Positions 1 to 64,000 of a stretch of 64,000 nt of DNA are shown piece after piece. The translations under genes and the position numbers were made by a program. Origin of the DNA: Psilocybe cubensis (Eukaryota). Under the pieces are notes generated by a model, which did not search any database, was not told where the DNA came from, and saw only the letters and a program-made list of their open reading frames with translations. The stretch covers positions 62,001-126,000 of the forward strand of contig CM038998.1 in NCBI GenBank assembly GCA_017499595.2. The letters are read 5' to 3'. The number at the start of each line of letters is the position of its first letter. Positions within the stretch are counted from its first letter, which is position 1.

Positions 1-59
1 CAGAACGCATGAAAAATACCGCAAGTTGACGTACTTACCAACTCTCCTTTAATATCTTC

Positions 60-630
60 TAACAGGTCACCTCGCGGGAAGTCGATACATTGCGTCCGAG
101 CATTCAGACTATGGAATAAAGGTCAGAATGTGCCCAAAGCACTTACCATATTTTGATATACAAGTTGGGTAGATGGCAGTTTGCGGGAAATTGATACATT
201 GCGTCGGAGCTATAAAATAGCAGATGGACCGCTCGCGGGAAGTCGATACGTTGCGCCAGAGTATTCAGACTATAAAGTAAACGTCAGAAAGTGACCAGAG
301 CACTCAAAGTCAACTTACTTACCACTCAATGTACAAGTTGGGTAAGTCGGCAGCTCGCGGGAAGTCGATACGTTGCGTCGGAGTACTCAGACTATAAAGT
401 AAACATCAGAAAGTGACCAGAGCACTCAAAGTCAATGTACTTGCCATATCTCGATGTACAAGTCGAGTAGATGGGCAACTCCCGGGAAATCAATACGTCG
501 TGTTGGAGTATTCAGTCTTTAAAAGACCCGATGGACCGCTCGCGGGAAGTCGATACATTGCCTCTGAGCATTCTGGGCTGAAAAAAAAGGTCAGAACAAC
601 TCCCTAACCCTGCAAAGTGATGTGCTTACC
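60..630 (-). repeat. Degenerate tandem repeat (core CTCGCGGGAAGTCGATACRTTGCG, ~6 copies) with minus-strand intron signals; second copy at ~13260-13830
   Basis: Core at ~71, 181, 232, 354, 480 and 540. On the minus strand GTAAGT...CTGAC...TAG introns lie between repeats (e.g. 270-322). The exon examined has stops in all three frames. Confidence 0.75.
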
Positions 631-3324
631 AACAAGTCACCCTCAATACGACACCAGCTGTCCACACAAATGCAAAAGTCAGTACAGTGATCAACACCAG
701 ATGTAAACTACATACCTTTCAGTCACCAAGCCTCTTTGCTCAATGTTCACCGGCCGTCCAAATCTCAAATCGAACCCTGAAATGCATGGTCAGTACCGTG
801 GAACTCTGATGACAACTGAAAAACTTACCCATGGTGGTGGTTCATAGTCAAAGTGTGATGCGACGGCAGTGTCCATGTTTGGCATGGCCAAACAACGGAT
901 AGCGGTGGTGGAACATTCGCCCAGCATCAGGGCATAATGCACGGCTGGAATTCAGCAAATGTACTCCCTCTTTATACATTTTTTTGCCAAGGGGTGTCGA
1001 AAGAACTGCGTTGAAATGGAGACATTGCACAAAAACTACGCAAAATACAATGACGTGGCACTTGAGTTCAGACAATTTGAACATCTACGAGGCGCCGACT
1101 GTACTGAAACCCTAAACTCTCTCACATTTCGAGCGGTGCTTGCTAGTTAATCTGACGCTTGCTAGGTTGATATCTACCGCAAGTGCGAGGGAGTACGATA
1201 AGAGATTGGGAAAAAGGCAAATGAGCTGATGCAAAAGATGGTGGGGGTAGAGGTGTAAGAGAGCGACGAACCGGTAGGAGCTGGTTCGACGTATTTGAAG
1301 GGTAATATCTCACACTCGTGTGCTTGATGCTCGCATTTCCGGTAGAATGCTAAAGTCTTGCAACAGGAGGAAAGTAACCTCTTCTTTCGTCGTGTGGCTG
1401 CTTTACCCTGTGTCCAGACTCGTTGTGGGTGGCCGTGGCGGTCTGGTGGAAAGGTAAGAGCTGACGTTGCGTTGTTGCCGAGTATAGATATGTGATTTCT
1501 GATTAAAGTGTTATTTGCGTTGTATGCAAAGATGTGCATTCTCGGTGCTTAACTGATGTTCATAGTCAATGTAAAGTTGAATATCGCACACCGGGCACAG
1601 TGAATCCCAAAGTCATACAGACAGTCCAGGTAACAATTCCACTTCCAATCAGGGGCTACTTTACATTGAAATAGACGTACACTAGGTAAAAGTGTTATTT
1701 GAATGAAGTGGGCATTCCAATCATGACTCCGCACAACGGTACGCGATGAGAACAAAATTTCCGACATACCAACCATTAATCCGGGCACAATCAGCAGTCC
1801 TGCACCACAACCAACGTACTCAGAAGCTCCAAAATCCAGGAAAGACACGGAAACGACGCAGAATGGCTCGCCACGTACGTCGAATCCTCCAAATGCAATG
1901 GGGCCGATGTCGTTTTCCCTCACTTCTTCTGACCTTGTAGGTCGTGTAACGGCACTGTAGCCGATCCGAGCAGGTCTCTGCTAGTGCCCGAGAAGACCCG
2001 TAACGAAAGGAAAAGTTGGAAACAGGCTGGAATTGCAAATTAGGGGAGGGAGAGGATGTGGACATGTACGTGAGTTGGAAATTTTGAAAAATTTGTTGTG
2101 ATTGTTCACGGTACGAGTACCGAATGTTGTACTGCGTAGTCCAACTGTACAGGGGAGTCTGCGAAATGAGTTTAACGTTCAGGTATTTCTTCATTTTTGT
2201 TTGATTTCGTTGAGACTATATTCGGGCGCTTATCAGTTTTTGACACCTTCAACTTTGCTCAGCCGCACTCAACTTTAATGAGGCACCGATTCAGGTACAT
2301 TACATACTTTTTTGCGCCTTTAAAACTCTAATAGTCCTATAGAACTACAGAGACAATGAAAATATGTGATGTACCCGAGTTCACATCTCAGCGTGAACAT
2401 GTCCAATTTTCAACCATTATTTCTGCACCACGCACCGCCAAGTCTTCAAACGGACATCACAGCACCCAATTGTGTACACCGATGCCCTTCAAATGGCCAA
2501 AATGCATCAAACAGCCGCGGTACATACACCACGTCGTTCTTACGAGCCTGTGCTGTATGACATTGAAAACTTCTTGCAGCCGGCTTCTGGGTTCTGTAGC
2601 ACCAAATCAAAGTTATCTTTGGTATCCGAGTAGTCTATAATAAGATATTTAGTGAATGGAAACGTTTGAAACATTGTAAATCAATGAATCAGGGGAGGAG
2701 GAAATCGGCATTGGTTTGAATATTATGTGAGTTCAATTGTGTTGGGATCAGTTCTGAAGATCAAAACAATATTATTACACTCTCGTAGGCTTATCTATCT
2801 GGTAGGTACACTGTCCAATAACGCAATGTGGAGAGCCAGGCTTCCGGGATGTATACTACGTTTAAATGTACTTAATCTGATTTCATTCAATTTGATTTTC
2901 GTAATGACAAATGCATTGACTAATATTATCTACCGTATACACTCTGTATTGATATCTACAGCTACTGAACCTCTAATGGAGGTCCAAACGTCTTGAATTT
3001 GCATGCCACGTCATTGTATTTTGTATAGTCGTCTCGCAGTTTTACCCCAAAATGAAGCTCTAGTGGCTCTGCATGGGCTTAAAATTGTTTACATTGAGGC
3101 CGGTTGCTTGTGCATTTATCTCAAAATCATGCCTATCGCAAGCTCTGTCTTGCACCTATCCATTCTGCATCTTACTCAATCCGCCGTGAAGTTGCCTGCC
3201 CACGTATTTATAGCTTATGTTCAATGTTTAAATGGTGTTAGACATGATATCATCAAACATAGCAATCTACCAACTACACCAGAACACTGTACTGTGACAT
3301 CCAAATACATTAGTACATACACTC

Positions 3325-3490
3325 CAACCCTAACCAGCTAAATATTTACTTGTAATTACCAACCCTAACCGGCCTAATCTGTGCTTTTGTGGTATATCGA
3401 GTCCCAACCAACCCTAATGCTAAACCCTAAACCATCCTAATATGTATTTTTGTGGTCACCACCAACCCTAAACTATAAACCCTAACCAAC
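3325..3490 (+). repeat. Degenerate telomere-like AACCCTAA(A) cluster; second copy at 16525-16690
   Basis: About six dispersed AACCCTAA/AAACCCTAA motifs within 165 bp. Confidence 0.6.
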
Positions 3491-4539
3491 GCTAATATGT
3501 GTTTTGTGATGTAGGTGAGCTCGAGCTGTTGAATAGCGCGCAGTCACTTACCACGTCGTTCTCAGCCACCCGACATTCTCCAAAGGTGAGTCGACACGCC
3601 CAGCGACCTCACCCTATTGTTCTAAACAACCCGCTATAGGTACAGACGCGAACGTAGTTTAGAACCGCGCCGAGGGTATAGGTGAGCATATTTTCCAACT
3701 TGAACCACTTACTGACGCGTGTTGTAGCCTCCTACACATGCGCCGGCTGATGATGGGTCACAACTTGTTGTGGACGGACGGATAAGTAAGCTTAGACTTT
3801 GGCATGGTGAGCAGAGACATACCACATCTCTCTATAACCACCCTGCCATTCTGTGTACGAGTTCTCCTGCTTGCTGACATGCCTAAGCACCGCACAGGTG
3901 AGCCCAAGCTGCTTCATAGCGTTAGGGTTTAAACCGCTGCGCTGAGCTCAAAGAAATTGGTCGAGATGATCTGTAATTCAATGAATTAGCTTGTTTCCAT
4001 TGAGAATTTCATTATACGTACCTTTCTAACGCGATGGGAATAGTATACCATGTAGCAGAATGAAGTGGGTACTCTGACCAGAATTTCACGGTATGAGGAA
4101 CTTAGTTATCATTGCATGAGCTGCCCAATTTTAACTCGAAACAAAACATCGAAATCAACATGAAATGAACAAACTCTGTGCTCAACAAAACATGAAAACA
4201 TATCTATTCAAGATCTACAGACAGACAGGAGTGTAAGATACAGAAGCACGGTGTACATACACTCGGCTAACGCTCGGTTTGCGCTCAAATTGTCTGTTGA
4301 TCCCAAAATTGGACCCTGAAAACAGCACGGTACAACCAAAAAATGGATAGCGTAGTGGGTGTATGTACAGCGGGACCGTGAATCGACTCACTTTTTCTCA
4401 TCTCGCTCCTCCTCCTCTGCCCAGCTCAGAGGGTCTCTCCCCTCTCTCCTCTGCTCTCCAATTTTTTCCTCTTCGCTCCGCGTCCTCTGGCAACCAACAT
4501 CATCATGTGAGCTGGGGGTTTGCCGCAGCGACTGACGAC

Positions 4540-5960
4540 TTTTTTTTGTTTGAATGCCAGGTCATCACCTGTGAAGACCCAAGGTAAGCAAACCAACACA
4601 GACACGTCCAGCGACTCACCTTGACACCCACACAGACCCCTCGACACGACGATGACTTCACCCAAATGCGCCGTGTCGCCGTCGTTGGTGAGTCCTAGTC
4701 ATAAGAAGTGCACACTCACCTCATCCTCACGTGTCTCTTCCAGTCAGCGGCATCTGTGTTGTCTGACACCCATTGGAGGTAAGTAATCGTGCACAGACGT
4801 GTCCAGCTACTCACATTGACAATCCCACGTTGACACATGCAAGCCTCTTTGAAACACACAAGACCCTTCACACGACACCTTGACTATTACCAACCGCGCT
4901 CGTTGGTGAAGATGCGCTGGGGCGCTGTTATTGGTGAGTCCAAGTCACAGTAAACCAAACATGCTGACTGACTCACCTCATCCGACGTGTCTGTTCCTCC
5001 CAGGGTCTTCTTGAATGCCAGGTCATTGTGTTGTATGAGGCCTAGAGGTGAGTAGTCCACGACAGTCGTATCCAACGCACACAAAACCCCTCGAAACAAT
5101 GACCTCGACTATCACTGACCCGTGTTCGCTGTTGAAGATGCACTTCGACGGTGTCATTGGTGAGTGCCAGTCACAATCAAACGGACACGCTCACTGACTC
5201 ACCTCATTCCAACGTGTTTCTTCAAGCCAGTCGTCATATTACTGAACCACAACACCCTTGACGTCTCCACCAGCCAGTCGCTATCGTCTGTTTTTTCAGC
5301 AGGTGAATCTTGAAAATGGTGAGTAGTCATATATCTCTGTCTACATTGGTACTCACAGCTTGCCTAGTTCCATTTCACTCAATGACATCCTCGGGACCCT
5401 CCACACTCATACCCTGTTGTGCTCATCGTCCATACTCCGTGTCATCGTCGAAAACCTGTCGGGGGTAGTCCGAAGCGAGTAGGGAGGGGGGGGGGGGAGG
5501 CGCAATCTTGTGGTGGACAAGGGGAAGCGGGGTTGAGCAGGATTGGATGGTGGGCTCAGGAACAGACACATCGCGATGAGGTGAGTTAGTGAGCGTGTTC
5601 CGTTTACTGTGACTTGGACTCACCATTAACAGCACCATGGCGCATCTTCGCCAGCAAACGTAGGTCAGCGTTGGCCAAGGTTGTCGTTTGAAGAGTCTTG
5701 TGTGCGTCGAAGGGCTTGGATGTGTCAACACGGGATCTGTGTGTTCAGGTAAGTAAATAGACGTGTCTGTGCTAGACTACTCACCTCTCAGCACATTTTG
5801 CCAGCGAACACGGGTCGGTAATAGTCTAGGTTGTCTTATCGAGGGGTCTTGTGTGTGTTGAGGGGCTTTTATGTGTTGACGTGGCGTTTGTGTGTCAAGG
5901 TGAGCAACAAGACATGTCTGTGCTGGACTACTAACCTCTAGGTGTCAGACAACACGTTTG
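4540..5960. repeat. Imperfect inverted-repeat array of ~250-bp units rich in GTRAGT and ACTCAC splice motifs; second copy at ~17740-19160
   Basis: The reverse complement of 5560-5790 aligns with 4775-5000 (e.g. GGTGAGTCCAAGTCACAGTAAAC vs GTTTACTGTGACTTGGACTCACC). Related direct units occur at 4550-4740 and 5010-5230. Confidence 0.8.
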
Positions 5961-6536
5961 TGTGGGCCTGTGAAGGGTGGGAACGTGGTGGTGCTGGGTG
6001 CGAGCGATGGAAGAGGGAAGAGAGTGTGTGGTCGTGGTTTATGTGGTTCCATGAGAGAACGGTGAAGAGAAAATTAGATCACTCACTGGACATTTGAACC
6101 CATCATCCCCTCCCCAACTGATCCTGCTTCGCTATCCACCAAGCAACCCACACATCTTAAGTGTTTCAAGCTTCTTTTGCCTTCTGTTTGAATTGTTGTA
6201 TTCAAGGTAGAGTTGGGTTGAGATGGCTAAAGGGGAAGTGTGATGTTGGGGAACAGATTTGCTGTATTATTTGTGAACCCTGAAGCGCACGATTGACACG
6301 AGAGGTTCGGAGTTTGAATGTCCTTGACAACAGCAAGGACAAACAACGCGACTCTTGGGCAGCGAGTATTGGCGGCGGCAGCGGCAGCGACTGCGGCTGC
6401 ATGGAGGTGGCGGCGGCAGCAGCGGCCCGGGGGTAGCGGCGCAATGATGCAAAGCGGCGAGCAAAGACGTCGGGCAGGTAGCAAGGGCATGCGTCGGGAC
6501 GGCGAGCGCAGGCGTCGGGGGCAGTGAGACAGGCGG

Positions 6537-6769
6537 GAGGCCGGCCTCCAGTGGCTGGCGCGTACGAGTGGAGGCCGGCCTCCACTCACACGTACGACGC
6601 GCGTACAAATCGAGGCCGGCCTCAGGTGGCCTCGACACATTTATTTTTAGACAGAGGCCGGCCTCCAGTGCCTGTCAAAGTTATTTTTAGACGGAGGCCG
6701 GCCTCCAGTGACCTCCATCAATTTGGAGGCCGGCCTCCAGTGGCCTCCATCAATTTGGAGGCCGGCCTC
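6537..6769. repeat. Array of seven GAGGCCGGCCTC palindromes (probable transposon subterminal repeats)
   Basis: Copies at 6537, 6571, 6612, 6654, 6694, 6726 and 6758. One extends to a perfect 22-bp palindrome at 6566-6587. Confidence 0.9.
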
Positions 6770-9700
6770 GGTAAAATACACATTTAATTATGTAGCACCT
6801 CCGTATGTACAAAATAAAATATTTTGAAAGTGGATTTGGGGGTTTTTGGGGTCCAGAAATCCGAATCTGCCATCAGATTTTAGGAATTCTGAACAGGAGG
6901 CCCAATGCAACGAAGGCCCCCCCTTTGGGGGGGAATAAGCTTAGGGAAGTGACCTTTTCCTCCGTCGTCGTTGACTGCTTCTCCCTGCGCCGCGAGTCGT
7001 CAGTGCTTCAGCACCCATGGTTTGTCGTGGGCAAAGTAAGAGGTGACGCCATGTTTGTTCTTGTTGTGCAAGAAGTGGATGAGCGGATGCAAACACAGCG
7101 GCGTTGGTTCCTACACTCTACACTCATTGCGTCCATATCAGAACACATGTAGGAGAAGCGGGAAAACATACCAATTATCATATATATTTTGACGAAACTC
7201 GCCTTGATGTTCCCCGGACTGTGTGAATTTGGGCCATCAAGACAGTCAGAAAGTGGTAGTAATGCTGTGCGAGACAGAAAGTATGGTTAGTTATGACTTT
7301 GAGATGGATGTCAGCTGAGGGATAATCAGAACCGAGACACTTACCAATGGTGCGTTCTCCTCATCGACTTCATTTTCCCGGTTTGCGGTGCGATGGTGGT
7401 GGATCGGACTGCCCACACACCCTGATACAATTGTGAATGGTGTTGAACCGTTTTCTGCTGCCGGAGGTTGCTACCGACAGCACAATCGAGCGGGGACGGA
7501 ATTCACTGAAGAACAATGATGTACCTCAAATCTTGGATTACTGTATAAGTGCACTCCTATCCGTTTACTGCAACAGATTTAGCGGTTATTGGTGAAGCTC
7601 CAGATACGTTTAAAATCATCGAGGCAGGGTTCATTGACCGCCAACTTCGACGATCGGTCAGTGTTTCTCCTTCAACTTTCTATCTTGTCGGCATTGTCTC
7701 CTTGATGCTTCCAGATAGCAACTACTCTTCGAAACCAATTATCTCAGCGTACATTCTGTGGGAGACGGGACCTCTCTATCAGGGTTAGTACCTCAGACGA
7801 GCGGCAGATGGATCATGGAGCTGTGTGAGCCTAGCTGTAGTGCTTTCACAAAGAAAGAGTAAGCAATTGACACATACATGCATATCCTCTTCTGTTCCCT
7901 CCAATATTCATGTCTCCCAACTTCATCGTTTGACTCTGCACACCTTCCCTCTTTGTGATCCCACTTTTTCTTGCTCTGTCAATCTCCCCCGTTCATCCAA
8001 TTCCCACATAATTCACAAAGGTACCCATCATTGCATCCATCCCCCCGCACTCTCCCAAATCCAGATATGCAAATGTTAAACCTCAACTATTTCATCTAGA
8101 CGAGTGATGGAATTATGACACGATTTTCCGTTGAAAAAGCAAACATTGAGAAATAGAGTTGTACTCACTAGTTTTGGGCCTTTCTTTATGTTGTAGTGCT
8201 TACATTCTGAGTGTGCGAACAGCCTATTGGATGACATTCTGATAAAATTAGCACAGACCGTGGTAAATTTAAACTCGTGTCGTGGTAAAGCTGTGGTCAA
8301 GTCGTGGTTTCATCAAAACCAATGGTGTACGTGTTGGTATTATCCTAGGGTGGTCTCTCTAAAGATGGTCTTCCGTAAAGCAGTTATTTCAACAGATGGT
8401 TAAGGGCGCAATTCTTCCAGATAATCTGAAATTTAACTGAGTTTATATCGGCCTATCACGGCAAAGCATATTTTGTCTTGCTGTGGGTGTTTCCGGCACC
8501 TTTACTTAGATTATTTTGATGCAGAAGGAGCCGAGATAAGTTGGAAACAAAAAAATCTGAGAAAAAATGACAAAAGTTGTTTGAAAGTGAACAGGACTTG
8601 GTATAGGTTCATATAAACCGGGTATTACTGTATCATTGATAAGAAAACCATTTGATACAGCAATGTATACCTAGGTCACAGTACGACCACACCAAAGTAC
8701 GTTGTTCAACCAAGGGTGTATGTACTAATGACTAAGTCCTTCATTACAAAACCTGACATAAATGTACGTATCAAAGTTCTAGTCTTGCTATTTTTGTAGC
8801 GACCAAATCCTGAAGCCGGACACTTCGCATTTTCAACGGAAAATCGTGTCATATGGAATGGACATTCCACTGCGACTCCTCGTGAAGGTTTCGTTGCGGC
8901 GCAGATCAGATTCACCATCCCTTACTCCCCGTTCAAGCGATACACATATCACGATTATTTCAAGTCCGACGAGATCAGGTAGGCGTTTGTGTGCTCTCTG
9001 CCGAGGTCGCGGTATCTCCCGCTGCTTAGAAGCGCTTTTAATCTGTATTCATGTGTGTTGAAGCGCAGGTATCAATATGTACTTGTTATAATACTCGCTG
9101 CCTTGACAATTTGCGTTTTAAATTGTGCTCACTCTGTGCTATCACTTAGAACGAAAAATCTGGTTGCATGTCTCCTGTATTGCTCTCGAGGCAATGTCTC
9201 AACTATCTTGAGGCTAACTAAACAAACTGATTCCGGGCACGATATCGAGCGCTTGGATATCAGAATCAAGATCTACACTCTGCAAGCGGTCCAGCCTGAA
9301 AGCTACTCTGATACACGTGCCGCCTTGCAACGTTTCCATCACTTCAGCTCAATCTCGCTCTTATATTACAGTGTATTCTCGGACATGTCACATATCAGAG
9401 GGCCCTCTGCAGTGATATCAATTAAAACTCGACGAGACACACGGAGACTCGGCCCATCTCCCTCTCGTAATGCCTCTCCCAGGCGCAAACCCTGCACAAA
9501 AAACAAATTTCATTATTCGTGCTCCCCCAAAGCGATCCGAGAAAGTCAACGTAACACGTGTATATGGGTACGTGCTTTGTTTGTTGACTGCATCTCCTCA
9601 TCCCCTCTCCGCTGTCCCCTCCTCTCCCCTCCTGTCCTCTGCACTGCTACAGCGCAACAGCATCCCAAGTCGTCGCTTTCCACCCTCAATTTGATGTCGC

Positions 9701-10267
9701 GGATCAGCTCCTTGTATGGTACGCAGTGGACTGCATGACGGATGGGTGAGTCGGGCAGGGTTGCATTTGACAGTGCGCTGACGGTGTGTTTTACAGATTC
9801 GGACGGGTCGGTGAGTCTTACACGGTCTTTTCTCGAACAACTCCAACATTGAATTTGACATAGAGTAACTCCAAACACATTGACAGCCTCCCAACATCTC
9901 CAAACCTCACACGACAACGACTCATTTTCATAAACCTTCCAAAGTTCGCAACCCTCTTTTACTTGTTTTCACCCGTTCACTGGATTTACTGATCATCTCA
10001 GTGCTGTGCACAGATTTATATCGGGCCTGTCCATCAAGCACCACTTGGCTCAGACCACCACCATGTACACGTTGATTGAAAAGCGACTCAATCCGGACGG
10101 TGAAAGACAGAAATGTGAAAGCTTCAGTGGGATAACCAAAGAGATATTTGTGGTTGGAGCATGTATACAAGTTCTCCTCGCAGGTTCCGTACTGATTTCC
10201 GAGAGCACAGCGACGGGTTCTTTTGCGAGACGAGCACGCCACTACACGGGACACACCTACATGTGCA

Positions 10268-10950
10268 GAGACGAGTCAGCAATACAACTCGCTAGGCATG
10301 TACAAGTTGGGTATGGTGAGTACAGCATTAGATAGAGGCTGTCAACGACACTAACCTTGACAGGAGCCCTACACACGGATCTGCGGGGAGGGATGGAGGA
10401 CGCGTCGGCGCAGCGTGTTCAAGCTCTTCATGAGTAGCTCGCCATGAACAAGCTGGCCACGCTGGTGAGTATGTCAGTAAAAAGAGGTTTACGGGGTCAC
10501 CAACCTTGAAAAGAGACCTCAACGGAGCGGCGTTTCGAAGCAGCAAGGGCGGCGACGACTTCACTTTGGGAGGTGGGACACATGTCGAGACGAGTCGGCA
10601 AAACGTGGTTGATGCGACTTGCTAGGCATGTACGAGTTGGGTATGGTGAGTGCAACATCAGATGGAGGCTGTCAGCAAAACTAACCTTGACAAGGGCCCT
10701 CAACAATATTCAAGCGCGTCGTTGTCGAGTCAGCAAAGCGTGTTCAATTCAACAATAACCCTCAACGTCACGCGAGCGCATCGTTTTCGAGGTGGGTTGC
10801 ACACCGTTTAGTCTTGACAAGCGCATCGGAAACGCGTGTTCAACCCATTTTCTGGACGCGGATGTGTTGAGTCTGGTGAGTACACTGTCGAAAAGAGGCT
10901 GTGAAGGACACTAACACTTTGCAGGCCCGTCTACAACACGTCGTTTCGAG
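10268..10950 (+). repeat. Direct repeats of exon/intron-like modules
   Basis: GCTAGGCATGTACRAGTTGGGTATG|GTGAGT...CTAACCTTGACA at ~10291-10362 and ~10621-10692. A related TG|GTGAGTA...AAAAGAGG module occurs at ~10463 and ~10874. Confidence 0.7.
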
Positions 10951-11827
10951 GGGGATGGCATGCGGAACCGCTGATGGAGGGTCCTTCAACGTCAGGCGAG
11001 GGCGTCGTTTCGAGCTGGGATGGACGGTGGGGCGTCCGCGTCATTGTTGGTGTGTGTTGATGAGTTGGAGCGCGCGGAAGACTACATACTTGGGGGTGAG
11101 TACCACACCCACCTTCAACGTAGCAAGCTCACTGACCTTCCCAATACTTTCAGCATGCAGTCACTGACCTTGTCGTGGTATACGCATGCTGTCGCAATGC
11201 GTGAGCAACATAGTCAGCAATTCCATTCCAAATGAACGCGTTGTGAGCCGCTTACCTTGCTTGCAAGGTGGATGGTCTGCCGCTCGTAGTGGTTGCGAGA
11301 ACGCCCTGCTCGGCCTGGAAGAGGTGAGTGATAATGTGTGCACCAGCAACAAGGTACTTACCGCAATGCGTGCAATACGGCCACGTCAGTCCTAACCAAC
11401 AGAGCGCGCTGGTGAGCTGGAGGCCGAGTGCGAATGGGAGAGGGGGATGAGGAAAACTCGGTCAGTCCCTACCCTCCTTTTATAAAGTCCGTACCTCCCT
11501 GTGTTGGCATGTATATCCGCATTCGTGTCTACGTTGAATAAAAAAATAAACGTGACGCCCATGTTTGAAAGGGTAAAGACGCGAACGAGACAACCGGGCG
11601 CTAAGCGAGAGGTTGCGCAACATGTTTGGTTCGACTTTCATTCGACTTGCATCTCCCCGTTCCTGTTTGTTAGATTTCCATATCAAACTCGCGTGCTTCC
11701 CTCTCAATCATTGTCCACAAGACTGAGAACGCCGAATAATGCCTTGTCGAGTTAAAAAAAAACACAAAACACAAACCAAATCACGTAAAACGCACCTGCT
11801 CTCAACACTCTGCCTCTCCTGTCCAAC

Positions 11828-13160
11828 CTACTCCGCATGATACCCAAATTTGACGATGGAGTAGGGCTTGACAACGCGCTTGATGCTACCTTTGAGGAGC
11901 GCCTCGTACAGCTTGGGGAGGTGCATGGGGATTGTTGGGTCGGATTGGAGTTCTGTTGGTGGTGTTGTGGGAGGGGTGGTATATGGGTTTGGGTGTGTGA
12001 CGTGGTATTGGAACGTGGGGTGTGTGTGGGATGTGTGGTGTGGGTGAGAGGATGAGAGGAACGACATGAGGAGTGGGGATGGACAAAAAAGAAAAGGTCT
12101 TCAGTAAGTGTACCGCATCATAGTCATAGAAGATGGAAGAAAAAAGCGAAGCAGCACCCAACCAACAAAGTACGACAAACCGCGAGAACACAATAGCACG
12201 ATTACCTGCATCGAAGCACACACAGCATGTTCCACTGCGCATACAAGCATCCATGGGAACCATTAGTGGGTTAGGTGCATTGTGTTGCATGTTGCAATTG
12301 TGTGTTGCGCTGTGTACGTTGCATTGTGATTGTGTTTTATGCATCATTCACTGCACGCATAAACACACTGGATCTGCATGTATGATATGCTGTACGATAC
12401 GCAACGGAGCAGCCTCATGGCGAGGGGTGTGATAGGGCCAATGATGACGATGGTGAGGAGATGTTACGTGAATGCCCCCAGAAAACGAAAGAAAAGGAAG
12501 CAATACACAACAAAAAGAAAGAAGAGAAGAGACGAAACGACGGACGTACCATTGCAATACACCCTCAACACCTCGCCAAACTCCTCAGATCTCATCCCTG
12601 ATGCCCACGTGCTACGACGTGTATGGTGTTGACGAGTTTGAGCGTGAGGAGCGCGTTGACGTCTTCCGACTTTCATTTTCATGGGTGGGGTGAGCTGATA
12701 AAGACGTGAGGCGATGGAAAGAAGGGACTTACAAAGTTGAACATGACTGTTTAACATGTACTTCAACGCTGAACCAATTTATCCCTGCTCATTCTTCGTG
12801 TCCCCTCCAACCTCCTTCGCCCTAGCCTTCTCTTCTTTATCCTGAACTTTGCCACCAGCCGCGGAAGAATCTTTCATGCCCGCGGCGCTGAGATTCTTGA
12901 ATGCCTCAAAGAAGGAGGAGGAGACGGTGCTGTAGTCTTTGCCTTTGGCGTGCAGGATGCAGGATTGCATGTCGGTTTGGGATTGGAGGTAGGGTGGGCC
13001 ATAAATTGAGCTTGCGGCGGTGCTGAAGGAGGTTAGGGATACAGATATGTGCCTATGTGTGTGCGTGTGTGCGTCGGAGGGTGGATGAGGGAACGAGGGA
13101 GAAAGGCTGAGCTCTGTGAGAAGTGTCTTGATGAGCGCGAGTTGACTGTCATAGTTGGCT
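11828..13160 (-). pseudogene. RPN6: Decayed intron-containing fragment of 26S proteasome lid subunit RPN6/PSMD11
   Basis: Pieces in colinear order: LALIKTLLTEL, STAASSIYGPPYLQSQTDMQSCILHAKGKDYSTVSSSFFEAFKNL, LKYML, SEDVNALLTLKL, ELQSDPTIPMHLPKLYEALLKGSIKRVVKPYSIV. These resemble RPN6 motifs as I recall them (IYCPP..Q...D.QSGILHAE.KDY.TAYSYF.EAFE). Stops, frameshifts and deletions are present. Confidence 0.82.
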
Positions 13161-13200
13161 TTTATGTCGCGTCAGAGCCCTCTGGCTACACAAACGAGGT

Positions 13201-16200
13201 CAGAACGCATGAAAAATACCGCAAGTTGACGTACTTACCAACTCTCCTTTAATATCTTCTAACAGGTCACCTCGCGGGAAGTCGATACATTGCGTCCGAG
13301 CATTCAGACTATGGAATAAAGGTCAGAATGTGCCCAAAGCACTTACCATATTTTGATATACAAGTTGGGTAGATGGCAGTTTGCGGGAAATTGATACATT
13401 GCGTCGGAGCTATAAAATAGCAGATGGACCGCTCGCGGGAAGTCGATACGTTGCGCCAGAGTATTCAGACTATAAAGTAAACGTCAGAAAGTGACCAGAG
13501 CACTCAAAGTCAACTTACTTACCACTCAATGTACAAGTTGGGTAAGTCGGCAGCTCGCGGGAAGTCGATACGTTGCGTCGGAGTACTCAGACTATAAAGT
13601 AAACATCAGAAAGTGACCAGAGCACTCAAAGTCAATGTACTTGCCATATCTCGATGTACAAGTCGAGTAGATGGGCAACTCCCGGGAAATCAATACGTCG
13701 TGTTGGAGTATTCAGTCTTTAAAAGACCCGATGGACCGCTCGCGGGAAGTCGATACATTGCCTCTGAGCATTCTGGGCTGAAAAAAAAGGTCAGAACAAC
13801 TCCCTAACCCTGCAAAGTGATGTGCTTACCAACAAGTCACCCTCAATACGACACCAGCTGTCCACACAAATGCAAAAGTCAGTACAGTGATCAACACCAG
13901 ATGTAAACTACATACCTTTCAGTCACCAAGCCTCTTTGCTCAATGTTCACCGGCCGTCCAAATCTCAAATCGAACCCTGAAATGCATGGTCAGTACCGTG
14001 GAACTCTGATGACAACTGAAAAACTTACCCATGGTGGTGGTTCATAGTCAAAGTGTGATGCGACGGCAGTGTCCATGTTTGGCATGGCCAAACAACGGAT
14101 AGCGGTGGTGGAACATTCGCCCAGCATCAGGGCATAATGCACGGCTGGAATTCAGCAAATGTACTCCCTCTTTATACATTTTTTTGCCAAGGGGTGTCGA
14201 AAGAACTGCGTTGAAATGGAGACATTGCACAAAAACTACGCAAAATACAATGACGTGGCACTTGAGTTCAGACAATTTGAACATCTACGAGGCGCCGACT
14301 GTACTGAAACCCTAAACTCTCTCACATTTCGAGCGGTGCTTGCTAGTTAATCTGACGCTTGCTAGGTTGATATCTACCGCAAGTGCGAGGGAGTACGATA
14401 AGAGATTGGGAAAAAGGCAAATGAGCTGATGCAAAAGATGGTGGGGGTAGAGGTGTAAGAGAGCGACGAACCGGTAGGAGCTGGTTCGACGTATTTGAAG
14501 GGTAATATCTCACACTCGTGTGCTTGATGCTCGCATTTCCGGTAGAATGCTAAAGTCTTGCAACAGGAGGAAAGTAACCTCTTCTTTCGTCGTGTGGCTG
14601 CTTTACCCTGTGTCCAGACTCGTTGTGGGTGGCCGTGGCGGTCTGGTGGAAAGGTAAGAGCTGACGTTGCGTTGTTGCCGAGTATAGATATGTGATTTCT
14701 GATTAAAGTGTTATTTGCGTTGTATGCAAAGATGTGCATTCTCGGTGCTTAACTGATGTTCATAGTCAATGTAAAGTTGAATATCGCACACCGGGCACAG
14801 TGAATCCCAAAGTCATACAGACAGTCCAGGTAACAATTCCACTTCCAATCAGGGGCTACTTTACATTGAAATAGACGTACACTAGGTAAAAGTGTTATTT
14901 GAATGAAGTGGGCATTCCAATCATGACTCCGCACAACGGTACGCGATGAGAACAAAATTTCCGACATACCAACCATTAATCCGGGCACAATCAGCAGTCC
15001 TGCACCACAACCAACGTACTCAGAAGCTCCAAAATCCAGGAAAGACACGGAAACGACGCAGAATGGCTCGCCACGTACGTCGAATCCTCCAAATGCAATG
15101 GGGCCGATGTCGTTTTCCCTCACTTCTTCTGACCTTGTAGGTCGTGTAACGGCACTGTAGCCGATCCGAGCAGGTCTCTGCTAGTGCCCGAGAAGACCCG
15201 TAACGAAAGGAAAAGTTGGAAACAGGCTGGAATTGCAAATTAGGGGAGGGAGAGGATGTGGACATGTACGTGAGTTGGAAATTTTGAAAAATTTGTTGTG
15301 ATTGTTCACGGTACGAGTACCGAATGTTGTACTGCGTAGTCCAACTGTACAGGGGAGTCTGCGAAATGAGTTTAACGTTCAGGTATTTCTTCATTTTTGT
15401 TTGATTTCGTTGAGACTATATTCGGGCGCTTATCAGTTTTTGACACCTTCAACTTTGCTCAGCCGCACTCAACTTTAATGAGGCACCGATTCAGGTACAT
15501 TACATACTTTTTTGCGCCTTTAAAACTCTAATAGTCCTATAGAACTACAGAGACAATGAAAATATGTGATGTACCCGAGTTCACATCTCAGCGTGAACAT
15601 GTCCAATTTTCAACCATTATTTCTGCACCACGCACCGCCAAGTCTTCAAACGGACATCACAGCACCCAATTGTGTACACCGATGCCCTTCAAATGGCCAA
15701 AATGCATCAAACAGCCGCGGTACATACACCACGTCGTTCTTACGAGCCTGTGCTGTATGACATTGAAAACTTCTTGCAGCCGGCTTCTGGGTTCTGTAGC
15801 ACCAAATCAAAGTTATCTTTGGTATCCGAGTAGTCTATAATAAGATATTTAGTGAATGGAAACGTTTGAAACATTGTAAATCAATGAATCAGGGGAGGAG
15901 GAAATCGGCATTGGTTTGAATATTATGTGAGTTCAATTGTGTTGGGATCAGTTCTGAAGATCAAAACAATATTATTACACTCTCGTAGGCTTATCTATCT
16001 GGTAGGTACACTGTCCAATAACGCAATGTGGAGAGCCAGGCTTCCGGGATGTATACTACGTTTAAATGTACTTAATCTGATTTCATTCAATTTGATTTTC
16101 GTAATGACAAATGCATTGACTAATATTATCTACCGTATACACTCTGTATTGATATCTACAGCTACTGAACCTCTAATGGAGGTCCAAACGTCTTGAATTT

Positions 16201-19200
16201 GCATGCCACGTCATTGTATTTTGTATAGTCGTCTCGCAGTTTTACCCCAAAATGAAGCTCTAGTGGCTCTGCATGGGCTTAAAATTGTTTACATTGAGGC
16301 CGGTTGCTTGTGCATTTATCTCAAAATCATGCCTATCGCAAGCTCTGTCTTGCACCTATCCATTCTGCATCTTACTCAATCCGCCGTGAAGTTGCCTGCC
16401 CACGTATTTATAGCTTATGTTCAATGTTTAAATGGTGTTAGACATGATATCATCAAACATAGCAATCTACCAACTACACCAGAACACTGTACTGTGACAT
16501 CCAAATACATTAGTACATACACTCCAACCCTAACCAGCTAAATATTTACTTGTAATTACCAACCCTAACCGGCCTAATCTGTGCTTTTGTGGTATATCGA
16601 GTCCCAACCAACCCTAATGCTAAACCCTAAACCATCCTAATATGTATTTTTGTGGTCACCACCAACCCTAAACTATAAACCCTAACCAACGCTAATATGT
16701 GTTTTGTGATGTAGGTGAGCTCGAGCTGTTGAATAGCGCGCAGTCACTTACCACGTCGTTCTCAGCCACCCGACATTCTCCAAAGGTGAGTCGACACGCC
16801 CAGCGACCTCACCCTATTGTTCTAAACAACCCGCTATAGGTACAGACGCGAACGTAGTTTAGAACCGCGCCGAGGGTATAGGTGAGCATATTTTCCAACT
16901 TGAACCACTTACTGACGCGTGTTGTAGCCTCCTACACATGCGCCGGCTGATGATGGGTCACAACTTGTTGTGGACGGACGGATAAGTAAGCTTAGACTTT
17001 GGCATGGTGAGCAGAGACATACCACATCTCTCTATAACCACCCTGCCATTCTGTGTACGAGTTCTCCTGCTTGCTGACATGCCTAAGCACCGCACAGGTG
17101 AGCCCAAGCTGCTTCATAGCGTTAGGGTTTAAACCGCTGCGCTGAGCTCAAAGAAATTGGTCGAGATGATCTGTAATTCAATGAATTAGCTTGTTTCCAT
17201 TGAGAATTTCATTATACGTACCTTTCTAACGCGATGGGAATAGTATACCATGTAGCAGAATGAAGTGGGTACTCTGACCAGAATTTCACGGTATGAGGAA
17301 CTTAGTTATCATTGCATGAGCTGCCCAATTTTAACTCGAAACAAAACATCGAAATCAACATGAAATGAACAAACTCTGTGCTCAACAAAACATGAAAACA
17401 TATCTATTCAAGATCTACAGACAGACAGGAGTGTAAGATACAGAAGCACGGTGTACATACACTCGGCTAACGCTCGGTTTGCGCTCAAATTGTCTGTTGA
17501 TCCCAAAATTGGACCCTGAAAACAGCACGGTACAACCAAAAAATGGATAGCGTAGTGGGTGTATGTACAGCGGGACCGTGAATCGACTCACTTTTTCTCA
17601 TCTCGCTCCTCCTCCTCTGCCCAGCTCAGAGGGTCTCTCCCCTCTCTCCTCTGCTCTCCAATTTTTTCCTCTTCGCTCCGCGTCCTCTGGCAACCAACAT
17701 CATCATGTGAGCTGGGGGTTTGCCGCAGCGACTGACGACTTTTTTTTGTTTGAATGCCAGGTCATCACCTGTGAAGACCCAAGGTAAGCAAACCAACACA
17801 GACACGTCCAGCGACTCACCTTGACACCCACACAGACCCCTCGACACGACGATGACTTCACCCAAATGCGCCGTGTCGCCGTCGTTGGTGAGTCCTAGTC
17901 ATAAGAAGTGCACACTCACCTCATCCTCACGTGTCTCTTCCAGTCAGCGGCATCTGTGTTGTCTGACACCCATTGGAGGTAAGTAATCGTGCACAGACGT
18001 GTCCAGCTACTCACATTGACAATCCCACGTTGACACATGCAAGCCTCTTTGAAACACACAAGACCCTTCACACGACACCTTGACTATTACCAACCGCGCT
18101 CGTTGGTGAAGATGCGCTGGGGCGCTGTTATTGGTGAGTCCAAGTCACAGTAAACCAAACATGCTGACTGACTCACCTCATCCGACGTGTCTGTTCCTCC
18201 CAGGGTCTTCTTGAATGCCAGGTCATTGTGTTGTATGAGGCCTAGAGGTGAGTAGTCCACGACAGTCGTATCCAACGCACACAAAACCCCTCGAAACAAT
18301 GACCTCGACTATCACTGACCCGTGTTCGCTGTTGAAGATGCACTTCGACGGTGTCATTGGTGAGTGCCAGTCACAATCAAACGGACACGCTCACTGACTC
18401 ACCTCATTCCAACGTGTTTCTTCAAGCCAGTCGTCATATTACTGAACCACAACACCCTTGACGTCTCCACCAGCCAGTCGCTATCGTCTGTTTTTTCAGC
18501 AGGTGAATCTTGAAAATGGTGAGTAGTCATATATCTCTGTCTACATTGGTACTCACAGCTTGCCTAGTTCCATTTCACTCAATGACATCCTCGGGACCCT
18601 CCACACTCATACCCTGTTGTGCTCATCGTCCATACTCCGTGTCATCGTCGAAAACCTGTCGGGGGTAGTCCGAAGCGAGTAGGGAGGGGGGGGGGGGGAG
18701 GCGCAATCTTGTGGTGGACAAGGGGAAGCGGGGTTGAGCAGGATTGGATGGTGGGCTCAGGAACAGACACATCGCGATGAGGTGAGTTAGTGAGCGTGTT
18801 CCGTTTACTGTGACTTGGACTCACCATTAACAGCACCATGGCGCATCTTCGCCAGCAAACGTAGGTCAGCGTTGGCCAAGGTTGTCGTTTGAAGAGTCTT
18901 GTGTGCGTCGAAGGGCTTGGATGTGTCAACACGGGATCTGTGTGTTCAGGTAAGTAAATAGACGTGTCTGTGCTAGACTACTCACCTCTCAGCACATTTT
19001 GCCAGCGAACACGGGTCGGTAATAGTCTAGGTTGTCTTATCGAGGGGTCTTGTGTGTGTTGAGGGGCTTTTATGTGTTGACGTGGCGTTTGTGTGTCAAG
19101 GTGAGCAACAAGACATGTCTGTGCTGGACTACTAACCTCTAGGTGTCAGACAACACGTTTGTGTGGGCCTGTGAAGGGTGGGAACGTGGTGGTGCTGGGT

Positions 19201-20150
19201 GCGAGCGATGGAAGAGGGAAGAGAGTGTGTGGTCGTGGTTTATGTGGTTCCATGAGAGAACGGTGAAGAGAAAATTAGATCACTCACTGGACATTTGAAC
19301 CCATCATCCCCTCCCCAACTGATCCTGCTTCGCTATCCACCAAGCAACCCACACATCTTAAGTGTTTCAAGCTTCTTTTGCCTTCTGTTTGAATTGTTGT
19401 ATTCAAGGTAGAGTTGGGTTGAGATGGCTAAAGGGGAAGTGTGATGTTGGGGAACAGATTTGCTGTATTATTTGTGAACCCTGAAGCGCACGATTGACAC
19501 GAGAGGTTCGGAGTTTGAATGTCCTTGACAACAGCAAGGACAAACAACGCGACTCTTGGGCAGCGAGTATTGGCGGCGGCAGCGGCAGCGACTGCGGCTG
19601 CATGGAGGTGGCGGCGGCAGCAGCGGCCCGGGGGTAGCGGCGCAATGATGCAAAGCGGCGAGCAAAGACGTCGGGCAGGTAGCAAGGGCATGCGTCGGGA
19701 CGGCGAGCGCAGGCGTCGGGGGCAGTGAGACAGGCGGGAGGCCGGCCTCCAGTGGCTGGCGCGTACGAGTGGAGGCCGGCCTCCACTCACACGTACGACG
19801 CGCGTACAAATCGAGGCCGGCCTCAGGTGGCCTCGACACATTTATTTTTAGACAGAGGCCGGCCTCCAGTGCCTGTCAAAGTTATTTTTAGACGGAGGCC
19901 GGCCTCCAGTGACCTCCATCAATTTGGAGGCCGGCCTCCAGTGGCCTCCATCAATTTGGAGGCCGGCCTCGGTAAAATACACATTTAATTATGTAGCACC
20001 TCCGTATGTACAAAATAAAATATTTTGAAAGTGGATTTGGGGGTTTTTGGGGTCCAGAAATCCGAATCTGCCATCAGATTTTAGGAATTCTGAACAGGAG
20101 GCCCAATGCAACCAAGGCCCCCCCTTTGGGGGGGAATAAGCTTAGGAAGT
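13201..20150. repeat. Copy 2 of the long direct repeat
   Basis: Identity to 1-6950 ends at ...GGGGGAATAAGCTTAGG(G)AAGT, after which the two copies diverge. Confidence 0.97.
19738..19970. repeat. Second copy of the GAGGCCGGCCTC palindrome array
   Basis: Matches 6537-6769 at +13201. Confidence 0.9.
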
Positions 20151-20206
20151 AAGGTAGGCGTGTGAACTTCCGAACGGCATGTGATTGTGAAGGGCCGGAT
20201 CTAATT

Positions 20207-20262
20207 TAGTACATGGGAAAAGTTACTTAGTACCTTGGGAAAAGTTCCTTAGTACCGTGGAA
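20207..20262 (+). repeat. Short tandem repeat, ~21-bp unit TTAGTACMTKGGAAAAGTTMC, about 2.5 copies
   Basis: Read directly from the sequence. Confidence 0.75.
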
Positions 20263-20787
20263 ACATTTTTGATGGACCGGATCATGAACTGTCCAATTAA
20301 GATTCACAACAATCAATCAATTGATTATTAGGTAAGGACCCAGGTAAGCTATTTATACTCTAGACATGTGAATATTCCCATGTCGCGGTTACTCGGAGCC
20401 ACGTAACCAAAGTACTCTATATCCATGTGATTCACATCAGAGTCAATAACCCACGATGTCAAAGAACAAAAGTGTTGGATCCACTTTTGACAGGTTACCA
20501 TGTGCCACATTGACCCGTGACACTCTGTACATCAGAGACCTGTCTAACTTGACAATAAACATTGACAGATTTGTGATAGTCGGTAAGATACATGACAGCT
20601 GCGCAGCATTACTTCACGCGCTGTCATCGGATGTCTAGAACATTCCTTCTAAGAATAGCCACTGAAGAGTCTATAAAGACGAAAGGGCTGGTTGTTGGGA
20701 TCCCCCAACAGCCCTCTGGCTTCTTTCCATTTAACTCACAGTTTAAACAAGTCGCTCGCACCTCGCTTCGCTCGGTGCTCGCTCCCA

Positions 20788-20835
20788 CCCTAAACCCTAA
20801 ACCCTAAACCCTAAACCCTAAACCCTAAACCCTAA
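20788..20835 (+). repeat. Interstitial telomere-like tract (CCCTAAA)6 plus CCCTAA
   Basis: Perfect 7-mer repeats; TTTAGGG on the minus strand. Confidence 0.92.
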
Positions 20836-20968
20836 CGCGCTGTCATCGGATGTTCCAGAACATTCCTTCTAAGAATAGCCACTGAAGAGTCTATAAAGAC
20901 GAAAGGGCTGGCTGCTGATAACAATCAACAGCCCTCTGGCTTCTTTCATTTTAACTCACCAGTTTAAA

Positions 20969-21004
20969 CTAGTCGCTCGCACCTCGCTTCGCTCGGTGCT
21001 CGCT
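20969..21004 (-). mobile_element. Helitron-like 3' terminus (hairpin followed by CTAG|T); variant CTTG|T copy at 20748-20783
   Basis: Minus strand reads GCACC-GAGCGAAGCGA-GGTGC (hairpin), then GAGCGA, CTAG, T. The other unit ends CTTG, T. A subterminal hairpin plus CTRR before T is the established Helitron 3' signature. Confidence 0.62.
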
Positions 21005-21008
21005 CCCC

Positions 21009-21050
21009 CCCTAAACCCTAAACCCTAAACCCTAAACCCTAAACCCTAAA
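21009..21050 (+). repeat. Interstitial telomere-like tract (CCCTAAA)6
   Basis: Perfect 7-mer repeats. Confidence 0.92.
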
Positions 21051-24000
21051 AAGCTTGAGGTGGACGGTCAATATCCCACGGTTTCAGCTCGTTCGTCTTC
21101 AGCGCGCATGCACCATCGGGGCCCCTGCGTATCCCTGTGCACTCACCTGTATCAAACCGCCTCGAAAGGAAACGCAGTGTTCATTTTTAACGGCTCTTTG
21201 TTGTCGGGAGAGTGGTGGGCGAATTGTCTTGAATAGCAGAAAGGGTGTTGTAAGGTTGGTGACGAGAAGCCTAAGAACGGCAGCGGGCAGCGTGTAGGTG
21301 CGTCAGAGCCGCGTAATCATGAGCCAGCACTAACTGCATTTTTGTGTCTTATATCACAACAGTCATGTGGCAAGGCGTATTTAACCACGTTCTGGTATTT
21401 CGCTGAATGTTTGAAACTTGCTCGAGGCCTACATACACGTTTAGGCCTGCCGTATTGGAGATCAACGCTGGCATAGCCTGGTTATGCATCGTCATTCTGA
21501 ACAAACGATTGCTTTCAATCTCCGCTTGGTATAAGTTGCGACACAATCTGACAAGGTGCGTTGATCTTCTTCACGTGCAACTGCACCTGCATATCCAACG
21601 CCCATACACCATGCTCAACCCACCACTTTCCCGCTCATGATCAAAACTACCCCCTCCACCTCCCTTAGATTTGGCCATCGTTCCGCGCCGTTTATAATCC
21701 AAAGATTCCCGCAGCGGGCAGTGCGTAATGGGATCTCGATACTCTGTCTGATGCTGTCTTTGATGCCTCTTCGATGGATCTGGGATCGAGTACCGGCGTA
21801 ACTGTGGGATCGAGGGATACGTAGAATATCGATGCCATCTCACCGCTGTCCAGTCGAAGGCCCTATGCAAACTTTTCTCGCTGCAACGGGCTGTAAGAGA
21901 GTGCGTCTAACAATGGTATACAAACTCACCGCCCCCCACCCTCTTCTACAAATTCCGCCTCCGCCAATGCAATTACTGACACGCTTGAGACGCACGGGAA
22001 AGCACCTGACGACGGTGGACAATAAAAGGCATTGTGGAAAGGTAGCCACACTGGTGCTGGAAGGGACGAAGGTGGGGGAGCTGGCCAGAGCTATGCGAGA
22101 TCTGGCTCGCCAGGGCGAAGACCGAGATGTTGAGCAAGAGATCTACAAGATAAAGGGTATACCATCAAATTTGACAATGACGCTGAGCACGTCGACGATT
22201 CCTCAACCTTGCACACCGACAGCTGATCCCGCCCATTCCTTTATCGACCCCTTTAGTTCCTACAGTACCCTTCAAACAACTCGAACACAATATACCACGA
22301 CCGCTCGTCGTCTGCGCCGCTCCCGAACGTGTGGAGTTCAACACACCAACGCTGCCACAATTTACATCCTTCTCTCACCGTGTCTCACGTGTAGGTTCAA
22401 TCGTGCAGTTTAAGACGCAGTCCACAGACTCCCTATTCTCATTTTTCCACTCAGTGCATTAACGCGAATACGAACAATGGCGGCGTATCCCACAATTCAT
22501 ACTCGTTGGCCCCTCGCTCCCATACTCCTCCCTTATATCATCTCCCTTCCGCCTGGCGATCTCACATCACTACCATCCACACTCGTACACCCGTCCCCCC
22601 GCGCTCCTATTGAAAAACGTGCACTGAACTCAACTTTTCTCCACAGCCACAACATCAACGTCAAATTCACCATTCGCTCCCCGTTCATACTCCTCCCAAT
22701 CACGGCTCAAACCATGCCTCGCTCCTCCCTTAGCTTGAGCCAGCACCCTGCGAGCTTCGCGCAGCATGTTTCTATATGCGCGTGAACTCCACTCTCGATG
22801 CAACCGTCAACGGGGGTGACGCAAAGCCTCCCCCAATTCACACTTTGCCTCGCTGTCAAGGATAAAGACATACCTCGTGTAACTGAGACCTTACCTTTCC
22901 ACCACTTCCCTCAATACGACCTCCTCATTCATATTCTCATCTGCCGACACCTCCCAGATCATTATACAAGGTGCGTTGTCACACTCTTTGGTCGAATTGG
23001 CCTTGTGTAGTCGTCGTCCAGCGCGGTTAAACAAAAACGAGAAAAAAACATTATAATCCCTATCCAGCTTCGGATACCGATGCCCAACACAATGGCTTAT
23101 ATGCACATAGACATCGATGTAGAGGCAGTGTACGCGGGTGTCGATAAATTTTAGGATAGGTTCGAGGGGCATGGATATGTAGATGGAGATGTGGTTGCTT
23201 CATCTACGTCGAGAAGAAGAGCGGGGTTGAAGCATGTTTTCGAAAGGCGAAATTTCGAAGAGCACACGTGCGCACAAGCCGCGTGTCGAACGCGCTATGC
23301 TACCTCGGTGTCCTCCCCTTTTTGACCTCCCCTTATTTCGCTTCACCTGCCTTCATAAAATCTACATCTGGTCCCCTATTCCTCCTCGCTCGGTCCGTTT
23401 GTCAATAACGCGCGGTCGTACTTACAGAACTCTAGCCAATCAAATGTATAACATGCAATATTCTCGGTGCTTTCCACTGGAATCTACACATTGCCGTACT
23501 CTTATTCCTCGACCCACCTGACCCGTATGTCCTCGTCTTGTATAACTTTGGCACTGTTTGCATAAAGATTTGATTGATTCTTATCTTAAACCCGCAGCAT
23601 TTAAATGGTCGAGGCTGTTCACATCTCGTTTACACAGAAACATCCTCCTATCGCAATCTCTGCACTACCCCGTACGTCTCTCGTACACATTCGCAACTTC
23701 AGTCCTGTTTCTTCTAACGGCAGTCTGCGTGTGCCAACTATCCGTTATCACTGTCCCATAGCATGCATGGATACAAATGCAAGCAGCCAATTATCACTCT
23801 CTAAATCATATCTCCCGATACCCATCGGTCTGATTGCTGATAGCGGATTGCAGATCGGGTGAACCTAAAGAACATTTATACCCCGCTGCGACTTGTTCGG
23901 GTGAATTGGACGTGAAAAGTCCATAGCGAGGTCGGTCATGCGCCAAAGCACGGGTGGTCAAGGGCCGACGTTGAGGAAGTTTATGATTTTTGGAAGATGG

Positions 24001-24714
24001 GATTTTGAGATGGGGAGAAAGGATACGTAGGAATATTGTCATAACATCCACCGCTCTCACTTACCTTTAAATGTTACGGACCAGCCAGCGCAATAAGATG
24101 TAATTGTTTACTCGCTAATTCTGACACCGTCCCACCCGTAGAAAGCACCCATAACACACCATTCGTGCAATAAAACCGCCACCTTAAATGGAAAAGTTAA
24201 CAACCCCGCTCAGTAAAGCATAGATATACCTGTACATCAAATGTCAAGCAAACGTTACAAGTACAGGTATATTATCGTGAGCATCCCAACACAGGTTGCT
24301 AAATACGGTAATGTATTTATGGTTGTAACCGGTGCAGCGAGCAAACTACTTGAATGGCGACAAGGAAGCCTTCTCTCTGATCACCTCTTTGTGTAGACCT
24401 GAACGGGCAATACCTTTACTCTCCTGTCCAGCCTTTCCAAAATTCCAGAAACAAGCACCTTAGATAATTCGATGACTTCAACAGGTAGAGTTTTAACTGA
24501 GCACGCTGAAGGAATTTCGCACTTCTTACAGACTCCTCCTTTGCAGGCCATTCTGAAGTCAAACGCCTTTTAACCGTACCCGGCATACATGTCAATATAG
24601 GTAATGAACCCAGTTACACATTGATTAAAGTCACGTATACTGGTGGAATTAGCGACGATTCCAACTGCGAATTTTTTATTCAAAGAATTTATGTTTTGAG
24701 CATAGCCGAATCGC

Positions 24715-25935
24715 TTGCCTACGACGTCTGCTGCTGGTCACAGCTATATTGTCATACTAAAATATATTTTAACAGGTCCAGAATCAAATGTTAGCGGAAC
24801 AGATTCCGCTGGATTTACAGCTCTCATACATGCCTCGCGAGATGGTAACCGTTCTACCGTGGAATCCATCCTCGGTTTGCCGGATGTGGATGTAAATGTT
24901 CAAACCAAATACGGAGAGACAGCACTCATATGGGCAGCTTTGAAAGGCCATCTTCACATTGTTAAGCGGCTTTTACTTGTCCCAGGAATCAAGGTTAATA
25001 CACAAAGTAACGTCGGATTCACGGCTCTCATAACCGCCACGCGAGAGGGTCACTATTCTATTGTGGAGGCCATTCTCGGCTTCCCGGAGGTGGATGTCAA
25101 TATCGAAACCCAATACGGTGAAACAGCACTCATATGGGCATCTTTGAAAGGCTACCTTCACATCGTTAAGCGTCTTTTGCTTATCCCAGGGATCGGGATT
25201 AATATACAAAACAACTCTGGATTCACTGCTCTCATATGCGCTTCACTACATGGTTACCTTTCTATTGTGGACGCCATCCTTGGATTTCCTGGAGTAGATG
25301 TGAATTTGCAAAACCACAAGGGCGAGACGGCACTCATGTCGGCAACTACGAAAAACCATCTTCACATCGTTAAGCGGCTCTTACTTGTCCCAGGCATCAA
25401 GGTTAATACACAAGATAACACCGGATTTACGGCTCTTATAATTGCCTCTGGAGGGGGTCTCCAGTCCATTGTGGACGCCATACTCGATTTTCCGGAGGTT
25501 GATGTCGGTATCCAAACCCAATATGGCGAGACCGCACTTTTATGGGCATCTTCTAAAGGCCACCTTGACATTGTCAAACGACTATTGCTTGTGCCAGGAA
25601 TCGAGATCAATACGCAAAACAACTCCGGATTTACAGCTCTCATATCCGCTTCGCGACATGGTCACCTTTCTGTTGTAGACACCATCCTGCGGTTTCCGGG
25701 TGTGGATGTAAATATCGAAAATTATCAAGGCCACACAGCTCTTACATGCGCTTCTTCAAATGGTCATGTTGAAGTTGCTCAGCGACTTTTGTCTATCCCA
25801 GGGATTAATGGTAGAAGTGAGGCTGTCCTACCTGCACCCGATTCCCAGCGTTGGTGGTCTGCTAGTAATCTGCAGCTTGGATTCAGAGGGGGTAAAGGAG
25901 GATTATTCAATGCTATACGTAGGAATAATAAGTAA
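24715..25935 (+). CDS. Ankyrin-repeat protein (10 tandem 34-aa repeats); 5' end uncertain or decayed
   Basis: G[FE]TALI.AS..GH..IV..LL..PG[IV].VN repeats alternate between two types with a 68-aa period. The ORF begins at TTG. A decayed repeat (AGHSEVKRLLTVPGIHVN) lies upstream at ~24545-24600. Confidence 0.9.
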   Translation: MPTTSAAGHSYIVILKYILTGPESNVSGTDSAGFTALIHASRDGNRSTVESILGLPDVDVNVQTKYGETALIWAALKGHLHIVKRLLLVPGIKVNTQSNVGFTALITATREGHYSIVEAILGFPEVDVNIETQYGETALIWASLKGYLHIVKRLLLIPGIGINIQNNSGFTALICASLHGYLSIVDAILGFPGVDVNLQNHKGETALMSATTKNHLHIVKRLLLVPGIKVNTQDNTGFTALIIASGGGLQSIVDAILDFPEVDVGIQTQYGETALLWASSKGHLDIVKRLLLVPGIEINTQNNSGFTALISASRHGHLSVVDTILRFPGVDVNIENYQGHTALTCASSNGHVEVAQRLLSIPGINGRSEAVLPAPDSQRWWSASNLQLGFRGGKGGLFNAIRRNNK

Positions 25936-26069
25936 GGAATGAGCCCGTGTTCGTGTAGCAGCGGTCCATGATACATATGCGTAATATTTCGTAATGATGC
26001 AATCAAACAGAAAAAGAGACAGGTTATCTGGAATGTGAGCGCTCTCAGCAGAGTGGGGAAGCAGTAGCA

Positions 26070-27600
26070 AAATGAATTTTTCAAAAGTTCAATCGAGCAA
26101 CGCTCTGCTTGAGGAGAAGTGTTTGAAGCCACATACAAAACTCCCATCATTGCTTCCGCCGTGTCCACAACACGGACAAACACGCCCACGGTACTTTTTC
26201 ATTTCTCTCTTCCACCACCATCCTACGACGACGACAACGACTCGAAGCACGGATAGATGCAGCCGACAGTCGATGAGGAAGAGGAGGAGAGTGCGACAAG
26301 GTTGCATGTTGGGTTAGCTAGACCCGTTCGTCATCTCGACTGGCACATCACCCCCACTCGAACGCGGCCTCCCAGGCGAGTATGAATACATCCATCTTCT
26401 TCCTTTCATCACGACCTCCATTAACAATAAATTCGTTGACAGATGGGATGTCCCCATGCATCAGCTCTCGCTGCGTTCCGTGCGCGTTATCGCACTAACT
26501 GAAGGGCCTAAAATCATCGTCTACTCAAGCGTTACGCGCTGCGCACCAAGATGATTAATGGCGTGTTGGTCAACAAGGTCATTACCCACCCGCACATACC
26601 GTGGAACATCATCAGTATGACAAGATGAACGAATAAACCAATGAACTTGGATCTTACCAATGAGGAAGGGTGGGAGCGCGCGGACATTGGAGAGGATCAG
26701 GTTTGGAGGTTATGGCTTCTGGTTCGTTTTTTTTTTTTTTCTTTTTATTCCGTTCCTTTTTTCTCGCTCTCTCGCTGAACCATTTATTTTTTCATCCAGA
26801 CTTGTTGCAGTATGTGCCGTTAAAAAACAAAATTACCATCTTGCTCCTCATGCGCAAGTCGAATAGCAACAAAACTCAACCCATTGTGCTGATCGTCAGC
26901 GCTTGTATTGTCAACCTCATCGAAGGCATCGGGGAGAGTGGCGTCGGAGATGGGTGCAGAATGTTCAATAGCTATGCGATCGACGATGAGTATGTTTCTT
27001 TTTTTTCTATTTCACGAATCAGTTGTCATTTACGCCCCCTTCTAGGTACGTCAACCGACTTCCATCGAATGCACTTCTTCGAAATTCTGCACCATCCTTT
27101 CGCGCATATCGTCCAAAAACATCCTGAACGAAACCGACAGGAACATCGCATGCCTGGTGGCGGCACAAGCAAAATGTCTGTCACCACCACCAAGCTTCAC
27201 AAGCGCGCGAAGAGTGTGAGCGAGACTGGGAAGGGTCATAGCTCGACGGCGTTCCATAGGGTTGCAGAGGTGCTCGAGGTTATCCCATGTGTGTTGATGT
27301 AGAATACGGTTGGGAATATCGTCAGAGCGAAGGTGCGTCGGCGTTGTTTTTTTTTTCTCCCCTTTTTCCGTTGCACTGGATAAAACTTACAGGTTCGATA
27401 GGTAAAACACGCCACAGCAAAAATTATGGCTTGAAACGGTATGGATACACCAATGCCCCAGTATTGAAACTGAAGTTCGTTCCTTTAATTTCCCTTCTTC
27501 GCGTCTTACTATAGTTACCAAAGTGCATGCTCACCTCAGATATGATTGCGCAAAACTGAAGATGCGGGACTTGGTCGAGAAAGACGATCATGAGCGTGGG
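26070..27600 (+). pseudogene. CCT3: Decayed, internally deleted chaperonin CCT-gamma (TCP1-gamma) copy with introns
   Basis: Colinear pieces: INGVLVNKVITHP, MNLDLTNEEGWERADIGEDQV, IVNLIEGIGESGVGDGCRMF...IDDE, CTILSRISSKNILNETDRNIA, PGGG...AEVLEVIP. These resemble CCT3. The core at 26440-27335 is clearest and the outer limits are approximate. Confidence 0.78.
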
Positions 27601-28776
27601 TTGATGGGGTTGGCAGCACGAGGGTACCCGTTAGAATGGGGATGGGATGGGATGATGAGTGTGCGAAAGGGGTTTTCGAGACCTCTGCTGTTCTTGGAGT
27701 TGGTACTCTTCTGCAAATTTACCGTTCAGCTCCTTTGCGCCTGTCTCTGACTGTAATTTCAAAACCTCTACTAGCACAACCTCCGTCTCTGCAATGTTCT
27801 CCCCATTTCTGGCATTGTCAGTTATATTTCCTTCCGAATCCTCGCACTTGCATCCGGCCTCATTATCGTTGTCGTGGTTTGTGCGGAGTTTACGTACTTC
27901 ACGACCTAGCTTCCACCCGACTCTACACTATTCACCGCCCGCTGCCCCCATTCCTTGTCTGATATGTGCATAATCATCTTGACCAGCATCTCACTCGAAT
28001 GCGCCTCCCAGACGAATATGAGTATGTACACAACGTTACTCCTCCGGTCTTCCACCTCTGCACCTTTGACGCCCGTGCACCAACCACAACTGATCCCGGC
28101 GCGAGCACATTCCAAGTCATATTAATACTTTCGTAAGTCATGACCTCTGAGTCTTGATTGCCATCAGGTTGATTCAGCGATCGTCTACTCTTCGATAGAT
28201 CTAGTGGTACGTATCGGCCTAGGCATGGTCATGGGAATGTTCAAATGGATTGGAACCCTTTTTCCGAGGTTTTTTAATCAGGCCTCTTTCCACAGTTTCG
28301 TTTAGTGGCGTGTGTGTACAAACTTGAATAAATAGTATGGCGAGATATGGTGGAGCGAACCAGACGATGGAACAACGTATGTGTCCGAGATTCATTAATC
28401 GTTCAATATCGATTCCCAGAAGAGGAAGGCCAAGCTTAGGGGAATGCTATCTCCAGTTATAAATAGTTACTGAGCTAAAAGCAGCCTGCCTGAACCGCAT
28501 TTTGAATAACGCCGGAGACAAATATGTGAAGGGTTTGTTTGATGGGTTATCGTGGGTGCACTATTTGTGGTATGTGTGGAGAGTTGAGAATTCAGCCTCA
28601 TGAGCAAAAATACGCTGCTGCCCTGGTGTGTGTGGGGTTTTCTGCTCTCACATTGTACACCGCCAAGATTATTATCGGGTTCATTTAACGTATTTGTGCA
28701 CTGATGTATCTAGGCTATGGTGTTGTTTATATTTACATACCAGCCATGTCGGTGGGTTATTGCTTTGCTTGAGAGG

Positions 28777-28783
28777 TATATAA
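28777..28783 (+). promoter_or_regulatory. TATA box of lectin A; equivalents at 30604, 33325 and 36183
   Basis: TATATAA lies 76-117 bp upstream of each of the four start codons. Confidence 0.75.
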
Positions 28784-28893
28784 GGAACATGAAGTGCCCG
28801 TTAGAAATGATCAGCCAACATCTGCTGAACTTCTCAACCTCCTTTGAACCTCCAACGTTTCAACGGTAGCTTCTCCCTTGCTCAAATAGTACA

Positions 28894-29690
28894 ATGTCAG
28901 CACCTCCATACCTCAACCCAGGAAACTATGTCATCTTTGCAGAGAACACAACGGCTACAACCACCACCTCACCTCTGCAAAACGGACGATCCAACTTTGC
29001 AGTCACTTGCCCACTGGCTGCTGGAGCAAATTTGACAATCACGCCGCTCACGTCCGCGGCTAATGCGACACCTGCTCAGATTGTAAGTCATTAGCTTACT
29101 TGTTCAAAATCCTCTGCCTGGTAATAACATTGTCGCCGTTATTTTTCCGAATAGTGGCTTGTTACGGGGGATGGTATGATTTTGTCAAAGACTACGGCTA
29201 CGGGCCAGTTGGCCCAGTCCCCGATCTTTTATGCGAGCTACACCAACAACGTTCCCAACATCGTCACGAGCAGCGGGTCTACTAACCCTGCCCCCAGCAC
29301 CAAGTTTGTGTTCAATGTCTCGCAGTGAGTAGATAGTTTGATATGTGCAACATGATGAAGGGACATGCATTGATTTTTTTCTCTCTCTTTCACGATTAGG
29401 GTAGCTAAGACTGACCAGGGAGACGCGCTTTCATACCTTGCTACGGTTATGACTGCTGATAATGCCGACCAATTCTGGACCATCGATTCGGTGGTATGTA
29501 ATTTCTTTGCTTTGCGGTGTGGTAAAGAATAGAGAATGCTCATCGCAGTTTTATGGCGGATTTTAGCGAACCGATAGTGTTGTACGTCAATTTCAACGAT
29601 GATGGGGTTTGTGAGACTGATTTGGTGTTCTTTTAGGTCAAAGCAAATCTCAAGAGTACCTCGAAGAGGTTTGTCTTTGTTCCTGTTTGA
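28894..29690 (+). CDS. Cytoplasmic beta-trefoil, CCL2-like lectin paralog A (~173 aa, 5 exons)
   Basis: Exons 28894-29082, 29155-29324, 29400-29493, 29567-29581 and 29637-29690 splice into an open frame: MSAPPYLNPGNYVIF...GRSNFAVTCP...QIWLVTGDG...DQFWTID...RFVFVPV*. The motif layout recalls Coprinopsis CCL2 (L.AGNYII, A.T.P, Q.W, terminal W/F-V). No signal peptide. Confidence 0.8.
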
Positions 29691-30679
29691 TTAGTATAAG
29701 CTATAGCTAGGTAGGGATGACCTAGAATGTGGTCAGGGGGCAGTTAAGCACAGTATGAATAAGTATCAAGATATTGAATTGTTTGTAACCCCTTGTAAAC
29801 AGAGATTGTGTACTTTGAATACTCATTATTGAAAATCAACAATGATTTTGGTCGAATGAGGGGGATCTGTATCATTCTCTTATATCCGTAGTTTCTAAGA
29901 CAAGCTTCATCTTTCTTCGATCACCTGCAAAATCAAACGAATAGGTTGGGCTCTGGTCAAATACCGGCATTTGCCGGAGATCACTGCACTTGGTTTGAAT
30001 GTGAAAGAGGTGGACATAGTCCAGAGTGCACGTCCAAGTCAATGGAAGTCGTTATACATCTTCTGGAAGTATTAATAGACTTCTAGGCGACGTTTCTGAA
30101 GGCTAGACATGAATATTGCAACAAATATCGTGCTGTCCAACAACAAGAACAACACTGCTTTCTACGCTTATGAAGCTTAGATTTGGCATAGCGGCTGTAT
30201 TGGATAATCTTGACATGTAGAAATTATCATCTTGGGTATAATAACATTCTGTATGGGAATCGTTTCCATGTCTATTCTTTCATTCACAAAAAGTGTCGTT
30301 TGTGCTCTGTTGCAAGTGTTGAACTTTCCAAACAAAACTGCCTTATCGCCACAACGAATTACGCCAGAAGGAGCACTATTTATTTAGACAATAGTAGCAT
30401 TACAAAAGCATCATTTTTTATTGTACATGATTCAGAGCTTTCTCCCTAACAAGTTACTCTGTTCAAGGAAATAGCTTGACTATATACTAGCGACAGGATT
30501 CCGACAAGTAACCCTGCCATATCGAGATTTGGTCTGTGATGTGATTCGTCGTTGCAGAACGATATTGTTTGTTAAAACAATAAGTGTTTTTTTATACTCA
30601 GAGTATATAAGGCCCCATAGAATACTCAATAACCTCACAACCTACAACTTGAATCCTTCTCTTAGTGCGCCTCAATACA

Positions 30680-32240
30680 ATGTCGGGACCAACTAGTCTT
30701 GTTCCAGGAAATTATGTAATCTTCGTAGAGGATCCCTCTGACACGGATTCAACGACCATTGGACGATCTAATTTTGCAGTAACGTGCCCGCTGTCAAACG
30801 GAGGCGCCTTTAGCATCACAACACTTATGACACCCACAAGCGCAAACCCCATGCAGATTGTATGTGTTGCTCGGAGTAAAACCCGAAAACGACTCACGTT
30901 GGACATTATAATAGTTCCTGATCACTGGAGATGGAATGATGCTCTCAAAGACGTCCAGCAATGGCTCTTTTGCTCAAACTCCTACCTTCTATGCAAGTTT
31001 CACCAACAACTCTCAGAGTATCGTGACAAGGAGCGCCCCGGCGCCGGCAGGGTCGGACACTAAATTTGTGATCCAAATTACTAGGTGTGAATCCATTGTA
31101 CTCGATTCCACAGGAATAAAATCATGATCGTACCTATCTTCTTACAGGTCCGGCCCTTCAAGTCGTGGAGACGATATATGCTACCTTGCGAGTGTGATGA
31201 CAGCCGACCTTACCGACCAATTCTGGACAGTCGATGATTTGGTATAGTATTTCACATATTGTTATGTCTATGGATACAACGAGCTTATAGAAACCTTTGT
31301 CAGCAAAATAATGACCACGTAATTCATATTGCAGTTAATCTGAGTTGAAGCTAACGGAAGTATTTTGCAGGTGAAAGCAGATACAATAAAGAGTGCAAAA
31401 AATTGGGTCTTCATCCCCTCTCCGCCGAATCCTGGGCCCCAAATCAAGGTCTTATCTACAGGGATTATGAATCTCATTGCGGGAAACTACGTCATCTTTG
31501 CAGAGGACCCTTCCGGAACAAACGCAGCATCCAATGGTCGATCCAACTTCGCCGTGACTTGCCCGTTGTCCAGTGGGGGAGACATCTCTATCACTACACT
31601 TTTGGCGGCTTCTAACCCGAGCCCCACACAGGTCGTAAGTCAGATGCGGTCCCCAGTGATCTCCGATTCTGAAAAGACACGTACTTTTTCAATTTTACTC
31701 GTAGTGGCTTGTCACAGGCGACGGTATGATACTGTCTAGGACCTCATCGACTGGCTCGTTAGCTCAGACGCCAACATACTACGCCAGCTTCACCGGCAAT
31801 TCACAAAACATCGTCACAACTCTAGCCCCTGCTACACCTGCGCCAGACACTAAGTTTGTGATCCAAATTATGCAGTGAGTGGAAAGACGAGTCTGAAGTG
31901 ATAGCGCCATGATAGAGCTAACAGTAGTTTGCTGATGCTCATAATATAGGGTTGCAGGATCTGATCACGGTGACACCCTCACTTACCTCGGGACGGTTAT
32001 GACAGCCGATCTCACTGACCAATTTTGGACCGTCGACGACTTGGTATTGTTCTATCTTTCCTTCAATATGCATGAATCTTGGAAGCTGATGGCATATATC
32101 ATGAACTGCAGAAAAACAATGATGCTGTACGTTGCAATGTATTAGCATCGGTAAAAGTGGATAGAAACTCATCCTTTACTTCTCAGGTTAAAGCAGACAC
32201 CAGTAAGAGCGCCAAGAAATGGGTATTTGTACCCATTTAG
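30680..32240 (+). CDS. Tandem two-domain beta-trefoil, CCL2-like lectin (paralog B/C fusion, 9 exons)
   Basis: Exons 30680-30859, 30915-31084, 31148-31241, 31304-31318, 31371-31634, 31705-31874, 31950-32043, 32112-32126 and 32187-32240. Exon 31371-31634 reads KNWVFIPSPPNPGPQIKVLSTGIMNLIAGNYVIF with no stop. Confidence 0.8.
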
Positions 32241-33401
32241 TGGGATAAAGGACTGCATGCAGTGTGACATTGCAAAACGGAGATAGGGAAAATACCTGCG
32301 TGTGCATGACCGTCTTGGACATATTTATTGGCTATGGTCGTTTTTATCCGTGATATCAAATGCGGGAAGATGTTTTTATCTCATTGATATGAATTACGAA
32401 GTATCCCTACTTGATGTCATTATGAGGTTGCTTTTGAGATTTTTGTAGCGCAGAGCGTCAATGGTGTATCTTTTTCAAGATATGAATGGAACGCAGTCTA
32501 GATCTTTTGTCGGTCAATTTCGGACTTCATCAAACCATCTTCCTCCGATGTTTGCCGCAGTACGCCGTTTAATGGATTCGGAAATAACCGGGTGGCCTGT
32601 CAGTATGCGTCGCTCATGTGCGACTTTTACTCTTTACAACGTCCTTCATTTGTGAGTGAAGATTTTCTGGCGTTCATGTAATAACTTATCAATCTACTGA
32701 AATGTTAACTCAAGTCTAAACTTTATAGATGAGCAATCACCTGTGGAAAGTTGTTTCTGTCGCTGTGTATTTTACCAGCAAAATCGAAGACTTCATTCAG
32801 CCGTAATTATGGTCAAGTTCTGGGATCCAGGAGAAAGCAACAACCCCAAATTCGAAAATTTGGTATGTAGCAATATGTCATACTATGATTGTTCTTCAAT
32901 GTACTACCAAATAAGTGATGCGAATGGAAGTCAGGTAAATTCTTGAAAGTTCTTGCCCCATGGAGGGCTGGCACTATAGCTGATGTTCAAGTCGCTCACT
33001 CTAGTACCTTTATTCTATAGATTGATAAACCGCATCTAACCTGATAAAAATAGATGATGCCGCTCCATGTGTGATTACACCAGCTTCCGGATTAGAGCAC
33101 GGTTGAAGTGCGGAAGCGGCCCTTGGTTTATTATACTTAAGGAGCCGAGGCATGGGAATTACAAGAATCCACCGCAGTTGACAAACTCCGGAGACAAATA
33201 CTGATGTGTTTTGACGTGGTGGGTTGATTTCGTTCTCACACCAAGATCTCCTCATTGATCTGGTCTGCCGCTACAAATGAATACATGCTTCTCTAGAGCA
33301 AAGAGGATGGGGCCTTGTGCATGATATATAAGGACGATGTAGATTTCGAATAAACACACAACCAGCATCGTCCAATACCTCACTTTTCGCACTTCAATAC
33401 A

Positions 33402-34147
33402 ATGTCTGCACCCGTCAGTCTCGTTCCAGGAAACTACGTGATCTTCGCAGAGGATCCCTCTGGCACGACCTCGAGCGTCGTAGGACGATCCAACTTTGCA
33501 GTAACATCCCCACTGTCGTCTGGAGCCTCCTTTACTCTTACCTCTCTTACGGCTGCCTCCAGTGCAGGCCCGACGCAACTTGTATGTCGTGCCTATTGTA
33601 GAAATGGAGTAGATGCTCATAATAGATCTTTAGGTCCTGGTAACTGGAGAAGGAATGATCTTATCGCAGGCCAACGGAAGCGGGCAACTCGGTCAATCCC
33701 CGACATTCTACGCTAGCTTCAGCAACAACTCTCAAAACATTGTCACGACCAATGCGCCTGCCTCTCCATCTCCCAGCACTAAATTCGTGATTCATGTTAA
33801 TCAGTGAGTAGCGTGTTTATGTTTGGTATACTATCTGGTGCAGTAATAACATACCTTGTGTCTTGCAGGACCGGCCCCTCGAACCACAGTGATGCTCTCT
33901 GCTATCTTACAACTATCATGACGGCCGATCTCAGCGACCAATATTGGACTGTTGATGCTTTGGTAGGACCCTTCAATTTCTCATTAAATGAAAGGATCTG
34001 ATTGGTATTTCCTTGTATCCTAGAGAGCCAATAATAATGTACGTCAAGTTGAGGCATATTTAGTTTATTGAAAACTAACAAGGTCAATTCAAGGTCGAAG
34101 CAGGAACCAAGCGAAGCGCCACTAACTGGGTCTTTGTCCCAGTTTAA
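33402..34147 (+). CDS. Beta-trefoil, CCL2-like lectin paralog D (~170 aa, 5 exons)
   Basis: Exons 33402-33581, 33634-33803, 33869-33962, 34024-34038 and 34094-34147. The last acceptor is AAG. Ends NWVFVPV*. Confidence 0.8.
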
Positions 34148-36292
34148 GGGGATGAATAACTATTGCTTACTTGTAAAGCAACCAGTGTTTGAATCTTATC
34201 TACGATGATAATGTACTTTGAATTTGAATGAATGTTGTACACGTGAATTTGTGAAATGATGCATCGATCCTACCTTTCATTTAATCGCCTCTCTACACGA
34301 GATTCAAGGGAAGCATGTCCTCGTCAAAATACAAATGATATAATGGAAAAAATGTAGAGACTAAGCTGTTCCTTATCTGCCTGAATCTCCCTTGACGAAT
34401 TTATCATTTGTCCCTTTACGCCCAGTTCCCAGGAGAGGTAAAAATTATTACAATGCATTTAAGCGTGTCTCCTTATCCGTTTATAGCTATAAACCTCGCA
34501 GAGTGCAACGAGTGCACAACGCATTGTAAGTCATTGTCAAACCTACCTCAATGTCCTTCCTCGGACAGATGCAGCAAAACTAGTTTTTACATTCAAAATA
34601 TACAACTCGCAGGATTTCAGACATGTAATGAAATATCAAAAGAGTGAAGAGGCTTCCTCACCCATTATTGTCGCTCGTGGGTGTGTGAAAGGCGGAACGG
34701 ACCTATCAACACATAAAATAAGCCGCTCATTGAGAAGAAATGGAAACGATAATGATGTCAGGGTCATAATTTCCCCATATCCTTTCCCCGTCTCGTAAGA
34801 TTCCAATTTACTCATCTCACTAATTAAAGAGCCAAGCATTTTGAAGGTTTGATAAGATCTCGAACTTTCATAGGAGATAACATGAAATGACGAACGCAAT
34901 GTAGTAAAGAAGAAGTTTAGCGATAAACTAAATACGCTATGCAGAATCTCACCGCTCTCTCCTGAGAGAATGGAGGTTGTGTGAGTTCTTCAATGAAACA
35001 CCTGTTGAAATTGGAATTCATCCAAGCTTCGATGATCAGCTATCCGTGCTGTGCAATTATCTCCTCTATCTCGCACCGCAGAACTGGGCGACCCTTCACG
35101 CCGATGGAGCTGATAGAATCATCATCGTCCAAGCTGTATTATTTGGACAAGGAGAAAGATAATCCCGGCCCCACCACCCTGCTGATTCTCGAACTGTCCT
35201 TGATCGTAGCGCAGCCTTTGTCAGGTTAATTACCTACGAGATTCCGTATAGTTCCTTCCATGCATTCTCAATGGAATATAATGTTCACATCTTTCATCTA
35301 GGACAATGGAGCTGACGGGAGAAAACACGGAACAAAGTATCTCAATACATACCTGCAACAACATACATTAATGATTAATCGAAACCACACCGCCGTGCAT
35401 GTTCTCTCCGACTCGTGGGAGATGATTAACACGCCAAGAATAAACGACTGTGTGTTTGTGTAAATATAGTCTGTTTGGCTATTTGTCTCCGGTGCTTTCA
35501 AGCAGCGGTAGGCGTTGTGTGTTGTGGATACCAGTTTTCATTTGATAAGCGGGTGATTAGCGTACAGAGTTGGGGGATTGATATATGGAATGCTAGGAAT
35601 GACTATTGCAGGCTACGGTACCGAGGCAGACTTCGAAATCTCGAATTTGATGTGTATGTAAAGGTTTTTCAATTTTTTATGCTATGTTTCTCGACGATAA
35701 AATGAAGCTTTCAGAAAATATTATAAAGAAGTGTACGGTGGAGTAGAACCAAAACATGGAGAATCGCATGCGTACCTGATCCAAGTCTAGTTCGCCAATT
35801 CCCAGAAGCGGAATTCGAGGGCGAGCCGTCTGGTTATAAATAGTCACAGCTAAATGAGGCAGCTAAAATCAGCCTCTCCTCCGCATCTTCAAAATCGCCG
35901 GAGCCAAATATGTATGTATTGATCACAATGTATGTATTGAAAGCAAAAGCGTCTGATGAGATGCTGTGGTTGCAATGTTTGTTGTTTGTGGATTTGAAGG
36001 TGTTCAGTAAGATTTTGGGTGTCGGCACTCTGAGTCGGGTGTGTTTGCATCTTATCTCACATCTCACATGGTGCACCGCCCAGAAGATTTCGTTGTAATT
36101 GTGCTCGTGCGCCGAAGTACTCATCTAGATTATGGTACTGCTTACATACCAGAGATATCGAAAAAGTGACCTGCTTCAGAGGTATATAAAGCCTACAAAA
36201 TTATCCCCAAAATTCACCAACCAGCTAACCAGCTAACCAGCTAACCACCTGAACACCTCTTCTACACACTCAACTTTCAACCTTCAAACACA

Positions 36293-37096
36293 ATGTCAGG
36301 ACCCACCGCTCTCGTCCCCGGAAACTACGTTATCTTTTCTGAGAACCCCTCTGGCACATCCACCACTGCGCCTGGAACCAATGGACGATCCAACTTTGCA
36401 GTCACCTGCCCCCTCTCCGCTGGAGGAAATTTCACCATTACGTCGCTTTCGTCGGCAGCCAGTGCGCAGCCTACCCAAATCGTAAGTCACCAGTGTAACT
36501 TTTGTAAACGTTTCGCAGTGATAACTTTGTTTTGCTTTTTTGGGGGGAATAGTGGCTTGTTACTGGGGACGGTATGATCTTGGCCAAAACCTCCGCTTCG
36601 GGCCAGTTGGCGCAGTCTCCCACGTTCTACGCGAACTACACCAACAACTCGGCCAACATCGTCACGATCAGCGCGCCAGCTACACCTGCACCCAACACCA
36701 AATTTGTGTTCCATGTTTCGCAGTGAGTAGACCTTCCGGATGTGTGCATTATGATGATGATGATGCAGGAATTGACTTTCTTTTGGTTCCTCTTTTCCGA
36801 TTAGGGTAGCAAAGACTGACCAAGGAGACGCGCTTTCCTACCTCGCCACCGTCATGACCGCCGACCTCACGGACAGCTTCTGGACCGTCGACTCTGTGGT
36901 ACGTCATTTTCCGGTTTGATTCGCGTTTAAAGATACAGAGAGCTGATGATCATGATGGTGTATACAGCAAAACAACACCATCGTACGTCGATTTCCACCA
37001 AGTGTGGTTTGCTTGTGAGACTGATTTGGTGTCGTTTTCTAGGTTAAAGCGAACGTTAAGAGCAGCGCAAAGAACTTTGTCTTTGTTCCTGTTTAA
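36293..37096 (+). CDS. Beta-trefoil, CCL2-like lectin paralog E (~173 aa, 5 exons), closest to paralog A
   Basis: Exons 36293-36481, 36553-36722, 36805-36898, 36968-36982 and 37043-37096. Shares VAKTDQGDALSYLATVMTAD with paralog A. Confidence 0.8.
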
Positions 37097-37410
37097 ACAC
37101 ATAGCATAAGCAATGCTCACTAGCCGGGACGTAGCCCTGGGAGCTTGCGCGCGGGTGGATGTGTATGAAGATGTTGAATGTTTTTGTAATCGCTTGTAAA
37201 TGGAGATTGTGTATCTTGGATATATTCATTGCGAAAAAAATCAACTTTTTGAATACTGATATTGATTGTATGAGGGAGTCTGCATCTTTACCTGATATCC
37301 GGAGTTCGAAGGAGATGGCAAAGGTGAAGAATAGGTTCGTGGCACAATGGATAGAATGTGAGGAGATGTAAGCAAGGTATGAGTAAAAGTGCTTGACTAG
37401 CCGAATATAA

Positions 37411-37509
37411 GGCGCTATAGCTAAGTGGTTAAAGCGACAGATTAGAATTGTAACAAGTTCTACAATCTGTTCCTCTTTGAGGGCGCAGGTTCAAATCCTG
37501 CTGGCGTCG
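37411..37509 (+). tRNA. tRNA-Ser: tRNA-Ser(AGA) with a 17-nt intron (37448-37464)
   Basis: Acceptor stem GGCGCTA/TGGCGTC, D-arm TAGCTAAGTGGTTAAAGC, anticodon stem ACAGA/TCTGT with AGA at 37444-37446, long variable arm CCTCTTTGAGG, T-arm GCAGGTTCAAATCCTGC, and a downstream T-run terminator. Confidence 0.95.
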
Positions 37510-37753
37510 TAGCTTTTTGCCTTTTATCCTACTCGGAGTTGTTTGTGCACATTGATTGTCAATGTTTCATTTATTTTTCTGATACTTTCCAAGCTCTGAA
37601 AGTCTGTGCAGACAAGGAGATAAGCAGTGGGTGCCCGTGGGAGAGGCAGATGGTTGACGCAACGGTGGGATCAATTTGTCGCGTACTGTCACCTGGTGAC
37701 AAAGCGTGACATTCTTCCTTCCTTGGTCCCCAACCACAACACTTTTGTGCACC

Positions 37754-40700
37754 ATGAGCGTACGTGCGGTACCTCTCCTGCTACTTTGGACACCAGACAT
37801 GCTGATATCGTGATGAACTGTGTATAGGCATTCACCGTGGGCGAAGAGGATATCCTGAGCGATGTTGTTCCGAGCAACATTGTGTCGCGCCAGGTACGTA
37901 TGCCGTGTTTGTGGAAGGTCATGTTCTGATGCGTAATATTTGGACATAGCCTAGTCAAGGAGCGGAGGCGGAGAGCGAGTACGACGAGGGCGCGGATGTG
38001 GAGGAGGAGGACGAGCTGATGAGCGAGGATGATACCGTACGTTGTCTTTTGGTTTTTGGCTTTTACGCATCCTTGACTGATGGTGTTCAGGCTGGCAATG
38101 CTGCGCGGGCGAAGAAGAAAAAGCAGGAGGCTACGGCGGACAGAAAGATGAAGCGTCAGAAGCGCAAAGCGGACGAGGGCCAGCTGCAGATAAAAAGGCA
38201 GGAGATGGACAAGGCAAAGGTCCCGTATCTTCTCTCTCTTTCTTTGGCTGGCTGACTTATCCTTGTTGTGATAGATTGCGGATGCTGTGAAGAGATATTC
38301 GTATCTACTTGGACAGACGGAGCTGTTCAAACATTTCGTGGATATCAAGGTGTGTTTCTTTTTCGTCTTTTTTGTTACTCTTTCACTCATTCTTTCCTTT
38401 AGAAAGCATCAGACCCTGAATATGCGGCTATCATGGACGCGGAACCCAAGCCCAAAGGCCGTGGGCGGAAGAAGCAGGTGTATGTATGCGCCTTGTAGTG
38501 CCATGATATGACGTGTCTGATCAGTTTTGTGGTCACAGCGACAGCAATGCCCGCCACCGCAAGTCTGAGAAGGAGGAAGACGAGGAGCTGCTCAAGGACG
38601 GCGAGGCTGGGTTGAGTGGCGACGACCAGCCGTTTGTCTTCGAGTCCTCGCCCAGCTGTGTGTTTTTTCTTTCATGTCAAGCTTGTGCCTGGTGGCTGAT
38701 GTATGCGCATGTGCAGTTATTAACGGAACGATGCGGCCTTACCAGCTGCAGGGCCTCAACTGGATGGTCTCCCTACACCACAATGGGTTGAATGGTATCC
38801 TCGCCGATGAGATGGTACGTGTCGTCTCTCTATGCTCTCTACCTACTCCCCTCATTCACTTGCCAGGGTCTGGGCAAAACTCTGCAAACCATCTCCTTCC
38901 TTGCCTACCTCAAACACTATCGCTCCATCCCCGGCCCCCATCTCGTCGTCGTCCCAAAATCTACCCTCCAAAACTGGGCACGCGAGTTCCAACAATGGGC
39001 ACCCTCTTTCAACGTCGTCGTCCTCACAGGATCCAAAGAAGAGCGCGCCGACCTCATCGCGACCCGCCTCATCCCGCAAGACTTCGAAGTCTGCATCACC
39101 TCCTACGAAATTTGCCTCATCGAGCAATCCGCGCTCAAAAAGTTCTCCTTCGCATACATCGTCATCGACGAAGCCCACCGCATCAAAAACGTCGACTCCA
39201 TGCTCTCGCAGATCGTCAGAGCGTTCATGAGCAGAGGGAGGTTGTTGATCACCGGCACGCCGCTGCAGAACAATCTCAAGGAGCTCTTTGCCCTGTTGAA
39301 TTTTATCTGTCCCGAGATTTTTGTGGATTATAAGGACTTGGATAGTTTTTTGCATAAGGATGATGCGAGTACCGGTGGCGAGGGTGGTAAGGTGGATGAA
39401 CAGGAGGCAAACAAAAAGGTTGTCGAGGCATTGCATAAGATTTTGAGGCCGTTTTTGTTGAGGCGTGTCAAGGCGGATGTGGAGAAGAGTTTGTTGCCCA
39501 GTACGTCTTTGTTTTTTGTGGCATTGTTTTGCGTTATTGAATGTGTTGTTTTGCAGAGAAGGAAGTGAATATCTATGTCGGTCTCACGGAAATGCAGCGC
39601 AAGTGGTATCGCTCCGTGTTGGAGAAGGATATTGATGCTGTGAACGGGTTGACGGGCAAGAAAGAGGGAAAGACGAGGCTTATGAATATGGTCATGCAGG
39701 TTCGTTTTATTTCATTGCTACCTCTCTCTTTTCGATTGCTGTCCTGTGGCTAATTTTGGTTTGCTTGCTTTTGCCTGCTCCGTCGCGCATGCACACTCCC
39801 ACCCATCCAGCTCCGCAAAGTGACCTGCCATCCCTACCTCTTCGACGGCGCAGAGCCCGGCCCGCCCTACACCACCGACGAGCACCTGATCCAAAACTCG
39901 GGCAAGATGATCATCCTCGACAAACTGCTAGCAAGTATGAAAGCTAAAGGCTCGCGCGTCCTCATCTTCAGCCAGATGAGTCGCGTGTTGGATATTTTGG
40001 AGGATTATTGTTTGTTCAGAGGGTACAGTGCGTGTTTTTCTTTCGTTCTATTGGTGTGGATTTGCACTGCAGATTCTGATGATGTGTAACAGAGTACTGC
40101 CGGATTGACGGAGGAACTGCGCATGAAGATCGAATCAGTGCCATAGACGAGTACAACAAACCCGGCTCCGAGAAATTCATCTTCCTCCTCACCACCCGCG
40201 CTGGAGGACTAGGCATCAACTTAACAACCGCCGACATCGTCGTGCTCTACGACTCGGACTGGAACCCCCAAGCCGACTTGCAAGCCATGGACCGCGCGCA
40301 CCGTATCGGGCAGACGAAGCAAGTGTACGTTTTCCGGTTTATCACCGAGGGCAGTGTCGAAGAGCGCATGCTGGAGCGGGCGGCGCAGAAGTTGAGGCTT
40401 GATCAGTTGGTTATTCAGCAGGGAAGAGCGCAGATTCAGGCCAAGGCGGCTGCGAATAAGGAAGAGCTTTTGGAGATGATTACGCATGGGGCGGAGAAGA
40501 TTATCAATAATGTGTCAGAGGAGTGAGTACTTTTTTACTTTTCTGATGCTACGGGGAAGTGGTTGACCGTTTGTCTCTTTATAGGCTGATGGTGAATGAA
40601 GATATCGATGCGATCATTCAGAGAGGAGAGGAGAGGACGATGGAGCTGAATAGTAAATACGAAGGGTTGAATCTGGAAGATCTGAATAATTTCAAATCGG

Positions 40701-42205
40701 ACGCTTCAGTGCAACAGTGGGAAGGCGAGGATTTCCGGGCAGGGGTGCGTGCGGCTCCTCTTTCTCTCTTACGCCTCAGAGTTTATTAATGTTGCATTTG
40801 GATCTTTAACAGAAAAAAGCGCTTAATTTCAATTTACTGTCCCTGTCGAAGAGGGAGCGGAAGAGTAATTATTCGGTGGATAACTACTTCAAGGATACGC
40901 TCCGTGCTGGTCCGTCGAAAGTGGACAAGGCGCCCAAGATTCCAAGAGCGCCGAAGCAGATTGCTATGTGCGTCGTTTCCCCTTGTTTTCGCTGTGGATA
41001 GGCTGATTTGAGCTGACTTTGTGTGTATAGTCAGGACTTCCAGTTTTTCCCGGATGAGTTGGCGGCGTTGCAGGAGCGCGAGATGGCTGCTCACAAGGTA
41101 CGCGTTTACCCCTTCAAGTTATATTATCTGAAGACTGAACAACAACAACCTACCACCTACAGCGACTGAACGGCATCCCAGCTGTGGCGCGCGAGCCCGC
41201 CGGCCCTGAAGATACTCCTGAGGTTCTCGAAGCCGAGCGACAGGCGGCGCAAGAGTTCATCGACGAGGCGGAGCCGCTGGACGACGATGATTTGGAGAGG
41301 AAGGAGGAGTGTATTAGGCAGGGCTTCCCGGAATGGAGTCGACGTGATTTCCAGCAGTTTGTGAGGGGGTTGGAAACGCATGGGTGGTATGTGTTCTTTT
41401 TTTGATTTTTAACCTTATTTGACGAGGGATGGCTTACTAATGTATGTATGCGTTGTAGGGGCGCGGATGCGACGTTGCTTGCTCAGGAAATTCAGGACAA
41501 GACGCCTGAAGAGGTGGAAAAGTATATGAAGGTGTTTAACAGAAAGTGCAAAACGCTTGCTGGTACGTCGTTATCACACACACACATCATCGAACGAAAA
41601 TATCTAACGACCACACAGAGTACCCGCGCATCAAAGCGCGCATCGAAGAAGGCGAAGCTAAGCGCATCAAGCGCGAAAACCTCGAACTGCTGCTCTCCCG
41701 CAAAATCTCGTCGGTGCGGTACCCAATGCAAGAGCTCGAGCTCAACTACCCAACCACAAAGGGCAAAGTCTACAGCGAGGAAGAAGACAGGTATCTGCTC
41801 TGCCGGCTGTTCCACTACGGGATGCAGGCGGACGACGTGTATGAGCGGATCAAGAAGGATATCACCGAGTTTCCTGTGTTTAGGTTTGATTGGTTCTTCA
41901 AGAGTCGGAGTCCGCAGGAGTTGCAGAGGAGGTGTAATACGCTTTTGGGCATGATTGAGAAGGAGGAGGAGACGAGGGCGTCTGAGGAGGCAAAGTTGAA
42001 GCCGACGAAGGGAAAGGTCGGTATTTTTCTTTTAAAAATGACGTATGGGATGCGGTGCTGATGTGTTTTTTTTTTTTTTTTCTTTTTTTGCGTTTGGTAG
42101 AAGAGGGGTATTGAGGAGGTTGTTAAAGTTGAGAAGCAGGAGTCGAGGCCTGCCACACCCGTCGAGTCGGCATCTGCCAAGAGGTCGAAGAAGAAGAAAA
42201 CATAG
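37754..42205 (+). CDS. ISW2: ISWI-family chromatin-remodeling ATPase (SNF2 ATPase plus HAND-SANT-SLIDE), multi-exon
   Basis: Motifs [53 protein letters not shown] and SLIDE-like [10 protein letters not shown]...[19 protein letters not shown]. Inferred start is ATG 37754 (6-nt first exon), stop TAG 42205. ISW1 vs ISW2 naming cannot be resolved by eye. Confidence 0.95.
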
Positions 42206-43170
42206 ATGTTGCTCGTATCGAGTATGTGTGCGTGTGTTGGTGTGAGGGCGTTGTGTTGCTGTTGTTGTTGTTGCTGTGGGGAAGAGTCTGCTGTTGTATC
42301 TCTAGTTTCTTGTTTCCTCTATCTCTCTCTTTTTTTCTATGACTAGGTACAGGTGTCTCCTCTTTTTTGAATGTGTTAATAGAGTATATATATATATTCC
42401 TCCATCTCTCTCTCTCTCTTTCTCCTCCTCTCTGCTCGTAGATCGGGTTTTGTGTCCTTGGTGTGTATGTTGTTTCTTGGTTCTTTGATTTTGGGACCTG
42501 GGTTGTCAAGTTTTGTACTTGTTACGACTCGTTACAACAACGACGACGACGATGACTGACGTTGTTTGTGACGATGACATGCCTCTCATGATCAGGTAAA
42601 TTCACCCTGACTATATTCCGAATCATAAGTACAGATTTCAGTTGTGCCGCTGCGGTGTTCGACAGGGTGTTGGTTAGTTCGTGTATGTGATGGTGGTGTC
42701 AGGTGTACATAATAACCCTATGAGATGATTCCAGATGTGCCACGTTCATAATTTTCTTACCTATTCAATTGAGCGGTGTTCGACGGTCACCTTCAGTTAA
42801 GCTTGTGGCGGTCCCGGGTCACGAATGGATTGTCTATGTTTAATTGCTCTGAACCAAGGTCCGGTGTCAACAATTGAATCTCTTTTTTTCTAAATCTACT
42901 ACATTCTGTGCATTTCAAAAATGCGGGGGTAGATATGATTAAGTTAAAGGCTAATATAAACTTGTTCTGTTCGGTGTACGGAGTATTCTAAACGAAGGAT
43001 AGTGTCGGACGGTGAATAAATAGTAATAGTGCTAGTTAGTAGTAGTACTAGTACAACAGCTTTTTACTGGTCGGTGGACGCGGCCGAGGTGAACTTTGAA
43101 GGTAGACCCAATTGAGAGAGCTGGAGGGAGCGCCGATGGCATGACGGAGAGACAAGGACAAGGGTGGGCT

Positions 43171-45250
43171 TTTACAGGTCGTCGTATTGTATGCTTCGTT
43201 CGACGTTGACTTCGAGCTGTGTATGTGGGTGATGGACGGGAATGTGGCGAGGCGGGTTGGTGGGTGATTAAAATTATTTGGAGTAACGAGGATGCGTTCC
43301 GCCGATGTCGGGGATATAAAAGGTAAAGAAGTGTGTTAAGGTTTGAAAAAAAAAGGTGAAAAAATAAAAGCATTAGGTTGTGAATGAAAGGGCACTACAA
43401 AGCGGCGAGACTAACCGGGATTCCTTTTGAGCTCATCTTTCCGTCAAAAGGGATAGAACCAGCGGAGACGAGCTATAGTAATGTAAAAATTATTCATGGC
43501 ATTGGAAGAAGAAAAGAATAACGCCATGAAGTGGATTAAGGAATACGAAAAGTCGGGTTATGACCCGCAACAAGTTGTAAAGAAAACAAGGAATTTATGC
43601 AGGGGAAGAAAGGGAAGGGGAAGAAGACAGGTCGGTGACGGTGGCCGTTGTCAGCGCCTGTACATCATTCGGGGTGTTGGCAACATTGCGTACCGCGAAA
43701 TGGTCATCGTTCCCAGATGCAGCGACGCTCCCGCGACGCCTCCGCGAGTCGAGGATGTGGCGCACATGCACGGGATTTTCTCCTGCAAGCGCGGCCTCTT
43801 TGGATCGCTGGGAACGTACCCGTCGAATCGTTTCACGCATGTTCAGTCTAGTGAATGATGGGTTTAGTTTGTAGCCCATGCATGATACAGAGTGCGGGTG
43901 TGTGGGAATGTGACCAGGGAAGATGGGGATGCTGCACTTACGTGACGAGCAAGGAGTTTGCGTAGACTAGAAAAGAAAGTTATGTATGGTCAGCTGAGTC
44001 TCATTGAACAAGAACGATGATATTTTTAGCGCCCGAAATGAACTTACATTTTCCAATAACAAAATGAAGACCCATGAAGATGAGGTTCGTGGGCATTGTC
44101 AACCACTACAATGTCGCGGATATATGTGTAAGATTAATTCACAATTCATGAAAGCGAACTTTGGTGCAATAATAAAAAGACATACGCAGATCATCGAGAT
44201 GACAGTCCCCGCACTTTGAAATCCAGGAAGATTAGTAACTTCACTTATCGATCAAACGAACAACTCACCAGGTAAGCAAACCAGTTTCGAAAGAGTACTT
44301 GATCAAAGAGTCGATGACCGCGTTCAAGCTAAACACCATACTGAGTAACTGTACCCGACAAACTCCAAAAAAATAAAAAGCACCTCGCAGCCTCAGTCCT
44401 GCTAAGATGCAGAAGCGTAAAGAGAGACCCGGTAATGATGATGTCCACGGAGGTCGAAAGGGCCAATCCCGTCGTGAATATCCACTATACACACCACATG
44501 GCCGGAAATTTTAGCGTTAGCTTCTAGCTCTGATGGCAGAGGCACGTATGGAAGCTGAGAGTCCGTACCTTGATTTCGTCTCTGAAACGCGAAAAAGTCC
44601 CATAGTGAAGCCTATACGAGATGGAAAAAAGGAAGTGGGTGTTAGCATTGCAACTTTATTACCCTATAGCTTGGAGAACAATGGAGCATGCACATCCACG
44701 TTCGAGGCTCATGAGCCCAGTGTCTCGAATCTCGAGAGTATAATAAAAATAGACTCGGGGATGTGTGGGGAGAGGCGTGTGTGGGAGCGGAGAAAAGAAG
44801 TTACGTACATTTCTGCAGTCGTGACTGTGATGCATTGGACGTTGTTCAGTTGACATTATTCGAGAAAAGTGAAGGAAGAGCAAAAAAGAAAAGAAAAAAA
44901 AAGTCAAAAACATGCAATTCGGCATGTCAGCGACGAAGGGGTTCTCTTCGCGTCACCGACTGTCGAATTCAATGCCGATAACATACGAAAGTGGATGGCT
45001 GTGTAGTTTTTACTCACTGGATGCGGAGACTGTAATGAAAAGACAAAAAAAAAGCATGTCAGTGTCAATGTCAGAGGCGGTGATAGAAAAAGGTGAAGAT
45101 TGTTCTATGAACTCAGTCCAAGTTTTTTGGATTGCCAAGAGGTAGTAGGAAGAAAGAATGTGTGAAATTTGACGGTTGAAAAAGTGGATAATCGAAGACC
45201 AAAAAAATTGATAGAGGCATACTGACCTAGGCGTAAAACGGCAAGAGCCA
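43171..45250 (-). pseudogene. 3' half of a fungal DUF6534-type multi-pass membrane protein gene; 5' half absent
   Basis: Exon pieces VALAVLRL, VTTAEM, WIFTTGLALSTSVDIIITGSLFTLL, SLNAVIDSLIKYSFETGLLT, WLTMPTNLIFMGLHFVIGK, YANSLLVT, LNMRETIRR and last exon LEVNVERSIQYDDL*. No N-terminal exons were found before the repeat block at 45413. Confidence 0.7.
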
Positions 45251-45412
45251 CCTGTGATTTCGGAGCATCCGGATACCAAATTGGAAGGTGATGGGAAAAT
45301 GAAGTTGGAAAAAGGCGGTCAGTTAGACTTTTCAAGCTGAAGACGAAAGGAGACACAAAGACAATTCAAATTCAAACAACCTTCTCGCCGCGAATTGATT
45401 TCGCGGCACGAA

Positions 45413-45815
45413 CACTGCGGGCTCCGATACATGTTTGATGTCAAACATCGTCAATCAAACACATATTATGTAAGAAGACGATGTTTGATGTCAAACATAA
45501 GTTGTGTTTGCTGACAAACAAGCATCAAACATAAGTTATGTTTGATAGGCATGTGATATCAAACACAACGTATGTTTGACGCCTGTTTGTCAAAGAACAC
45601 GGGCTTGACAGAAAATCTGTCAAGTTCGCTGTAAGATAACAAACGTACATTGTGTTTGATAAATAGTGTTTGATTCCAAATATAACTCCTGTTTGATAAT
45701 TTGTGCATGAAATCATCCGTATATTCTGTATGTTATCGACCATAAACATCAAACATAAGTTGTGTAAGAAATCAAACATAATATCTGTTTGAAATCAAAC
45801 AGATTGTCAAACAGA
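45413..45815. mobile_element. Putative left terminus of a CACTA/En-Spm-type element: CACTG start plus subterminal repeats
   Basis: CACTGCGGG at 45413 is followed by ~20 TGTTTG(A)/(T)CAAACA motifs in both orientations, including palindromes ATGTTTGATGTCAAACAT (45431, 45481) and ATCTGTTTGAAATCAAACAGAT (45783). Confidence 0.6.
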
Positions 45816-46439
45816 CATCGACACGCTCATCGTGCCGCTCAGCGCGCGCCTCCTCGCGCGATCAGCGCGCGCTTGACGCGCGATCGGCGCGCGTTGAGCG
45901 ACACGCCCAGCGATTTTACGGCTATTTTGGCGTCTCGGTGATAAGCGACACACCTCACCAACGCTACTTAGGCGCTTGTGTATTCAGCGACGAGAACACG
46001 CTCTTCATTCAATAACGCTGTATCAGTGACGCATGTTTATTCAGCGAGAAAAAACGTATTTTCGAGTGAAATATATGTATTTTTGGGGCTCGGGTGTGTC
46101 CTACTACCATACACATAAATTGACAAATGCTACACAGTCAAAGCTGCTTTTCTCCCTTCTTATTTCTAGAACCTGAGTCTCTATTTCACTGTAGTAGCAA
46201 TGTATATACTCACATCAATGTATTTTATTCGTTTGCCATCGTTTGCCATTGCCTTCTATGAATTGATGTCTCTCAGAACAACTTTCTCGCAGTCTCTTAT
46301 CACTCACCACACTCCCACTCACTCACCACACTCACTCACACTCACTCACCACACTCACCACACTCGCTCTCACTCGCTCAAACACATTCATTCATCGTCC
46401 TCGCTCATCACGCCCTCTATCAACATCGATATTCGTACC

Positions 46440-46983
46440 ATGTCCACAATAGTCTCCAACATCTTTTCCACCATCGTTTCCTTCGTCAACGGCATCAAAT
46501 ACGGATTCGCGTCGGGATGCGAGATCGTGGAGTGGTTATGCACGTACGGAGGGCCCGCCTTCGGGGCGATAGCTCGCTACATCAACAAAAATAGCGAAGC
46601 GCCAGTTGTTCTGCGAAATCGTAGCGGTATGCCAGTGAGTATTTGTAGCTTTGAACAGCGTCTTACCGCTCCTTTCAGGAGGAAAGTTGATCAGCGACAT
46701 GGAGGCTCAACACTCACCAGCCAACGACGCCGATTTCGAGGAACTCATCCGCGTTCGCCAGGAGATTAAAACCCTGAAAAAAATTCTCGACAATCGAAGC
46801 GCACGTACTCGGCCTGGTACATCGGAAGCGCACGAAATTCAGCTCGACCGCTTCGAACTTGAGCGCAAGAAAGTTCTCAACGATATCGCGATCGAGGCCC
46901 AAATACGTGCCACCTACCCTGCGCGAGCCCTGTATCTCGCAATGTGCGAGACATACGATGTCGCTCCTGTCCGCACCGACTAG
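46440..46983 (+). CDS. Small two-exon hypothetical protein (~163 aa, helical/coiled-coil C-terminal half)
   Basis: ATG 46440. Intron 46627-46678 (GTATGC...TTCAG) joins ...RNRS to GGKLISDMEAQ...VAPVRTD*. Preceded by a CACT-rich pyrimidine leader. Confidence 0.55.
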
Positions 46984-47666
46984 GCGCCCCGGCGGGTTTT
47001 TCTTGTTGTTATCTTTTCTTCATTTTCTTGTTGCTTTCTTGTTGCTTTCTTGTTGCTTTCGGTTTATCGCTATCGCTTCGTATTATTGTACATATATCCC
47101 TGAATTTTACCATTTGATTCGCTATATTTGTATCATACTCATTGAAGACTCATAATCTCATTTCTGAATAATAAAACTCCTTAACATTCGCGGACATCTG
47201 TGGCCTATGTTATTTCATGAAGCTTGAAACAACATTTTTTTTATTACCAAACAAGCGTCGTCAGCACCTTTAGAGGCAAATTAACGCGCGTTTGCCGTTT
47301 GGATACCTGCTGCACCGGCACCTGCTGACTCAGTCCTGCCCTTGTCCCTGCTGCAGCTGACTCTGACTCTGTACCATGCGTATCGACGAGCTGCGCGACT
47401 GCGACGGCGCCGTGTTTGTCTCGTACCCTTCGCCATCCGTGCGGTCCGCGTCCGTCTGCGGCTTCTGGTAGGTATCCTGCTCCTGCTCGAGATCCTCCTC
47501 TGTGAACTCTCCCAGTACGGGTTCCGTGTCCAGGAAGGTATCCTATTGAAAAAAAAAAGACTGTCAATGTCAATAAAAACACGCACATAGAGAAAGAAGT
47601 AAAAAAAAGAAAAGGAAAAAAAAGAGATAAAACACGCACCATCACCAAAAACAAATTCTTCTTATC

Positions 47667-48745
47667 ATGGAAACTCCACTCACAGCGGTCCTAACAGAAA
47701 TCACACCACGCATGTCGTCAACACAAGCAACTCAGCAAGAAAGAGACGTCAATCTTACAGATGTTCTCCGGGGGCCACTACAATGCCAAAGAATTGAGCG
47801 TCTGCGGATGGGGCGAGAATGGATGCAGGACAATGGGCTAGCTATGGAACGTTTGGTATCAGTTACGCATGCCAGGAAAGCGAGACGCATCAGGCTCCGA
47901 TTTCGGGTGTATGCGGATGCGCAGGACTTCAGGGCATACGCAAACAGCAGAGCGGCGATGACGGGTTCCACACATCGGGCACTGATAGAAACAAACAGCG
48001 CCAGATTCAGCGTAGCCTCCTGGAACTGCAACGGAGGACTCGCGGCATCAATCCATACGCCAATGTATAGGGATCTCGTACTATCTAATGATGTTACCTT
48101 CTTCCAGGAAACACACATGGCGCCAGGGCAAGAGGATATTCTGGATCTACCTCGCGGTTTTCATCCAGTGGCACGATCGCGACCATGGCGGCACCCCCTG
48201 GGCGGCGTCACTGTAATTATACGGGACACTGTAAAATATAGAATATGCGACGAGATCATGCACCCAGATATACTGGTCCTTGAGCTCCCATCCCTAATCC
48301 TAATCTGCTCGTATCTTGTGCCAGAGAACTCCAGATGGGAATCTTGGACGCATGTGGACCCTAAGACATGGCTGGGGGAGGCTATCGAATATTTGTGTCT
48401 TGCGATCCAAGGCATACATGATTATAGGCGACCTGAACGCGCGTATAGGCCTGCAACAAGCAGCGGGATCGCACTTAGTACGAGTGTCTCCAGATAATAC
48501 CTGCATTGCTAGAGGGAATCGCCTACTGGAAATCATGGGGCAGAATTCTCTGCATGTCGTGAATGGGACACCAATCGACCGAACGCCGTTCCCACAGTGG
48601 ACCTCCAGTCAGGCCAACGGAGGCCGCTCTGTCATTGACTACATCATCGTCTCGGAAGACGCGCTCCTGTCGTTGGAAGCCATGGAGATAACATGGGTTG
48701 GAGGAAGAGTGGATGACCATGCAGGGATACATGTGGAGATGAGAT
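47667..48745 (+). mobile_element. Non-LTR (LINE) retrotransposon remnant: AP-like (EEP) endonuclease domain, frameshifted
   Basis: SWNCNG, FFQETH, GGVTVII, CSYLVP, then GDLNAR after a frameshift near 48405, SVIDYIIVS and DDHAGI. Confidence 0.85.
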
Positions 48746-49575
48746 CTTCTCTCACTCTTGGGCTGATCGTCTCAATAACGCCGCTCACGCGTTCATAAAC
48801 CGCGAACACGATCGCCTGCCCGGGTGCCACGCGCAGCACGCGGGGGTGATGCCCTTGTAGAATGACCGCACGCCCTCCATCTTCCACATATCTGCCGCGA
48901 TCGCGAATATGCGCTGGAAGGAGGATTGGCCTGGAGTTGCTTTGGCTTTTTGTAGACCTGATATAATTGATTTGAGTAAGAGAGGCTAAGAAAGTGTAGT
49001 TAAAAAGGGACGTACGAGTTTTGATAGTGTCTATTGGTGCATTTGAGAACGGACCCATAGCTCCAGAGATAAGACCAATCATCATGTGTTGGTAGGATGG
49101 TAGCTCGACCAAGTCTGGCTGGTACTTATGCGCGAGCTTCTTGATTTCTTGGTACGCGGTGAAGTTGGCACCTAAGGTGGACACACAAGCCTTAAGAAAG
49201 GCGTTCTTCGGCTATTCACGAATGAAGACGTACCCTGATTCGTAGCTTGTCTCAGTGGCGTCAAAGAGACACCACGATACAATGTCGAGATTCCTTCCTC
49301 ACGAATGATGGTGTACACAGCATGACCAGCATTACGGTACCGAGGCGCTTCAAGAGGATCGGCCAATGAATGTTGTTGAGCTTGCAGAGGAATCTTCACC
49401 ACTTCCATGGGCGTCACGATGGCAACAGCTTCCGTCACTCCAGCCCCAAGACCGGCTATACGCAAGTAATTAAAAGATGACATCAGCTCAACACCTTCGC
49501 GGCAAGAGAAAAGAATTACATACCAATGAAGATATTCCCAATGCTCGTCTTCCCTGTTTGCTTATCGGCAAGCCG
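48746..49575 (-). pseudogene. SFC1: 5'-truncated mitochondrial succinate/fumarate carrier fragment with three introns retained
   Basis: AGLGAGVTEAVAIVTPMEVVKI, RQATNQGANFTAY, IGLISGAMGPFSNAPIDTIKTRLQK and YKGITP/RVLRVAPGQAIVFAVYE are SFC1/ACR1-type motifs. There is a 1-nt frameshift near 48843 and an R to P change in KIRLQ. Confidence 0.88.
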
Positions 49576-50089
49576 ACGATGGTACATCTCCTCTCAACTT
49601 TTTAATAACCCTTGCAGTATGTTTTTCTCTGTCTATTATTTGGCAATACAATTAACACACGATAGACTTTGACGATGCCAGCGGGAACATCTGTGTCTAT
49701 ATCCTCCCCAAGTGGGATGATCAATCTTGACAAGGTACGGGGAATTCAGGCTCCAAGAAATGCTGAGGAAACGACACGACCCAGACATCGAGGAATGGTA
49801 TGCCATTGACTACGAAAGTCTTGCAAATTACCCGCCTTAACTCAAGCATAGGTTTGGACGTCTTCGGCTGAAGGGCCCATGGGCTCATCCGATGCAGCGA
49901 GGTTGCACTGGTGGAACGCGCGCACCTGGTCAAGGGCATGCACCGACGACAGTGTGCAGAACTCCACGGTTGTGGAAGACCACAAAGTCATCTTCGCGCC
50001 AGTCGTGTGGATACACCAGCTGCTCCAAAATTCAGCTTCGAACAAAAAAGCGCAGACAATATGCGAACTTACAGAAGGAGCGATCGCAG

Positions 50090-50238
50090 GTCATTGCTAC
50101 GACTCCTGGAACAGGTGCAGATCAAGTGTCTGCGACGAATACTGGGTTTGGGTCCGAGGTCGATAACGGCAGTTCTTTATTCTGAAACAGGAGTACTTCC
50201 CATTAAATATAGGCGGTTAATCCTAGTACTACGTTACG
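50090..50238 (+). mobile_element. LINE remnant, post-RT region
   Basis: LLEQVQIKCLRRILGLGPRSITAVLYSETGVLPIKYRRLILVLRY resembles the conserved segment after the RT domain in fungal LINE ORF2. Confidence 0.7.
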
Positions 50239-52182
50239 ACATCCCTCCCCGGAGAGCGATAGTTAGGATGGTTGAGAGACCTAGTCCGGGCACTGGATCT
50301 ACTTCCCTGCCCGGCGCAAGTAACAGCAAGAGAACTGTGGGAATCGGAGGGCACTGCGAAGGTGATCAACGCATCTACGCCCGCTCCTCCCGATCCGATC
50401 CCGATCCTCCCGCTCCAGCATCCGCAACCGCAACAGCATCCGCATCAGTGTCCGTATACACACTAATCACATTCTCTGCCTACACATATACACATTTCTT
50501 AATCAGATAAAATCAAACTCCCACAACGAAAGAGAAGTGACGTACCATCTTCATCTTCATCCCCACCTTCCCCTTCATCCGTCGAATTCGAATGCGAAAC
50601 GGGAAACACCAGAAACAGAGCTCAAAGCAGGCGATGGCGCTCTCTCCCCTGCACCTCCTTGTTCGGAACCCTCACCCGAACCCTCAACGACCCAACTACG
50701 ACTCACAGACCCGTTGTCCGATACAAACGACGACGATATCTCCTGCGTGTCGTGCGAGATGGAAATAGACTCTGACTCTGTCCCTGAAAGCGAAAGGTAC
50801 GGCGAGTGCAAAGAAACAGGCGAACGGGTACAACGACGCGGAATGCAACGACGCGGCGCGCGGCACGAACACGGGTGCGGGCGGCGAGAGTGTGAACGGT
50901 GCGGGCGCTGGTGTGGGTGATGGTGAGCAGGTGCGTGAAGCGTTTGATGAGGCTGGGGCTGAGCCTGAGCCTGTTGTGGAGGCGTTTGACGAGGCTGGGG
51001 CGGAGGTGGAGTGGAAGGGTACGGTGCAAGTGGGTACACACTCCTCTTATTCGCCGGTGCTTGTGCTGGTGTATTCCCATTCCCAATCCCCAACACCTGC
51101 TGCTCCCTATTCCCTTTACCCACCCGCGACCGTGCCTGCAACTCCCGCTTCACCGCATCCACATCCATCGCGCGCAGCACCTGCTCCGAGAGCGTCGGGA
51201 GCAGCGCGAGGAGGATGTTGCGATGTCTTCGTGTGTTTGGGTGAATTGAGTGCGGAGGCTTGTAGGTTGTAGTAAGTTAAATAAGTGTAGGGGAAGGGAG
51301 GGAAAAGAGGAAAAGGGGTGTTAGTTGTGTTTAGAAAATTAGAGATAAGAATGGGAATAGAATAGGATAAAAAAGAATGGGATACAATAAAAGCAAAGAA
51401 AATAAAAGTAAAAGCAAAAGCCCATCCGACGGTTCTTCTATCCATCCTGCTATCCGTCCTGAACCATCTATCCACCCGTATCAATCAACCCGTACATGCA
51501 TGCATCGGCCAAAACGATCTATGCGAAGATGAAGACGAAGGCGAAGGATACACCCTCGAACAAACAACAACATGAACAAGAACCAGAACCGTGCTCGTTC
51601 AAAGTACCTCTGCAAGATGGATGGAATAGAGAACCTCCGAAACTGGAATCTGTCCATTCCACCGAAATCTATCCAAATAAACCCACAAAAAAAACAATCC
51701 AAAAAACATACTCTCTAAAAACCACACTCCAAAAACAAAAAACCCCAAAAACCAGAAAAGAAAGAAAGAAAGAAATAAAAAAATAAAATAAAAAAACACT
51801 CACACATCCCTCGCCTGTTCCTCGGCGTCCATCTTCTGCCTCACCTCATCAAGCCGCACGCGCATGAACCCGCGCGCGTCCTATAGGCCGCCGATGATGG
51901 TGGTCGTTTTGAGTGCATTATTCAACTTTGCCAGATGTTGCTGACGTTGCGAGCTAACATTCTCCACCTCCATTTCATCCTCTTCGATAATACCGCCGGC
52001 CACACGACCATGAGCGTCCTCGCCTTCCGGGTGATCAATAGTCCTCTTTCTCTCTGTCTGTCGAGATGACCCCATCCCTATCAAGCGCGTCAGTGGACAA
52101 CGCAGTCGACGCTAGATTCGTCATGGACGGCGCGGCAGACCACCCATTCACATCCCCTCCAATACTCCCACTAACACTCCAA

Positions 52183-52800
52183 CTAAGCGTCATCGCACCA
52201 AACGAGCCAAACGGATCCGGGCCCTACTTGGCAGGAGCCATCACAAGCGGTGTATTCCCCCCTTTCTTCCCGATCCCAATGCCCATACTCATCCCCATCC
52301 CCTTGCCACCCCCAGGCGACGCCAGCCGCGAAAGCGTGTTCAAAAACGTCGACTTTCGTTTCTTCTCCTTCCCCTTCTTCTGCTGCGCGAGGGGCAGACC
52401 GGCGGGGTCGATGGGCAGCGATGGGATTTTGAGTCCCGGGTGCGTACTGCGCAGTTTCACGTCGAGTTCGATGAGCTCCGCGGCGGTGCGTATGAGCGTG
52501 AGGTTGTGTGTGGGTGCTGGTGTGTGCAGTGTCGTGTTTGTTATCACAGGTGATGGTGGTCGGTGCATGGGAGTAGGTGCGCGGCGGCCGTGGTGGTGGT
52601 GGTAGAGATAGAAAGATCGGCGCGGGTGGTGGTGGTGGTGGTGGTGGTGGTGGTGGTGGTGAGAGTCGACGAGCGGGGGTTGGATTCGACGATGTCGGCA
52701 GCGTGGATAGCGACGCGGACGATGCAGCGGATGAAGACGACGACGATGACGTCGGTGTGGGCGGGACGAAGTGAATGGTTAAAGTAGACGCAGACATCAT
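52183..52800 (-). pseudogene. Low-complexity gene fragment with a PX-like segment
   Basis: LIRTAAELIELDVKLRSTHPGLKIPSLP resembles a PX-domain helix plus PxxP. Poly-Pro/Ser flanks; no complete gene model. Confidence 0.35.
52625..52660 (+). repeat. (GGT)12 microsatellite
   Basis: Read directly from the sequence. Confidence 0.9.
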
Positions 52801-54363
52801 ACAGTGGGGAAAACCAAAAGCGCCACGATGAGATGATGAGATGATGGGAGTGTACAGGTTCGTGTCTAGTGCTTTCATTTCGTCTTGATTTCGTGTTTGG
52901 GTTTGGGTTTATAAGTCGGAATTCGAGTTTGTCTGGTGGGTGTTGTGTAAGATATGCTATGCTATGGTGTGATATGTGGTGTGTAACAGTGTAAGATGTT
53001 CAGAGCGTACTGCAAGTCGGTGTGAGGTAAGATGAGCTGAGGCGCTAGTGTCAGCGTCGGTGTAGGCGTAGGGTGTAACCGTAGAACACAAACTGGGTTG
53101 GCAAACCAAAAGCCAATGTGAAGGTCGATAGTCGATAAACGGTGTTGGTGTAGGTGTAAGTGGGCAGTGGGTATACCACGCCATTCTCCCCGCTTCAGAT
53201 CGAAAGGCAAAGTCAAACAAAGAGTCAACAGTCGAATCGAAAACCCGCAAAAAGGGGTTGGTGGTGGTGGTAGCACCCCACTGCACAACTTTGCCTGGTC
53301 TTCCTCGTCGTCTTCGTCGTCTTTTTCTTCTTCGAAATGAGGCCGTCGGAGAGGATGTGGACGTCGATGTCTACGCCCGTTTCCATGCCCATGTCCCTCA
53401 TTGTCGACTTCATCGTCTTCATGGAAATCGTCCTCATCATCCTCTGTATCGTCCGATTCGCTGGGACTTACTAACCCAGGCTCGTCCCCGTCCTGCGCCA
53501 CTGTAACATGTTGGTTGAATTTTTTCTTCCTCGCTTGCTCTAATTCAAATTGTACATCCTCCTGGTCCGTTTCTCCCTGGTTTTCATCGCGTACCGTATG
53601 ATGTGGGTTGAAGCTTTTGGCATTCATCTTTTTCTTCCTATCCCTAAGAGCGGCTATTTGGGCGTCTGCTCGCCATCTGTTGGGGTCCACGGCGATGTTT
53701 GTGTCCAGATTCTGACGCATTGCCTCCATACGTAGAGCCTCGATCTGACGCTCATTGAAAGCGGCGCGTTCCCTCCACGCTCAAGGTTCAGGCTGGCAGG
53801 GTCGAGCGGCGCAAAATGGCGGACGAGCCTGGGTTGATGTTGCAGTTGTGGTTGCGGTGGAGGCGCGTGAACGGGGGGCAGATCGGGGAGCTCTTCCTCT
53901 TCGAATACGCCCAGGCGAGCATTCTGCGACATCCATTCACGGAGGAGGAAGACGGCAACGAAGATGAGTACAATGAGCGATGCGATGATCAGGCCGGTGA
54001 ATATGTCTGCCGAGGGCGCTAACCATGCCGGATGTGAAGAAACCTTGGAGAAAAAATGCTGTTGGATGGCGGCCCAGGGGCTTCGTAGCGAATTCTATCG
54101 ATAGAGGAAGCTATCAGAAGTGGATATTAGATTGAGATCCCGGATGAGTACGTACGCGGATTCTCCCATGGAAAAGACGTCCACACTGTTATGCATGGCA
54201 ATATTCCTAGCCAGATTGTAGCAACAGCTATAATACGAACAACAGGGAGAAAAATAATTGTTGTAAAAGCCGCCGAATTACCCGTCTAACGTCACTGTCC
54301 GCAGTCCCTAAGCCTAAGTCGTAAGTAAGAGGGAAAGGATACAAAAAATACCCTCGAAAAATC

Positions 54364-54567
54364 TCGCATGCCCGAGGCATGGTGTTCATGGTATCATCTG
54401 GAATACAACTTCCAGATCGCAGTTTGATGTAAGCCAATTGGACAGGAATGCTGCTTAAGCCGTCCGTTCGAGTAGTATTTGGCCAGATCACTGAGGAGAC
54501 CATACGCCAACCTCACTAGAGAATCAGAGCGTTCCTCGTCGAAGGCAGCGGTGAACAAGCTCCAACT
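54364..54567 (-). pseudogene. KAP95: Decayed C-terminal fragment of importin-beta
   Basis: Across frameshifts it reads LELVHRCL / DEERSDSLVRLAYGLLSDLAKYYSNGRLKQH / KLRSGSCIPDDTMNTMPRACE, resembling the importin-beta C-terminus (GL.GDLA...G..K...T..WA.E). Confidence 0.65.
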
Positions 54568-54799
54568 TAAGTAGTCGAGCACGCCAAAGATGTCGCTGAG
54601 CGTCCTAGTGAACTGCGTCGTGATGGGCACGACTTTTGCCTGGCGAGGTGACGCACATGGACGACAATGCTCTCGTCTTTTCTGTGCCGCTCCGCCGCGA
54701 AACGGAGGTGAAACAGTTGTAGAAGTAGCCTAAGTGAAGTGGCAGCCAACCAGAGATGTCAGTAGGAATCGTTAGTGTTCGGGATAGGAGATGGGCTAT

Positions 54800-57700
54800 A
54801 CTATGTAAGTTACTACAGAAAATTAGGTAGACAGAACGAAACATACCTGTGTAGAACAAGAGGAAGGAAATGGTGAAACGAACGACTTGAGTGAGAATCG
54901 TGTGCGTCTAATCGCATGGTTAGCAAACGGCGGGTACACTGGAGTTGCGACTTACCAGACATGCTTCGAAACTTTTGCGATGTCTTGTTCGCTGACCTGT
55001 ATCTGCGCTGAATGACTGACCCAATATACAACACTGTGCAGAAAATTGTGTTACTTACGGCGAGCGTAGAGATCTCATACGTGCTTAACATCTGTGTTGG
55101 CACTTCGATTACACCTCACGCACAATATCATTCGGTCCCCATTTCGCTCCCTGTAGTAGTATTTGTATTATTTACATGGTACACTACGCTAGACTGCCTA
55201 CATGGATAGCAGCACTACTCGGTCTATATGTGCTACTTCACCCGCTAGATGAGCATGGTTGGAACAGAAGAAGAAGAAAGCGTGAGAATATGGCCAGCAC
55301 GCCAACAAGTACCGCAGAAGTTCGATGCCGCTCATGCCGTCGCCAAATTGGTGATGCGCGTGATTGGTGGCACGGCATCAGCGGCATCAAACTTCTGTCC
55401 TGTATCATGGCGATTTTGTGACGGTGTGACGCCTTTCCACCTCTCTCTCAACACTCACTCCTATGAAGCACGTCGTACGTAGAGATGGTTCGCATACGAG
55501 CTTACTGTAGTAGTAGCACTTTAGTGTAGACTCTAATACCATAAACTTAGCTAGCTGCGTACTCTAGTAATACAATTTTAGTTCAAGTGACATAGACCCG
55601 GCTTGGAAGGGCAGAGGAAATAGTCGGGTGAGCGACACAGAACGAGGAGAAACTACAATTCATTTGGATAGTGAATTACGCAGAAACATAGGTGCGAATA
55701 GTATTTGTATTTACTATCAGGCACAAAACACAAGCCAAAAACACATTCTACAGCACACCCGCCGCCTCTTCGCCTGCCAGACCCGTATTCGAGCGTCACA
55801 AACATAGGTGAGGAATCATCTTTGCTATCAGTGCAGGAAACATATTCTACAGCACATGTGCCGCCTCATTGCTTTACAGACCTCACTTATTCAACGACGC
55901 ACCCACCTACATTCAAGAATTGAACGTTGAATGCTGCCATAACTTTATGTTTTGTACGACGCTGCCTACTGTAAGCACCCGATCTGCGAGGTACCCTCTT
56001 TGCAGGTTGCCGTTTTAATTTGGATTTCACGATATCGGGACTTGTGTAGGATGTGCACATGGCTTCCGTCGACTCTCCTGCTAATGCAACTATATGCAAG
56101 TCTATTCTCATCTGACACGAGTAACGTAAATATCTCATTTACCCCCCCCCCCCCCCCCCCGTTGCTCTATTGAACCCCACAATTGGGATGACAGCCAGCG
56201 CTTTCACATGTTATTTACAACATCCTGATTTAATCAGGGGCTGCTAGAATTTTCGCTCATTCCGCACCTCGACTCGAGCCATATTTTTGAGAAGTAAGTT
56301 CAACCTTACACGCGTGTAGGCAACGCTCGTGTCCTTTCTGCCTCCGTACTAGTCTCTTGTTTGGTAAAGACCAATTTTTCCATTGCTCCTCTTGCGTGTT
56401 ATCATTCTGTCCTCGTTTCATAGGGACTACATCTAGTATGTAGACTACATGTTCGACGCCGCTCATGCCGTCGCTTGATTGGTGATTGCGCCAGCATCAC
56501 ATGTCGCCCAATTATCTTATCTTATCGCTGTCAGAATAGACAAAACAGCAAGAGATCCCTTAAGACTGCCGGCGCAGCGCGATGGCAGGCGCAGAGCGAG
56601 ACCTGTACTCGGATAATCCAAGGTGGCTTTACAATACGGATTGGTTTAACGGGCAGCCTATGATCAGATCAGAGTGGTGAAAGTGTCAAAATGAGTGAAG
56701 GCGTTAACAGCCGTGATTCATACGAGTTCTGAGAACACACCCCCGAGATTGTGTGGTTCAGCAAAGAAACAAAAAGATGATTGAGATATCTGGATATGAA
56801 GAGCTGTTTGAATTGCACCAATGCTAACGGAAGGCCACAACATATGTGCTTGTGGGACTCGATGAGAGCCATGAGCAATTCACATAAGATAAACACAGTC
56901 CGGCTCGATATGGTGCAATCCAATTAAAACAGCACCTGCAAAGGGGGTACCTCCTAGACAGAATGCTTATCGTAAGAAGCATCGCAGAAAAAAATATGGC
57001 AGCGTTCTGTGAGTGTGGCGTCGTTTATTAAGTGACGTCTGTCAGGCGACGAGGCGGCGCATATAGAATATGTTTTCCATACTAGTGATAGCAAGATGAT
57101 TCTCACCTATGTTTCTGTGTAATTATGTGACCTCGAATGAAGGACTGGTGGGAGAAGAGGCGGCGCGTATGCTAGAACATGTTTTTGGTTTATCTTCTCT
57201 GTACTGATAGCAAAAGATGATTCTCACCTATGCTTTTGCATAATTCACCAGCACATGAATTGTCATGTTCACCGGTCTTTGAATTAAAGTTATTATGGTG
57301 TTAAAATCTACGTTAAAGTATCCCTACCGCTAAGCTAAATATTTGAATCGAATTTACATTCGACCCGCCGCATTGGAGAGTGGGGGTTGTCAGAGAGGAA
57401 GAAAGGCGTCACACCGTCACAAAATCGCCCTGATACAGCACAGAAGTTCGATGCCGCTCAAGCCGTCGCAACATTGGTGATGTGCGTGATTGGTGGCACG
57501 GCATGAGCGGCATCGAACTTCTGCGGTACATGTTGGAGAGCTGGACATATTCCCACGGTTTTCCCTTCTTTCCTGCGCACCATCCTGGCCACGACGTTCG
57601 GCGGGGCTGGTGAACCTGAACCTGTCGAAGCAGCACGTTGAGATTGAGTAGCGTAGCAATTTATGTACATGGACTAGCGTAGTGTGCAATGTATATAGTA

Positions 57701-58120
57701 CTAGATCAGAGGAAATATTCTGCTACGAGATGAGGACGGTGACGCGTCAGAGGCATGGGGATCATATAGACTCTACCACCCGGTGCGATGTCTAGCGTAC
57801 GCCCTGGTTTTGTAGGAGGTATGATGCTGCACATTTGGTCAGTTATCCACACAGATCCACCTTTAGTGAACAGAACATCTCTTGGTTGGTGAGTCGCAAC
57901 TCCAGTCTACCCTTCAATAGCAAAGCACACTGACTGCTTGCGGACCGTCCCGACCGTCCCAAGGAAAATTACAGACTGCTTGCTGAGCGTCCCTGGAAAA
58001 ACTACACTCACTTATTTCTTACCGAAGGTGCTCGTTGCACCGTCTGCTTCGTCTTGCTTCACTTAGGTATATTCGGTACACTCTACATGCAATTTCTTAC
58101 AACTATAAACTTAGATTGAG
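54800..58120. repeat. Long imperfect inverted repeat (arms ~54800-55905 and ~57010-58120, spacer ~1.1 kb)
   Basis: Matched blocks include GGGTACACTGGAGTTGCGACTTACCA (54932) vs rc of 57886-57912, GGCGATTTTGTGACGGTGTGACGCCTTTC (55409) vs rc of 57401-57429, and AAACATAGGTG...TTGCTATCA units (55685-55830) vs rc of 57085-57235. Confidence 0.85.
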
Positions 58121-58277
58121 TGCGTCGCAGCAAAGGAGGCCACAGGGCAGCTCTTAGCACCCACAAGACAGCTCACCTCCTTCCTTATGTTTTTACTCCA
58201 AGGTAAGCGTTCATCTCATAGCCGTTTATTAGCTGAAATTTATCGTTTCCGTAACAGTACTGCCTAATCCCTACTGT

Positions 58278-59157
58278 CTATTCTGCATCATTGACTCCTG
58301 CGATGTTGGCAAGGGCAGCTCGAACCCGAGCGCTTTCCCTCCTCCCCTCGACACGACGATGTGCCTCCGCCCTATATTTCAGCTTCAACTTCAACACGCT
58401 ATGAACTGGCCAACATTTATCGTAATCCCTGAGAACCGGCCAACGCCTAGTTGCCTACCACGTGTGTCAGCCTTGCTTTTGAGTAGTAAAACAAACTGGT
58501 AATTACCTCTTGACATATTGCTTCAATTTTTTCCTTTTTCTGAGATCTGTAGCTTTTACTCATATCCAGCGACCTCCTTGCTTCTCGGGTGATGTATCCC
58601 TACGGACAAAATCAAGGCATCAGTCAAGTATGGTGAGCCACTATTGATTTACATACCACCATATCTCCTATATCTTCCTCAGACCAGTGGAAGTCGTCCC
58701 TCAGGACTGTCTGGATATTAAACCCACCACTTCCCCGACGGCCAGGTTCTCCCTTTGGCTTCTTATACATTTCGCCTCCTGGGACCGGCGAAGTCACGCG
58801 AGGATGAGAAGGCCCCGCCACTTGGAGGATCATAGCGGGATCAATGGGTTGCCCAGGATCGACCTGCACATGAGTTGCTGGTGTTGCAATTGAAGGCCCG
58901 ATTGGAGGGACAGGTACGGTGTCCTGGCCTGAAGGTCCCTCTGCCTGTATGAGCTCTTCAGGCCCTGGAGCTGCGACGGATGATGGCTGTGGCGCGGCTC
59001 CACGCGGAATGGCGTGTCGCTGTAGCAGCTCTGGAGTCCATTGGATACGAGGGGTAATCTTAGGTAGAGGTTCTTGACTGGGTAAGAGGAATTCGATCCG
59101 GGGAGTGATGAGGGGGAGATGACGAATGTATTCGTGTGAAGGATGCGAGGATGACAT
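58278..59157 (-). CDS. Three-exon hypothetical protein with a Pro-rich N-terminus and a basic helical C-terminal domain
   Basis: Exons 59157-58657, 58599-58507 and 58454-58278 splice in frame: ...KPKGEPGRRGSGGFNIQTVL...HWSEED|GYITREARRSLD...|ATRRWPVLRDYDKCWPVHSVLKLKLKY...*. An alternative ATG is at 59196. Confidence 0.8.
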
Positions 59158-59743
59158 GGTATATGTCGAGGAAAGATTGTGCGTTTTTCTTTTCATTCAC
59201 TATTTGTAGTTTCGTATTCGTCGCTCAATCATCCCCTTTGTTTATTCTATGTAACGTCTCGCTCTTCCGCAGACACTCATCCTCAGTGTGCACGTCAAAT
59301 CTCAGTGCACGTCAAATACGCACCAATTGTTTCGCAAAGTCGCTCTGCTAGTGTCAAAGATTGTTTGATCGATATCTTCTCACCGTAGGGGTAACCATTG
59401 ATCGCTACCTATCATTCTTTCATCAATATCTATTTCAGGGAGGGCTCAAGAAAGCATCATTTGTCTCTACAATGAGTGAAAACCCCAATGACAATATTAT
59501 CAGACATTGAGCCTTAGTTATACTGAAAATGAGCCTTAGTTCCAATATGAATACGGTTTGGCGAAAACGTGACAAAAAGGCGACACGACTCAAAGGGAGA
59601 TGTTATCTTTGACGAGTTATCTGTGACTCGTCAATGGCCAGTGCCAAGGGTGTCACAATGACTTCCGGCGGCGCTGGCGGTAAAGTACTTAAAGAGCAGG
59701 AGTTATCACCAGTCGTAAACGATTCAAACCATCAGCACCCGCC

Positions 59744-61573
59744 ATGGCAAGTGTAAGCTTTGCATCCTGTAGTTGTCGCCCGCTGACATGTTCGATAGGA
59801 GAATTTCGCAATATTCAGAACATATAAGTTGCCATCCATTCTGCCTATCAACACTTTATTGTTCTCAGAGGACGCTAGACTCTTAATATCTGGCGGTGAG
59901 TCTTTTCCTATCGTCAGTGTTAGGTAATCTTTAATAAGAACAATATCATACTTAGGAGATGACGAGACGGTATATGTCTTGGACACAAAAACGGGGGAAT
60001 GCATTCAAACTCTTGAGGATGACAACTGGGGACAAATCACCACAGTTGTCTGGGGACAACAGGAGTTACCCAACAGAGAAAACGGCGTTGTGTTATGCAT
60101 TGGCACGGGGAGAGGGTGTTTGGCGTTGGTTGCGCTAGACTATGATGCCACCGAAGTACTTCTCTTTCTCGTTTCAACTTCCTGTGTCCTTACATTCTGT
60201 ATATCATTCCTTAGCCATTCCCAGTAGGCGCGAACACATCTCCTGTATTTGCGTTCAATGACTCTGTCGAGAAAATGGCTTTCGACAAGCTCAACAATCG
60301 ATTAGCCGTCACAAGTCACTCCGGTGAGATCAAGGTTTTTGCAGTAAACAACAGTAAGTACTCTTGTCAATCGCCCTAGCACTCAAACCACACGAATATG
60401 GTACTCCTAGCTTCCTTGAGGTTATTGTGGGCCGATAATATTGGCAAAGTGATCACCAGCGGCCTATTCTTTTTTGGGGGGTCGAATCAAAGCCTCTTGA
60501 CCATCGGGTTGGAGACATCGGAAATGTGCGTTGATGTTTCTGTTTCCTTGCAATATATTCACGAATTTCTACCACAGGAAGTGCCTCGATGCTTCAAAGA
60601 GAGGTCCGCCATTATGGACGAAACATTTGATTGGTGGGATGTACGTGCTACTTTATGGAAACCCTCCATTATTTTGATAAATTTTTGAATATTTGACAGT
60701 GGAAGCGCGTCTCTGTCCAGCGATGAAACGTTGCTTCTTGTAGACAACCTTGCTACCGGTAACTTCGACGTCTATCAGATCGCCGACAACTCCCCTCTTC
60801 GTTCCCTGCCAATAGGCTCGACCCGTCGATTTTCCAAGCAATGCGCCTTCTTTGAAGGTTCGAAAATAGCAGTTTGCGGCAGTGACACCAATAAAGTTTT
60901 CATTGTGGATGTCGCAAACAACTATGTTGTTCAGACACTGACAACATGTCGAGGTTCGACTTTTCGCTTACCCCCGCATTTCAGTTTATTAATTTGTGGA
61001 CTTAGGTACTTACATGACACAAACGGTCTGTGTTACTCCATCGTCATCGCGCAACGTCTTTGTCGCCGCCGCATGTCGTGGCTATGTATATATCTGGGAA
61101 AAATCAACTCCTCAAGTCCAGGTAAATGTTCGCGCAGATGACCCTCCCCCTTCGAGGTACCGTCGCGTTGGATCCGCTATTTTGCCTTACCTGGGATTTG
61201 CTGTCGCTGGTACTGTCGGCCATTGGTTACCACACGCCTGGAAGGTGAGCAGCTTACAATCCTTTTGGCATTTGACAAACTAATGATATTCAAGTTGGGC
61301 CAAGACATAATCATGAAGACTGCTGATTATCTCATCCAGAATGGCGCAGATAGGACGATGGAACTTCCAAGAGAAGCTGTTGACAAAATCTTCGAGATGG
61401 CGGCAGCGGCCTCGAGGGCTTTGGATATGTCGTCGGCACTGGTGTCGTCGAGGACTCTCGACATGGCTGCTATTGCTACAACAACATACACGGCTGCTAC
61501 TGCGACTGCTACGATGACATCCCCTTCTGCTACCTCTCTTTTTGACATGGCAGCAGCAGCGGCTGGCCATTAG
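59744..61573 (+). CDS. WD40-repeat protein with a C-terminal hydrophobic segment and Ala/Thr-rich tail, multi-exon
   Basis: gccATGG at 59744. WD-like blades INTLLFSEDARLLISGGDDETVYVLD, VEKMAFD...LAVTSHSGEIKVF, CAFFEGSKIAVCGSDTNKVFIVD and GYVYIWE. Canonical introns. Confidence 0.8.
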
Positions 61574-61721
61574 AATCTGCATCTGCGTATCCTTCTAATT
61601 TGAAACGTGCCCTAGATTTCTTTTGTACATTTATGATATCGGATAATGACATTTTGCTGAGTAACCTGACTACATGCATCGAAGCTATGATCTACACAGT
61701 TTTCCATTATGTTCTCAGTGG

Positions 61722-64000: not shown

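Follow-up and report, generated by a model that had tools for sequence, protein, structure and literature searches.

Results

Composition of the locus

The stretch of Psilocybe cubensis DNA analysed here, which we call the window, comprises 64,000 nucleotides (positions 62,001 to 126,000 of the forward strand of contig CM038998.1, assembly GCA_017499595.2), and near its beginning lies a non-coding locus organised as an inverted repeat whose arms carry short intron-like modules. A repeat search at this locus returned nine direct families and 18 inverted pairs, to which blastn and nhmmer profiles added further detail, and by alignment the modules sort into three types: A (four copies and a half copy), B (four copies) and C (one copy, inside the spacer between the arms). 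The principal features, in window coordinates, are as follows.

4372..4506, plus strand: CT-rich (pyrimidine-rich) stretch upstream of the array, read from the sequence
4507..4560, plus strand: non-palindromic intron-like segment, GTGAGC...ACTGAC...CAG
4550..5240, no strand assigned: left arm, about three diverged tandem units with A and B modules, 70-78% alike
4584..4635, plus strand: A module, AGGTAAGC...ACTCACCT...CAG; the minus-strand GTGAGT at 4619 has GCTTAC as its partner
4688..4743, plus strand: B module, GGTGAGT...ACTCACC, then a pyrimidine tract and CAG; hairpin of -10.5 kcal/mol
4779..4814, no strand assigned: A module, on the plus strand without a downstream YAG; minus-strand reading from 4814 to 4763
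4934..5003, plus strand: B module, hairpin of -18.9 kcal/mol (z -4.55); minus-strand reading from 4976 to 4925
5042..5075, no strand assigned: half A module, the remnant of an internal deletion; GTGAGT at 5048, its partner absent
5160..5230, plus strand: B module, hairpin of -13.6 kcal/mol; minus-strand reading from 5202 to 5129
5241..5557, no strand assigned: spacer of 317 nt, holding the C module (5319-5367) and a G12 run (5486-5497)
5558..5955, no strand assigned: right arm, with B, A and A units, inverted relative to the left arm
5581..5632, plus strand: B module, hairpin of -18.8 kcal/mol (z -3.38)
5749..5791, plus strand: A module of 43 nt, GTAAGT...ACTCAC CTCTCAG
5900..5941, plus strand: A module of 42 nt, GTGAGC...ACTAAC CTCTAG; the minus reading has only GTTAGT
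17750..19156, no strand assigned: second copy of the whole locus, within a match at 17600-19201 (99.94% identity over 1602 nt)

If the plus strand were transcribed, the CT-rich stretch at 4372-4506 could serve as a leader.

Splice-like motif pairs and the modules that carry them

The original prediction described about nine pairs of a splice donor, GTRAG(T/C), and a downstream ACT(C/A)AC, the latter being at once a branch-like motif and a reverse-complemented donor, such that both strands look spliceable. When both strands of 4580-5940 were scanned for GT[AG]AG[TC] followed 26-37 nt downstream by ACT[CA]AC, all nine pairs were found at the coordinates given for them.

4584/4614, 4688/4714, 4779/4809, 4934/4971, 5160/5197, plus strand: donor/anti-donor pairs of the left side, from the pattern scan
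5319/5351, 5581/5618, 5749/5779, 5900/5930, plus strand: remaining donor/anti-donor pairs, the last of them with ACTAAC

The worked example of that prediction could also be retraced: the plus-strand segment 4934-5003 has CAG at its end, and on the minus strand the GTGAGT at 4976 is followed by ACTCAC at 4939 and by a CAG ending at 4925. A shuffle test of pair enrichment, using the pattern GT[AG]AG[TC]-N18-34-ACT[CA]AC and 2000 dinucleotide-preserving shuffles of 4580-5940, gave 10 observed matches against about 0.03 expected (shuffle mean 0.033, maximum 1). Eight of the nine modules combine a donor, an ACTNAC and a downstream YAG on the plus strand, the exception being that at 4779, which has no YAG, and five of the nine do so on the minus strand; both strands carry splice-like signals, in sets that are incomplete on each. 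A donor matching the U2-type consensus (GT[AG]AG[TC]) stands on the plus strand of every one of the nine modules, as does the branch-like ACT[CA]AC, of which the form ACTCAC deviates from the CTRAY present in 12 of the 17 introns of the window's ISWI gene.

Alignment of the copies gives type A as 42-52 nt of the form AGGTRAGY..GACRYGTC..ACTYACCT. Type B measures approximately 52-70 nt and reads GGTGAGT-N24-31-ACTCACC, followed on the plus strand of the left arm by a pyrimidine tract and CAG. The ends of the modules form a terminal inverted repeat of 7-9 nt, with (AG)GTRAGT as the left half and its reverse complement, ACTYAC(CT), as the right half. The fungal branch consensus ACTAAC is only one base removed from the complement of GTRAGT, and because the complement of the 5' splice site lies so near the branch consensus, modules with ACTCAC or ACTTAC also read as donor...branch on the opposite strand. 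The two-way appearance thus follows from terminal inverted repeats composed of the donor consensus and its complement, a nearby YAG being common by chance. Furthermore, the nine pairs are not independent events; they belong to three module families that were spread by duplication.

No column of the donor and anti-donor hexamers varies among the B modules (12 of 12 invariant, as against 34 of the 65 other ungapped columns; Fisher p = 0.001), and in the A modules there is a weak trend in the same direction (8 of 12 hexamer columns, 31 of 76 others; p = 0.09), both p-values being approximate as the module copies are related. The invariance of the B hexamers suggests constraint, either on the motifs themselves or on the hairpin stem that they would form. 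We also considered whether GTAAGT at the 5' side and ACTCAC at the 3' side of modules in both arms reveal a plus-strand polarity, and dismissed the argument, as only two independent substitutions are needed to produce it.

Inverted repeat, tandem units and block duplication

The modules have been multiplied by tandem duplication of a unit of approximately 150-460 nt together with one inverted duplication. In the left arm an exact 16-nt repeat, TTGAATGCCAGGTCAT, occurs at 4550 and 5011, and the A units of the right arm, spaced 151 nt apart, are 73-77% alike. When 4582-5223 is aligned with 5558-5955, the arms are 72-84% complementary in pieces of 52-130 nt (77% over 231 nt), and across units and arms overall the repeat search and blastn give 62-84% likeness. 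The inverted repeat that had been predicted to centre on the G-run is accordingly real, although the G-run itself (5486-5497) lies within the spacer and is not the centre of symmetry. Tandem Repeats Finder reported in this region only a 19-nt period at 5841-5895, the larger units being missed since they are too diverged.

The whole locus recurs within the window because a segment of 6.95 kb (1-6950) is duplicated 13.2 kb away at 13201-20150, with 99.957% identity; it is possible that this larger duplication is an assembly artefact. Given likeness of 62-84% among the internal repeats and of 99.94-99.96% between the two blocks, the locus acquired its internal duplications long ago, and the block was duplicated recently.

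Coding capacity and RNA families

The original prediction saw no credible open reading frame here, and our searches agree. No ORF of at least 200 aa overlaps the locus, and Pfam returned no match for any of the 84 stop-to-stop ORFs of at least 60 aa in 1-13300 (8 + 76). Even a permissive splice graph yields spliced ORFs of at most 123 aa on the plus strand and 131 aa on the minus strand, in which we found no internal repeat, no repeated peptide and no conserved frame; homologous units are read in differing frames, and stops are met within one or two segments. A protein search with the minus-strand ORF 5426-5776 returned no relatives. Rfam at its gathering threshold gives nothing in the locus, its sole match being a tRNA at 37411-37509, and in 4000-6500 there is only a sub-threshold SNORD105 (21 bits against 45, E 0.33). 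A role as snoRNA host was rejected, as no C or D boxes were seen on reading the sequence.

Predicted folding

Plus-strand RNA of 4550-5960 folds at -603.4 kcal/mol, compared with -468.6 +/- 9.5 in 25 shuffles (z -14.2), with 266 of its 485 base pairs joining the two arms, and the corresponding minus-strand RNA reaches -640.1 kcal/mol (z -15.0). With the eight complete plus-strand modules removed in silico, the remaining 976-nt RNA still gives z -5.0 (30 shuffles), and 184 of its 346 pairs are between arms. A transcript of either strand is therefore predicted to form a long inter-arm hairpin, and the locus shares with hpRNA loci an inverted repeat able to form long double-stranded RNA.

Among the individual modules, those of type B extend the terminal symmetry and pair GGTGAGT with ACTCACC in hairpins whose energies lie between -10.5 and -18.9 kcal/mol (z between -1.7 and -4.6), and for two of the four none of 200 shuffles was as stable. 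The B modules therefore display the terminal symmetry and stable hairpin that are looked for in introners. The A modules (z -0.8 to +0.8) and the C module are indistinguishable from shuffles in their folding.

The surrounding block

The first 21 kb or so of the window are unlike the rest, being gene-poor and without a Pfam domain in our searches, and contain in addition to the locus and its copy the following features.

23-631, minus-strand reading: further tandem exon-intron-like array of the block
10282-11025, plus strand: further tandem exon-intron-like array of the block
13170-11717, minus strand: RPN6/PSMD11 pseudogene with in-frame stops, including a 130-aa ORF with relatives
about 3320-3490: degenerate telomere-like repeats, from the sequence
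20788-20836 and 21009-21050: clean (CCCTAAA)n runs, from the sequence
about 6620-6946: very high-copy repeat, from contig depth

The minus-strand ORF 12782-13171 had no match when compared with longer proteins, a result later resolved by the search for RPN6 relatives: the 130-aa ORF of the pseudogene has 175 of them at E <= 0.001, including full-length RPN6-like proteins. The predicted protein P0124 (UniRef A0A8H7Y9H8_PSICU) matches 13977-12782 of the minus strand at 100%. The units of array (i) carry an open repeated frame, QRIDFPRA..LPNLYIE, which is part of the annotated P. cubensis models P0124 and P0123, and its reading breaks after 52 codons once the evident introns are taken out. In two P. 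cubensis gene models, exons of the neighbouring array have been stitched onto the RPN6 pseudogene. Descent of the arrays from RPN6 was rejected, as tblastn with P0126 matches only 13141-11795. Arrays (ii) and (iii) of the block show marginal similarity only (best E 0.057), and the module at 3585 is A-like (E 0.048).

The splice-like motifs are concentrated in this block. GGTRAGT occurs 35 times in 1-13200 as against 11 times in 22001-64000, and the self-complementary pattern GTRAGY-N15-40-RCTYAC is found 15 times in 1-13200, 12 times in the duplicate and not once in the 43.8 kb of 20151-64000, which makes the pairing a property of the block and not of ordinary genes. Five of the 15 pairs lie outside the array (3515, 3682, 11096, 11324 and 12690), that at 12690 being what is left of a real intron in the RPN6 pseudogene. 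The arms also differ from genes in composition (CpG observed/expected about 0.8 against about 1.0; TpG+CpA 1.4-1.5 against 1.07-1.12), and the best arm alignment contains 31 transitions and 13 transversions. This mild depletion of CpG, with the excess of TpG+CpA and of transitions, is compatible with methylated repeat DNA.

Comparison with the introns of a host gene

The ISWI gene at 37822-42202 has 17 introns, and its spliced protein is 99.8% identical to P. cubensis ISW2. Its donors are GTACGT in five introns, GTGCGT in three, GTGTGT in two and GTATGT in two, among others, with GTGAGT once and GTAAGT in none. In this one gene GTRAGT is present in 1 of 17 introns, ACTNAC in none and CTRAY in 12, and the T fraction is 0.41, compared with 0.25 in the array modules. 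On these contrasts of donor, branch and T content the array modules are unlike typical host introns, insofar as the 17 introns of a single gene represent them.

Discussion

Starting from the observed motifs, duplication history, non-coding nature and hairpin potential of the locus, the reading to which we give roughly even odds of being correct is that of a non-coding, intron-like repeat, duplicated and now decaying, which looks two-way as a by-product of the palindromic consensus ends of its modules. Its status as a relic and its lack of a dedicated function are probable, judging from the sequence. On this reading the locus began as an ancestral segment with short intron-like modules of two related types, A and B, and this segment was copied in tandem to give about three units in the left arm and, in the right arm, two A units. 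One set was next inverted, with the 317-nt spacer left between, and the whole 6.95-kb neighbourhood was duplicated 13.2 kb away much later. The source was presumably a duplicated, intron-bearing non-coding or pseudogenic sequence and not a dedicated gene, and the sole activity that can be predicted for it is that transcription reading through it from either side would yield an imperfect double-stranded RNA hairpin of about 400 bp.

The setting amid repeats and a pseudogene, the incompleteness of the splice-like sets and the dissimilarity of the modules to the ISWI introns all argue that the locus is probably a relic. The original prediction had itself named repeat expansion of one ancestral unit as an explanation of the pair frequency that would tell against a functional locus, and expansion does account for most of that frequency, mainly through two or three ancestral modules. 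Against a relic stand the unvarying 12 of 12 hexamer columns of the B modules and the completeness of eight of the nine plus-strand modules in both arms despite the inversion, as a single plus-strand spliced transcript predicts. The five pairs outside the array count against it as well, the expansion of one unit alone being insufficient.

Several other explanations deserve consideration. It is possible, and we entertain the idea tentatively, that transcription of one or both strands, followed by removal of the modules as introns, yields a hairpin RNA whose arm sequences pair to double-stranded RNA, from which Dicer would produce siRNAs. Such putative siRNAs could silence the multi-copy family of the left arm or aid a subtelomere-like heterochromatin, and sequestration of donors within the B-module hairpins could, by analogy with the stalled-spliceosome route in Cryptococcus, slow splicing. 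The strength of the predicted fold in both directions (z -14.2 and -15.0), which persists at z -5.0 after removal of the modules, is in keeping with this explanation, as are the B-module stems that pair GGTGAGT with ACTCACC through invariant hexamers and the eight of nine plus modules that are complete across both arms. In the contig set X6, the depth of 294-414 over the left arm against 50.5 over the spacer and right arm is a weak hint of paralogues that would be possible targets, and a link between stalled spliceosomes and siRNA has been published for Cryptococcus, as outlined in PMC6643885. However, the donors here are consensus and not suboptimal, perfect duplexes of 21-24 nt would be few because the arms are only 62-84% complementary, the pairs are mostly copies of three modules, and the array modules differ from the ISWI introns of the window. 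A more elaborate form of the idea, in which the modules are orientation-independent introns, removable by the spliceosome from RNA of both strands, within an inverted repeat that gives a spliced hairpin RNA whichever side transcription comes from, and this RNA feeds RNAi against a multi-copy subtelomere-like family, strikes us as unlikely; under it, the invariant B ends would have been kept by selection, either for splicing in both directions or for stems that sequester the donor and stall the spliceosome.

Quite unlikely, to our minds, is the suggestion that the modules are of the introner type, as small mobile introns with internal symmetry or as MITE-like elements, whose terminal inverted repeats would let them function either way round. 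Module ends in which the splice-donor consensus and its complement form a terminal inverted repeat, the hairpins of the B modules, and the unrelated module types with the same ends at 3515, 3682, 11096 and 11324 besides the array would fit such elements, for which precedents are described in the relevant portions of the reports on symmetrical introns of the Hypoxylaceae (PMC8469720) and on introners with terminal inverted repeats (PMC9860276). Yet the flanks were duplicated along with the modules, so the copies arose by segmental duplication and not by insertion. No ORF is interrupted by any module, target-site duplications were not seen at the modules, the 43.8 kb that hold the window's real genes contain no pair, a metagenome scan with the B pattern gave no match, and within the window we found no copies at unrelated gene positions with unrelated flanks. 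A protein-coding gene, real or recently decayed, with tandem short exons and an inverted partial copy, is very unlikely. Tandem duplication of exons and introns does occur in the block, as the open repeated frame of array (i) within the annotated gene models P0124 and P0123 demonstrates, and single segments of array (ii) are open in one frame, but the frames shift among homologous units, stops arrive within one or two segments, the longest spliced products reach only 123 and 131 aa, Pfam has no match, the ORF at 5426-5776 on the minus strand is without relatives and array (i) itself breaks after 52 codons. Foldback elements possess long terminal inverted repeats made of subrepeats, with matching termini and a target-site duplication, and the inverted arms of tandem subrepeats, unequal in number and disposed around a 317-nt central spacer, do recall an old transposon of this type. 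The outermost ends of the arms (about 4550 and about 5955) nevertheless mismatch, no target-site duplication was identified around them, the arms are only 62-84% alike and there is no transposase nearby, so that we regard this last explanation as highly improbable.

Inverted repeats that give rise to endogenous siRNAs include the hpRNA genes of Drosophila, pseudogene inverted repeats in mouse oocytes and the IR loci of plants. The present locus resembles hpRNA loci in being a long, imperfect, non-coding inverted repeat, partly of tandem units, with a predicted double-stranded RNA of several hundred bp; unlike them, its arms are more diverged (62-84%) and studded with intron-like modules. To our knowledge, such modules have not been described in the arms of known hpRNA loci. 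Subtelomeric regions are also known to hold duplication blocks with pseudogenes and tandem arrays, and the first part of the window is similar in its gene poverty, telomere-like repeats, pseudogene of a housekeeping gene, recent large duplication and high-copy repeats. The clean unit here is the heptamer CCCTAAA, however, which may not be the telomere repeat of the species, and a position at a chromosome end is not implied.

The internally symmetrical, proliferating introns and stwintrons of the Hypoxylaceae, as treated in the pertinent sections of PMC8469720, are likewise short intervening sequences of fungi, each similar to its own reverse complement and with a hairpin as its predicted fold. 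According to the same sections (PMC8469720), those elements have terminal inverted repeats of 45-55 nt and are seamlessly placed at new sites in expressed protein genes, and their excision is backed by RNA data. In the modules described here, by contrast, the symmetry extends over 7-18 nt, the flanks are shared, no ORF is interrupted, and the host is a basidiomycete and not an ascomycete. Introners with terminal inverted repeats are also found in other eukaryotes, and for fungi the portion of PMC9860276 that concerns them reports, from its scan, only Pezizomycotina. Their terminal inverted repeats coincide with splice signals, as do those of our modules, and the search method set out there (PMC9860276) allowed similarity between opposite ends, such as is expected from insertion in opposite orientation. 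The introners lie scattered through genes, each among unrelated flanks, to go by that part of the report (PMC9860276), whereas the present modules were copied locally by segmental duplication and lie in a non-coding block. In Cryptococcus neoformans, spliceosomes that stall trigger siRNA production through SCANR, as recounted in PMC6643885, which cites Dumesic 2013. The likeness to our locus lies in a basidiomycete host and in intron-bearing, repeat-derived transcripts as possible substrates of RNAi (PMC6643885, in its account of SCANR); that account has SCANR acting on transposon mRNAs with suboptimal introns, as opposed to the consensus donors and absence of a transposon ORF here (PMC6643885). 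The symmetrical introns, the introners and this Cryptococcus route are the nearest phenomena that we found described; in the literature searched, neither this locus nor any two-way intron in Psilocybe came to light.

If the locus is a relic only, it still illustrates how consensus fungal splice signals lend both strands of a sequence a spliceable look, and the near reverse-complementarity of the 5' splice-site and branch consensus calls for caution in ab initio annotation. If it is transcribed, it would give an Agaricomycete a natural hairpin-RNA locus that bears introns, and would permit a direct test of the splicing of palindromic-ended introns in either orientation and of donor-sequestering stems that couple splicing to RNAi outside Cryptococcus.

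Related strains

Among 14 sequencing runs listed, none that contains the stretch is on record as RNA. Four contig sets were compared with 3000-7500 of the window: X6, X7 and X8, which behave like DNA of related strains, and X13, guessed to be RNA. None shows a joint inside 4580-5940; X13 does not cover that stretch and X8 is blank over 5265-6170, gaps that carry no weight in either direction. In X6, the left arm is covered by short contigs at 4449-4645 (word depth 414) and 4830-5065 (word depth 294), about 4% different from the window, and an 838-nt contig over 5122-5960, which spans the spacer and the right arm, has a depth of 50.5 and is about 0.6% different; these depths hint weakly at membership of the left arm in a multi-copy family. 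Only the first 577 letters of a 947-nt record in X8 (record 23) match, on 4620-5196. The strain of X8 may have the left arm without the right arm, which we did not count as evidence. At 4372/4373 a 25-nt insertion with TATAAAAG in it is present in other strains, and the G-run of X6 differs in length by 1.

Other features of the repeat-rich block

The gene-poor first ~21 kb of the window, which houses the palindromic-ended intron-like modules studied here (4580-5940), also contains a large direct duplication: positions 1-6950 recur at 13201-20150 with 99.957% identity over at least 6951 bp, at a spacing of 13,200 bp. As the left end of this duplication coincides with the window edge, its length is a lower bound and the duplicated segment may be longer than 6951 bp. 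The pair may have arisen by recent segmental duplication, or it may be an assembly artefact. The duplication's right end and that of a high-copy repeat coincide (at about 6946-6950); the repeat is listed here with the other elements of the block.

Repeat and pseudogene elements of the block (window coordinates)
23-631, also 13223-13831, minus strand: array of tandem units resembling exon-intron pairs, the introns being T-rich and of the form GTAAGT...CTGAC...TAG
~6300-6946: GC-rich stretch that includes (GGC)n at 6371-6426
10282-11025, with more modules to about 11400, plus strand: third tandem array, with four copies of a 57-nt module
13170-11717, minus strand: pseudogene of RPN6/PSMD11, a proteasome lid subunit, with in-frame stops and insertions

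Within the GC-rich stretch the palindrome GGAGGCCGGCCTCC recurs every ~30-50 nt, and the summed contig word depth in X6 (a sequencing run compared as contigs) reaches 7300, versus about 50-160 nearby; the stretch is therefore a very high-copy element.

The exons of the array at 23-631 have a common open frame, which begins at a Kozak-like CCACCATGG at 831 and encodes a recurring QRIDFPRA..LPNLYIE motif; with the evident introns taken out, this ORF is interrupted after 52 codons. The 57-nt module of the third array reads TGGTGAGT..AGAGGCTGT..ACTAACCTTGACAG, and its flanking segments are also repeated. This array is one-way, since its ACTAAC yields only GTTAGT on the opposite strand, and it resembles the studied array only marginally.

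The RPN6/PSMD11 pseudogene spans residues ~150-372 of a 430-aa relative. In UniRef A0A8H7Y9H8 and XP_047743267.1, both annotated proteins of P. cubensis (the latter under the name 26S proteasome non-ATPase regulatory subunit 11-like), the last exon of the pseudogene is fused to exons of the adjoining tandem array. The introns that this implies would be about 324 and 503 nt long, and these models look like ab initio chimeras.

At 20616-21050, a ~216-nt unit occurs twice (93% alike), each copy ending in (CCCTAAA)5-6. Positions 3320-3490 carry degenerate CCCTAA(A)-like repeats, and the orientation is C-rich throughout. The fungal telomere repeat is usually a hexamer; the runs at 20616-21050 are of a heptamer. 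These repeats suggest that the DNA here may be telomere-associated.

Features outside the block

Features of the gene-bearing remainder (window coordinates)
24706-25932, plus strand: ankyrin-repeat open frame of 409 aa (Ank_2, E 6e-75), regular, with a period of ~66 aa
37411-37509, plus strand: tRNA gene (Rfam, 52.8 bits), directly upstream of the ISWI gene
46300-46360, minus strand: microsatellite-like run of GTGAGT/GTGA units
47631-48795, plus strand: endonuclease/exonuclease/phosphatase domain fragments of non-LTR retrotransposon type, in two shifted frames
48642-49211, minus strand: mitochondrial-carrier ORF, adjoining these fragments on the opposite strand

Given its span of 99 nt, the tRNA gene probably contains an intron. 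The microsatellite-like run is the source of four of the 11 matches to the donor motif GGTRAGT outside the block.
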